Shown: positions 1 through 64,000 of the stretch, in pieces
How positions within the stretch are numbered: position 1 is the stretch's first letter
How the letters are laid out: the number at the start of each line of letters is the position of its first letter
NCBI GenBank assembly: GCA_964016885.1
Contig: OZ024740.1
Location: 368,528,001-368,592,000, forward strand
DNA: 64,000 nt
From: Eledone cirrhosa
Taxonomy: Eukaryota
Direction: 5' to 3'
Position numbers and translations under genes: made by a program
Notes under the pieces: generated by a model
What the model was told of the DNA's origin: nothing
Database searches by the model: none
Seen by the model: only the letters and a program-made list of their open reading frames with translations

Positions 1-959
1 ATATATATATATATATATATATGTGTATGTTTCTGTGCACATAGTAAAATAATTCACAGATTATCGAAAATATTTGTTGTCATGAACTTTGATAGGACAA
101 TTAGGCAATTGATTTAAGCTTCATCAGAAATTTGCCAATTTATATTGTCTCGAGAATGCACAATTACTTATCCAATTAAACAGCACATTAGATTAACATG
201 GAATTTCTATAAGGCGTTTTATATTTCATTCCTCGTATTAGTTTATGTTCCCTTTCTCCAATTTTCTATTATATACACAAACATTTTCACCGGATTGATA
301 TTTAGTACTCTCTAAAGTAAACAGCGAACCGATTGGAATAAATGGAAGAATTAAAGCTTAAACGTAAATTCAAATGTAAATCAGTGAACATTTTCTTATT
401 AAAAAAATCAACAAAACCATAAAGCCATAAATACAAGCGTTACTGGCGAAGTAAGTTGACGAACTAAGATACATGATGCGAAATCCTTGACTGGTATTGC
501 AAATAAATATGCAGCTCCAACGAAGAGAATATAAGGTAGGATTTTCCGATTTCCTAAATAATCAATTAAACAAATAAGGATCACCATGCAGCGAAACAAA
601 GGGTTCATGTCTAGAGATATGCAGGGGAAGCTGGTGTGGAATAATAATAACAAAATGACACTAATTGGAAGAAACAATCTCAAGCAGTATTAAACAGACA
701 CATAAATTGATGAAAATATTCCAGAGGCTGATTAATATGTGAATTTTAGAATGACAAAATATTCTTTAGTTGACGCCGCAAAGGCTATGACACAATTAAA
801 AGTTAATATCACATGTGGAAGATTGCATCTCACTCAACATGATAAAACTGTGCTTCTAAATCCTCGTCTTTACAGAGAGAGAAAATTGAAGCACGCTATG
901 GATATACGAAAATTATTTGAATTAAAATACCTTAAAGTGAAGAATCGTGTGAATAAGAA

Positions 960-2700
960 AAGGTTCTGATGATATTCGTCCAAATTGTCTTCTATTGTGC
1001 TACAATTATTGTGCTCTCTGCTTTCTTTTTCTGCTTGTCTAGTCAATTCTACGATTTCATTTCTCTCACATCTGTTGTTTTAATGAACTGGCCGTGTAGT
1101 TCATTGCCCCAATAAGCATTTGCGTGTTCATTCTGCATCTTTTCTTTACATTTGCCATCTGTATTAGATCCTACCAACACTGCTCATTGACCTCACCGAC
1201 TCCTATTTGGTGATATGTTATTCATGGCTAGTTTGTTTGGTCTCCATTTATGGGAAATATTGTCAAACGCCTTTTCGTAAGGTATCCAATTCAGGCTAAG
1301 TTTTCTTTTTGGCATTTAGTAAGGGCTTTATTTATTAATATCATGTCTTTGCAGCCGTATGAGCCCCTGCGGCCTCCTTTCTGTTCGTATTGGAGCAGTT
1401 CTTTTGTTACAAGGTGCTCAGACAGGATTGAAGATAAGGTTTTTTTATGCTTTAGGCAAGCATGTTATGCGTCTGTAATGTTTAAGGTTTGCTGTCTCAT
1501 TATTTTGGGAGACGAGGGGGTGTTTTCCCCGCAGTGAGCCAGTCAAGTATTTTTTCTTTTTCCATCAGTATTTCATTAAATTTCTTTGCAATCATATAAT
1601 GTGACCCTGTAAAATGTTTTAACCAGCAGTTGGGATCTTGTCATATCCTGGGGCGTTCCAGTTGCTTTCCCCTCTCGGTGTAATTGACACACCATCTGCT
1701 GTGTTTGCTGTGCTTGCTAATTTGTGAATGGTAATTTCATTTCTCCCTCTGCTCCTATTCTTCCCCAGAACATTTCCACTTCTTTTTACTGTTAGGGCTA
1801 CATTAACTTCTATTTTGTTTCTATTAAGTTCCTGGTAACTTCGTTTTGTTGAACAAAATGTTGGTGCTTTTCATATCTCTGAATTATATGTGTCTTTGCT
1901 AAAATATTTGTTATTTTAAGCTTTACTCTTTGGGATTTACTTGCTGTTATGTTATATGTATTTTAGTATTTTTATTTTGTATCTGTTCTTAATATTTCCT
2001 ATTTCATTTAACATTTCTATCTGTTTTGTATCTTTGATTTCCACGTTTGTGTGTGTTATTCTTGCCTCTATAACTATTAGAGGGTACCCACTTTCATTTG
2101 CAATAGTGGCTGCTGCATATATCATATTATTTAGATTTGTGTTATTATTGGCTTTATTCATATATATAATGTCTCTGATGGCTAAGTTACAGATTAGTAT
2201 AAGTGTTGCTATTTTATTATATGTTTTATCTTTGGAAGATTAACACTTTGTTCCGTAGAGAAATTGTCTATTGTTTGGAATTATTGAAATATTTACCTCT
2301 TTATCCTATTGTAATCTTGAATTTCATCTTTAGGGGTTATTTCTCTACTATTTCTTTCTTTATATTTCTTTTCATTTGTATTCTTGGTGTGTTGTCCTGA
2401 ATTGGTTTTTGTGGGTTAGCAATCTGTGTATATATGACTGTGGTTTTTTTGTGTTTTGCTTGTATATGTCAGTCTTTACATCACGTTTTAAATTCTATGT
2501 ACGTTTATTTTCGATAATTATTAGGTTATCATTATTTTTGTTTTAGTTATGCATTCGTACTTTTAGTTGTTCGATTTCCGTCTCTGGTGTTTTTTCTCTT
2601 TAATATGTATCTCCTTAAGACTGTCAGATTTTCATCCCAGATGAAGGATAGGTTATAGAGGCAAGAATGGCCCGATTGAATGGGCCTACTCTGAGTATAT
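960..2700 (-). mobile_element. Highly degraded REL-type (R4/Dong-like) non-LTR retrotransposon fragment
   Basis: Minus-strand remnants NWNAPGYDKIP (~1630-1665; cf. NWKSPGPDGVQ in the neighbouring element) and W.NELHGQF (~1080-1115); many stops and deletions; boundaries approximate. Confidence 0.6.
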
Positions 2701-2965
2701 GCCTGTAAATTGAAGGGGGGAAACTGGGAGAGGGCACTTGTCCTGGTAGTCATGGTCACCGTGGCTTTTTTTAATGAGCTTTCTTCACGATGGCCCTCGG
2801 AATTCTCCCCCTATTGGGGACTTTTAAATTGTTCTTTCTTTGTTACATCCACTGTTCTTTGTTTTTTTTTTACACGCAGAAATGCCCATTTTTACCATCC
2901 TGTATTGTCCTGTACAGTCCTTAATGTCTACTTTGTGTAAACCCTTGTGGTTAATAAAGAAATCA

Positions 2966-2992
2966 TTATTATTTTTATTATCATTATTATTA

Positions 2993-3033
<41 letters not shown>

Positions 3034-3040
3034 TGTTATT
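2966..3040. repeat. (TTA)n microsatellite = (TAA)n tail/target of the Dong-like element
   Basis: Direct sequence; abuts the 3' end of the minus-strand LINE at 3046. Confidence 0.9.
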
Positions 3041-3116
3041 ACTCCTTGAGTCTCAGTCATTGATGTTAGTTAACTGGAAAGTTTGTTGGAATGAATATCA
3101 AGCCACTACTGCAGCC

Positions 3117-6100
3117 TCAGATATTCAGGACGTTTCGGAGGGTTCTTGCTGTTCCCAGCAAGCATGCCTTTTGAAGCGTTCCAAAAAGCGTGAAGGGGCC
3201 GATTTTCTTTAACCATCCCTGGAAACTTTTGGAGATAGTCCCTAGTGCGCCTATGACAATCGGGATCACTTTGACTTCATGGCAGTTCCAAATCCTTTTT
3301 ACCTCCCACTTTAAGTCCTGGTATCGGGTAATTTTCTCCCTCTCCTTCTCGTGCACTCTCGTGTCGAATGGGCAGGCCACATCCACAATCAGGCACGATC
3401 TTTTTTCTGTGTCCACAACCACCAGGTCAGGTCTATCGTGTTCCAGTTCTTGTCCGTCTGTATCCTAAAATCCCACAACACCTTCACCTGATCGTTCTCT
3501 ATCACCGCCTCTGGCTTATGCTCATACAATTTCTCAGAATGTGGTAAACTGTTTACTTTGCACAGGTGCCATCACATCATGTCTCCAGCCCTTATAGTGG
3601 GTCTGGGCTAGGTGTTTAGACTCGGATACAATATGAGCCACAGTCTCCTCTCTCTCTCTCCACAGATCCTGCACAGTGGGCTAGCCTCCTCCTTGTAAAT
3701 ATGGTGTTTCAAACACTTCGTTTTGAGGGCCTACTCCTGCGCAGCCATTAACATTCCTTCTGTAGCCTTTTTAGGGTCTCCTCTTTTCAACCAGTTCCAT
3801 GTCTGTGGATCTCTAAATTCAGTTTTCTCAAAGAAGGTACTATGAAGGGATTTTTCCTGAAGGCTGCTCTTTCTCCTTGATGTTATTTCCTCCTTGGACA
3901 TCCCCTGGCCTATTGTCCCCTCCTTCAGTACAGTTCTGAGCATTGGCTCCCTACTATTAGTCACGTATTTGTGTAGGTTGTTTTTCTCCATCTGAACACA
4001 GCCCTCTATGCTGATAAGACCTCTTCCACCCTCAGATATCCTTAAGTAGAGTATATCCACATCACTCCACCTCTTGTGGAACATGTTGTAGATAGTCAAT
4101 AGCTTCCTATTCTTCCTATCCATTTCTTTTTGTTCAGCAACATTCCATCTCAGAATTCCCGCACTGTACATAATAATAGACACAGCTCGGGAATTTACTA
4201 CGCTTATGGCATTTCTGCTGTTCAGATGTGACTTCAATACGCTCCTTACTCTCCGAATATATTCAATTCTTAACAATTCCTTCATTTTGTTGTTCTTTAT
4301 GCCATCAGCCTCCAGAACACCCAAATACTTGTATCCTTCCTCAGAGTCAATTTCCTTTATCATCTCACCTGTTGGTATCTGGATTCCGTTACTTCTGCTC
4401 AACCTACCCCTCCTCATCACAATGACTCCACACATACTCATACCAAATTGCATACATATATCACTGCTGAAAATACGGACAGTGTCAACAAGCACATCCA
4501 ACTCCTTCTCACTCTTCCCGAAGAGCTTAAGATCGTCCATGAAGAGGAGGTGATTGATGGTAATCTCTCCCTTTCCCAACCTGTATCCTGCTCTCACCTT
4601 TCGCAGTTCACTGGTCAGGGGCATCAGGGCAAGGACAAACAAAAGAGGGAACAGGCTATCTCCATGGAAGATACCTCTCTTGATCTTCACGCTTCCCAAG
4701 GATTCTCCAGTTGATGTCAACTCTGTTTCCCAGGACCTCATACTTTTACCCAACAACTGTCTGGTGTTATCTGCCACCTTGAAGATCTCCAGGCTTTTGG
4801 TGATCCAAGAATGAGGCACCATGTCAAATGCCTTTCTGTAGTCTATCCATCCCATGGCAAGATCAGTGTGTCTCCTGTTGCTATTCCCCATTACCATCTT
4901 ATCAATAAGTAACTGGTCCTTTGTACCACGTGACTTCTTTCGGCATCCTTTCTGTTCGCCGGGTAACAAGTTGTTTGTGTGGAGGTGATGGTAGATTTCC
5001 TCAGACACAATGCTCGTCAGCAATTTCCACATTACGGACAGACATGTGATAGGTCTATAGTTGGGAACATCATTACCCTTGATTCGGTCTTTCATTATCA
5101 GAACTGTGGTACCTTTTGTCAACCACTCTGGTACCTCACCTGACATCAAGCAGTCATTGAACATGGTTGTCAGTTTCGGGTGAAGGGATGTTATATGTTT
5201 AATCCAATACCCCTGCACACCATCTGGGCCTGGTGATTTCCAGTTGGTTAGTTTCTTGGCCTGCCCCTTAAGAGTTTCAACTGTGATACTCAAATCAATT
5301 TGTTGGTGTGCCTGTTCACTGATCTCCTTCTGTACTGTCTGAATCCACACTGCCTGGTCATTATGTCTAACATCCTGCTCCCATATTCCTCTCCAGAATG
5401 TTTTAGTTTGTTCCGCCTCAGGGATAAAGTCGTTGCCTCTTTCTTTCCCCTCAAGCTGTCCAAACAACATCTTCTGGTTGTTGTCGAACATGCGGTTCTG
5501 TTTATACTGACTGACTCTTTTCTCGTATCGCCTGATTTTTGCACTCTTTGCTACAATGCGTTGCTTCAGTTCCTCTATGATAATATTTAGCTTTTTCCTC
5601 CTAGTTTTGTACTTTATTTCCAGTCTATTTTTAGTGTTTATGTTTTTTAGTGTCCCATTCAGTAGGGACTCAAGCTTTCCAATGTCATTTCTCATTTCCC
5701 TGATTTGACCACTCAGTCGTTTCTTCCACCAAGGCTCTTCTCTTTCTTGTCTGTTGTTTCCTCTCGCTTTTATACCAAGTAGTTTCTTCACCGTATTTGC
5801 TGTTGCTTTGAGGATATTGTTGCACTGGTGAAGGCTCCTAGCCTCAAGGTATGGGTGACTTTGTTTACCTTAGCTGTTGTTTCTTTTAACTTTCTCCTGT
5901 CTACAAATCTTAGGTTCATAGGTCTCCCACTATCATTGTTCAATTCATCTACCACTAAATTTAGGATATCAACCAAATCTTGTCCTAGCCCGTCAGCATT
6001 CATCTCCTCAGTGGCCGTATCTCTGTTCCAGGTATTATTTATCTCAGTATTCAGATCATTATCTGCTTTGTGTGGTTCCTCCGTTCTCTCGACCTATTCA

Positions 6101-6528
6101 CCTTCATTTCCCACTGGCTCGTTTGCCTGGCATACTCCACCCTCCATGTCCAAGCTAATCTCTCTGCTCAGTTCCTCCAGTTCCAGCTCGCTTATCCACC
6201 CATTAGATGTTATTACCCGAGCCTGCCCGGCCAATTTTTGTTCATCTAATTTAAATAGACCAATCTCGTTCCATATGTTATGCATCCGTTTCCTATAGCA
6301 CCTCTCCTAGGGGTTACTTTTCAGGTAACATTGCATAACAGTTCTATTCAATTCTTTCGTCCAGTTGGTTCTGGTCCCTTTCCTTCTTCTTCTTCCTCCG
6401 ACACCAGCAGTATTTGGTTGACAGCCAGGTCCCTGCTGCTGAGCCAGGGAGCACCTGTTGGGTGAGAGTCTGTCACATGACGTTCTAGTCTCCATTTCAC
6501 CGTTATTCGAACTGTTTAGGTTCGACAT
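3117..6528 (-). pseudogene. Disrupted RT + CCHC + REL endonuclease ORF of Dong-like copy 1
   Basis: 686-aa segment 3731-5791 with NYRPITCL, WIDYRKAFDMVPH, GIFHGDSL, HLLFMDDLKLF, YKYLG; CRIC..ETVAHI knuckle (~3630-3675); RPDLVV..CLIVDVACPFD..EK..RY REL domain (3117-3440); a few stops/frameshifts. Confidence 0.9.
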
Positions 6529-6896
6529 TTAAACACTCTTATCGAGGATTGGCGAATGTATGGTTACATAACCATATGTGGATTCACCGCCTCCGGTGGT
6601 TGCGTCACTCCACTTGGCTCTTGTGTGGCATTATCACCACGCTGTAGACGAACACATATAAACAAACAAACAAACAGGCAGAAAAAAACCCACAAATGAA
6701 TAAGCATTAGTTTCATTGTAATGTAGTGTTCGAATGTCTGACTTAGTTTTTCCCTTCCTTTCTCTGTCCGTCCGTTTGTTTCTCTCTTCATTCTTATTTT
6801 CTTTACGTTTTTTTTGTTTTTGTTGTTGTTGTTGGTTTGCTGCTTTGATTTTGATTTTTTTTTTTTTGGAGTCTATTTATATATTTTGATGCCTTC

Positions 6897-7420
6897 CTCT
6901 TTTTTAGTAGGAATTCTACAATGTGGTGGCGGTGCTGTGCTAGCAGCAACTAGCAGGAGGTAGTGGGAGAGAATAGCGGCGGTAGCGATAATGAGGGAGT
7001 GGTGGTGGTGATGTGGTCGTATTACTGTAGTGATGGTGTCCTCTTTTAGTAGGAATTCTACAATGTGGTGGCGGTGCTATGCTAGCAGCAACTAGCAGGA
7101 GGTAGTGGGAGAGAATAGCGGCGGTTGCGATACTGAGGCAGTGGTGGTGGTGATGTGGTCGTATTACTGTAGTGATGGTGTTGTAGTTGGGGTATACATT
7201 TGAGTCGATTTGACCAGAGTTTTCATCGTGGTAATGGTGGTGGTATTGGTGGTGAAATAATAATCTGTAGTCGTTTAGTAGTGGTGGTGAATTGGTCGTA
7301 TTACTGTAGTGATGGTGTTGTAGTTGGGATATACGTTTGAGTCGATTTGACCAGAGTTTTCATCGTGGTAGTGGTGGTGGTATTGGTGGTGAAATAATAA
7401 TCTGTAGTCGTTTAGTCATT
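6897..7420. repeat. Two overlapping local direct duplications (~140 bp units) in GT/GTA-rich low-complexity DNA
   Basis: ttttagtaggaattctacaatgtggtggcggtgct occurs at ~6902 and ~7045; ggtcgtattactgtagtgatggtgttgtagttggg...gtcgtttagt occurs at ~7157 and ~7294. Confidence 0.85.
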
Positions 7421-8177
7421 TTGCCATTTTCGACTCCAACATTCCTGATCCAAAATTAAATATTAATCTTGTTTATCAATATTGTCTAGTGATATCGCCA
7501 TCCTCCCCTTTCGTAAGTTAACAGAAGGTAGTGGGGGGATAGCGGTGGTAGCAATGAAGAAGTGGTGGCGGCGGTGATGGGATAGTGGTAGTAATGATGG
7601 ATGGGCGGCGGCGGCGGTGACTGTAGTGATGACGTTGTCGTTACTGAGTTTTGTTGGAGGGACTGTATTTTTTCCGTTCGGTGAATCAATGGGGTTAGTC
7701 GCGTACATGTGTTGACATAAATTCCCTTAATGTTGGAATTAAACATTTTGTTAAAACTTGGGACAATAATAGTAATAGTATTTATTATTATCATTATTAT
7801 GTTGAGATTGGTTGTGGTGGTGGTGAAGTTGCCGTTATCTGGCTGTTGTGTTTAGTGTACACAGAGGGGTGATGGGGTAGGTGGTGTATCTAGTTTCTGG
7901 TGTTGGTGAGATTGCCGTTGTTTGACTGTTCTATATAGTGTAGACAGAGGAGGGGGGGGGTTCTTCTTCTTCCATTTATAGCCATTTTCTTTTTTGAATA
8001 TACAATGCACAATACAAAGTTGAATATTTGAATATTTGAGCCTTATAACAATATATTTTGGGTCCGAATTTTTTGGGGGCTCAAGCCGGATGCTTTACGT
8101 AACATTTGTACTAAGAGTTGTTATTTCACAAATGATTTAAATATGTTAAAAATTCAAAGCTTACGGGAGCGATTTCA

Positions 8178-8179
<2 letters not shown>

Positions 8180-8231
<52 letters not shown>
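8180..8231. repeat. (TTA)n microsatellite between the two Dong-like copies
   Basis: Direct sequence. Confidence 0.95.
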
Positions 8232-8232
<1 letters not shown>

Positions 8233-11200
8233 TGAGTCTTTGTCATTGATGTTTTTTAACTGGAAAGTTTGTTGAAATGAATATCAAGCCGCTACCTGCA
8301 GCCTCAGATATTCAGGACGTATCGGAGGGTTCTTGCTGTTCCTAGCCTGCATGCCTTTTGAAGTGTTCCAAAAAGCGGGGCTGGACTAATTTTCTTTAAC
8401 CATCATTGGAAACTCTTCGAGATAGTAACTAGTGCGCCTATGACAATCGGTACGACTCTGACTTCATGGCAGTTCCAAATCCTTTTTAAGTCCTGGTATC
8501 AGTTAGTTTCCTCCCTCTCCCTTTCTTGCACTTTCGTGTCAAATGAGCAGTCTACATCTACAACCAGGCACGATATTTCTTCCTTGCCCTAAACCACCAT
8601 GTCAGACCTATTGTGTTCCAGTTTCTTGTCCGTCTTCATCCTAAAATCCGATAGCACCTTCACCTGATCGTTTTCTATCACCGACTCTGGCTTATGCTCA
8701 TACCACTTCTCAGACTGTGTTAAATTGTTTACTTTGCATAGGTGCCAGTGGATCACCCTGCCAATCACGTCATGTCTCCAGCCATTATAGTGAGTCTGGG
8801 CTAGGTGTTTACACTCGGATAGAATGTGATCACCTGTCTCCTCTCTCTCCACATATCCTACACAGTGGGCTAGCCTCCTCCTTGTAAATATGGTGTTTCA
8901 CCCACTTCGTTCTGAGGGCCTGCTCTTGCGCAGCCATTAGCATTCATTCTGTAGCCTTTCTAGGGTCTCCTCTTTTTAACCATTTCCATGAATGGATTAT
9001 TCATGAAGGTTGCTCTTCCTCCTTGGACTTCCCCTGGTCCTCTCCTTCAGTACAATTCTGAGCATTGGCTCCCTACTATCAGTCACGTATTTGTGCAGGT
9101 TGTTTTTCTCCGGCCGAACACAGTCCTCTGTGCTGATAAGATCACTTCCACGTTCAGATCTCTTTAAGTAGAGTCTATCGACATCACTCATCTTGTTGAA
9201 CATGTTGTAGATAGTCAATAGCTTCCGAGTCTTCCCATCCATTTCTTTTTGTTCGGCAACATTCCATTTCACAATTCCCGCACTGTACCTAATAATAGAC
9301 ACAGCTCGGGAATTCACTGCACTTATGATATTTCTACTATTTAGATGTGATTTTAATACGCTCATTACTCTCCTAATGTACTCAGAACTTATCAATTCCT
9401 TCATTTTTTTGTTCTTATTGTCATCTGCCTCCAGAACGCCTAAATATTTGTATTCTTCTTCAGTGTCAATTTCCTTTATCATCTCACATGTTGGTACCTG
9501 GATTCAATTTCTTCTGCTCAATTTACCCCTCTTTATCACTTGGACTCCACACTTATTAATACCAAATTCCATACATATATCATTGCTGAAGATACGGACA
9601 GTGTCAACAAGTACATCCAACTCCTTCTCACACTTCCCAAACAGTTTAAGATCGTCCCTGAAGAGGAGGTGGTTGATGGTAAGCTCTCCATTTCGCAACT
9701 TGCATCTTGCTCTCACTTTTCGCAGTATAATGGTCAGGGGTATCAAGGCAAGGACAATAAACAGAGAGGACAAACTGGAAGATACCTCTCTTGATCTTCA
9801 CGCCTCCCAAGGATTCCCAACCCGATGTTAACTCTGTTTCCCATGAATTCATACTTTTGCTCAACAACTGTCTGATGTTCTCTGCCACCTAGAAAATCTC
9901 TAGGCTTTTGGTTATCCAAGAATGAGGTACCATGTCGAATGTCTTTTTGTAATCTATCCATCCATGGCAAGACCAGTGTGTCTCCTGTTGCAATTACTCA
10001 TTACCATCTTATCAATAAGTAACTGGTCTTTTGTACAACGGGACTTTTTTCGTCATCCTTTCTGTTCGTCCGGTAACAAGTTCTTTATGTGGAGGTGATG
10101 GTAGATTTCCTCAGACACAATGCTTGTTAACAGTTTCCACATTACGGACAGATATGTAATAGGTCTATAGTTGGTAACATCAATACCCTTGATTCGGTCT
10201 TTCATTACCAGAACTGTGGTAACTTTTGTCAACAACTCTGGTACCTCACCCGACATCAAGCATTAATTGAACATGGTTGTCAGTTTTTAATCCAATACCC
10301 CTGCACACCATCTGGGCCTGGTGATTTCCAGTTGGTTAGATTTTTGGCCTGCTCTTTAAGAGTTTCAACCGTGATACTCAAATCAGTTTGTTGGTGTGCT
10401 TGTTCACTAAACTCATTTTGTACTCTTTAAATCCACACTGACTGATCATTATGCTCAACATCCTGCTCTCATATTCCTCTCCAGAATGTCTTAGTATGTT
10501 TCGCCTCAGGGATCAAGTCATTGATTCTTTCTTTCCCTTCAAGATGTGCAAGCAACATATTCTGGTTGTTGTCAAACATGCGGCTCTGTCTATACTGACT
10601 GACTCTGCTCTCATACCGCCTAATCTTTGCACTTTTTGCTACATTGCGTTGCTTCAGTTCCTCTAGGATAATATTTAGCGTTTTCCTTCTAGTGTTGTAC
10701 TTTATTTCCAGTCTATTTTTAGTGTCTATGTGTTGTAGTGTCCCATTCACTAGGGACTCAAGCTTTCCAATGTAATTTCTCATTTCCTTGATTTGACTAT
10801 TCAGTCCTTTCTTCCACCAAGGTTCTGATCTTTCTTGTTTGTTGTTTCCACTCATTTGTATGCCAAGTAATTTCCTCACCGCATTTGCTGTTGCTTTGAG
10901 GATAGTGTTGCATTGGTGAAGGTTCCTCGCCTCAGAATATGGGATGACGTTGTTTACCTTAGCTGTTGTTTCTTTTAACTTTTTCCTGTCTACAAATCTT
11001 AGGTGCATAGGTTTCCCACTATCATTGTTCATTATATCTACCACTAAGTTCAGGATATCAAACAAATCTTGTCCTAGCCCGTCAATATCCATTTCCTCCA
11101 TGGCCGTATCTTTGTTCCAGATGTTATTTATTTCAGCATTCAGATCATTGTCTGGTTCTGATGCATCCTCCGTTCTCTCAACCTCTTCACCTTCATTTCC

Positions 11201-12119
11201 CACAGGCTCGTTTGCCTGACATATTCCGCTCTCCATTTCCAACCTAATCTCCCTGCTCAGTTCCTCTAGTTCCAACTCGCTTATCCATCCATTAGTTCTT
11301 ATTACCCTAGCCTGCCCGGCCAATTTGTGTTCATCTAATTTAAATAGACCAACCTCGTTCCAGATGTTATGCATCCGTTTCCTATAGTCTTTTTTTTGCC
11401 TTGGGGTTACAGACAGGTAACATTCCCTGACAAATTTATTCAATTATTTCGTCCAGTTGGTTCTTGTCCCTTTCTTTCTTCTTCCTCCAACACAAGCAGT
11501 ATTTGGATGACTGTCAAGTCCCTGCTGCTGCACCAAGAAGCACTTGCTGGGTGAGAGTCTGTCACGTGACGTTCCAGTCTCCTGTTCACCGTTATTCGAA
11601 CTGTTTAGGTTCGACATTTAAAGACTCATATCGAGAATTGGTGAATCTATGGTTAGATAACCACCGGTGATTTCATCACCCCCAACGATTTCATCACCCC
11701 CGGCGATTTTAGCGTTGCACCATCACGCTGTAGACGAACATAAATAAATAAATAAATAAATAGATAAAAACTTAAAAAATAAACATAAGTTTCATTGTAA
11801 TTTTTGAATGTCTGACTTAGTTATTATTATTATTTTTTTTTACCTTTACGTGTTTCGTTTTTCATGGCCCGTAACATCGGTTACTAGTGTTGTTATTGTT
11901 GCTGGTGCTGTTTTTGATTTTAGCTACGAGGGAAGTAGGGGTGGTTGCGTTCAAAACTTTTGAAATTTGTTTTTTTTATGCATGTGTTTTTGTCTGTGTT
12001 CTTTTCTATAATTTGTTCGGCTTGTTGCTTATATTTGCCTTTCATCCTCCCGGGGTCGATAAAATAAAGAACCAGTAATGCACTGAGTAATTGCTGGCCT
12101 TGTGCCAAAAGTAGAAACA

Positions 12120-12150
<31 letters not shown>

Positions 12151-12705
12151 GTATCATTATATTATAGTTTAGATTTGACATGGTTTCAACTAAACATTTT
12201 GAGAGAGTTTATAGATACATGGTGTTGATGTTAGCTGTTTGACTGGGTCACTAACCCAGTCTAGTTATATCTTGTGATGCCTTCCTCGCTTATAGCCATG
12301 TGTAGTGGCACTACTATCATCCCACTCTTAACAGGAGGTAGTGAGGGAATAGTGGTGGTAGCGATGATGCAGGTGTGGCGGATAGTAGTACTATAGTGAT
12401 GGTGTTGCTGCAGCCGTTGGTTTGTATTTGGCTAATTCTTTTGTGGTAGTGTTGATGGTGGCGGCGGCGCTGGTGGTGTTGGTGTTGATATTATTATTTC
12501 TTTTGTTTGTAACCATTTTCTTTTCTGACTATAAATTTTCTGATACAAAATTAAATATTAAATATTGGAGCCCTATGCCATAATGTGATGCGTGTCACTT
12601 CCTGAGAGTTAAGACTGGTATCTTATGTTCCATTTGTAATAAGTATTATTCTCTCACAACTGTTTTAAATATATAAAAAATCAAAAACTTACGGGAGCGA
12701 TTCCA
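8232..12705 (-). mobile_element. R4/Dong-clade non-LTR retrotransposon copy 2, more decayed (core 8232-11822)
   Basis: Fragmented ORFs 10469-11443, 10053-10259, 9504-9970, 8997-9482, 8589-8852 are homologous to copy 1; same 3' end (ttgagtct..gtcattgatg) next to (TTA)n; shared upstream motifs extend to ~12705. Confidence 0.85.
12034..12150 (+). mobile_element. 3' half of tRNA-derived SINE (family also at 33461, 35645, 55966, 62363)
   Basis: tttgcctttcatcctcccggggtcgataaaataaag..ccagtaatgcactg..ggccttgtgccaaaagtagaaacaa followed by (tta)n tail. Confidence 0.8.
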
Positions 12706-12799
12706 TAACACTTTATCCACCATATGCGTATCTTCCCTTTATTCATAAGACATAAACATCAGTAAATGTATTTTCAAGACATTTAAATTGATAATGGAT

Positions 12800-13530
12800 T
12801 TCTCCGAGACATGGATGCTGCCAATAAGCACTATTTACTGTAGGTTTTGCAGTGACGGCTTTCTAGGTATCTCAAATATTTTTCAGTCCCCATTTTTATC
12901 ATTCCATGCGAACCAACTATCACTGGCTTTAAGATGTCAGATTTCTAAATTTCAATAATTTATATTTAATGATGGTGAGAAAATCGTTTGAGGAGATGCT
13001 ACGATCAATTAAGAAACGAATGCTCATGTCAATTAAGAAACCTGCTTTCTCTACATGGTAATATACAATTCTATCAGGTCTGTTGACCTTGATTGTTCGG
13101 TCAGTGTTCTCAGAAAAATTCCATAAATTTTTCCTGTTACTGCATCTGCCTGATATTTGTACTATCCACCTTCACCTTTCAGACCATACAATCTGCACAT
13201 TACTCAGTGGAAGATTTGTCCCGCTCGACTATCTTTAGTTTATATCCTTGGGAGCTAATATTTTGCAGCCTGAAGTCAGTTGTTCAATGATCTCAAAATG
13301 ATCATAACAGAATCGATAATTTGATTCAATTCAATTTCCCATCATATTGGACTTGTGCAGCCAGAATGAAGACATCGTTCTTTACCTTTAGTCCAAGTAA
13401 TCCGAAATCGCTGATGGATTAATGTTTGATCTAAATAAGGTTCATTTCTACAGAAAGCATACTGGCCATGGAATAGTCTATTCTCCCATTTAGTGTACGG
13501 TCTCCGTGGACCATCTTGCTTTGACAATAC
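12800..13530 (-). mobile_element. Degraded 3' fragment of an REL-type LINE
   Basis: Minus-strand remnants ENRLFHGQY, SGCKILAP, TDRTIKVNRPD and FLID. Confidence 0.65.
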
Positions 13531-16229
13531 TTTGATGTTCTTTGTGGCTTTAAATGCATAATCGAAATTATTTTCAAATTATATTTCCAATTCTCCCACA
13601 AACTTCCTACGTTCATTTGTAATTGAATGTAACATCTTCTTTTGTGCACATATTTTATGTGCACATATTTCCAGTTATCTGTGACATTAAGGTACTGTTC
13701 TATTGGAGTCCAAGGGTTGACAACCCGGTTGTGCGTGTGTGTGTATGTGTGTGTTTGTGTGTGTGTATGTATTTTTAACGTCCGAAAGAAAAAGTACTCA
13801 ATAGCGAACAGGAAATGTACATTGCATGAAACATATCTCACCTTTGGATTATTCTTATTGTTTTGTTTACCATATATCAATAGGTCGCTAGTAGAATTAA
13901 CAATTGTATGAATCATAAAACAACACTTTCTATAGAAACATAAAACCAGCCTTGTCAATAGATGTCGCTTTCGATCATTACCAAATTAATTTTGGCTTAA
14001 ATATGACAGTGTTAAATATGTATCATTGAAAAACATTGAATAGTTTGTAATCTCAAATAGTTATTTCTGTGCGGCCGGTGAGAAACACCATAAATAAAGT
14101 ATCTAAATGTAGAATTAAATAAATATAAGTATAAATGAAATATGCTCACGTGGATGTTGCAATTTTTCTTGTGCGATAGTTTTAAGTTATTATTATGTGT
14201 ATAAACTTATAAATTATATGTAAAAATGTCATCGGCGTTTATGACATCTAAATGGTTTGGCAAGAGATTTCAGTAATAACAACTTTTCTGATACGAAAAT
14301 AAATGTTAATTATATAGTGTGCATGCTTTTATAATCTCACTACATGAACACAATCTCGATTAACATTCAATATATTTGATTAGGTACTGGGCAAATCTCC
14401 TGAAGAAATATGAGAGATTACATTTATCTGTAAATCTATATTACCTGTTATAGCACTTAAATCATTCTATGTCAGAGTACATAATGAATGATTGCAAATT
14501 ATTGTAAAGGTGCACCAAGGCACAGCAAATTACAAAAATGTTCGTCTGTATACCTGGGAAAAGGTACACTAGCTTAGATGTCTTCTGTTTATATGTTTAT
14601 ACGATTTTCAATCTCCACATGGATATATATATATATATATATATATAATTTCTAAGCATGTGACTATTATTTTTTTTTCTCATGGAATCGTAAAGCACTT
14701 GTAACTTTATTGATAAACATATGAATCGATTTATTAAAAATGTCTTACTAAATTACTAAAGAGGTGAGTCCTCATAGTATTTGAACTTTTTTTAAATTTC
14801 ACACTCGCAGGTGTTTTTATTTTTATAAAATGGAGATGATACGCCCCTCTTCTCAAAATCAAAGCAGCCAAGGTTTCACCTCACGTGACAGCGATTTGCA
14901 TTCCAATACTGAGTTCGACAATTATGTCAGCACACCTATTAAAACAGCCACTATCACCATTTCCAATATAGACAGTAAAACTACCACTGCCGGCAGCACC
15001 ATTAGGGTAAAAGTCTCGCGAACCTGCTAGGAAATGTCAAATTATCTGAGAAATACAGACTGGATTTCCGCATGTGTCAATGTAGACATGGAAAGATCGG
15101 ATCACGTCATCCAGATCGTATCTAGATAGGTTATTTGTTGGGAAGTAGATAAGACTAGCATAAACTGTCCAAAGATCAAAATAATCGACTACGCAGACCA
15201 CAATTTTAATCATTTGTAGTTGTTATAGACATTACCGGCTCGCAAATCCTGCAGAGACGGGAGTATTTAGCTAGTTAAGAGGGCGCTAACTGAGGCAATA
15301 GTCAACAAGAAATGGTGGTTAATCATGAACAGTGTGATTAGGGAAAGATTGATATTACTTATAATGCTGTAACAAGAGAACCAGTACAGAAGAGACAATT
15401 AGCAAAAGCATCGCAGCCGACGTGCTTGCGGCGTGTGCGGCCTTGGAACAAGTATGCAATCCTAAGCACGAATGTTGTGTTGTCAGAACTATGAGGCGTG
15501 CACATCGACACAAGATGATAACATCCTAGTAATAGACATTATTCGCCTTCACCATTCTCAACCTGGCTCACTTCGGCACCGACAAATTTACACCTCCACG
15601 AAGAGACGAGCCACCGGAGACCTCTCTTCCCTCAGTATATGGCAATGTCCCTCAGCAGTGCATCAACAGCAACTGTCGTACGAACAACACCAGCTGCAGT
15701 GGCTGTACAACCATAAACAACAACAGCCTCAGAGAAAACCCCACAGTGGATCCGTAAAGAAATATCTTCCTCACCTTCACTCTTTCCACCTGCTCTGATC
15801 ACAAACACACAAAGCCACACATATACTTTCATGCTACCATTATCACATACATGCACCAACTATTCTCCCATTGAATAAGAAGAGGAAACAAAGAAACGAA
15901 AACATATTTTACAAAGCTCTCACATAAAAGGTCATGCAACACAGCCGCGCAGCAAACACAAACAGACACCAAAACAAAAACACACCTAAAACAATACCAA
16001 CTCAACTAGCAACAGAACCCCTATGGATACTATCATTAACCCTAAAACAAACACAACCAAAAGAAAACACACGTACACTCAACAGCAACATCAAACAATA
16101 CCACGTACAGAAATTTCCGTACGCATAAGGAGGTCCTCAGAACACGAAGTAAAGAGATTGTGAAAGAGGGGGGGGATTTTCATCATAACATCTACCATCT
16201 GTAATGGTTGTATGAATGTCACTGCATGC

Positions 16230-17400
16230 CTAAAGAGGCACTAGGTCATACCATTTATAATGACACACAACCCATGTAACCAGAATATCTTCAACACTGC
16301 CAAAGCAAACCTACCGATCATTGCTCAAAGTAATGAATTAAAAGACTTAATCACAGACCGAAATTTGACTCTTAGTAAAAGACAGCCGAAACATGTGAAG
16401 CAATTACTAACAAAAGCAAAGTTTGATCTTAACAACAAAGTCCAATCATTCACTGTATCTAAATGCAATGATAGTCGATGTGGCACACGTCAGTTCATAC
16501 ATACTGGTCAATATATGAACACAAAAACTGGAAAAATATTCACAAATGCAAATATGAACTGCAAAAGCAGAAATCTAATTTACTGCATTAAATGTCCGAA
16601 TTGTGAAGAACTATATGTCGGTCAAACTGGAAATGCACTATCGGAACGTGCACGAGTGCACTGACAGCAAATATGAGATACTCAGATACTCCTGAGTAAC
16701 CATCTAGCAACACGTGGTCAGAAAGTATATATAGTTCCATTCTACAAATTACACAGCCCAAGTGAAATCAAGAGAAAAATCAAAGAAAATAATTGTATTG
16801 ATAAATTCCAACCCAAGCTAAATAAACAATAATAATGGGATATTACTCATACTGTGACTATGACTATGACCATATCGACTCCCACCACTAACAACAACAA
16901 CAACAACAATAATAATAATATTAAAAGTGATGTTGGTGATGATTACTAGAAAATGCTATTTTCATCATTTCTAAAAATAGCAAAACAATTGATGCTTTGG
17001 ATAGGGTCAAATAAAAGTCGTTAGACATGCTCAACCAACCGTGACGCCTAAACCAATCGGCTTTAGTAATCCATTGAAATTACACACCGATTGGTCGAAA
17101 TACAGTTTGCAAAATTTAGCATTCGGTAGCCGGTTTTCACTGAATATAAGGCACACAATTTACCCATCTCATTACAGTTGAAAATTGCAAACTTGACTGT
17201 CACCACATAATATGAATCTGAAGATTGCGAAAGAATGAAAGTAATTGTTCAATTAATACTTAACATTTAATATTCTACCATACTATTTCATTCTAATACC
17301 ATTATAAATGTTAAAGGATTGTAAATATAAGGAGTAAATCAGACAAAGTTGGAATTTCTTTTATTAATATAATCGTCTATACACAATCATACACACCCGT
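16230..17400 (+). mobile_element. Neptune-like Penelope element 3' remnant (Zn-finger linker + GIY-YIG endonuclease + 3' UTR), ending at (TA)n
   Basis: ORF 16260-16664: SKRQPKHVKQLLTKAKF, KCNDSRCGT, NCKSRNLIYCIKCPNCEELYVGQTG..LSERARVH; decayed sequence from ~15450 may belong to it. Confidence 0.8.
17212..17262 (+). ncRNA. Degenerate type I hammerhead ribozyme motif in the Neptune 3' UTR
   Basis: CTGAAGA(17218)-TTGCGAAAGAAT-GAAA-GTAATTG tt CAATTA; stems I and II damaged. Confidence 0.4.
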
Positions 17401-17403
17401 GTA

Positions 17404-17443
<40 letters not shown>

Positions 17444-17885
17444 CTTTAGATTAAGAAGAAAGCCAGAAAGTGGGAGGGAATTATCTACTGGGGGTCTCGG
17501 GTATTTCAACGCTTTAAAGCAATATATCTACTCCCAGAGCGTTCAATAACTAGGTAAATTATTCGGAAAACAGAGAAGAGAGGGAAGTAAAATAGAAAGG
17601 AAAAGGGAAAAAAGTGAAGAAAAGAGTAAAACAGCGAAAAACACAGGAAATGTGCGAGCAACTTCGAGAAAGAAAATCCAAGATCACAAAGGTGCGGAAC
17701 GTAAGTTCTAAAACGTGTGGACGAAAGAAAAAACCTGTCTCACCCCAGCGAGTGTAAGTGAGAAAGTATATAATATATACAAAACATTATAAAATCGATC
17801 GTTTGCTTTTGTTTTTCATTTATAATTGATGTGATAACGAATGTGGGGCTATAATGTTATTTCTGCATTCGGTAATAAATGACAC

Positions 17886-17950
17886 CCACCACACACACAT
17901 GCACACATACACACACACATACATACACACGCACGCACACACACACACAC

Positions 17951-17992
<42 letters not shown>

Positions 17993-18012
17993 GCACACAC
18001 ACACACACACAC
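17886..18012. repeat. (CA)n compound microsatellite
   Basis: Direct sequence; source of the spurious HT/CV-repeat ORFs. Confidence 0.95.
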
Positions 18013-18160
18013 ATGTGTGTGTCCACATTCTATGTGCTCGGCTGTAATACAGATGAAATGAAGCGTTCGACGAAATATATAAATGGTTCAAACTGCAGCC
18101 TTATACCACAGTATTATATACATTGACGGACATATGTATCCGAGTTTAATTTCAGCACGA

Positions 18161-18236
18161 TTATACATATGTTTTGCATAGGTCGAAGCCTGGGTGAAAC
18201 CCGTATCAATTCCATCGACCTGAGCTCGTCAGAAGG
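18161..18236 (-). ncRNA. Degenerate hammerhead motif
   Basis: Minus strand: CTGACGA-GC TCAGGTCGA...TCGACCT ATGC-AAAA (GAAA with G>A at a CpG)-CATATG-TA; stem I poor. Confidence 0.4.
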
Positions 18237-19093
18237 TATAACAATATTTAAACAATTTTACACAACTTAACATTTAAAAAAAAATTATTTAAACAATTCA
18301 TTTTATGATACGTGGGACCGGTAGTATCTGTTGTTGTTCTATGTGAGCCGGCGCCTGTATAAACCCTAGCGCTGGGGTGGATGTGTGTGTCTATCACCAG
18401 TCTCACCTCACTTATGCTGAATGCCAAAAGTACCAAATCATAGTTATAGGAACAATTTCCACAAGTAGCATGCTTCCTTCTTCTCTCCACCATTCAGTGC
18501 TTGTTATAGTATTAGTGACAGATATTTCACCTCTCACCCCACTAGTGTTCTCGTTGGCAACGCCATAAAATCTGTATGGTTCTCTGATAATAGCAAACCT
18601 ATATACATTCATACACAGAAAACGAGACAAAACATTTAAAATAATTTTAAATACTTAAAATTAGGCTTAGTGATTTAATGTGTGCTGAAATCATATTTAC
18701 GTATGTAGCAAGAAGTGAGATTGAATACAAATAGGGCAAATATATCTACAATTATTTCTGCAAGTCATTTAAATTAAAAGACAAATTTATCTCAAATTTC
18801 TACGTATTTTCTAAAAGTAGTAAAATCTGAGAATATATAACGAACATAATCGAAAGGAACTACGTATATAAATGTCAGGCATTGTCACTTTAAATATTCA
18901 TATATCTACATATAATTTGTAGCCTCAAGCAAATAGTTGTTAATAAAGACGTCATTAATATGAAATATGGATTACAAAAGACATACATGAAAACAAAATT
19001 CCAACACAGATTATTCTGAGGATGTTTACAGGAATATAAATCATCTCTCTCTCTTGCTGCATATATATATATGTATATTTGTGTATGTGTGTG

Positions 19094-19176
<83 letters not shown>

Positions 19177-19225
19177 ATGTGTGTGTGTGTTTTCGTGTCT
19201 GTGTGTCTGTGTATATCTGTGTGTG

Positions 19226-19273
<48 letters not shown>

Positions 19274-19274
19274 T

Positions 19275-19486
19275 AGGTTATATTTAATTTGTTGGGATTC
19301 AACAAGATTAAACATTTTTATATGACTATCCAGGGAACTTCAACCGTTAAGGTTGTCTTTTTTCGGGGTATGTCAATATTTATTTGTAAAAAAAATGTGT
19401 ATTTTATCTGATGCCTTAGTTGCCCTTGAAATATATATAATAAAATAATTATGGTTTTATAAATATAGTTTCCATTTATTAATATA
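19275..19486. mobile_element. Collapsed non-coding derivative of the 54600-58365 PLE family, between (TA)n runs
   Basis: Left end resembles 54601-54650 (gttatatttaa.ttgttggg); right end resembles 58301-58360 (gaaatatatataat..aata..tatggttttataaatatagtttccatttatt); truncated CTGATG core at 19408. Confidence 0.7.
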
Positions 19487-19533
19487 TTGTATATATATAT
19501 ATATTACATATATATATATATATATATATATAT

Positions 19534-19617
<84 letters not shown>

Positions 19618-19692
19618 AAAAAAACCCTCACTTTCTAATATATATATATATATATATATGCATCAGGAAAGTATATACTTTCAAACGTTCAT

Positions 19693-19735
19693 ACGGTGCT
19701 GATGATAGCTAATAAGCTAGAAACTAGTTCATCGT
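19693..19735 (+). ncRNA. Minimal type I hammerhead ribozyme, canonical core
   Basis: ACGGTG-CTGATGA-TAGCT aata AGCTA-GAAA-CTAG-TT-CATCGT: 6-bp stem I, 5-bp stem II, palindromic stem III, GUU cleavage triplet. Confidence 0.85.
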
Positions 19736-19856
19736 TCCGTTGTTGGTGTTAAACAAATAGGTCAGCGATGGTTGTCGAACACTGTACGGCTAATAATTCG
19801 GGCTGTTTGTTTACAAACAAACCGAGCATTATAATAAGTGTTCGGTAAACCCATAA

Positions 19857-19921
<65 letters not shown>

Positions 19922-20068
19922 CATGTATGTATGTATATGTGCATGTATGTATATATAAATGTACGGCTGTATACATATATGTATGTACGTATACATACAT
20001 ACATTTAAGTATCAGCCATACTAAAAGTGAGAAATGATATTTCATCTTTTCCATATATATGTATATAT

Positions 20069-20125
<57 letters not shown>

Positions 20126-20340
20126 CGTGTGTGTGTGTGTATATATGTATGTATATGCATGTGAGTGCCTATGTGCGAGCATGTGTGTATTCGATCGTAT
20201 GAATATGTTGTCTATTTAAAGTAAAATCATTAATTAGAGCATTGATTTCCTATTGGCAGTTTACAGTTATATGTAATCATTAATACATTCATTAGATTTG
20301 TCAACTGTTATGTTAACGTTTGAAATAGTAGAAAGAGGGT

Positions 20341-20374
20341 CTCAACCTTTCGGACGCTGGTCCTCCATCAGAAG
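20341..20374 (-). ncRNA. Mutated minimal hammerhead motif (PLE pLTR remnant)
   Basis: Minus strand: CTT-CTGATGGA-GGAC cagc GTCC-GAAA-GG-TT-GAG; core and stem III carry substitutions. Confidence 0.5.
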
Positions 20375-20432
20375 AAAAAATGAGAATTGAGGTAGATTGC
20401 TGGGGTGGGCAGGATGTAATTAGAAAACATGT

Positions 20433-20471
<39 letters not shown>

Positions 20472-20559
20472 TTTCAATCGATCGACTTTCGTCAAATCGG
20501 ACCGAGGAAACAATGTTTCCGTTAGTCTTTCCAGTTGCTAGTACTATCTATCAGTCGCA

Positions 20560-20688
20560 ACTCCAGGTAGAAGGAGCAACGTGAAATAAAGTGTCTTGCT
20601 CAAGGACATAACGCATCGCCCGGTCCAGGAATCGAACTCACAACCTCAAGATTGTGAATCCAATTCTCTAACCACTCAGCCACACGCA
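20560..20688 (-). mobile_element. tRNA-derived CORE-type SINE (5' part)
   Basis: Minus strand: A box TGGCTGAGTGG, B box GAGTTCGATTCC, then CORE-like tgtccttgagcaagacactt. Confidence 0.8.
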
Positions 20689-20799
20689 TACATATATATA
20701 TATGTAGAGCATCAAATGTTCCCAGGGGCAACATAGACAGAGTAGCTGAGACAAAATCTTGAAAGGTTCGAAATTTGCCCATTCGTATGAGTTAATGTG

Positions 20800-21230
20800 T
20801 TGCCATATCAGTCGCTTAGTTTATTAGTTGGTTGAAGATGATACTTAAGCATTTTAGAACATAGACTAGAAATTATATTTGCTTATATTTGACTATTATG
20901 TCTTTGGATTTTTGTCCATATAGGTTTCCTTCCTATTTTTATTAGTCTGATCAATATCGTATATTTTCGTTGTTTTTCTTAGTTGTATCTGTGGTCCCGA
21001 TCGCTCCATAATCATTTTGAGATTCATCTTCTTTATAATATTAGTGGGAATTGGTTCATCCAACTTTCGTAGATCACTGCTTTGCTATCATTTTCTGTCA
21101 TGTTTCAGAATAGGAATTTCCCTAAGTTAAGGTTTTAGTCCACATATAGCCCTCTTGCCTTTGTTCTAATCTCTAAGGATGAGTATGCGTCATCATCTCC
21201 CGAACTAATAAACTAAGCCACTTATTATAT
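20800..21230. mobile_element. Old MITE-like element with diverged terminal inverted repeats
   Basis: gcttagtttattagtt (~20814) is the reverse complement of aactaataaactaagc (~21203); weaker inverted similarity extends inward. Confidence 0.55.
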
Positions 21231-21756
21231 CATACTATTTACACTTGTTACAAAAATCATACACGGTCTTTCCACGCATTCTTTGTATTTGTATACATAA
21301 TTCCGACTTCTGTGTTGCATCATCGATCCTAATTGATTTTTACTATACAGCTTAATTTGTTATTCGCTACTCTCATGATATTACGTCCCTTGCAATTCTG
21401 CTTCATTATGGTTTTATTCTTATTTTTCTCATAACCCCTATAACTATATCCGTCGTCACACTTACTATTTCAATAGCGTTACCTCGTCTTATCTTTACTC
21501 TTTTCATACTCATATGTATATATGTTATATATATGTTATTGTCCAAATATAAACATGCATAGGTTGGTAGCTACTGAGAGCGGCTGTTTCATTATTACCC
21601 CTCATGTGACCACTGTTGTGAATAAATGGTATAGAGTTCAAGTTACCAAGTTACCATTTCCCAAACAAATATAAAGCGTTTGCCATGTGACACTTGAATT
21701 ATAGACCCACAGACATGTTTTATACATACGTTTATGTTCCGTCTCCTTTATATATA

Positions 21757-22866
21757 CTAGCAGAAAAACCACCATTCGCGTGGTTTTTTCCTAGCATGTG
21801 TAGTGTGTATATTGATAGTATACGCATGTAGATATGATACATCAAATAGAATCGTAATTGACAATATATAATACATAGAAATTGAACGAAGTCTGCATTA
21901 CATTCTCTTATTTAATGAGTAACGTAATCCATGATACATTAAAAAAGACGATATTATATATAAACTGCATTAAGAGAAAATTAGTGACAGAAAATTAGTA
22001 TGTTTATTTAAGCGATGGCCAACCGGAAGTGTTGACATTTCCGAAATTTTTAAGAAGTCCCACGCTCTTTACTTTATTATAGTTTAGATGAGTTTAAAAA
22101 AAAAGAGTTAATAAATAAATAGAGATAATAAATAAATAAAACGTTACACTTGTTTTACCCTCCCATTTCCAATTAAACCAAATGCTATCATGACTGTATG
22201 TGTGTGTTTGTGTAAATGTATATGTATGAATGTATGTATGTTTGTGTAATGTATATGTTTGAATGTATGTATGAATGTATGTTTGTATGAAAGTATGTGT
22301 GAATCTATGTATATTTGTGTGAAAGTATACCCTCCCATCTCCAATTAAACCGAACTCTATCATCACTGTATGTGTATGTTTGTGTAAATGTATATGTGTG
22401 AATCTATGTATGTTTGTGTGAAAGTATGTGTGAATGTATGTATATTTGTGTGAAAGTTTGTGTATTTGTGTGAATTATGTCTGTGAGAGTGTATTTTTAT
22501 AAGTTTCTGTTTGCGCGATTATAGTTATATACTCATACATATAGATGTATGTATGTGCACAATCATACGCGTTAGGTGTAAAAAATAATAATCTCTCTAT
22601 CTCTCTCATCACAAACTCTCTCTTTCTATATATATGGTAGTTGAAATGGGGGTGGTGGCGAAGATATACCGGAAGTGCAACTTTGAAAAGAAGTCAATTT
22701 CAAATTATTTATTTTAACGAAATTATTTTTGTTTACGAAATTTAGTAGATAAATTATGTAATATTCATTGATTATTTATTCAAAGTAATCCAACTTTTTT
22801 ACAAATGGGATAAAAACTAAAAAAAACGTACGCAATCCCGTAGACCTTCCTTTATTATAGTTTAGA
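21757..22866 (-). mobile_element. Non-autonomous Helitron with two 5' termini
   Basis: Minus strand starts a|TCTAAACTATAATAAAG (22866; repeated at 22088) and ends with hairpin aaaaaccac/gtggttttt followed by CTAG|t (21757); internal (TGTA)n repeats. Confidence 0.75.
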
Positions 22867-25699
22867 TGAACTGGTTAAAATTTGAAGTGCGCAAACTATT
22901 TACATTGGATTATTGATATGAACCAGTTTATTGATATTATTTCATCCTGTCAGTAACATACTGTGTCGTGGAGAATCCCATGCAATTATTCATGTGAAAT
23001 GATATTTAAATATCCTTTATTTCTGCTATCCTGCTATTATAATCGTATGAATATTGCATGAGGGAACAATATGTTCATGCCTGAATCACATTTATAAAAG
23101 ATATATGCAAAACTAAGCACAGATGCATACAAATACGTACAGAAGATAAAAGAAGGAATCTTTCATTATAGTAAATGTTCTAAAGCAAAAACAGCGCAAT
23201 GAAATGTAATGGTATATTAACATGTATAAAATCACATGTCGCATCTCTAACTTTCACGATCCTTATTCCTTATAGAAAATGGTAGTGGAACCATATATCC
23301 TTATACATATGTGTAATAACTTATCACTGGATATGGGATATACATAAATATATTACCAACGAAATTAATATACAAACTTTTATTGGTCTAAATCCGCTAA
23401 CGTGATCATCCTGATCTAGATGTTTAGGCAAATAGCTGACCGTTTTGAATAGTTAATCTTAAGTCCTTTCTGAATTCAAACATATTTGATCGCAGAATGA
23501 TTATTGTTAATGGCATCACCAAAACAATTTATAGCAATATTTTCTAAATGCAATATCCACAATAATTATTATCGTTAATTACATATTTAACATATATTTA
23601 TATCTTCCCAATTAATTTTATATATTCAAAAGAGAATGATGAATTAACGGTAAATATAGCGATTTTTTATTAAATGGAACATAGTGGTAATTTACACGTC
23701 CAAGTTTGGCACACATTGTCACTCTAATTTGGTTGTCGAATTAGCTTGAGAGTACATGTCTCTAGAACAGTGAACTATACCTAACGGGTTAGATTTTATA
23801 TGTTCGAAGAACTGGCTGCTCAACTATTATAAATACCATGCTACCATATAACACCAACATTTGCTGCTAATAACAGAATCAATGAAGATACAGATTTTCC
23901 TTATAAATCTACAGTCAGTTTAAAGGATAAAACAACATATACATTCTATCAATGCACTAATGGTTTTGTATATATTCAACAGAGATAATGCTGAATTCAC
24001 ACTTTCATACTTGTTTAGACTTTTTATCTTTTGCTGTGTATAAAATATTTATATTCATCCTTGAATTTATAACGAAACATTTGTTGTAGTGATAATATGT
24101 TGACGTCTTTTTACACTGCTAGTATATGCATGTAAAAAAACAGGAATTTAGTGCATTTGTTCGGCCAAAACCTGATATAAATCTTGAATACAACAATTTT
24201 GCGTTGTTTGGAACTTTAGTTATGAAAACGGATACGTTTTAGCATTTTCTCCCATTTCTACAATTCAAATTTCTTTAGCAATTTTATGTATATATTTCAA
24301 CCTGATACGATGCTAGAAACATCGCTATGGAAACCTAATTTTATATTTATTGTTCTTTTATATTCTGACTTGTCATGTTTAAGCTAAAGAATGAATGATA
24401 TATATCTTCTTTACAACAATTCTATGTTTGAAATATACTTTCCATACTATAGTTTCTGTTCTATGAGCAATTGAATTTCGACTCCTTTGTTCTTGGCTAC
24501 ATCAAGCATCATTGTATATAACACTGTTTTTACTTTCCATCTTGCCTGATATCTTTCAATTGGGTATTACAAAATCAATTCGGTTGTCAATTCCTTCTGT
24601 TTATCAATCATTGTAAACAGCTGCGTTTTTATATGACGGTCTGATCTACGAGGCAACTTCCATTCCCAATCGTTGTTTAAATACAAGGGATGATTACTTG
24701 CTGTGAGGGGATAATAATTCATCGACAAACTTTGACTAACAAATAACTTTTCTCTGATATGTTTTGGAATTTACATTTGTCTATTTCTAAAGTTAAGTAT
24801 AAAAATTACAGAGAAAATATTATTAACAGTAGAATATGTCAGCAATTCTTATTCCACAATTTCTTATTTTTCACAATGAATTTCCAGTACTATTTATTCA
24901 ATAGTCATCATGATGTGTCTGTAATAAAACTGCAGAGATAATAATGCCATCGAGATCATTAAACAACAATAACAATGTCCAGTCACATTTATATAGCGAG
25001 GAATAAACTAAATTTTAACTCCACGTTAGTAACATATTTGATGAATACTACTTTTACTTTATTTCATACACCGAATTACAGAAGTGCTAACTATTAGAAA
25101 AAGATGTTATATATTTTCACCATAGCACCTAATATATAGCGTCTATTATGCATGAGAATGGTAAATAAATGGCATGCACATTTTTAACACCAATATATTG
25201 TTAACCATTATAATTGAAAATCATAATGCTTCCAACAAAGTATGAATTATGTTGAGTATAAAACATTTAGAACGGAAATAAAATAAAATTTAGATACTCA
25301 ATCCAATGTATCTGGAGGTTTCTACACCAGTTTTATTGGTGTAATATAAACATTTCACCACTAATAGCATTTCAATTATTGTTATCATGATAATTATCTT
25401 GATCCGGAATATGTTCTCTATTATCATTGATATAATGGTAGGAATTGTTATACAAATCGTTACATCGGTGTGTTGTATTACACAGTTACTTCAAAATGAT
25501 GGTCATAATTAATTAAAATGTAGAAATGATGTTTCTATTTAACATCTTAATTTAATGCTGGTTCTATTATTGATGTTCTAATGTATAATACTAAATTGAA
25601 CTTCATTAAAGGGAAGTGCATTCGAATTCCTATCTGTAATAAATAAGCCAAATCTCCCAAATATACTCTAGTCCACCAAAAGATTCCTATATGCAGCTG

Positions 25700-26060
25700 T
25701 TCATTATGTATTCTGCAGTAAGCAATGTTCAAAACACTCCCTTGTTTTTCCATACCAAATCTATATTTCTAATGTATTTTGTGTTGTTTAAACTAACCGA
25801 ATATACTCGAATAGAAGCCGATCCGAATATATGTTGACCTCGCTATTTCATGTGTGACGAATGGGCCAAAACCCAAACTCCGTTTATAAGCCGTGTTAGT
25901 TAATAGACACAATTTTGCCATCGAGATATAATGGAAGTCAGCCTAAATTCGGATTGAATTATATTCGAGTATATAATGTAATTCTAAAGAGTGCAAAAAG
26001 ATAGATTTGCTATGGAAAATCAAAGGAGGGGTTTCAAATTAATTTACCGTGGAATATATA
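25700..26060. mobile_element. Old MITE-like inverted repeat
   Basis: ttcaaaacactcccttgtttttccataccaaatctat (~25728) vs reverse complement of atagatttgctatggaaaatcaaaggaggggtttcaa (~26001); atatactcgaata (25801) vs tattcgagtatat (~25963). Confidence 0.6.
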
Positions 26061-26790
26061 CGGTAAGCCCAATTTGATATATTAAATAGACTTATTGTTA
26101 AATATAATATTATGCATGCGGATAATTATATTTAAATGGAATACAGTATCATACATTACGTTAACAAAAATCTGTGAATAAGTGAATAGGGCACGATATG
26201 GAAAGGCAAATGACTTGCTTGGCATTGGTAATAGCAATGATTGTTTGAATTAGCATTTGAATTATCAGTGGCGAACTGTTCAACGATAAAGTGTGTATTG
26301 CTATTCCTGCTATTCGTTGTTGTACTATACTGAAATTAAGTCTTGCATATGTGCGTGCTATTTTCAGGGAAAGAATTATTCAGAGTTTATTTTCCATGGA
26401 CAAGGTATATTTTCTGGCATCGCAATATATCCTTACAAGTAATGTTATTCAGAAATACATATCAAAGGGAATGTGTTTACGCAGGCTTTCATCATCGCAA
26501 ATAACGAGTGAAACGATTTCAATTCAAAACAAAATATGACATGGTAATTGTATATATGTTTATATAAATACGTATGTGCATTCGAATAATTCGTATATAT
26601 GTTTCTAAGTTTGTATATATGTGTATATTTAATGCCTTGAAGGAACTGGAAATATGTCAGCAAGAGTAGAGATAAATTAATATTTACTCAAATACATATG
26701 TATTTCAATCCCTCCTGGACTTTCGTTCTACCCCCTCCCCCTCTCTCTCGGCTCTGTATATATATATACACATACCGAGAAATAGAGAGA

Positions 26791-26836
<46 letters not shown>

Positions 26837-26869
26837 GAGAGAGAGAAGGAGAGAGAGCGAGAGATATTT

Positions 26870-28850
26870 TATCATGGATGGCATCCAAACTTGTTACCTT
26901 TAGTATACCAGTTGGTCCTTCGAAAACAACATTTGTAATGTTTCCTCCGAGCATAAGTTACACGGACGGCGTCCTCCAGTGTAAGAATTAGCTCTGGACA
27001 GTAAGCTCCAAGTGAGATTGTATGTTATATTATTATCTTTGAGGTCCCAGATGTGGCCCGAGAGTGTAGTGGTGTGACGCCGGGCCGGGTTTCTGAAAGT
27101 ATGTCTGTGTAGTTAGAGCCGAGTCTTGAAGTCACAAGCGGTTAATCCTATATAAGCTTTGTTGGAGGTGTCCGTCCTCACGTTGCACTGGTAGATCACA
27201 TTACGATCTCGGCATCTATTGTTGAGGGGGAAAAGGGATCTATCAGGACAGTTGCACCTCCTGATCGGCTCTCCATTGCTGTCTCGGTTATTTCTTCCAT
27301 AGGGGTTGAGTTTTTTGTTGTTAGTGAGACGATGCTTTGTGCAAAGTTAGGTGTGGTGCTGTAGGTGCGTTTAATGGTGTTTTTATTGATTATATTGTGG
27401 TAGCGGTGTTGTAGTGGGAAGTGTTTTTTCGATGAGCCTAAAGAAGATTTTCCCGAAATGTGTTGTCACCTCGGCTTTGTGGGGAGGATTGAACCACGAT
27501 ATGTTGCGTGAGCGGCGGTGTCGCCTATGTGGTTCCGCTAATGGAAGCTGGATGATAGGATATTTCCTCCCGGAAGCAACTTCGCTTGAGGGCCTGGTTG
27601 TAATAAGGTACATGTTCATCGAATATCTGCTCATTAGCGGACACAATGAGATATGCGGAGGGAGATGTTTTTAACCAGCTTAGTGGTGATGTTTCTAGGG
27701 TGGTTCGACGGGCGGTGGATGTAACGCGAGTTGTCGTTTGTTTTCCTGTATGGGTAGTACATATCATTATCGAGGTTAAGTGTAACGTCCAGGTAGTTTA
27801 CTTGGGTTATGTAAGTCTGTGGGGTTATTTTAAATCCCCAGTCGCGCTAGAAGCTAATTAATTGTTTACGGACCCTGTCCGTACTACTGGGGTTGTACCC
27901 TTTGAGGGTAAGGAGCCTATCATCCCGGTACAATCCGCCGCCGAATGCAGGAAACCATTCGGTGAGTTTAAATAGTAAGAATAATCCTATAAGATCAGTG
28001 ACCTCATCTGAATCCGTCGCGCCATACTGACGTCGAAGGGGGAGTCAGGAGCTCTCTTTATCCATTTGGAGTTGTCGAAAAGTGGGACAGTCTTCCTGGC
28101 GTGGAGGATGATATTTCTTTCCTGGTCGGTGATGGGCGCGAGTGCTTCGGCGAAGTGCAAGGCGGCCGTAAGGAGCGGTAAGGTAATTGAAGCATAGTAA
28201 CTCTCTATGTCAAACTGGATGAATTTTGTGTCTCGTTTGTCCTCCATATTGTTGAACCAGAAGATAACTTCTGGGTGTTGACCCATAGGTTAAGTCTCGC
28301 GTTTTGGTTAACTTTTGGTATAACGCGGTCTAGGATTTTTTTACTGATTCTCTCTATGTCGGACTTCGTTGGGGATGGTGGGGATGGAGCAGTGGCCAGA
28401 AATTGCTGTTTGTTTATATATTTGTTTTTTTATATATTTATCTCCTCATCTTTATAATGGCTCGTTTTTTTACTCCCTTTCGATGTACCTACTTGTTCAA
28501 AACCCCACTCCCCTTCTCCAGTACACTTTTTTCGACCTTCTATACACTATCCTTAGAATCTGCTGTAGAGATTTCACTTTCAACGCTTGACTGGGATCCC
28601 CCACTCCCCCTTTGTTCTACCGGCAAGTTCAGCTACCCCCACCCTACCTTCCACTAAATGCCATGATAGAATCAACTCTCTTTACAACAAATGTGTGACC
28701 AATCCTCTTGACAATTACTATATTCCCATATATGCAATTACCCCCTGAGAAGTTCGGCTACTTATTTACCAGTCTAAAAATTCTTATTTAGTCCATAATT
28801 AGCTGTCGAAACGGCTTGAGCTCTGCCGTCGGGGTCATACTTGTCCCTAT
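26870..28850 (-). mobile_element. Decayed Hydra-clade-like PLE (RT-GIY-YIG) with inverted partial pLTR at 28410-28850 (copy C)
   Basis: Fragments FIQFDIESYYASITL, GGLYRDD, WFNPPH, CNCPDRS, KAYIGLT are homologous to ORF 44377-45798; the plus-strand end matches the pLTR ends of copies A/B and runs into (TA)n. Confidence 0.85.
28740..28835 (+). ncRNA. Type I hammerhead motif of the Hydra-like PLE family (core CTGAGAA in this copy)
   Basis: ACCCC-CTGAGAA-GTTCGGCTA...TAGCTGTC-GAAA-CGGC ttgagctct GCCG-TC-GGGGT. Confidence 0.7.
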
Positions 28851-31800
28851 ATATATATATATATGCCAGTATCACAACGAGAAAAATAAAACGTCGGCGT
28901 AAAGAGATTATGAATGTACTATTTATTTGCTTTGACATGTGTCTGTGTCTATTATGAATTGTCTACATATGCTGACTACAATCTATATTGTTCAATGATA
29001 TACAAAAGTTAATTATTTATTACACTTCATCAGAAAGCTTAGAGTGGTGGTATTCAACTAGGCGTAGTGAATAGTTGTATTCTACTATACTTTAGTTGTG
29101 AACATTCCATACCACAGTGGTCATGTGGCATTTTCAGACATGTATTTCTAGGCTTTTATCCGCAACCAATCTTACTGAGTTGAGAATAAACGTGTTTGCA
29201 TATGGTGCAAATTAACAATATTCTGTGTATATTCCTTTGCTTATAATAAGAATTTGAAAGGTTAAGATGAGCTAATAGCAGCACTAGCTTAGGATGCTCT
29301 ACAATAGACGTTTGAATGTTGGACATATTTCTTTTGTGTTGTATCCGTCATCGGTTATGATTCAGATAGGAGAGCTTTTACGTGAGAGCTTATTTGCATA
29401 TAGTGGAAAGAGAAAATATTAGCCTCTGATGCGAATTTGGATGTACTGTGAATTTCACCAGTTAGAACATAATGAACTTTACCAGTTAGGACATATTTAG
29501 AATCTCGGAAGTCAAATGAATGTCTTTAAATAACAAATAATTAGAAGCAATAATCTCGGAGTAAGATATTGGCTTTGTAATTACGTGCATATTCAATAGA
29601 GAGGCTCATTAATCTAATAACAACATGATCAATATTCACAACAATCCCAAATCACTATATGTTTTACGTCTTTGAATTTATTTACAGCATATTTTATCAT
29701 AGGGAAAGATTAATTTTTTGATATGCATGTGTGCTATGGGTACCGAGCGGATTTCGCCTCTGTTGACTGTACTTGGTTTCATGTGTTGCAGTTTGATTGA
29801 GTGAAGCATTAAGTGTACTTAATTTTAATTGATCTATTACTTAGTATCTTCTGGACAATAATGGAAATGACTGCGATTTCTGCCGTTGAATTTTCACTGT
29901 TTTCGTCAAAATCAAGTCTGTTTATAGGATGTATTCTCAATGATATTCCAGCTGTGCACATCTAATATTTCTTTTGTAAAGTATATATATGGCTACATTA
30001 TTGAAATGTCTTATTAGTTTTTATTATACAATTAGAATTAATTTAATTAGATTTGTCTGCCAATTCCATCAGTTCTGAGCATAGTACCACTATCAGTATC
30101 ACATGTTTTGTCTTCGGTTACTTTATATACTGGTATCGTTTTCATTTAGATTGGTTGCGGTCTCTTTATATTTACTATTATTTGCGTTTTCAAGGTAGAA
30201 TGCATTAATAATACATAGAATCAATACATTATATACATTATATTCGTAGATTTAGGGAAAACCGCAATGTGATAAACTAATATTAATATATAGATTAATT
30301 ATTAGTATCAACTCAAACTGTTATTTTTTCATAGCGATCATAAAATTGATTCCATCACTTGAGGTTCGGTATTAGCAGAATAAACCAGAATAGAACTATG
30401 AATTACTAAAATCGTTTGTGTAAGAATATGGGGAATGTAAAAATGAAGGTTTTAATTTCAATTTTGTTTATACTGGATCCAGATTATGTTCCACATGGTC
30501 AGTATAAACATCTTTAAATGAAACGTAAGGGTCCAATATCAGATACATGTTATTTCTTCTGCCAGCGAACTATTTCTGCTAACTGGTAATGAATTAACAT
30601 CGGGGAAGACATTTTTTCATTAGAGTCATACAGCTCTTCCCGGTTCACAGGGAGTGCTCTGAGTTCATCAACTATTTTTCTTCGTAGAGTCATTTATATG
30701 CTTAATGTAGCTTTGCCGTGGGCAAGGAAGTATAATTGATAGCTCGATAGAAATTTCCCTAAGATAGACATAGAAAGACATACCAGCTATTCCGACAAGG
30801 AGTCATCTTATATACAATGGGAAATAAGTTAGTAAGGGGTTAATAGCAGAAACAAATTAAATAGTCATATTTCATCTAACTATATGACTATTTAACATCG
30901 TTATTTTCATTTTCAATTGTTTGGCATATTAGCCAAACTAGTTTCATAAAGTACCCTATATACAGTAATTAAAATATAACGTTGTCTATATATATTCTAC
31001 GTAGTTTTCTTGTGTACTGAATTGAAAGACAGTATATGAATAACTGCAATTTAGATGCAAATTAGAAAGAATATAGACGTTTGAAAGCTTTAAAACCTGA
31101 ATTGTACGACTTAAGCGTATTTATAATAGGTTCTCCATTGTGTGAATGAAATATCTTTTAGATCGATGCTTTCCCAATCCTGTATTCTCAATACACCATA
31201 TGATCTCGAATGACATCCAGCATTCAGTCAGCGTGGATAGAAACACACGCACACATACACACAAATATTGACACTCTCACACACAAACACACACATAGAG
31301 TTATATATATGCATGTCATTCGTACCAGTTCATGATACAGGGTTTATAGTAAAACATATTCAACAAATATTTCTTTTGGTACAAAATTCAATGGCTACCA
31401 CCATCTTTCATTTTACAAACTAATTACAATAATATTCTGTTTTATTTTCTTCAAGCTTTATCTACTAAATATGCACTACACTGACTTTGTTCTTTCTATC
31501 TATCAGAATCGATTAAATATATTACGAAAACGATGATAACTCACACATGCTATATTACTGTTTAGTTGTAGAGGCCATACAGACTGGAATGAATTTGTAA
31601 AAATTAGAATTAATTTTTTGGATGTAAATGCCTTCAAAATAAATGTACGTCTGTATGAAGTGACACTAACATACAACTTTACTAGTAGTTATATGAATAG
31701 AAACTCGAGAGAGATAGTGTAAAATAGAAATATATATATATCGGAATATTTTGGAAAAGCGTTGCTGTTCTAAGAATAATGGCTCCAGGTATTAAACACG

Positions 31801-32280
31801 AAATGTTATATAGCATAAACTTATTATAACAGGTTTTATATTATTTTTAATGAGGCAAAAGGAAATGAAATTAGCTGAAATAGCATTACAGTATTTGTTA
31901 TAATAAAAATGCAAGTAAAGTAGTTCAAATTTGATTAGAGAAATATATTGCTTTTCAGGCAACTTTTCCTATAACTGCGTTATAAACTCCTACACTTGCG
32001 TGATTAACCGAAACAAATATTTGTAAACTGATAACGTAGTCTGGTTGAACCATTGTGTGTAGTGTAGGAGATAGTGTGTTATCAAAAAGCTATGGCAATT
32101 CGAAACGGAGGGTAAATTGTGGGAAAATGAGGGCAACATCGATGTTTATCTGTTACCTTTAATGTTATTTATTTCTCTTAATATTTCGAGATTAAATATA
32201 TTCATCAGAAGATAGCAATAAGCATCTCATTCGGAGCTGTTATGCGTTTGTATGTATAGAATTACCAACTAACATGTGAA

Positions 32281-32620
32281 GGCGCATGGCTTAGTGGTTA
32301 GAGCATTGGGCTCGCAATGGAAAGTTCTGAGTTCGATTCTCGTACTGGGTGATACGTTGTGTCCTTGAGCAACACACTTTATTTCACGTTGCTCCATTGT
32401 ACTCAACTGTAGAAATGGGTTGCGACGTCACTGGTGTCAAGATGTATCGGCCACTGCCTTTCCCTGGACACATCATCGGTGACGTGGAGAAGGGAGGCAG
32501 GTGTGCATGGGCGACTGCTGGTCTTCCACAAACAATCTTGACCGGACTTGTGCCTCGGTAGAAAACTTTCTAGATGCAAATCCCATGGTCATTCGTCACT
32601 GAATGTTGGTTTTAACCATT
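32281..32620 (+). mobile_element. tRNA-derived CORE-type SINE
   Basis: GGCGCATGGCTTAGTGG (A box), GAGTTCGATTC (B box), tgtgtccttgagcaacacactt CORE-like segment shared with 20560-20688. Confidence 0.8.
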
Positions 32621-33460
32621 ACTTACCATCTAACTTTCTTTGTTTGTAATCAATGATCTATTTGAATCTGTAGGAATTAGGGAGAGAGTAACGGCCTATG
32701 CGATATATCATGTGTATGCTGTTCGGTGTATGCGTGTACGTTTGAAATATTGTGCACTTAGTTATAATCATTTGTTCATATTTTTATGTCAAATTATTTA
32801 ATGATGGTGGTTAGTAATCTTATGTATATGTTAACTATTTGATTCACTTACATATTTAGGCTGTGTACGAGTATGTTTATATCAAATATTTTGCCTATAA
32901 TTGTAATTGTGTGTTTAAGTTATTCTGGTCAAGTTATTTAACTTATTCTGTTCAAGGCTATGTGTGTGAGCATTTTTACAATAAGTATTGTATGCTGAGT
33001 TTTAATCTGTTGTTGATTTGATAGCATTTAGCATATCTTTATTCATTCTAAGATTATCGATGTTCATATCGTTGGCTTCTATATTAACTGTTATAGCTTT
33101 GTTGATGTCTTTCCACTTTGTTGATGTCTTGAAGGAGGATGCATGTGTAACTGTATTTTCTCTTACGCATGTATGAAGGGTGTATTGGTACTACCGATTT
33201 AAAAAATATCTCTATTAAATGCGTTATATTGCGTATCCACAGAGGGACATACCACTGTCTTAAATGGGGCAGTATGTTGACGTGTAGAGGCTATTTTTCG
33301 GTAGGTATCGTAGTAGTGAAGGTTGAACTGTGTTAATTGTATATGTTGTCCCACCATACTGATGGGTCTGGATCACCGTGGTTATTAAGCACCGAATTTC
33401 AATGGTATACTCTATTTGGAAATGACACACATCATCTCAACCATGATTGAAGACCACAAT

Positions 33461-33647
33461 AATAATTGTTTCTACTTTTGGCAAAAGGCCAGCAATTATC
33501 CCAGTGCATTACTGGTACTTTATTTTATCGACCCAGTAAGGATGAAAGGCAAAGTTAACCTCAGCAGGATTTGTACCCAGAACGTAAAAGGCCGTAACTC
33601 TATACTGCAAAGCATGTCGTCCGACCTTCTACCGATACTGCCAATCC
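33461..33647 (-). mobile_element. tRNA-derived SINE, full length
   Basis: Near-identical to the 55966-56148 insertion; 5' GGATTGGCAGTATCGGTAGA, central gcctttcatcctt..gggtcgataaaataaagtaccag. Confidence 0.85.
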
Positions 33648-33906
33648 ACAAATTCCCCAGTCGAAGAACATTTCTAGCAAATACAAAATTATTGAACCAT
33701 TTTTATTGCTCTTATTTTCATGTTACATGTATAATGTTATGCTCGTCATAGGTAACAAAAATAGGAATACAAATAGATTTTCATACATATATTAGCTATT
33801 ACAATCCAACATGTATCTTTTTATTTGATGTAGGTTTTCGTAATCACAAAATTATATATTTCTTTTTGTTTTAGAATATAAAAATGAAAACATTAATCAT
33901 GATTAC

Positions 33907-34008
33907 CTTTAAATTTTGTAGTGCTGTATCAGCATCATCAGCAAAGCTCTGTACTTTTAATATAGTAATATTGTTCTTTTCAAGTAAGCTTACCAATCTG
34001 TTAATTGA
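33907..34008 (-). CDS. Internal coding exon of a GABA-B receptor-like class C GPCR (Venus-flytrap / ANF_receptor domain)
   Basis: Pyrimidine-rich acceptor ttttctttattgcag|, 102-nt phase-0 open exon SINRLVSLLEKNNITILKVQSFADDADTALQNLK, donor AAG|gtaatc; by recall resembles the GABA-B segment ..L....I.I...QSF..DP...VKNLK that precedes DARIIVG. Confidence 0.7.
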
Positions 34009-34521
34009 CTGCAATAAAGAAAATGAATAAAATATGAAATACTTTATTGTATATATGAGAAAAAAGCCGAACGTAGATTCATGTGACAAGTAACGGGTAA
34101 AATAAGTTAAGATTATATAAATAAATTAGGGGTGTGAAGGGTCAAAAATATTTAAAATGCAAAATCTAAAAAAGAAATGTTTGACAGTTGCGGCGCTTTA
34201 TATTCTAAGTTTGAATCACATCGAGGTCAATTGTTACTTTCATCGTTCCGATGTCGATAAAATAAGAGTAGTGACATAAATATGAAAGGGGACTTTACTC
34301 TTTTAGGGCGTGTATTGTCTGATTTGGATACCAAAACATTCGCTGTTGTAAAACCATATAAATGAATACTTTATTGAAATGAATATTCTCGCAAGCTTTG
34401 TACGATAAAACGCAGTTAATTAAGTAAAACACCCTGTGTAGCAATTATATTTCACATTAAAATGCGTATAATGTATTGTAGCCGAACAATCAGAAAACAT
34501 TCGATGAAGAAAGAAAAAACA

Positions 34522-34588
34522 TTCTTCTTCTTCTTCTTCTTCTTCTTCTTCTTCTTCTTCTTCTTCTTCTTCTTCTTCTTCTTCTTCT
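34522..34588. repeat. (TTC)n microsatellite
   Basis: Direct sequence. Confidence 0.95.
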
Positions 34589-34609
34589 TTATATTATATC
34601 GAAGCGGTA

Positions 34610-35320
34610 TCATGAGTGGCCTGTGTAAAATCAGTCGATTGAAATTTGCAGACGACAAATCACTTGAGTTGACAGAAGGCGATCTCCGAATTTCACTCTG
34701 TAGGTTTGATATCGAGTGCTTCATAGTTCAATTGAAAGTCAGTGCTGCCAAAATTAGGACGCCCCTCCTCTCAAGGAAGCTTGCGCAGTGCACTCAACAT
34801 ATAAATGGAGTTCTACTGACGCAAGTAGAGAAGTTCATGTATATTCGGGGCGGTGTTCACGAGGCATGAGAGGCAAGATACTGAATTAATTGCAAGAATG
34901 GCAGGAACTGGTGTAGTAATGCTCCAGTATCAGCATTCAGTAATCAGAAGAAGGGGTGGGAGACCAAACTTTCTATCTTCAATTTGGTATTCGTGTCAAC
35001 CCATACCTATGGAAATGACAGAAACAATTCGATCGAGAGAGTGCGTAGCTTAGAGATCAGAGAGTCATTCCAGGTTGAGATACTGCTTCTCTGAATTGAG
35101 AGATCACAGCTCCGATACTATGGGCATGTGGTTAGAATGTCCCAGGGAAGAATCGCTGGACAGATTTTACAGGGCAAAACCAGCCGGCAGGTGAACCTGT
35201 GGTAGACCTCGAACCTGATGGCTGGATAATATCCATGAATGTGGCTGGTTCTGCTTGGGGATCCACCAGGATCAATTGAAGACGGTTTGCTTCTCACAGG
35301 ACCCGCCAGAAGGAGAGTTT
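34610..35320 (+). mobile_element. Degraded RTE-clade LINE 3' fragment
   Basis: Remnants SRLKFADD, QVEKFMYI, LRIERSQLRYYGHVVRM, GRPRT*WLDNI. Confidence 0.75.
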
Positions 35321-35644
35321 GAAGCCTCTGCCAAAAATAGGATTTAAAAGATGCGATAAAAGACTTTTTGCTTATTTCGAAGATTTTGTATTAAAGTAAT
35401 TTTATGATAATCTATATATTTTTGTTTACCATAAATGCTTCCCGCTATATTTACAGCCTTTTCAAAAAGATCTTTCGTTACAGGCTTTCGAAAAAAAAAA
35501 TATTTGCATATTATCTCACAAGGTTGATCATATGTGGGTTTGCTGAAATCAAAGGACGAAACTGGTTTTATCTTTGTCGCTTATGTCGAAAAGTATATAG
35601 TTCATTACATGGAACGTAATTCAGGCTTGTGGATATTATTTTTA

Positions 35645-35829
35645 ATTGGCAGCATCGGCAGAGCGTCAGACACCATGCTTTACAACATGAAGTCATGGCC
35701 CTTTACGTTCTCAGTTCAAATACCGCCGAGTTTAACTCTGCCTTTCATCCTTACGGGGTCGATGAAATAAAGTACCAGTAATGCTCTGAGATAATGGCTG
35801 GATATGTGGCAAAAGTAGAACCAATTATT
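35645..35829 (+). mobile_element. tRNA-derived SINE (diverged copy)
   Basis: attggcagcatcggcagag (A box), cagttcaaatac (B box), gcctttcatccttacggggtcgatgaaataaagtaccag, aaaagtagaa end. Confidence 0.8.
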
Positions 35830-36072
35830 TTTAATAAATATTAGTCTATGTGTAAAACATTGAGTTCGCTTTGACATTACTTAGGAAATTCTTTCCGTCC
35901 AAATCACTTTTACTTGAGTAACACATTCACAACAGTGGAAGGATGGGGAAACAGTAATTGGCCGAATTCGTCATCAGCGTTTCTCTATGAATTGGCTTCG
36001 GTGATATGTTTGTGGTATGTGAGTCCCTCATTTGTTGAGAGTTAACTTTTATACCGTATACCTATATATGTG

Positions 36073-36111
<39 letters not shown>

Positions 36112-36228
36112 ACATATATATATATATATATATATACATATATAGATAATAATAATAATAATAATGAAATTATTGTGTAATTAATATACACATGTCAGGG
36201 AAGTGAGTATATATATATATATACATAC

Positions 36229-36280
<52 letters not shown>

Positions 36281-36285
<5 letters not shown>

Positions 36286-36503
36286 AGTATGTGTTGGTTG
36301 TTTACCGATACCTAAAGAAGCAGGTTAGAGCACTCGACGTCGTACGGAGGTTGGTTTCTTTACTCCGGACTACTTTAAAATAATATGTGTAAGTCAAACA
36401 TGTTAAAATTGGCTTCGTTTATTTTCTTTCGCTGCTATATATATTTCAGCGAATGAGAATAATCGAAGCCACCTTCAACATGTTTTACTTACACATATTA
36501 TTT
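36281..36503. repeat. Short repeat with fold-back end; second diverged copy at 37295-37470
   Basis: tgttggttgtttaccga.acct...gagcactcga...aggttggttt..ttactccgga shared by both copies; palindrome 36378-36503 (aaataatatgtgtaagt...acttacacatattattt). Confidence 0.7.
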
Positions 36504-36513
36504 CATACATATA

Positions 36514-37289
36514 CTAGCAGAAGTACCCAGCGTTGCCTGGGTAGGTAAAATAATATTTGCTTTGAAGAAAAGGTGTTGATCTTAGCGACTGCGAGTTCCT
36601 GGAAAATCGGTCGTAAGGTGTAGCAAATGGCGAAATGTTGAGTGAAATCGTATGACATATGTATGAGGTGGAAAAAATCGTATTTTGAAGAGTTAAACGG
36701 CTGCCACGCCGTCACTGAACAAAAAATGCAAAGTGTAAAGCTACTATAAGATTTACAATGATAGGTTCTATCGTAGTATAAAAGTTGATCCAAATAAATT
36801 GATTTATGTGTGAGGTGGATTTATGTGGGAGATTTCGAATTTGAACAAATTAGTTTGATTAATGTGGGAGCGAAAGCCGAAAAGATGTAAATTTGAGTCT
36901 AAAAGTGGTATGTTTGAATATTTAAACAACTGCCACGCCGTCCCTGAACAAAAAATGCAAAATATAAACCCATTACAAGATGTGCAATGATATATTCTAT
37001 TTTGCTTTAAAATTTAAACAAAATCGGTGGCAAAATGTGGGAGCTAGAGCCAAACAACTTATTTTTCGATACCTAAAAAAAGGTGACTCCCCTATCGAAT
37101 TTTATCTGCAGAATGACCCCGGAATAAAAAAAAAACGATACGCTGATATATAGAAAACATTCCCAGATGACTGATCTATGAGCCTGTAAAGTTTCATGAA
37201 AATCGGTCGTAAGATGTAGGCCCCTATAGGTAATACACAGACACACAGACACACACACACACACATACTTAATTTTATATATATACAGA
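36514..37289 (-). mobile_element. Non-autonomous Helitron
   Basis: Minus strand starts a|TCTGTATATATATAAAA with a (GT)n tract and ends with hairpin ACCCAG gcaacg CTGGGT followed by CTAG|t; A/T insertion site, no TSD; internal duplicated ctgccacgccgtc.ctgaacaaaaaatgcaa. Confidence 0.8.
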
Positions 37290-37791
37290 TATTTATTGAA
37301 TATATGTTGGTTGTTTACCGACACCTCAGTATATGGATTGGAGCACTCGAAGAAGTATGCAGGTTGGTTTGTTTACTCCGGAGTAATGTAAAATAATTAA
37401 GTCAAATATGTAAAATATGTAAAATATTTAAACGAAGCTAAATTTTACATATTTGACTTAATTATTTTTATATATATATATATATCGAATTGCAACCGTG
37501 ACCATCTTCACAGAAAGTTTCGTGAAATCAAGACTATACAGAGTATTTGTAGTTGTCCCAAATTGAAGGATGATTATTTTAAACTTTAATTTATCTTGAG
37601 CTAAGGTTCTATTGATTTCTCCCTGGATTTCCCTAAATTCTGTGGATAAATCTATATCCTGATTCTTTTTGAATTGAGTTTGAATTATTTTCCCACATCT
37701 TACGTTAACTATTTTCCAATTTTGACGCTATAGTCACTTATATATTATAGAATACTTTTGGCTTCTTGCTACACTAATTTCTATATCTTTC

Positions 37792-37877
<86 letters not shown>

Positions 37878-38129
37878 ACAGGGAGAAATAGACGATTATT
37901 AAGAAGAACAATATTTTTTTCCCTTTTTATATATTTCTCTCATTTTCTGGGTTAGAAAATGATTAAAGCGAAATATTTTACTTTGTGTGAAGTGTTAAGG
38001 TATTAGTTGATTTATTTATTAATTAACAATGGCATTTATTTATCTATTTATATATTTAATAATTGTCTATTACCGGTTTCAGTATTTTTATGCATTATCA
38101 AATAATAGTAATATGTATTTGGGGACCCA

Positions 38130-38207
38130 CTCTCTACCGCAAAGTTCTAGACAAATAGGGCAACGACTTCTAACAACACATAGAAAAGAACTAGAAGATA
38201 TCTAGAC
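38130..38207 (+). pseudogene. Neptune-like PLE RT fragment interrupted by the hAT element (continues 40643-40660)
   Basis: LYRKVLDK*GNDF*QHIEKN.. then RYLD|DCFILW after removing 38208-40634 and one TSD copy. Confidence 0.7.
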
Positions 38208-38689
38208 CAAAGGTTCTCAACTGGGGGCATATGCATCCCCGGGGACGTTTCAGAACTCCAGGGGGCGTTTGAGAGCAAGTGGTAGTTAGGGGGCGTTTGC
38301 AGCTAGGAGGGTGCGCTAGAAGGCGCTTTACTTTGGTAAGTTTTATAAGCCATATTTGTATGTCTTTGAGACAGCCAGTGTGAATGCATTTGAACGAGCA
38401 TGCAGGCAGCATAACTATGGTCTGACCGCAGCTCTGAACAGGTTTGCAGGCGTCTCTAGACATTAACCGGCAATTGAGATCTTAAAAATGGAAAATCCCA
38501 CAGTCAACTGGGTCAAGGATACTTTGAGCGCAGCAAATTAGAATCTTGACTTTCCTTCACCGATAACAATGTATTTTATGTCTGAAGTTATTGACTCAAC
38601 CGTAACGAGTTAACACTATGTAGATCTATTTTATTCCCTATTGTATAAATAAATAAAAAAATAAAAGAAGAAACACAGAAGCGGGTAGC

Positions 38690-38960
38690 ACACACATCTA
38701 GGACCACATAGAACACATACGATGGTAATACACACATCTAGGACCATATACAACACATAAGGAGATAATACACACATCTAGGAACACATGCAACACATAA
38801 GGAGGTAATACGCACATCTAGGACCACATACTACACTCAAGCAGGTAATACATACAGCTATGACCACATGCAATACATAAGCAGGTAATACATACATCTA
38901 GGACTACATACAACATACAGGCAGGAAATACATACATCTAAGACCACATACAACACACAT
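38690..38960. repeat. ~39-40-bp minisatellite inside the hAT element
   Basis: About 7 units of aggtaatacacacatctaggaccacatacaacacataag-like sequence. Confidence 0.85.
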
Positions 38961-39079
38961 TCTATCATGTGCTAGGAACGACGCAAGAGCAATGGGTCGG
39001 CCAACATAAGGGTTTCGTCACTCTTTTGAAGAGAGAAAATCTATCTGTATTTGCTGTTCATTGGCTGCGAAGTAACTCA

Positions 39080-39999
39080 GCGAGTAGCTGAGCAAGTCCT
39101 TGCAGGTGGCCTTTGATGTCGTCAATTTTATCAATTTTATCAAACGGATTTCCCGCAATGAACGAACTTTTCGGCAACTGTGCCAAGATAATGACGAAGA
39201 ATTCGTCAATTTGCTCCATACTGAAGTGAGGTGGCTTTCAAAGGGCCTTACGCACTTCATTGAACTCTTCGATTCTATCATTGAGTTTCTGCGAGGACGC
39301 AACACAGAACTGTACAAGAAAACCCTGGACATCTTCGACAAATGCAATAGCGTCATTTTGGCTTTGAAGGGGAAGAAGATCACCTTGCTTAAAGCAAGGA
39401 ATGCTGTGAAAACATTCCTGGCCAAATTGAATGTCATCGAAAAGAATCTTTGTTGACGGGAATTCTATAATTTCCCTAGTTTTGCCAATGTTCAAAACGT
39501 TGTAAGTGATGACCAACTCCAAATAAAAACCACTCACCTCCGTGCGCTACAAGACAACACGAGAGAACGGTTTGTTGACCTTTTGCCGATGGCCATCCCA
39601 ATGTGGATAGCAGATCCCTTCATAGCTACCGTCGATGATTTGGACGTTAAATTTCGGGAAGAATTCATTGAACTTCAAGCAGATGACATGATCAAAATTA
39701 AATTTTCCAAAAAAGGTGAACCCCTTTTTGGGATGCAAGAGGAAATTCAGCGTCGATTTCCACTCCTACATGCAGAGGCTAAGAGATTTGCTCTGCCTTT
39801 TCCAAGCTCACACTTAGTCGAGAGGAGGTTTGGCGCTGTTTCCAGACTGTACAGTAAGGCTCGCAACGGCTACAATGTAATTACACGTGGAGATCTTCGG
39901 CTACATCTTACGAACATCCAGCCTGGCGTCAAAAAGTTAGCTATACTCCATGAAGCTCAAGCGTCCCATGGAAATAAGGTCAAAGTTAAAGTGAGTTGA
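39080..39999 (+). pseudogene. C-terminal part of a Buster/ZBED5-like hAT transposase
   Basis: VVNFI..IK..R.FRQLC, LLHTEVRWLSKG, WIADPF, ALPFPSSHLVERRFGAV, GDLRLHLTNIQP; stops and deletions. Confidence 0.85.
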
Positions 40000-40679
40000 T
40001 TTATCAGAAAACTTGGATATGCTATTGTTACAAAGCAAACTAACAATTTGTTTATTTGTATTTGCAGTCTGACTGGACTGGAAACCATCTACTTCAATTC
40101 ACTTACTCATTTGTTGTATATATTTTACCATTTACTAATAAATATACCCTCTTACGTGGTCATGAAAACCCTCTTCTGTGATCTCTAAGCTCACAAACGG
40201 AGGGGACATCAAGTTAGATATAACAATTTATCCTGTCGTTTTCATTAAAGGGAACATTGGAAAGCTTTGAAATGATATAATTGCCACTTTCTTCCAGATA
40301 AAAGCACTCTTGGGAAAGACAGAGGTGTTCTTGTATAAATGTTCAAAATAGCTGGTAACGCCTGGTGGGAATATAACAAATTCAGCTGGCCCTTATTCAT
40401 AAAAAGAACATTTATGTTCCTTTTTTTTAAATTTATATATTTCCTTTCAAGGAATGTATTTATTCTCTCAGCTACCTACAATTGTATCTTTGGAATATTG
40501 TTAATCAATCTTTTAGTAATCTACAGATATCAAAATCAGTAGTATATTGAAAAATGGAAGAATAGTGTAGGCGGCGTTTCGTTATTTCGAGGGACAAAAG
40601 GGTGCGTTTGGCCTAAATGGGTTGAGAACCTGTGATCTGGACGACTGCTTCATCCTCTGGCATGAAAGTATATATAGAT

Positions 40680-41590
40680 TTATCTTTACATTGTCCTTTA
40701 GTACATCTTATGCTATATACTATATTTCTTGTTTTACAGTTAATATGGGGGCTTAGTTTACGATACAACCCCTAGAGGTGAATTGGTTTACAAATTTAAA
40801 AGGGCCCTAGGTAAACTTAAACAAAATATTAAGATAGTAGAAATACTATAAAAACACTTATTAGTAATACATACCCTTTTCAAAGACATCCCTGTATAGA
40901 TAAGAAATGCATAATCTGTAAACTAAGCCCCCATATTAACAGTAAAACTAGAAACATAGTATATAGCATAAGATGTACTGAGGGACAATGTAAAAATAAG
41001 AATATAGTGTACATAGGTGAGACAGCTCGTAGTATAGGAGAACGATTAAATGAACACTAGCGAGAGCTTCAAGATAGATAAGATTCATCAGTACTCCACC
41101 AACATGCTAAAATAGAACATAAGGGCAAATTAGTGAACATAGAACCAAAAATAAAATCTACACACAGAAAAGACGTAATGTTTAGACAAATCACAGAGGC
41201 AATACACATTTATGAACTCCAAACAAAATTAAATAGAAAACATGAATGGAATAGCAACATCACAATTTACAATTAAGGACAACATGAAAGCAGACACACA
41301 TAGAACAAACAACCAACCAATAACCAGTAACACACAAAAAAACAAGATGGCGTAGGACAGAACAAAGGAGAGGCACAAAACAAAGAGAAAAATACTCAGT
41401 CACTGAAGAGGTCACAGAATGTGTGATGAAAGAACTTTGACAATATATGAACAACCGTCCGGTTGTGGAACCAACCAACCAACGAACCAACCGGAAATTT
41501 ATAAATTCTTAAATATATAAATTTAATTTATAATACATTGGAGTGAAAATTTCTGGTGCGTGTGTTACTTATTAGCAACATGGCCCTTCC
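40680..41590 (+). mobile_element. Nematis-like PLE 3' fragment (Zn-finger + GIY-YIG) with a short inverted 5' piece
   Basis: PFKDIPCIDKKCIICK..TRNIVYSIRC..VYIGETARSIGERLNEH, FRQITEA..I, LNRKHEW; 40680-40761 is an inverted copy of 40919-40997; ends at (TA)n. Confidence 0.75.
41399..41441 (+). ncRNA. Minimal type I hammerhead motif in the Nematis-like 3' UTR
   Basis: GTCA-CTGAAGA-GGTCAC agaatgt GTGAT-GAAA-GAAC-TT-TGAC; stem II closing pair damaged. Confidence 0.6.
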
Positions 41591-41598
41591 AATATATG

Positions 41599-41701
<103 letters not shown>

Positions 41702-41727
41702 TATATATATATAATATATATATATAT

Positions 41728-41920
41728 TTAGGAAAAGGTATGACCCCGACGGCAGAGCTCAAGCCGTTTCGACGGCTATTTCTGGACTGAAATAGCCATT
41801 GAAACGGCTTGAGTTCTGTCGTCGGGGTCATACTTTTTACTATTACCCACTCTACTACCCTAATTATTGTATTCTATAGGGCGTTATAGTCCATCTGCTC
41901 CCTTACCACAACTCCTTCGT

Positions 41921-41921
<1 letters not shown>
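41728..41921. mobile_element. Collapsed palindromic mini-element made of two inverted ends of the Hydra-like PLE family
   Basis: gtatgaccccgacggcagagctcaagccgtttcgacggctatttc-tggact-gaaatagccattgaaacggcttgagttctgtcgtcggggtcatac plus an ~80-nt tail homologous to 43090-43170 and 52890-52960; flanked by (TA)n. Confidence 0.85.
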
Positions 41922-41954
<33 letters not shown>

Positions 41955-41955
<1 letters not shown>

Positions 41956-43040
41956 TTATTAAAATAACAGATTAAAGTTTAAGCAAAGAATCGCTGCTTT
42001 CACCCTTAACGGGATCTTCTGAAACTAACAAAGTCAATCTGTAAACGCAGAACTGGATATTTCAAAAAACGTTGCAACCGGAGGAAGACAGGAAGACGAT
42101 ACTTTGTTTCGTGGTAACGTTCGCTGGCAAAGAACGGGAACAAACGAATGATACGTCATTAATAGGAGCGGTGAAAAACAATTACGTGCAAGGACAGAAC
42201 CACGTTTATGGTATAAAAGAGGCCGTAGACTAATGTTCTCTTAGGTGGTGCATAGAGACGTTCTCTGGCAATGAACGAAAAAACGAAGATAATAAGTCAT
42301 ATGTGGAGTGTGGAGAACAATAGCACGCAAAGATAAAACCACGTAAATGGTATAGCAGAAATCGTAGACTAAAATTCTAACCAGGAGACCAAATGAATCT
42401 CCGCTACTGAGTTAAGAACAAAGTAAATAAATACAATATAGAAGTAATAGAAACAAATAAATACATACACGCAAACAGATACGTACATACACAAGCATAC
42501 GCAAAACCTTACCACGGGTATACAAAACCACGCACATATAAATATGTGTGTGTGTATGCTTGTGTACAAATAAATAAATAATTATATAAACGTATATAAG
42601 TAAATAAATACGTATATAACAAGCGCACACGCATACCTACATATAAATACACGAATGTTCGGAGACGTAAGTCAACTAAAACAAGAAGTACACATATACA
42701 CACACCCACCATACGTACGAACCTGCACACTCACGCGGACGCAAAACTCCCGTATACACATAGCCAAACCCTAAATACCAGAATATGTAAAAATGATACG
42801 CTATAATAGTCAAATATACGTACGAGAAGGTATACATACCTTCACAAAACATACTGGTAATATATACTTGCCTATGCAAATAAGTAAAGGAATAAACAAA
42901 ACATATACTTAACTCCCACATCAAGACGTAAAATATCCACGTATAGATCGTGCTATCCGTTAGGGTATAACTTGGGGCTGTAATACAGGAAAGTTTTGTG
43001 CAATTTATGTTTACAAGCCGAAAGTGCCTCAGATTTTTTG

Positions 43041-43045
<5 letters not shown>
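41955..43045 (-). mobile_element. 3' fragment of a further Hydra-like PLE subfamily (last ~30 codons + ~1-kb 3' UTR)
   Basis: ILNKKSEALSACKHKLHKTFLYYSPKLYPNG* aligns with LLNKKDQLVTACKHRLRRTYLALKPHNDPGG* of ORF 44377; (TA)n on both sides. Confidence 0.7.
41976..42026 (-). ncRNA. Type I hammerhead motif with one core substitution (CAGAAGA)
   Basis: Minus strand: AGTTT-CAGAAGA-TCCC gttaa GGGT-GAAA-GCA gcgattctt TGC-TT-AAACT. Confidence 0.65.
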
Positions 43046-43091
<46 letters not shown>

Positions 43092-43181
43092 GAAGAAAAT
43101 GTGGTAAGGAACCAGGTGGACCATAACGCACCAAAGTACTCAATACTTGGGGTAGTAGAGTGGGTAATAGGAACCAGTAAG

Positions 43182-43275
43182 ACCCCGAGAGCTGAGCTCA
43201 AGCCGTTTCGACGGCTAATTCTGGACTAAATGAAAATTTATCCTGGTATTTAAATAGCCGATCTTCTCAAGGGGT
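43182..43275 (-). ncRNA. Type I hammerhead with U3-A8 variant core (left pLTR of copy A)
   Basis: Minus strand: ACCCC-TTGAGAA-GATCGGCTA...TAGCCGTC-GAAA-CGGC ttgagctca GCTC-TC-GGGGT. Confidence 0.75.
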
Positions 43276-44376
43276 AATTCCATATATGGTCAAAGTGATT
43301 GTCAAAAATCAGTAGTAATTCTGTGGTTGCAAATTAGTAGGGGAGATGGTGGCTAAACCTGCCAGTAGGAGAAAGAGGGGAGGGGGTGGAGTAGACCCAA
43401 TCAAGCGTTGGTAGTGCCAGCTACAGCTGGGCATGAGGTCAAAGAATATACAGGGGAGGGGGAGGGGGAGGAAGTCGGAACGGTAGGTAGAACAATGGGG
43501 TGTAGAAATATATAGGAAAGAAAAAATACTGAGAGTGAAGAAAAGCAAATAAAGAAAAAAGTAAAGTAAATTAAATTCTACGACCTAGGTCTCAGGCTAT
43601 TGTTAGGCTAGAATAAAATAAAGAAAGAAAGAAGTAAAGAAAAAAATAAATAAAGAAATAACGAAATAAGTAAAAGAACTAGGTGGGACGGAATAAGCAA
43701 GGACCCTTTTAAGAGGTATAAGTACGTAAATGATACGGTGACGGGTCAACAAAAGGGGCCAAAATACTAAAGAGACTACCACGAAATAAACAATAAAGGT
43801 TTCCATCCCGGGCCAGCAACGACCCAGTGCAGCAAAGTGAACTTGTACGAGATAATAATTCTGAGTCCCGAGAAAAATATATACTAATGCTAACTCTAAA
43901 AGATCTAAAACAAGCTACATGAAAGTTCGTACGAAATAAAGGTAGAATACGGAGAAATAAATTCAGAATCCACCCCGCCCAGAAGTAAAGCGAAGCAAGA
44001 AATACTGAAAGGAAAAAATAAGGCATAAGTGCCACTAAGAAATATAGAGGGCACAGAGAATAGTGGGAGCGGTCGGAAAAAGGGGGCAAGTATCCGGGGT
44101 CTAAGCCAACTGCTATAAAGGGCGGAGTCCGCCAAATCTATCATAGACTAGGGGACGGGGTGGTGGGGGTACTAAGGCTACATGGGGCCAAAGGGCAGCC
44201 TCGGGTGGGCGAGAAAAGACGCCGACAAAGGAGAAGAGCTGGGGTAGAAGGACTAAGGAGAGAGGGGGAAGGAAATAAAGGAAGCGATAAAAGAATACAA
44301 AGAAGATCTTAAGTCTTCCTTGGCAAGCAGGGGTTACCCATTGCAAAATCGGCAAGTGGGGTGTTATAGCCCTAGT

Positions 44377-45794
44377 CTACCCCCCCGGGTCATTATGGGG
44401 TTTGAGGGCGAGGTAAGTCCTACGCAATCTATGTTTACATGCAGTAACCAGTTGATCTTTCTTGTTTAGGAGTTGGTCCGTCGAAAACAGCATTTGTAAA
44501 GTTTCCTCCGAGCATAAATTGCACGGACGGCGTCCTCCCGTGTAAGAATTGGCTCTGGACAGTAATCTCCAAGTGAGATCATAGGTGATGTTGTTGTCCT
44601 TGAGGTCCCATATGTGGCCCGAAAGTGTAGTGGCGTGACGCCGGGCCGGGTTTCGGAAGGTATGTCTATGTTGGTATAGCCGGGTCTTGAAGTCACATGC
44701 GGTAAGTCCTATATAGGCTTTGTTGGAGGTATCCGTCCTCACGTTGCACTGGTAGATCACATTACGGTCTCTGCATCTATTGTCGAGTGGGCAAATAGAT
44801 CTATCCGGGCAGTTACACCCTCTGGTCGGTTCTCCACTGCTATTTAGTTTATTTCTGCCATCGGGGTTGAGTTTTTTGTTGTTAGAGGAGACGATGTTTT
44901 GTGCGAAGTTTGGTGTAGTGCTGTAAGATAGTTTGATGGTATTTTTGTTAATTATGTTGTGGTAGCGGTGTTGTAATGGGAAGTATTTTTCAATGAGCCT
45001 AAAGAATAGTTTCCCGATGGGAGTTGTCACCTCTGCGTTGTGGGGAGGATTGAACCATGTTACATTGCGTGAGCGGCGGTGTCTCCTGCTGGTTCCGCTA
45101 TTGGGAGCTGGACAGTAGGATATTTCCTCCCGGAAACCACTCCGCTTGAGGGCCTGGTTGTAATAAGGCGCATGTTCATCGAATATCCGCTCATTAGCTG
45201 ACAAACGGGATATGCGAAGGGAGATGTTTTTGACCAGGTTGTTTGTGATGTTCCTAGGATGGTTTGATCGGCGGTGGATGTAGTGCAGATTGTCATTAGG
45301 TTTCCTGTATGGGTAGTACAGGTCGTTTTCGAGGTCGAGGGTCACGTCCAGGAAGTTTACTCGGGTCAGGGACGTTTGTAGGGTTATTTTAAATCCCCAG
45401 TCGCGGAAGAATCTGATTAATTGTTTCCGGTCCCGATCTGTACTAATGGGGTTGTACCCTTTAAGGGTAAGGAGCCCATCATCACGGTACAATCCACCAC
45501 CGAATGCAGGAAACATATCAGTGAGTTTGGCTATTAGGAATAATCCTATAAGATCTGTGACCTCCGCCGAATCCGTGGCGCCCATGCTGACGTCGAAGGG
45601 TGAGTCGGGAGCTCTTTTTATCCATTTAGAGTCGTCAAAGAGTAAGACTGTCTTCCTGGCGTGGAGGATGATTTTTCTTTCCTGGTCGGTGATGGGCACA
45701 AGTGTTTCGGCGAAGTCCAAGGCGGCAGTAAGTAGCGGTAAGGTGATTGAAGCATAGTAGCTCTCTATGTCGAACTGTATGAATTTAGTTTCCC
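44377..45794 (-). CDS. PLE reverse transcriptase + CxCx5C linker + GIY-YIG endonuclease (N-terminally truncated, otherwise open)
   Basis: FIQFDIESYYASI, FDVSMGATDSAEV, GGLYRDDGLL, VNFLDVTLDL, YRKPN, SNHP, WFNPP, CNCPDRSICPLDNRC, NVIYQC..KAYIGLT..FKTRLYQH, CNLCSEE. Confidence 0.92.
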
Positions 45795-46921
45795 TCAAAC
45801 CCCATAATGACCCGGGAGGGTAGACTAGGGCTATAACACCCCACTTGCCGATTTTGCAATGGGTAACCCCTGCTTGCCAAGGAAGACTTAAGATCTTCTT
45901 TGTATTCTTTTATCGCTTCCTTTATTTCCTCCCCCCCCCTCTCTCCTTAGTCCTTCTACCCCAGCTCTTCTCCTTTGTCGGCGTCTTTTCTCGCCCACCC
46001 GAGGCTGCCCTTTGGCCCCATGTAGCCTTAGTACCCCCACCACCCCGTCCCCTAGTCTATGATAGATTTGGCGGACTCCGCCCTTTATAGCAGTTGGCTT
46101 AGACCCCGGATACTTGCCCCCTTTTTCCGACCGCTCCCACTATTCTCTGTGCCCTCTATATTTCTTAGTGGCACTTATGCCTTATTTTTTCCTTTCAGTA
46201 TTTCTTGCTTCGCTTTTCTTCTGGGCGGGGTGGATTCTGAATTTATTTCTCCGTATTCTACCTTTATTTCGTACGAACTTTCATGTAGCTTGTTTTAGAT
46301 CTTTTAGAGTTAGCATTAGTATATATTTTTCTCGGGACTCAGAATTATTATCTCGTACAAGTTCACTTTGCTGCACTGGGTCGTTGCTGGCCCGGGATGG
46401 AAACCTTTATTGTTTATTTCGTGGTAGTCTCTTTAGTATTTTGGCCCCTTTTGTTGACCCGTCACCGTATCATTTACGTACTTATACCTCTTAAAAGGGT
46501 CCTTGCTTATTCCGTCCCACCTAGTTCTTTTACTTATTTCGTTATTTCTTTATTTATTTTTTTCTTTACTTCTTTCTTTCTTTATTTTATTCTAGCCTAA
46601 CAATAGCCTGAGACCTAGGTCGTAGAATTTAATTTACTTTACTTTTTTCTTTATTTGCTTTTCTTCACTCTCAGTATTTTTTCTTTCCTATATATTTCTA
46701 CACCCCATTGTTCTACCTACGGTTCCGACTTCCTCCCCCTCCCCTGTATCTTCTTTGACCTCATGCCCAGCTGTAGCTGGCACTACCAACGCTTGATTGG
46801 GTCTACTCCACCCCCTCCCCTCTTTCTCCTACTGGTATGTTTAGCCACCATCTGCCCTACTAATTTGCAACCACAGAATTACTACTGATTTTTGACAATC
46901 ACTTTGACCATATATGGAATT

Positions 46922-47015
46922 ACCCCTTGAGAAGATCGGCTATTTAAATACCAGGATAAATTTTCATTTAGTCCAGAATTAGCCGTCGAAACGGCTTGAG
47001 ATCAGCTGTCAGGGT
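46922..47015 (+). ncRNA. Type I hammerhead with U3-A8 variant core (right pLTR of copy A)
   Basis: ACCCC-TTGAGAA-GATCGGCTA...TAGCCGTC-GAAA-CGGC ttgagatca GCTG-TC-AGGGT. Confidence 0.75.
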
Positions 47016-47027
47016 CTTACTGGTTCC

Positions 47028-47136
<109 letters not shown>

Positions 47137-47550
47137 TGTGAGAGAGAGATATTGATATATAGATAAATAGTCCTCTAGAAGTGATCTATATATATATATA
47201 TGTAAATACACACACACACTAACGTATCCGAGGGTATACATATCATGTATATCTATTGTGAGTCATTGAGTAATGTGTGTGCCTGCGTGACTGTGTGTGT
47301 GTTTTTAAGTATGTTTATATTTGAGGTATTCAATGGATAACAATTAAATATGTTGGCAGTTCTTCTATCACCTTTTACGAATGGTCTTCGCATAAACCTA
47401 AAATTAAGACAATATATGCGTATTTCTTTATGTATGTAAATGTGTATGTATATATGCATATATTTTGTGTGTATGTGTAACACACATATACACATACACA
47501 CACACATACACGCACACACATATATATTATATACATATAAATATATTATA

Positions 47551-47645
<95 letters not shown>

Positions 47646-48051
47646 TTACATATATACATTTATATATATGTCTTTATGTATGGTTGTGAGTTTGTATCCA
47701 TACACATGTTTGGTGAACGAATAAACTGGTAGTACATATTTATTATAATTGTTCGGATCCAACCCAATGACCTTATTTCAGAGATATACTTATACCCTTG
47801 ACATGACCTATTCCTCTATTTGAACTTATTTTCTATTCTTGAATGTAGCATAGTATATCAATATACATCGATTATTTTCATAAACATTACTTTAGACATT
47901 AGAAATGTGGCTAGATATATTTCCATACATACATATATACATACAATCATACATGCACGCATAGATACAGACATACAGACGTTAACAACTTAAATACTAT
48001 CATAAGGGAATGTTTTTTCTCTGGAGATTATACATATATATATACATTTAC

Positions 48052-48158
<107 letters not shown>

Positions 48159-48173
48159 ATATATATGTATATA

Positions 48174-48218
<45 letters not shown>

Positions 48219-48254
48219 TATGTATATATATTTATATATATATGAAAAAGTATG

Positions 48255-48350
48255 ACCCCGACGGCAGAGCTCAAGCCGTTTCGACGGCTATTTCTTGACT
48301 AAATTAGAATGTTTAGCCTGGTGAATAAATAGCCGAACTTTCAAGGGGGT
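48255..48350 (-). ncRNA. Hammerhead motif, left pLTR of copy B
   Basis: Minus strand: ACCCC(C)-TTGAAA-GTTCGGCTA...TAGCCGTC-GAAA-CGGC ttgagctct GCCG-TC-GGGGT; core is one nt short. Confidence 0.65.
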
Positions 48351-51300
48351 ACTTCCGTATATGGGAAGATTGTAGTTGTCAAGAGGATTGGTTAAAATTT
48401 GTTGTAAACACTAATCAGTCTATCAGTCTATCATTTGATGGGAGGTAGGGGTAGCGGAACTTGCCTGTAGAACAATAGGGGAATGAGTGGAGCGGTCGAG
48501 CGTTGAAAGTGATATGTATACAGTAGATTCTAAGGCTAGTGTATGAAGTGGAGGAGGGAGGTTATAGAATAAGTAAATTGAATGAGAGTAGGAGACAATA
48601 AAAGATAATAGAAAGAAATAAAAAAATATATAAAATTAGATAGGGAGAAATGAATAAAAATATCACAATTCTATTTTACAATTACAGGTTAATAAGTTGA
48701 AAATAGAAAAAACTTGTAGAAATTGAGTCGTACCAGAAGTGATACAGAATTAAAGGGGTTTAACATGTCTGCTATAAGTAGTTAGGAAAACGTATTCGGC
48801 CAATTCTATCATAACATTACAAGGGTGGGGGAACTGATGCTACAGAGGCCCGATGGGCTCTATCGGGGTAGACGAAAGGGAAAATCAGACAAGAAAGAAA
48901 ATAGGGGATGGAAAGAAACAGGAGGAAGAAGAAGACGAAGAGGAAAAGAAAAGATATACATCTACCTAAGTAAGCTGGGGTTTCCCCTAACTTATTCGGC
49001 AAGTAGGGGGTATCAGCCCTTGTTTACCCACCCGGGTCGTTATGTGGATTGAGGGCGAGGTAAGTCCTACGCAATGTGTGTTTGCATGCGGTTACTAGTT
49101 CCTCTTTCTTGTTTTGGAGTTGGTCTTTCGAAAACAGCATTTGTAATGTTTCCTCCGAGCATAAGTTACACGGACGAATTCCTCCCGTGTAAGAGTTAGC
49201 TTTGGACAGTAAGCTCCAAATGAGAATGTAGGTTATAATATTATCTTGGAAGTCGCAGATGTGGCCCTAAAGTGTAGTGGCAGGTCGCCGTACCAGGTTT
49301 CGGAAAGTAAGTCGGTGTTGGTAGAGCCGGGTCTTGAAGTCACACGCGGTTAATCCTAAGCTTTGTTGGAGCTGTCCGTCCTCAGGTTGCACTGGTAGAT
49401 CACGTTACGTTCTTGGCATTTGTTGTTGAGGGGGCACGTAGATCTATCAGGGCAGTTAGACCTCCAGGTCGGCTCTCCACTGATGTCTAGGATATTTCTT
49501 CCATGGGGGTTGAATTTTTTGTTGTTTGAGGAGACGACGTTTTGTGCGAAGTTAGGTGTGGTGCCGTAGGTTAGTTTGGTGGTGTTTTTGTTGATTCTGT
49601 TGTGGTAGCGGTGTTGTAGTGGGAAGTGTTTTTCGAAGAGTCTAAAGAAGATTTACCCGATAGGTGTTGTCACCTCGGCATTATGGGGAGGATTGAACCA
49701 CGTTACATTGCGTGAGCGGCGGTGTCGCCTGCTGGATCCGCTAAGGGAAGCTGGATAAAAGGATATTTCCTCCCGGAAGCCACTCCGCTTGATGCCCTGG
49801 TTGTAATGTGGCACGTGTTCGTCGAATATCTGCTCATTAGCGGACAAACGAGATATGCGGAGGTAGATGTGTTTAACCAGGTTATTGGTGATGTTTCTAG
49901 GATGGTTAGAGCGGCGGAGGATGTCCTGTAGGTTGTCGTTTGGTTTCCTGTATGCAGGAAACATTTTGGTTAGTTTAAATTGTAGGAATAATCCTATAAG
50001 ATCTGTGACCTCGGCCGAATCCGTTGCGTCCATACTGACGTCGAAGAGTGAGTCGGGAGCTCTCTTTATCCACTTAGAGTTGTCGAAAAGTAGGACTGTC
50101 TTCCTGGGGTCGGGCATGATATTTCTTTCCTGCTCAGTGATGGGTGTGAGTCTTTCGGCAAAGTCCAAGGCAGCGGTAAGGAGCGGTAAGGTAATAGATG
50201 CATAGAAACTCTCTATGTCAAACAGGATGAATTTTGTGTCTCGTTTGTATTCCATATTCCTGAACCATGAGATTACTTCCTGTGTGCTGGACCATAGGCT
50301 AAGTCTCACGTTCTGCTTAACTTTCGGTATAACTCGGTCTAGGATATTTTTACTGATTCTCCCTATGTCCGACTTCGTTGGGTTTATAAGCCTAATCGAT
50401 GTTTTGCGGTCGAAGTCGGATTTGTGGTCCTTCAGTGCAGTCGGCGACCGCGAGGCTGGACATAATTTGTTGTCCATCTCGATTTATGTCCTCGTTAATT
50501 GAATGGTTAGCCCTTTTTATAGGTGGAGTTTAGGCTGCTCCTGATCAGTGTGTGGTATATGTCAGGGTTGACGAAGTAGAGGTTTCCTATTTTGTCCGAA
50601 TGCACCATGATGTCGTTGGTGTTTTCATACTCTGTTATTTTGCTACGGAGTTGTTGTAGGAATCTGGTGTCTGGGTTTGAATTTAATGCTCTTGACCAGG
50701 TGGAAAAGGTCGTTCTCGAAGGGTGAGAGCATAGGGTTCGGAGGGGGAGATTTGTAGGTATTGAATCCGAATCTCTCCTTGGTGACGAAGCCCTTATTGT
50801 CGCGGTATCTATCGTAGAATAAAGTTCTCCATCTTAGTCTTTTCGCAGATAGATCCATTTTTAGCGTGAGCATCCGAAGGTAAAGATTTCTCGGTGGAAC
50901 TGGAATGTTCTTGGTGGAGAAGTGGATATAGTGTTTTCGCATTCCTACTATTTAAACTCAATGAAATGTTTCCAGCATTCGGCGGTGGATTGTACCAGGA
51001 TCATGGGCTCCTCACCCTCAACGGGTATAACCCCAGTAGTAAATACCGGGTCCGTAAACAACTAATCAACTTCTTCCGGGACTGGGAATTTAAAATAACC
51101 CTACAAACGACACTAACCTGAGTCAATTTCCTGGACGTTACACTTAACCACGAAAATGATCTGTACTACCCATACAGGAAACCAAACGACAACATGCACT
51201 ACATGCACCGCCACTCTAACCATCCTAGGAACATCACCAATAACCTGGTTAAAAACATCTCCCTCCGCATATCTCGTTTGTCCGCTAATGAGCAGATATT

Positions 51301-52781
51301 CGACGAACACGCACCTTATTACAACCAGGCCCTCAATCGGAGTGTCTTCCGGGAGGAAATATCCTTTTATCCAGCTTCCATTAGCAGATCCAGCAGGCGA
51401 CACCGCCGCTCACGCAACGTAACTTGGTTCAATCCTCCCCATAATACCGAGGTGGCAACACCTATCGGGAAATTCTTCTTTAGACTCCTCTAAAACACTT
51501 CCCCCTACAACACGGCTACCACAGCATAATCAACAAAAATACCATCAAACTCTCCTACAGCACCACACCAAACTTCACACAAAACATCGTCTCCTCAAAC
51601 AACTAAAAATTCAACCACTATGGAAGAAATAACCGAGACATCATTGAAGAGCCGACCAGGAGGTGTAACTGCTCTGATAGATCTACGTGCCCCCTCAACA
51701 ACAGATGTTTGAGAACGTAACGTGATCTACCAGTGCAACGTGAGGATGGACACTTCCAACAAAGCTTTTATAGCATTAACCGCGTGTGACTTCAAGACCC
51801 GGCTCTACCAACCCCGACATACTTTCCGAAGCCTGGCCGGCGACATGCCACTACACTTTCGGGCCACATCTGGGACCTCCAAGATAATAATATAACTTAT
51901 AAATCTCACTTGGAGCTTAGTGCCCAAAGCTAACTCTTACACGGGAGGACGTCGTCCGTGTAACTTATGGACGGAGGAAACATTACAACTGCTGTTTTCG
52001 AAGGACCAACTCCTAAACAAGAAAGAGGAACTGGTAACCGCATACAAACACAGATTGCATAGGACTTATCTCGCCCTCAAACCCCATAACGACCCGGGTT
52101 GGTACACAAGGGCTGATACCACCGTACTTGCCGAATAAATTAGGAGAAACCCCAGCTTACTTAGGTAGATGTATCTCTTTTCTTTTGTTTTCCTCTTTGT
52201 CTTCTTCTTCCCCCTGTTTCTTTCCACCCCCTATTTTCCTCCTCGTCTGCTTTTTCCCTTCGCCTAACCCGATGCAGCCCATCGGGCCTCTGTAGCATCA
52301 GTTCCCCCACCCCTGTAATGTTAAGATAGAATTGGCCGAATACGTTTTCCTAACTACTTATAGCAGATGTGTTAAACACCTTTAATTATGTATCACTTCT
52401 GGTACTACTCAATTTCTACAAGTGTTTTCTATTCTCTACTTATTAACCTGTAATTGTAAGATAGCATTGTGATATTTTTATTCATTTCAAACTATCTAAC
52501 TTGATATATTTTTTTATTCCTTTCTATTATATTTTATTGTCTCCTACTCGTATTCGATTTACCTATTCTATAACCTCCCTCCTCCACTTCATACACTAGC
52601 CTTAGAATATGCTGTATACTTATCACTTTCAACGCTTGACCGCTCTACTCACTCCCCTATTGTTCTACAGGCAGGTTCAGCCACCCCTACCTCCCACCAA
52701 ATGGCATGATAGACTGATTAGTGTTTACAACAAAATTTAACCAATCCTCTTGACATCTACAATCTTCCCATTTAAGGATGT

Positions 52782-52878
52782 ACCCCTTTGAAAAGTTCGG
52801 CTATTTATTCACCAGGCTAAACATTCTAATTTATTCCAGAAATAGAAGTCGAAACGGATTGAGCTCTGCCGTCGGGGT
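52782..52878 (+). ncRNA. Hammerhead motif with UUGAAAA core, right pLTR of copy B
   Basis: ACCCC(T)-TTGAAAA-GTTCGGCTA...TAGAAGTC-GAAA-CGGA ttgagctct GCCG-TC-GGGGT. Confidence 0.65.
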
Positions 52879-52957
52879 CATACCTTTTCCTATTTTCCAC
52901 TAAGTATTGAGTACTCTGGTGCGTTATGGTCCATCTCGTTCCATACCACAATTCCTT

Positions 52958-53404
<447 letters not shown>

Positions 53405-53405
<1 letters not shown>

Positions 53406-53697
53406 GTTATTAAACAAATGGAAACTATATTTATAAAACCATATTTATTTCGTTATATATATTTCTGGGATATCATATTAAAAATATGGTATGCCTTCCT
53501 CAGACAAAATACAATATATAAACTGTTTTATAAATTATTTTGAAATACCTTAGATTAATGCAACTTCCATTTAAAAAGTTGATTTGGTAGTGAAACTGTT
53601 GAGGACAGTTATAGAGAAAGAAAGACGAAGAAAAGTGCTTTTATATCAGTTATAAAATATTTACTCATTGTAACCCAACAATTTTAAATAAAACTTT

Positions 53698-53700
<3 letters not shown>
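53405..53700. mobile_element. Collapsed non-coding derivative of PLE family D
   Basis: 53405-53630 matches 54688-54900 (including the tcctcag core at 53497); 53634-53698 is the reverse complement of the 54601-54662 tail; (TA)n on both sides. Confidence 0.8.
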
Positions 53701-53751
<51 letters not shown>

Positions 53752-54019
53752 ACGGCGATGAATTAGTTTTGCGAGGGTTTTGATATAAAATCGTGTGTCG
53801 AAACATATATTGTATATGTATTTTTGACCGTTGCTCAGTCAATGGTAACATTGACGACCGAATAAATTAAATTAAACGATATAAAAGACAGAAAAGCGAA
53901 AACCAACCAAATAGTGAGCGTGTTCTGTTATTAATTCTGGTAATATTATTACACAAATATGATCCTCCCCAAATATATGTATATATATATATATATGCAT
54001 ATATATATGTATGTATATG

Positions 54020-54082
<63 letters not shown>

Positions 54083-55399
54083 TTATGTGTCCAACTGTTT
54101 TTATGCGTGTAGCCTACGATCCTCCTCATGTTCTCTGTCTTTCAAATTCCATTACGTTTTACATGATGCTATTATGAAAGTAAATTGCATGAGCTGCCAT
54201 GCAATGAATATATAATATAGAAGCTAATGACTCACAGATAAGAAATGGTTGGCTTTGTTGCTTTTAATTTATATTTGACAATGTGGCTATGTCAGATATT
54301 GGTAGCATATATGTGAGTGGAAATCTTATATAGCATGAACTTATATTTTGTTAGTGCATGAGATCGCTAAAACATATATGCATGAAATACACACATGAAT
54401 AGCTATTAACAGAGAAAATCATAGCATGCAAAACAACACTTCTATACATGTAGATAACTGACATGTGCGCTCCTACTGTAACATACACCCAGACGCGCTT
54501 ACACATATACAGATACGGACACACACACACATATATATGTTTGTTATATTTGTGTTTTTACATGTATATATGCCTATATATATATATATATATATATATG
54601 GAAAGTTATATTTAAATTGTTGGGTTACAACTAGTAAATATTTATAACTGATATAAAAGCACTCAACAAGTATTTGGAGTATATTTACGATATTAAATAA
54701 ATGGAAACTATATTTATAAAACCATATTTATTTCATTATATATATTTCAGGGATATCATATTAACAATATGTTATGCCTTCCTCAGACAAAATACAATAT
54801 AGACAGTTTTATAGATAAATAGATTTGACATACCGTTCAACATCGACTTGTATTTGAAAAAGTTGATTTGGCAGTGAAAAATTGTAAACAGAAAGAAAGA
54901 AAGAGAGAAAGAAGGAAAGAAAGAAAAGAAAGAAGGAAAACGAAGAAAAAGAAGAAAAAGAAGAAATGTATGCAACAAAATAGAGAGATGGAAAGATAGA
55001 TAAAGAGAAGAACTTCATGTAAAGAAACAGAGAGAGATATATATAGAGAGAGGAAATAGATAGAGATAGATATATATAGAGAAAAGTAGGTAGTTGGAAC
55101 GTATCAATGATACATTTATTTATTTATTTATTTATTTAGCTCTAGTATTAATGTAAGGGAGATATATGTGGTTAGGAAAGAAAACAGCCGTTATATAGAG
55201 AGAAAAATGAAAAGTAACCAGACATAGGCGAGGCATAATTTAAAAACCCTATGTTTTAATGTAGAAGTATTAGTACGTATAAAAACCAGGCGCTATAATG
55301 TAAATATCAGTATTCTTGAATGAGACACGTATCCATAATGTGTGAAGAGTAATGATCTTATGTTTAGTTTTAAAAATTCATATGTTTATATGATAACTA

Positions 55400-56939
55400 G
55401 ACGAGATTCTAGAGATACGTTTTTGAACAGAGTTTACTATGACCAACTATGGACCAGAGCAGATAGAGATAGCAATTTTGACATTACTATGGGATCATCC
55501 GACTCAGCTCAGGTAACTGACCTTGTGGGCTTATTTTTAATCAATTCGCTACATAGGAAAATACCTGGTACTACCGGAGGTTTATATAGAGATGACATGC
55601 TTTTACTTATTGATAATAATAACTCTGAACTAAATAGAAAAAGAAAACAAATTACACAATTTTTTAATTACTTTAATCTTAAAATAGAAATTGAGAACAA
55701 CTATAGAATTGTCAATTTCCTAGATATAACATTAAATCTCAACACATGTCTTCACTATCCTTTTCACAAGTTGAATGAAAACTTAAACTATGTCAGCTTT
55801 AACTCTAACCACCCCAGATCTGTCAAAAACACTATAGTAAACTCTGTTCAAAAACGTATCTCTAGAATCTCGTCTAATAGAAAGATTTTCGACGAAAAAG
55901 CCCAGTACTACAATGAAGCGTTAGCTAGAGCAGGATATAGTGATAAGATTATGTACATAGATAATTGTTTCTACTTTTGGCACAAGGCCAGCAATTACCC
56001 AGTGTATTACTGGTATTTTATTTTATCGACCCCGTAAGGATGAAAGGCAAAGTTAACCTTGGCGGGATTTGAACTCAGAATGGCAAGGACCGTAACTCTA
56101 TGCGTCAAAGCATGGCGTCCGACCCTCTACCGATACTGCCAATCCCCCACATAGATAATGATAGACAAACTAAACAAAATAACAACTATTTTAATTACGG
56201 CAACAACCTTAACAAATATAATAGAAAGCATTACAATAATTCCAAAAGCCAAAAAAGAAATAGAACTAGGAACATAATTTGGTTTGCCCCCCCTTTCTCC
56301 CTAAACATTAAAACCCACATCGCTAAACTATTTTTTAAAGCTCTTGATAATCGCTTCCCTAGAACACATAGGTATCACTCAATTTTCAATAGACATACTA
56401 TAAAATTAACCTACTCATCCACCAAAAATTTAGCACAAAATATTAATAGAATAAATAATAGGAACTTAAAACCTAGTGATAATAGCATAAATAATATACA
56501 AGTTAACAAATGTAACTGTAGAGATAGATCTCAATGTCCGTTAAATAACAACTGCTTAGTTAAAAATATAATATACAATTGTAATGTTAAAACTGACTCT
56601 AATTCTTTTAACTACGTCGGTTCCACATCGACGGAATTTAAACTTCGCTATAATAACCACAAGAATTCTTTCACAGATCCAAGCAAAAAATCTTCAACAG
56701 CACTATCAGGCGTACTCTGGCAACTTATGCTAGATAACGTTAGATGTTCGACGGCTTGGAATATAGTCTCAAGAGGGATTCCTTTTAATTCATCCTCTGA
56801 GACATGTGACCTCTGCGCAGAGGAGATATTCTTTATACTAAAATCTAAAAATTCCCTTAATCTACGGACAAATTTATTCAGTTGCTGCAAACATAGATTA
56901 AACTCAACTTTTAAATATAAATTTAAATTTAAAATGTAG
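55400..56939 (+). pseudogene. PLE RT + CxCx5C + GIY-YIG ORF, 5'-truncated and split by a SINE
   Basis: FDITMGSSDSAQVTDLVG, GGLYRDDMLL, VNFLDITLNL, SNHP | WFAPPFS, CNCRDRSQCPLNNNC, NIIYNC..YVGST..FKLRYNNH, CDLCAEE; frames rejoin (KIMYIDN|DRQTK) after SINE removal. Confidence 0.9.
55966..56148 (-). mobile_element. Full-length tRNA-derived SINE with 11-bp TSD
   Basis: TSD ACATAGATAAT at 55955-55965 and 56149-56159; minus strand GGGGGATTGGCAGTATCGG (A box), GAGTTCAAATCC (B box). Confidence 0.92.
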
Positions 56940-58256
56940 TATATTTAGTTTATTTTATAATTATTTGGGAAACTAGCCGATAAATCTTTCGATTTCTTCT
57001 TTTTATTCTTCTTTTTCTTTTTATTTTTATTTAAACATTCTTCATGAAAAATTAAACTACCCTAAAAGTTGATGCTCCAAATATTTCGAATAAACGTTAC
57101 TCTAGATAAACTTCTATATTAAATATAAGAACACATGTAGACCAAATGGGCATCCTAAACTTTTTGAAATGATTTTTGCTAGACGCGATTTGATAAATCA
57201 TTTTTAGCTTTATCTGTTTTCGACTCTGATGCTTATAATGAACTTGGCAATATATTGTCAATTAATTTTGAAGGGTTGATCTTTGTGGTTTATTTTTATT
57301 ATTGTAATATTTTCTAATATTTTTATTTTTAATATGTAATATTTTTTTGTAATATTTTTATTTTTTAGTTTTCTACTTTATTATTATTTATTATTATTAT
57401 CATTATTATTTTTTGTTTTTGTTTCTGATATTTTTAATTAATATATTGAAATCTGTTCTCTATTTCTGCTTGATAGATAATCATGTAGAGTAAAGACAAG
57501 AATAGTATTGTTAAAATTAATATAGACTCTATATATATGTGTATATATATACACATATATGTATACTTAAATTTTTATAGCACAATGAGAATGTTCTCCG
57601 TGTGAAATAGGGGTTTGCAGAATTGATCACGTAAATTCACATCGATGTTTGTAGTTATCATATAAACATATGAATTTTTAAAACTAAACATAAGATCATT
57701 ACTCTTCACACATTATGGATACGTGTCTCATTCAAGAATACTGATATTTACATTATAGCGCCTGGTTTTTATACGTACTAATACTTCTACATTAAAACAT
57801 AGGGTTTTTAAATTATGCCTCGCCTATGTCTGGTTACTTTTCATTTTTCTCTATATATAACGGCTGTTTTCTTTCCTAACCACATATATCTCCCTTACAT
57901 TAATACTAGAGCTAAATAAATAAATAAATAAATAAATGTATCATTGATACGTTCCAACTACCTACTTTTCTCTATATATATCTATCTCTATCTATTTCCT
58001 CTCTCTATATATATCTCTCTCTGTTTCTTTACATGAAGTTCTTCTCTTTATCTATCTTTCCATCTCTCTATTTTGTTGCATACATTTCTTCTTTTTCTTC
58101 TTTTTCTTCGTTTTCCTTCTTTCTTTTCTTTCTTTCCTTCTTTCTCTCTTTCTTTCTTTCTGTTTACAATTTTTCACTGCCAAATCAACTTTTTCAAATA
58201 CAAGTCGATGTTGAACGGTATGTCAAATCTATTTATCTATAAAACTGTCTATATTG

Positions 58257-58346
58257 TATTTTGTCTGAGGAAGGCATAACATATTGTTAATATGATATCC
58301 CTGAAATATATATAATGAAATAAATATGGTTTTATAAATATAGTTT
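58257..58346 (+). ncRNA. Hammerhead-like motif of family D (also on the minus strand at ~54705-54794 and ~53422-53511)
   Basis: CTGAGGA(58265)-AGG CATA..TATG..CCT-GAAA-TATATATAA...TTATAAATA-TA; stem I pairing weak. Confidence 0.5.
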
Positions 58347-58420
58347 CCATTTATTTAATATCGTATATATATATATATATACGCCTATCTACAAATGTAT
58401 ATATGTATATATGCCTATCT

Positions 58421-58489
<69 letters not shown>

Positions 58490-58510
58490 TGTAATAAACA
58501 ACATAAGATA

Positions 58511-58577
58511 ATTATTTCATTAACCAGTAGTTTCTTGAAAGCAAACATTTGCTTTCAGTCATCAGAATGAAAAAAAT
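58511..58577 (-). ncRNA. Type I hammerhead ribozyme, minus-strand arm of the palindrome
   Basis: Minus strand: TTTCATT-CTGATGA-CTGAAAGCAAA tg TTTGCTTTCAA-GAAA-CTACTGG-TT-AATGAAA. Confidence 0.8.
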
Positions 58578-58628
58578 CCTGGTTTATTTATTGACAGTGG
58601 ATTTGACAGTGTCAATAAATACACCAGG

Positions 58629-58697
58629 ATTATTTCATTCTGATGACTGAAAGCAAATTTTGTTTGCTTTCAAGAAACCACTGGTAAATGAAATAAT
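58629..58697 (+). ncRNA. Type I hammerhead ribozyme, plus-strand arm of the palindrome
   Basis: ATTATTTCATT-CTGATGA-CTGAAAGCAAA ttttg TTTGCTTTCAA-GAAA-CCACTGG-TA-AATGAAATAAT: 11-bp stem I, 10-bp stem II, near-palindromic stem III, GUA triplet. Confidence 0.88.
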
Positions 58698-58726
58698 TAT
58701 CTTATGTTGTTTATTACATAACTATA

Positions 58727-58813
<87 letters not shown>

Positions 58814-58919
58814 AGATAGGCATATATACATATATACATGTGTAGATAGGCATATATATATATATATATCTATTTAATAATATTAACCTTAATTGAATAT
58901 ATATCCTACCAGGAATGCT

Positions 58920-59200
58920 TTTTGTGAAAATCAGTCTTATGGAACTATTGTCATCTTGCCTGACGATTTGAACTTTACAACACCACCTGCCTCTTTGAGG
59001 TCAAATACCAACCCTACTAGTATCTACAAACTGACCAATGAGAATTAAGACTATTCCTGCTGACAACATTAAATTATTCCTAACAAGCTCATATGTCCCA
59101 AGGCTCTGATACCATCAACACTATAAACACAGAGCTGGCATATCTAAGAACTGACTAACTGCATGATGAGGTCATAGACATTCAATGGCTATCATCGAAA
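58920..59200 (+). mobile_element. Possible degraded N-terminal fragment of a Hydra-like PLE ORF
   Basis: Remnants IVILPD, TSIYKLTNE, LLTT/DNI, TINTINTE loosely resemble the region upstream of the RT in copy B. Confidence 0.35.
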
Positions 59201-59255
59201 TTTATATAGCAGTAAATAAAGGATTGTGAGTTCATGCAATTGACTTATGTTTCGG

Positions 59256-59340
<85 letters not shown>

Positions 59341-60296
59341 GAGTACGATCAGTTTCTCGATATCACAACTGCCCAGTTGGATGAATAACATTAATCAATT
59401 TATCTATGGAATATGTGGCATTCTGGAATGTTTCCCCGCTTATCAAGCGAAGCAATGCTTTCGATTATACCACAAATTCATTTTCAGATTACTTGCGATC
59501 ATTTATACATTACGATTTTAAGTCTTCAATATTTGATATCATATATTTTGGTTATCATAAATCTATGATTCTAGTTATTGGCGCTAATTTCACTGCTGTT
59601 GTTGTTTTTACAGAGGCTAATGTTTATGTTGGCGCAGTTGTTTCTGTATCACAGTACTTTAAGTTTGGCTGAATATATATATAGTTACTTGGTAAAACTT
59701 CAGCTGTTATTAACAGTCCATTTAGACTATGTGTGAGATAATAATGTGCAAATTATCCTGCAGTGGCTTTTCATATAGGATGGAAATACATACCTAGAGC
59801 AAGTTCAGCTTCTCTCTCCCAGTACTGATACGGTACTGTACACTAACAATTGTTATTATTGGTGGTGTTGTTAGTGATGAAGATGGTGCTGGTAATTTAT
59901 AGCTCTACAAAAACCGTCGATGAAGGGACGGATATAATCTAAGGCTATATCGGTCAAGACTATATATTCAAGACTAAACCACCAATACTTCGGAGAAGTC
60001 TTATCCTCAAATCATTTTATATTCTTTCATTTTGAAATCAAAAGGGCGTTGTTTAATCGCTATTTTTCCTTATATTTTACAGATCGAACTTATACATTCA
60101 GGCGTCTTTATTGGATCGAGCTGTATACCATCATTCTGTGTAAGGGGGAGTGATAATATAATTGGTAGCTGACGTTCTGTTGGATAGTATTGTGTCGTAA
60201 GATCACTATAGTTAATGTGCAAGAATAGCTTTCTGGCTCTTTGTATATTGTTAGTCATTCCTCACAAACACAAACATAGACACATACATGCACACA

Positions 60297-60335
<39 letters not shown>

Positions 60336-61181
60336 GAGTATGCTATAAGGATTCTCCGCACTCTACGTTACTTACGTATACCACTCTAAATTGAATAATG
60401 GTTATACAAGATATAACTGGTTAAATTAAAACTACTTTTCTTTGAAGTTATCAGATACAATTTTGTTTCCCTTTCCAATATCTTCAAACGACTGAGTAAG
60501 CTTAGTTTGCGTTTCTATCCACGGGAATCGTATGTGCGTTGTTATAAAATGTCTATAGTTTTAGGACGGAAAATACATGCTTTCATTGAATAAATGTCTT
60601 CAAACAACCCATGACCATGAAATATGAGAAATCAGTTTCCTCTTTATAAATATTATCGAGGAAATGATAGTAGATGTTGTATTTCTATGTTGAAAGGCAT
60701 ATAAGAAAATAAAGTAATGTAATAGGATTAACGTTTCATAACACAGTGAAGTACTCTCATCTATACCTGTGTGAAACATAACAGAAATCATCCTTTTTGG
60801 AATTATTTCAAGCATAGTTGAAATCGGAACTGAGGATCATCTTTACTTATACTTATATTATGCATTAATTAGTCAAATGTTGTTTCATAATCACTGCGCC
60901 TTCCTTTACACTAACGTTTATGTTTCTTGAGATTAATATATGATGATTAAATACTCACACCCATTACAACTATTTTAGATTCGATGCCATTTTCGCATGT
61001 CAGTTTTGCTTCAAAGAGTATTAACAGAATATTATAGGATGCACAACCATCTATGTTTGTAAGTAGATTTTCTTCAAATCACAGGTAACCCTTTTAACGA
61101 AAAAGAATTTGGATAGAAACACACACACACACACGCACACACATACACATACACACGCACGCACACACACACACACACACA

Positions 61182-61254
<73 letters not shown>

Positions 61255-61459
61255 ATATATATATATATAAAAAATGTAATCGAGTTTTTTAATATGAATA
61301 ATAATATTCGATTCGTTTGCAATTATGTCAATAGAATGAGCCCCTCATTCTTGGTCTTGTGTTGGCATGCAAACAGAACTGCAGACACTAATGTTTCTGG
61401 GTGTTACCCTTCATCAGTACAGTTCACTGATCACCTGTCTATTATTTCCTTATATTTTG

Positions 61460-61535
<76 letters not shown>

Positions 61536-62362
61536 AACTGGTTTTGTACGTGATATTTATACATATATTTGAGTACATTTTATACTGCACAATGGAAGAA
61601 TGATGTAGGATGCCATTATTGGCATATTCAGCATATTAGATCTGCCCTTATCTCGCCATAGCTTTCAGCAACCAGCTAAAGGCCTTTAGGGTAAATATAA
61701 ATCATTTGTTGTAATCGATTCTTTCAACGTCCAATTACCAATTTGAATTAACATCAATTCCCTGAAGATAATTTAATGAATTCTAGAGTAAACACATATC
61801 TTTGCAGGTGGCATTTCCTGAACTTTTCTGAATTCGAAATATAATGCAATAGATTAATCTGTCTATAATATATACAATTTTAATGAGATATCTTTGATCA
61901 CTATATCTCCCATGAAATAGATAGTGCCTGGTGTGCGAATTTGCTACATGTTTTAATCATATGTTTCACTACTGGTACTAATATACAATACATGTACTGT
62001 ATATTTGCATGTAAATCGCAAATGATATGCTGTCATATTCACATGGAATTACTAGAGAAATATGGTACTCGTTTAAATGGTGGTGAAGAATATATAGTTT
62101 GCATCTTTTCAGATTGAACAAAGGGATAATGAAAATCATTTCCCCCTAAATATGTTATCATTTTAAATCCAGCTGGAATAAAATTAGCTATTTACGTCTC
62201 ATGAACTGATAATTGAAATAACATTGATAAGCATGGATGGAATTATTCTGCTAGTCCTCTCTGAAAATATTCGTATCAAAATGTTTAATTAGACAGTATT
62301 TTAACGTGCTCTTTTCTATTTAAAGTTAATCGGAAAACATTCATTATGAAAATAAAGCGTTC

Positions 62363-62545
62363 ATTGGCAATATTGGTAGAGGGTCATGCATGCTTTCCAG
62401 CGTAGTTACGTCACGTTACGATCTGATTTCAAACTCCGCCGAGGTTAACTTTGCCTTTCATCCTTACGGGGTCGATAAAATAAAGTACCAGTAATGTACT
62501 GGGTAATTGCTTGCCTTGTGCCAAAAGTAGAAACAATTATAATTA
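62363..62545 (+). mobile_element. tRNA-derived SINE
   Basis: attggcaatattggtagagggtc...gaggttaactttgcctttcatccttacggggtcgataaaataaagtaccag...gccttgtgccaaaagtagaaacaattat; same family as 55966-56148. Confidence 0.85.
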
Positions 62546-64000
62546 TATAATTAGTAAGTGTGCCCCATTCAGAATATATTCATAAATCAATATGCATATA
62601 TGTTATCTACACACACATGCATTCACAAAAACACACAAAGAATGTAATTTATATCAACGGAAGCTAAGAAATGTCTATGCTCAATGAAATACAAACAGGT
62701 ATGATATTTCAAAATATGTCATTTTCTCTTTGGAAATCATATGTCTGTATTCACCGATAATGAATTAAAGAATGCCAAGTGTTAAAATTGATTTTAAACA
62801 TATAAAACATCTAAATACTTAACTGTAAATAATTATACATGTACACATATGATCAGTCGTGAAATTTAATAGAAATTTGTCGTTTTTACATATTGATATA
62901 TCAGATTTCTTTTATCTGTAGTAGTGGTGGTGGGAGGGATGAATTAGTATGTACGGGGGCTTTGGTTACATTTCTGCTGTACTGGTGCTGAGAATATCCA
63001 GTTTGTTTATTATTTGAATATTTCTATGCAGGAATTTTACCCAAGAGATATATTGACAATGCGACGTATTTGTTTATGCATATTGATAACATATACGGTC
63101 TCTATTTTGAAACTGCTTGCTTTCGTTTAATCAATTATATTCCTCAAAGCAAGTCTAAGTGATTAATCAGTTTATTTGATAATGTAATTTCTACAACTAT
63201 ATCAAAATAGAAATATAGATACTGCTGATATTTAATTGAAAGAAAAATATCTTCTTGGGAATGGATAGATAGATCTTCAATAATTACAGAGATTTCAAAA
63301 ACTTAATTAGAAAACGAAAACATGTTACGATACACTAAAAAGTGTTTTGTATTTATCTTTCATTTTTCAAAAAAACCGTTATACATATATGTTTCTTAAT
63401 GTCACACGTCATTAGGCAAATGTCAACTTTATCATTAAAGTGGAATATAAAATATCGCTGAATATAAAATATCGCTGAAGGCAAATTCATGCATATACAT
63501 TCTCTTACGTTCACATACACTTACACGCTGGTACAGAAATGCATATACAATGATATTTAGATTGATAAAAACAAACATACACATACATGCACACATACAA
63601 ATATACATACAAACACACACACGTGTGAATTTATGAAAATACTAGGAAATATTATAATTTTTATGTGAAGTCATAATGCAGCTTATGAGAAAGGTTTAAT
63701 GAGCTACTATAATTAATTCTTATTTTATTCCGGATTTAAAATGTTATATTTTTATAGAAAGGTGGACGTAATAGTAATTTTTAATTAGTGTGTATATGTG
63801 AATGATGGTTTTGTAGGGTGTACATATCGCCCGTCACTCTTGTTATTACATAATTCGTAACATAGTAGAGGTAATGGAAATTGTTTCAGGATTTATATAA
63901 TTTAAATTACAAGAATTAACATAAGATAATGTGTCTCACTTACGTTGAGAAAATATTTATTAATTTAATTATTTAAGAAAGTGAAGATATATAATGATTG

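Follow-up and report, generated by a model that had tools for sequence, protein, structure and literature searches.

The hammerhead ribozyme of PLEs has been proposed to serve in circle-making (PMC4209133), and its role has also been called unclear or parasitic (PMC8557442). In one other PLE, a protein assisted cleavage, and insertion in vitro could proceed without cleavage (PMC11167929). PLE promoters reside in the pLTR (PMC2377424). Hydra-clade PLE hammerheads (Craig et al. 2021, PMC8557442, File S2) have in common with those described here the protein clade, the 3' position and the (TA)n targets, together with an inverted 5'-truncated arm plus tail, type I topology and a short helix III. 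The Hydra rows of File S2 are all C3-G8 with a compact helix II, whereas here A8 is fixed, position 3 is drifting, helix II with its loop occupies 54-56 nt, helix III of 5-6 bp closes a loop of 7-9 nt, and a unit measures 3.5 kb.

The copies considered here lie in a 64,000-nt window of Eledone cirrhosa DNA (contig OZ024740.1), the window being the whole stretch that was analysed. It contains the following insertions, coding remnants and hammerhead copies:

26910-28850, no single strand: remnant of a subfamily-B insertion, a minus-strand ORF fragment (28373-26910) plus a plus-strand 3' end
28740-28835, plus strand: hammerhead copy, core CTGAGAA, C3·A8, the subfamily B state
41729-41926, no single strand: two half-hammerheads forming a mini-palindrome between (TA)n flanks; the tail is on the right arm and missing from the left
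43084-47030, no single strand: whole subfamily-A1 insertion, two arms head-to-head, (TA)n on both sides
43084-43166, minus strand: PLE tail (in the sense of PMC11167929), the stretch between two putative reverse-transcription start sites
43275-43182, minus strand: hammerhead copy, core UUGAGAA at 43270-43264, C17 at 43187, G16.2 mutated
44377-45822, minus strand: 5'-truncated Hydra-clade PLE ORF with YRDDG RT motif, CxCX5C linker, GIY-YIG-type endonuclease, CxxC and CxH
46922-47015, plus strand: hammerhead copy, core UUGAGAA at 46927-46933, GAAA at 46988-46991, C17 at 47010
48240-52957, no single strand: subfamily-C insertion, minus arm 50942-48240 plus plus arm 50941-52957
48350-48255, minus strand: subfamily-C hammerhead copy, core (C)TTGAAA, one nt short for the subfamily
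52782-52878, plus strand: subfamily-C hammerhead copy, core (T)TTGAAAA, extra nt before U3

By its protein motifs and (TA)n targets, the host element is a Hydra-clade PLE. A single 717-aa ORF encodes RT (YRDDG) followed by a C-terminal GIY-YIG endonuclease (VIYQ...YIG); a Pfam search of the PLE ORF gave zero matches, and the motifs DKT, RWR, CNCPDRSIC, CNLC and CKH in the ORF of locus L274 fit the published description of the Hydra clade. Insertions are flanked by (TA)n, as in that clade, but its canonical hammerhead at the 3' end is represented here by a hammerhead with a non-canonical core, located 1.1 kb 3' of the ORF and 274 nt ahead of the next start codon. The minus arm of the A1 insertion (45792-43084) comprises the 3' part of the ORF, the 3' UTR, the hammerhead and an 87-nt tail, and its plus arm (45792-47030) is without the tail; in the subfamily-C insertion the tail is on the plus arm, and the minus arm is without it and carries an internal deletion. 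Tandem arrays of the element occur elsewhere in the genome, with hammerheads 3.5 kb apart. Trees were built with FastTree, with database homologues at 39-45% identity as the outgroup; subfamily ages were taken from branch lengths, and within-subfamily divergences are biased low by best-hit sampling.

The motif at the PLE 3' end (pLTR) is a type I hammerhead fold as judged from its sequence, with three helices around the core and helix I open. All five copies reported in a sequence-only reading of this DNA were recovered in place as type I hammerhead motifs, and its assignment of a hammerhead to a PLE stands; within the window the copies are the outer ends of inverted pairs rather than tandem pLTRs. 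The site at 41729-41926 was a sixth, absent from that reading. None of the five window copies (0/5) is intact: the 46922 copy has a helix I mismatch adjoining the cut site, G16.2 is broken in the 43182 copy, the 28740 copy has C3·A8, the 48255 copy has a core that is indeed one nt short in comparison with its own subfamily, and helices II and III are broken in the 52782 copy. Scoring 17 helix pairs in 14 copies found 96.6% of cells paired, as compared with 15-68% in slid controls. U4-G5-A6-N7, A9, G12-A13-A14, A15.1-U16.1 and H17 are fixed in six subfamilies, with N7 taking all four bases. Outside positions 3, 7 and 8, 41 of the 43 helix and core positions are identical in the six subfamily majority sequences and the 2 changes keep G·U pairs; in the adjacent UTR 72/184 columns are identical across the same six. 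Four-fold-site divergence between the oldest and youngest subfamilies is 0.34, and within the family 0/17 helix pairs were altered on both sides.

An enlarged stem II had been noted, and this is borne out by a length of helix II and loop outside the 10-25 nt found in 47 relatives, whose hammerheads differ in helix sequence and were compared by motif scan rather than alignment. The ~40 nt that stem II was said to enclose corresponds to a CGGCTA-to-TAGCCG insert of 37-39 nt in the window copies. An inner hairpin varying by subfamily was also described; its 5' side does vary, its 3' side is constant, and the helix is weak (-0.9 to -5.0 kcal/mol). The helix I internal loop varies among subfamilies as well. 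Against shuffled sequences, four of the five window copies showed no advantage in folding (z -0.41 to -1.35), the remaining one standing at -2.55. The hammerhead junction, with a probability of 0.002-0.51, is rivalled by an alternative fold. An Rfam scan of the window at E<=1 placed 0/71 matches in hammerhead families, in agreement with the expectation that standard CUGANGA searches would miss this family.

Helix III exceeds that of the minimal (dimer-dependent) PLE hammerheads, in which it is absent or 1-2 bp. The sequence-only reading had pictured an active U3-A8 ribozyme family with transcripts possibly processed through kissing or dimerisation of a palindromic loop III, a model that now appears very unlikely. 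The loop III sequence UUGAGCUC is the majority in 6/6 subfamilies, the in silico self-duplex of helix III reaches -26.3 kcal/mol versus -4.9 per hairpin, and a palindrome in loop 3 is already known from PLEs (PMC4209133); however, a dimer is unnecessary because the 5-6 bp helix III can form within one molecule, and the hammerheads of arrays are 3.5 kb apart. The palindrome GAGCTC claimed for loop III is present in 4/5 window copies but is GAGATC in the 46922 copy, and GAGATC variants recur. Loop III would also lie at about +28 to +35 of the transcription start proposed below, so its constancy could stem from constraint at the DNA level. Finally, U3-A8 is not fixed, as the genomic counts indicate.

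A pattern combining the core and helix II with A8 had 8,068 genomic matches, versus 9 for a reversed control, a number far beyond chance. G8 matches numbered 88, and C3-G8 was found in only 5/30 inspected G8 loci; the family consensus does not restore CUGANGA, and such a restoration had been named as counting against the variant core. C3 is present in 2,048 of the 8,068 A8 matches, and C3·A8 (CTGAGAA) in 40/44 sampled copies of subfamily B, so that the CTGAGAA core of the 28740 copy was read correctly but is not the exception to the consensus it was taken for. In the older subfamily D, U3·G8 is found in 32/40 copies. With about a quarter of A8 matches being C3·A8 and a U3·G8 subfamily besides, the U3-A8 pair is not a fixed family trait, and the claim that it is a conserved compensatory one is not upheld. 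A Watson-Crick 3-8 pair (U-A) is found in A1, A2 and C, C·A in B and early I, and U·G in D. At this pair the lineage seems to have gone from U·G to U-A, on to C·A and back to U-A, which would mean that the family went on multiplying during the mismatched states. The youngest, intact subfamily is back to a paired U3-A8 core, with UUGAGAA in 24/24 intact A1 loci inspected. Among the relatives, which are metagenome contigs (best 80 of 569, giving 77 loci, 54 with the motif), the 3-8 pair is Watson-Crick in 47/47 distinct hammerheads (44 C-G, 2 U-A, 1 G-C), and the canonical hammerheads sit in or near element ends. A-to-I editing might repair C3·A8. In contigs that are not on record as RNA, T>C at position 3 made up about a quarter of the depth, and A>G at position 8 never exceeded 5%.

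Hammerheads with C3·A8 or U3·G8 are expected to cut slowly. Cutting may no longer be needed at all, the fold being kept for protein binding or as a promoter and positions 3 and 8 drifting with catalysis unselected; this we regard as possible but rather unlikely. Such an account would accommodate the C3·A8 and U3·G8 states against 0/47 mismatches in relatives, the lack of effect of catalytic mutants on insertion in vitro (PMC11167929), and the finding that B-type 3' ends give the same mini-insertions as others (4/30 whole). It sits poorly with the invariance of U4-G5-A6, A9, G10.1-C11.1, GAAA and GUC across six subfamilies, with the return of the lineage to U-A, and with the gain by A1 of an A-U pair at 10.2-11.2.

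Genome-wide, 66,110 matches to the 3' half of the motif were counted, among which are 13,138 tiny head-to-head palindromes. In a consecutive series of 91 such matches, 66 break off 9-19 nt ahead of GUCGAAA and 6 span the whole motif. The longer arm measures 14-16 nt (within 3 nt) in 65/104 tiny pairs, which corresponds to one spot in loop II, and exactly one tail is present in 53/53 pairs. The left arm of the mini-palindrome at 41729-41926 terminates exactly at the loop II A. An untemplated G precedes this A in 12/16 cases versus 18/57 elsewhere (p=0.003), a signal that is weaker with partner-arm bases retained (18/37 vs 48/169, p=0.02); arms stopping one base past the A (30 pairs) are as common as those at it (25). 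One sequencing run of a second organism also contained a portion of the element; two of its contigs stop in loop II, a number too small to weigh. The proposal that impaired cores give fewer mini-insertions was not supported, whole ends being 4/30 for B-type and 6/91 overall; since B-type ends make mini-insertions too, their production is independent of the core pair. An untemplated G at full-length L1 insertions reflects the mRNA cap (PMC11702581). Given the common end point and this mark of a copied cap, loop II likely contains the transcription start; the half-hammerhead mini-insertions, of which there are tens of thousands, would thereby be accounted for. The corresponding features of the 46922 copy are:

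46968-46974, plus strand: constant 3' part of loop II (TT-A-GTCC), with the A at 46970 as the putative transcription start
46941-46948, plus strand: TATA-like TATTTAAA, which begins 29 nt before the putative start and is weak evidence in AT-rich DNA

A match resembling the DPE consensus was absent at +28 to +32 of the putative start. A roadblock would be an unlikely source of the pile-up in loop II; in that case the polymerase would stall either at the inner hairpin or where protein of the element occupies the hammerhead beside the reverse-transcription start sites. The end point does fall on the 3' strand of that hairpin, the same stop is reached from both reverse-transcription start sites, and protein binding near the hammerhead is known in another PLE (PMC11167929). 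However, the inner hairpin is the weakest helix and differs among subfamilies with the same stop, 39/40 ORF-complete copies get past the same structure on a second encounter, and an untemplated G would not be expected from a stall.

Copies with a complete ORF end at the loop II A in 0/40 cases and within 15 nt of it in 1/40, these 40 being partly non-independent as some are in common arrays. This is contrary to a simple capped mRNA, and a second template class is therefore assumed, the missing loop II end pointing to circular or read-through templates. Tail-bearing arms start at or beside the cut site in 5/108 cases, a weak pile-up.

On the reading we favour, and consider slightly more probable than its negation, the hammerhead would be a slow or protein-assisted self-cleaving RNA with an enlarged loop II that doubles as core promoter. 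Transcription would initiate 41 nt ahead of the cut site, at the A of (T/C)T-A-GTCC, and RNAs would consequently begin with only the 3' hammerhead half. Reverse transcription from two internal start sites, ~20 and ~107 nt 3' of the cut site, would, on each target strand, run off the capped end, giving two short cDNAs that join head-to-head within (TA)n DNA. Long and tandem copies would come from templates without the capped end, most simply unit-length circles arising after the predicted hammerhead cleavage, or alternatively read-through RNAs. Fast cleavage would be unnecessary for amplification, because the U·G and C·A subfamilies multiplied.

A more elaborate model, which we think unlikely, envisages a one-and-a-half-hammerhead mRNA that starts inside the ribozyme and uses it as a switch between productive and abortive transposition. 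The downstream 5' half may then pair up with either its own 3' half or the capped one at the RNA start, making each into a full hammerhead; the in silico cofold is -27.7 kcal/mol. Two cuts would decap the RNA and free an exact unit that circularises as the template for long or tandem copies, and uncut capped RNA would yield only mini-palindromes. If true, the U·G, U-A, C·A, U-A walk would record how a catalytic pair crossed both mismatched intermediates in live elements. With four natural 3-8 states in one datable lineage and intact young copies, the family makes the role of the PLE hammerhead testable. Its tens of thousands of insertions form a genomic record that would map an RNA 5' end inside the ribozyme and separate short from long templates. 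The origin of an abundant MITE-like palindromic repeat would also be explained; annotation would not tie this repeat to a retrotransposon.

A U3-A8 core alone would not matter much, and the novelty claimed for it does not hold, as it was previously published (PMC4209133, PMC3088659). Schistosoma PLE hammerheads with U3-A8 gave about 1,300 matches (PMC4209133), and the Cercyon PLEs of Schistosoma mansoni (Cervera and De la Pena 2014, PMC4209133) likewise have terminal repeats with U3-A8 that CUGANGA descriptors miss. The same source records motif pairs on opposite strands, 100-700 bp apart. The minimal Cercyon hammerheads are without helix III and thought to require dimers, unlike the helix III-bearing ones here, and amplified C3·A8 subfamilies and half-hammerhead palindromes that stop in loop II are both absent from the excerpts of PMC4209133. 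Natural core variants (Perreault et al. 2011, PMC3088659) also include U3-A8 covariation and insertions before position 3, and a natural U3·G8 case is attributed to that work in PMC7151607. The variants in the excerpts of PMC3088659 are scattered examples without C3·A8 among them, whereas here they would be successive states of one amplifying lineage. PAc, a Poseidon element of Anolis (Frangieh et al. 2024, PMC11167929), similarly has two internal start sites after the hammerhead that define a tail, priming on both target strands, and AT-rich targets. Its hammerhead has a canonical core overlapping the start codon, unlike here, and the loop II start (putative) and mini-palindrome class (observed) of the present family are not reported for PAc in those excerpts. 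Penelope of Drosophila virilis (Schostak et al. 2008, PMC2377424) also has an initiator-bearing promoter inside the pLTR. Its start precedes an intron ending in helix I (PMC2377424, PMC4209133), so that its RNA contains the whole hammerhead, whereas here the putative start splits it.

On balance we somewhat favor a reading in which this Penelope-like element (PLE) carries a 3'-end hammerhead whose loop II doubles as promoter, with long copies drawn from other templates. The PLE frame lies in the window as follows:

44377-45822 (-), PLE ORF, identified by homology and Hydra-clade motifs

This ORF bears DKT, an RWK-like motif, a CxCX5C linker, a C-terminal GIY-YIG, CxxC and CxH, which PMC8557442 gives as marks of the Hydra clade. 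Of 8,000 scored candidates, 2,019 are homologous to it, the best at 39-45% identity. As in the Hydra clade, insertions target (TA)n, and every insertion in the window consists of two inverted arms, one of which carries a tail (the stretch between two inferred reverse-transcription start sites). An internal deletion in the subfamily-C minus arm (49952-49954) takes out the YRDDG region of RT. Intact 717-aa copies in the E. cirrhosa genome occur in tandem arrays with a ~3.5 kb unit. Thirty loci were taken from 63 matches; 24 belonged to this family, and all 24 have a UUGAGAA core 274 nt 5' of the start codon. The remaining six represent two other Hydra-like families whose cores are canonical (C3-G8); in one of these families helix II is 38 nt long, so that a large helix II is not peculiar to the present family. 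These six loci (L270-L273, L276, L277) carry 719- and 714-aa frames, the two families being 70% identical mutually and 42% identical to the present one. Another canonical hammerhead family lies just past A1 elements on the strand opposite to the ORF (L290:5098, L294:4977, L295:5072). Two arrays of the youngest subfamily, with at least four intact units each (contig C1:91474419-91487154 and C1:437200456-437213157), are candidate source loci.

Elsewhere in the window, a non-LTR retroelement is present in two copies (2994-6751 and 8179-11825, 84% identical), with an ORF at 3731-5869 (-) matching Pfam RVT_1 (8.9e-19). Inverted repeats of ~845 bp (54559-55399 and 57652-58485, 94% identical) enclose open frames at 55339-56037 and 56073-56939, neither with a Pfam match. 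A ~190-bp dispersed repeat of SINE-like size occurs in five copies, 78-93% alike:

12034-12141, ~190-bp repeat
33458-33647, ~190-bp repeat
35642-35843, ~190-bp repeat
55961-56145, ~190-bp repeat
62360-62556, ~190-bp repeat

The five hammerheads claimed by the sequence-only reading were recovered at 28740-28835 (+), 43182-43275 (-), 46922-47015 (+), 48255-48350 (-) and 52782-52878 (+), and read as type I. Each consists of helix I (ACCCC/GGGGU), core, G10.1-C11.1, a 6-bp helix around 37-39 nt, GAAA, a 5-6-bp helix III and GUC, and each window copy carries a defect. None of the 71 Rfam matches in the window is a hammerhead. Across 17 pairs in 14 real copies, 96.6% of cells are paired, versus 15-68% in slid controls, with no two-sided changes. 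Folding was better than shuffles (z < -2) in 1/5 window copies. A GCCGU-CGAA-ACGGC hairpin is the predicted rival fold, the hammerhead junction having a predicted probability of 0.51 in A1 and 0.002-0.12 in the other five subfamilies. As modeled, helix III could form a self-duplex, and two half-hammerheads could complete one another.

Exact genomic matches to the core and helix II pattern numbered 8,068 with A8 (control 9), 2,048 of them with C3, and 88 with G8 (control 10); 30 sorted G8 loci comprised 23 U3·G8, five C3-G8 and two others. Of the 246 copies sampled, 196 were sorted on the basis of non-core positions, nine of them staying unassigned; the samples are best matches rather than genome proportions.

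Core pair 3-8 by subfamily
A1, U-A in 26/29 copies
A2, U-A in 12/12 copies
I, C·A in 9/20 and U-A in 6/20 copies
B, C·A in 40/44 copies
C, U-A in 41/42 copies; one additional base precedes U3
D, U·G in 32/40 copies

In trees of 35 copies that retain 580 nt or more of the ORF, the subfamilies branch off stepwise in the order D, C, B, I, A2, A1, and terminal branches shorten from 0.04-0.11 in D to 0.001-0.006 in A1. A protein tree with eight outgroups places the root, with weak support, at or within D; together these suggest that the core pair passed through U·G, U-A, C·A and U-A in that order. Outside positions 3, 7 and 8, 41/43 core and helix positions are the same across subfamilies, compared with 72/184 UTR columns and a divergence of 0.34 at 142 four-fold sites. 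Deletions in L222 and L366, two genomic copies, remove GAAA and the helix III region; that in L366 lies between two GCCGTC direct repeats, which suggests template slippage.

A 16-nt pattern from the hammerhead 3' half gave 66,110 matches (control 0), roughly 8 times the 5'-half matches, the patterns being unequal in length. Among 91 3'-half matches inspected, nearly all within the first 11.5 Mb of C1, the hammerhead is whole in six and breaks off 9-19 nt upstream of GUCGAAA in 66. At 41729-41926 in the window, two 3' halves are joined head-to-head; genome-wide, exact pairs in this arrangement (spacer 6-36 nt) number 13,138, and tail matches 44,457. Exactly one tail was present in 53/53 pairs examined, as would be expected if priming on the two target strands used the two internal start sites. 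Only 5/108 tail-bearing arms start at or beside the cut site. B-type 3' ends, whole in 4/30, produce the same mini-insertions, which are thus independent of the core pair. The longer arm, measured in 104 distinct pairs, was 14 nt in 30, 15 nt in 25, 16 nt in 10 and 17-18 nt in 11; an arm of 15 nt ends on the A in (T/C)T-A-GTCC (window 46970). The surrounding sequence resembles an initiator, and TATTTAAA, presumably TATA-like, starts 29 nt upstream of this A. The first untemplated base was G in 12/16 arms ending at the loop II A versus 18/57 elsewhere (p=0.003), and over all 266 truncated arms in 18/37 versus 48/169 (p=0.02). An extra G is described in L1 as a sign of a copied cap (PMC11702581). 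We infer a transcription start inside loop II, which would explain the enlarged stem, the insert length of 37-39 nt, the constancy of the insert's 3' side opposite a variable supposed partner, and the very large class of half-hammerhead palindromes.

A general roadblock at loop II is rejected by the ORF-complete A1 copies that pass it, and the weak inner hairpin makes an unconvincing block. Among 48 ORF-complete A1 copies, 40 run past the upstream cut site (some in common arrays). None of these 40 has its end at the cut site or at the loop II A; a single copy stops 14 nt short of that A. This also shows that a simple capped linear mRNA is not the source of long cDNAs; circles formed after cleavage, as proposed in PMC4209133, or read-through RNAs would fit as their templates. 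For another PLE, PMC11167929 describes internally initiated reverse transcription, a tail, and cleavage that is protein-assisted and dispensable.

The scan of relatives, which permitted mismatches, yielded 47 distinct motifs from 54/77 related loci (C-G 44, U-A 2, G-C 1), with helix II and loop of 10-25 nt. Independent U3-A8 (two) and G3-C8 (one) cores occur in distant Hydra-like relatives (L161:1769, L164:2400, L100:285). The C3-G8 pair is treated in PMC3884650, and related literature includes PMC6765202, PMC2377424 and a 2026 preprint on retrozymes. U3-A8, the core pair singled out by the earlier reading, is not new: it was already known from PMC4209133 (PLE hammerheads) and PMC3088659 (natural hammerheads), and PMC7151607 quotes a natural U3·G8 variant. 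Further core variants may be listed elsewhere. Within the literature searched, the apparent crossing of both mismatched states by a catalytic pair while its subfamilies amplified would be new, as would the putative transcription start in loop II. The family's 3'-half motif is absent from the supplement of PMC8557442. In that supplement's File S2, the Hydra rows seen are all C3-G8, whereas the present family has U-A, C·A or U·G according to subfamily.
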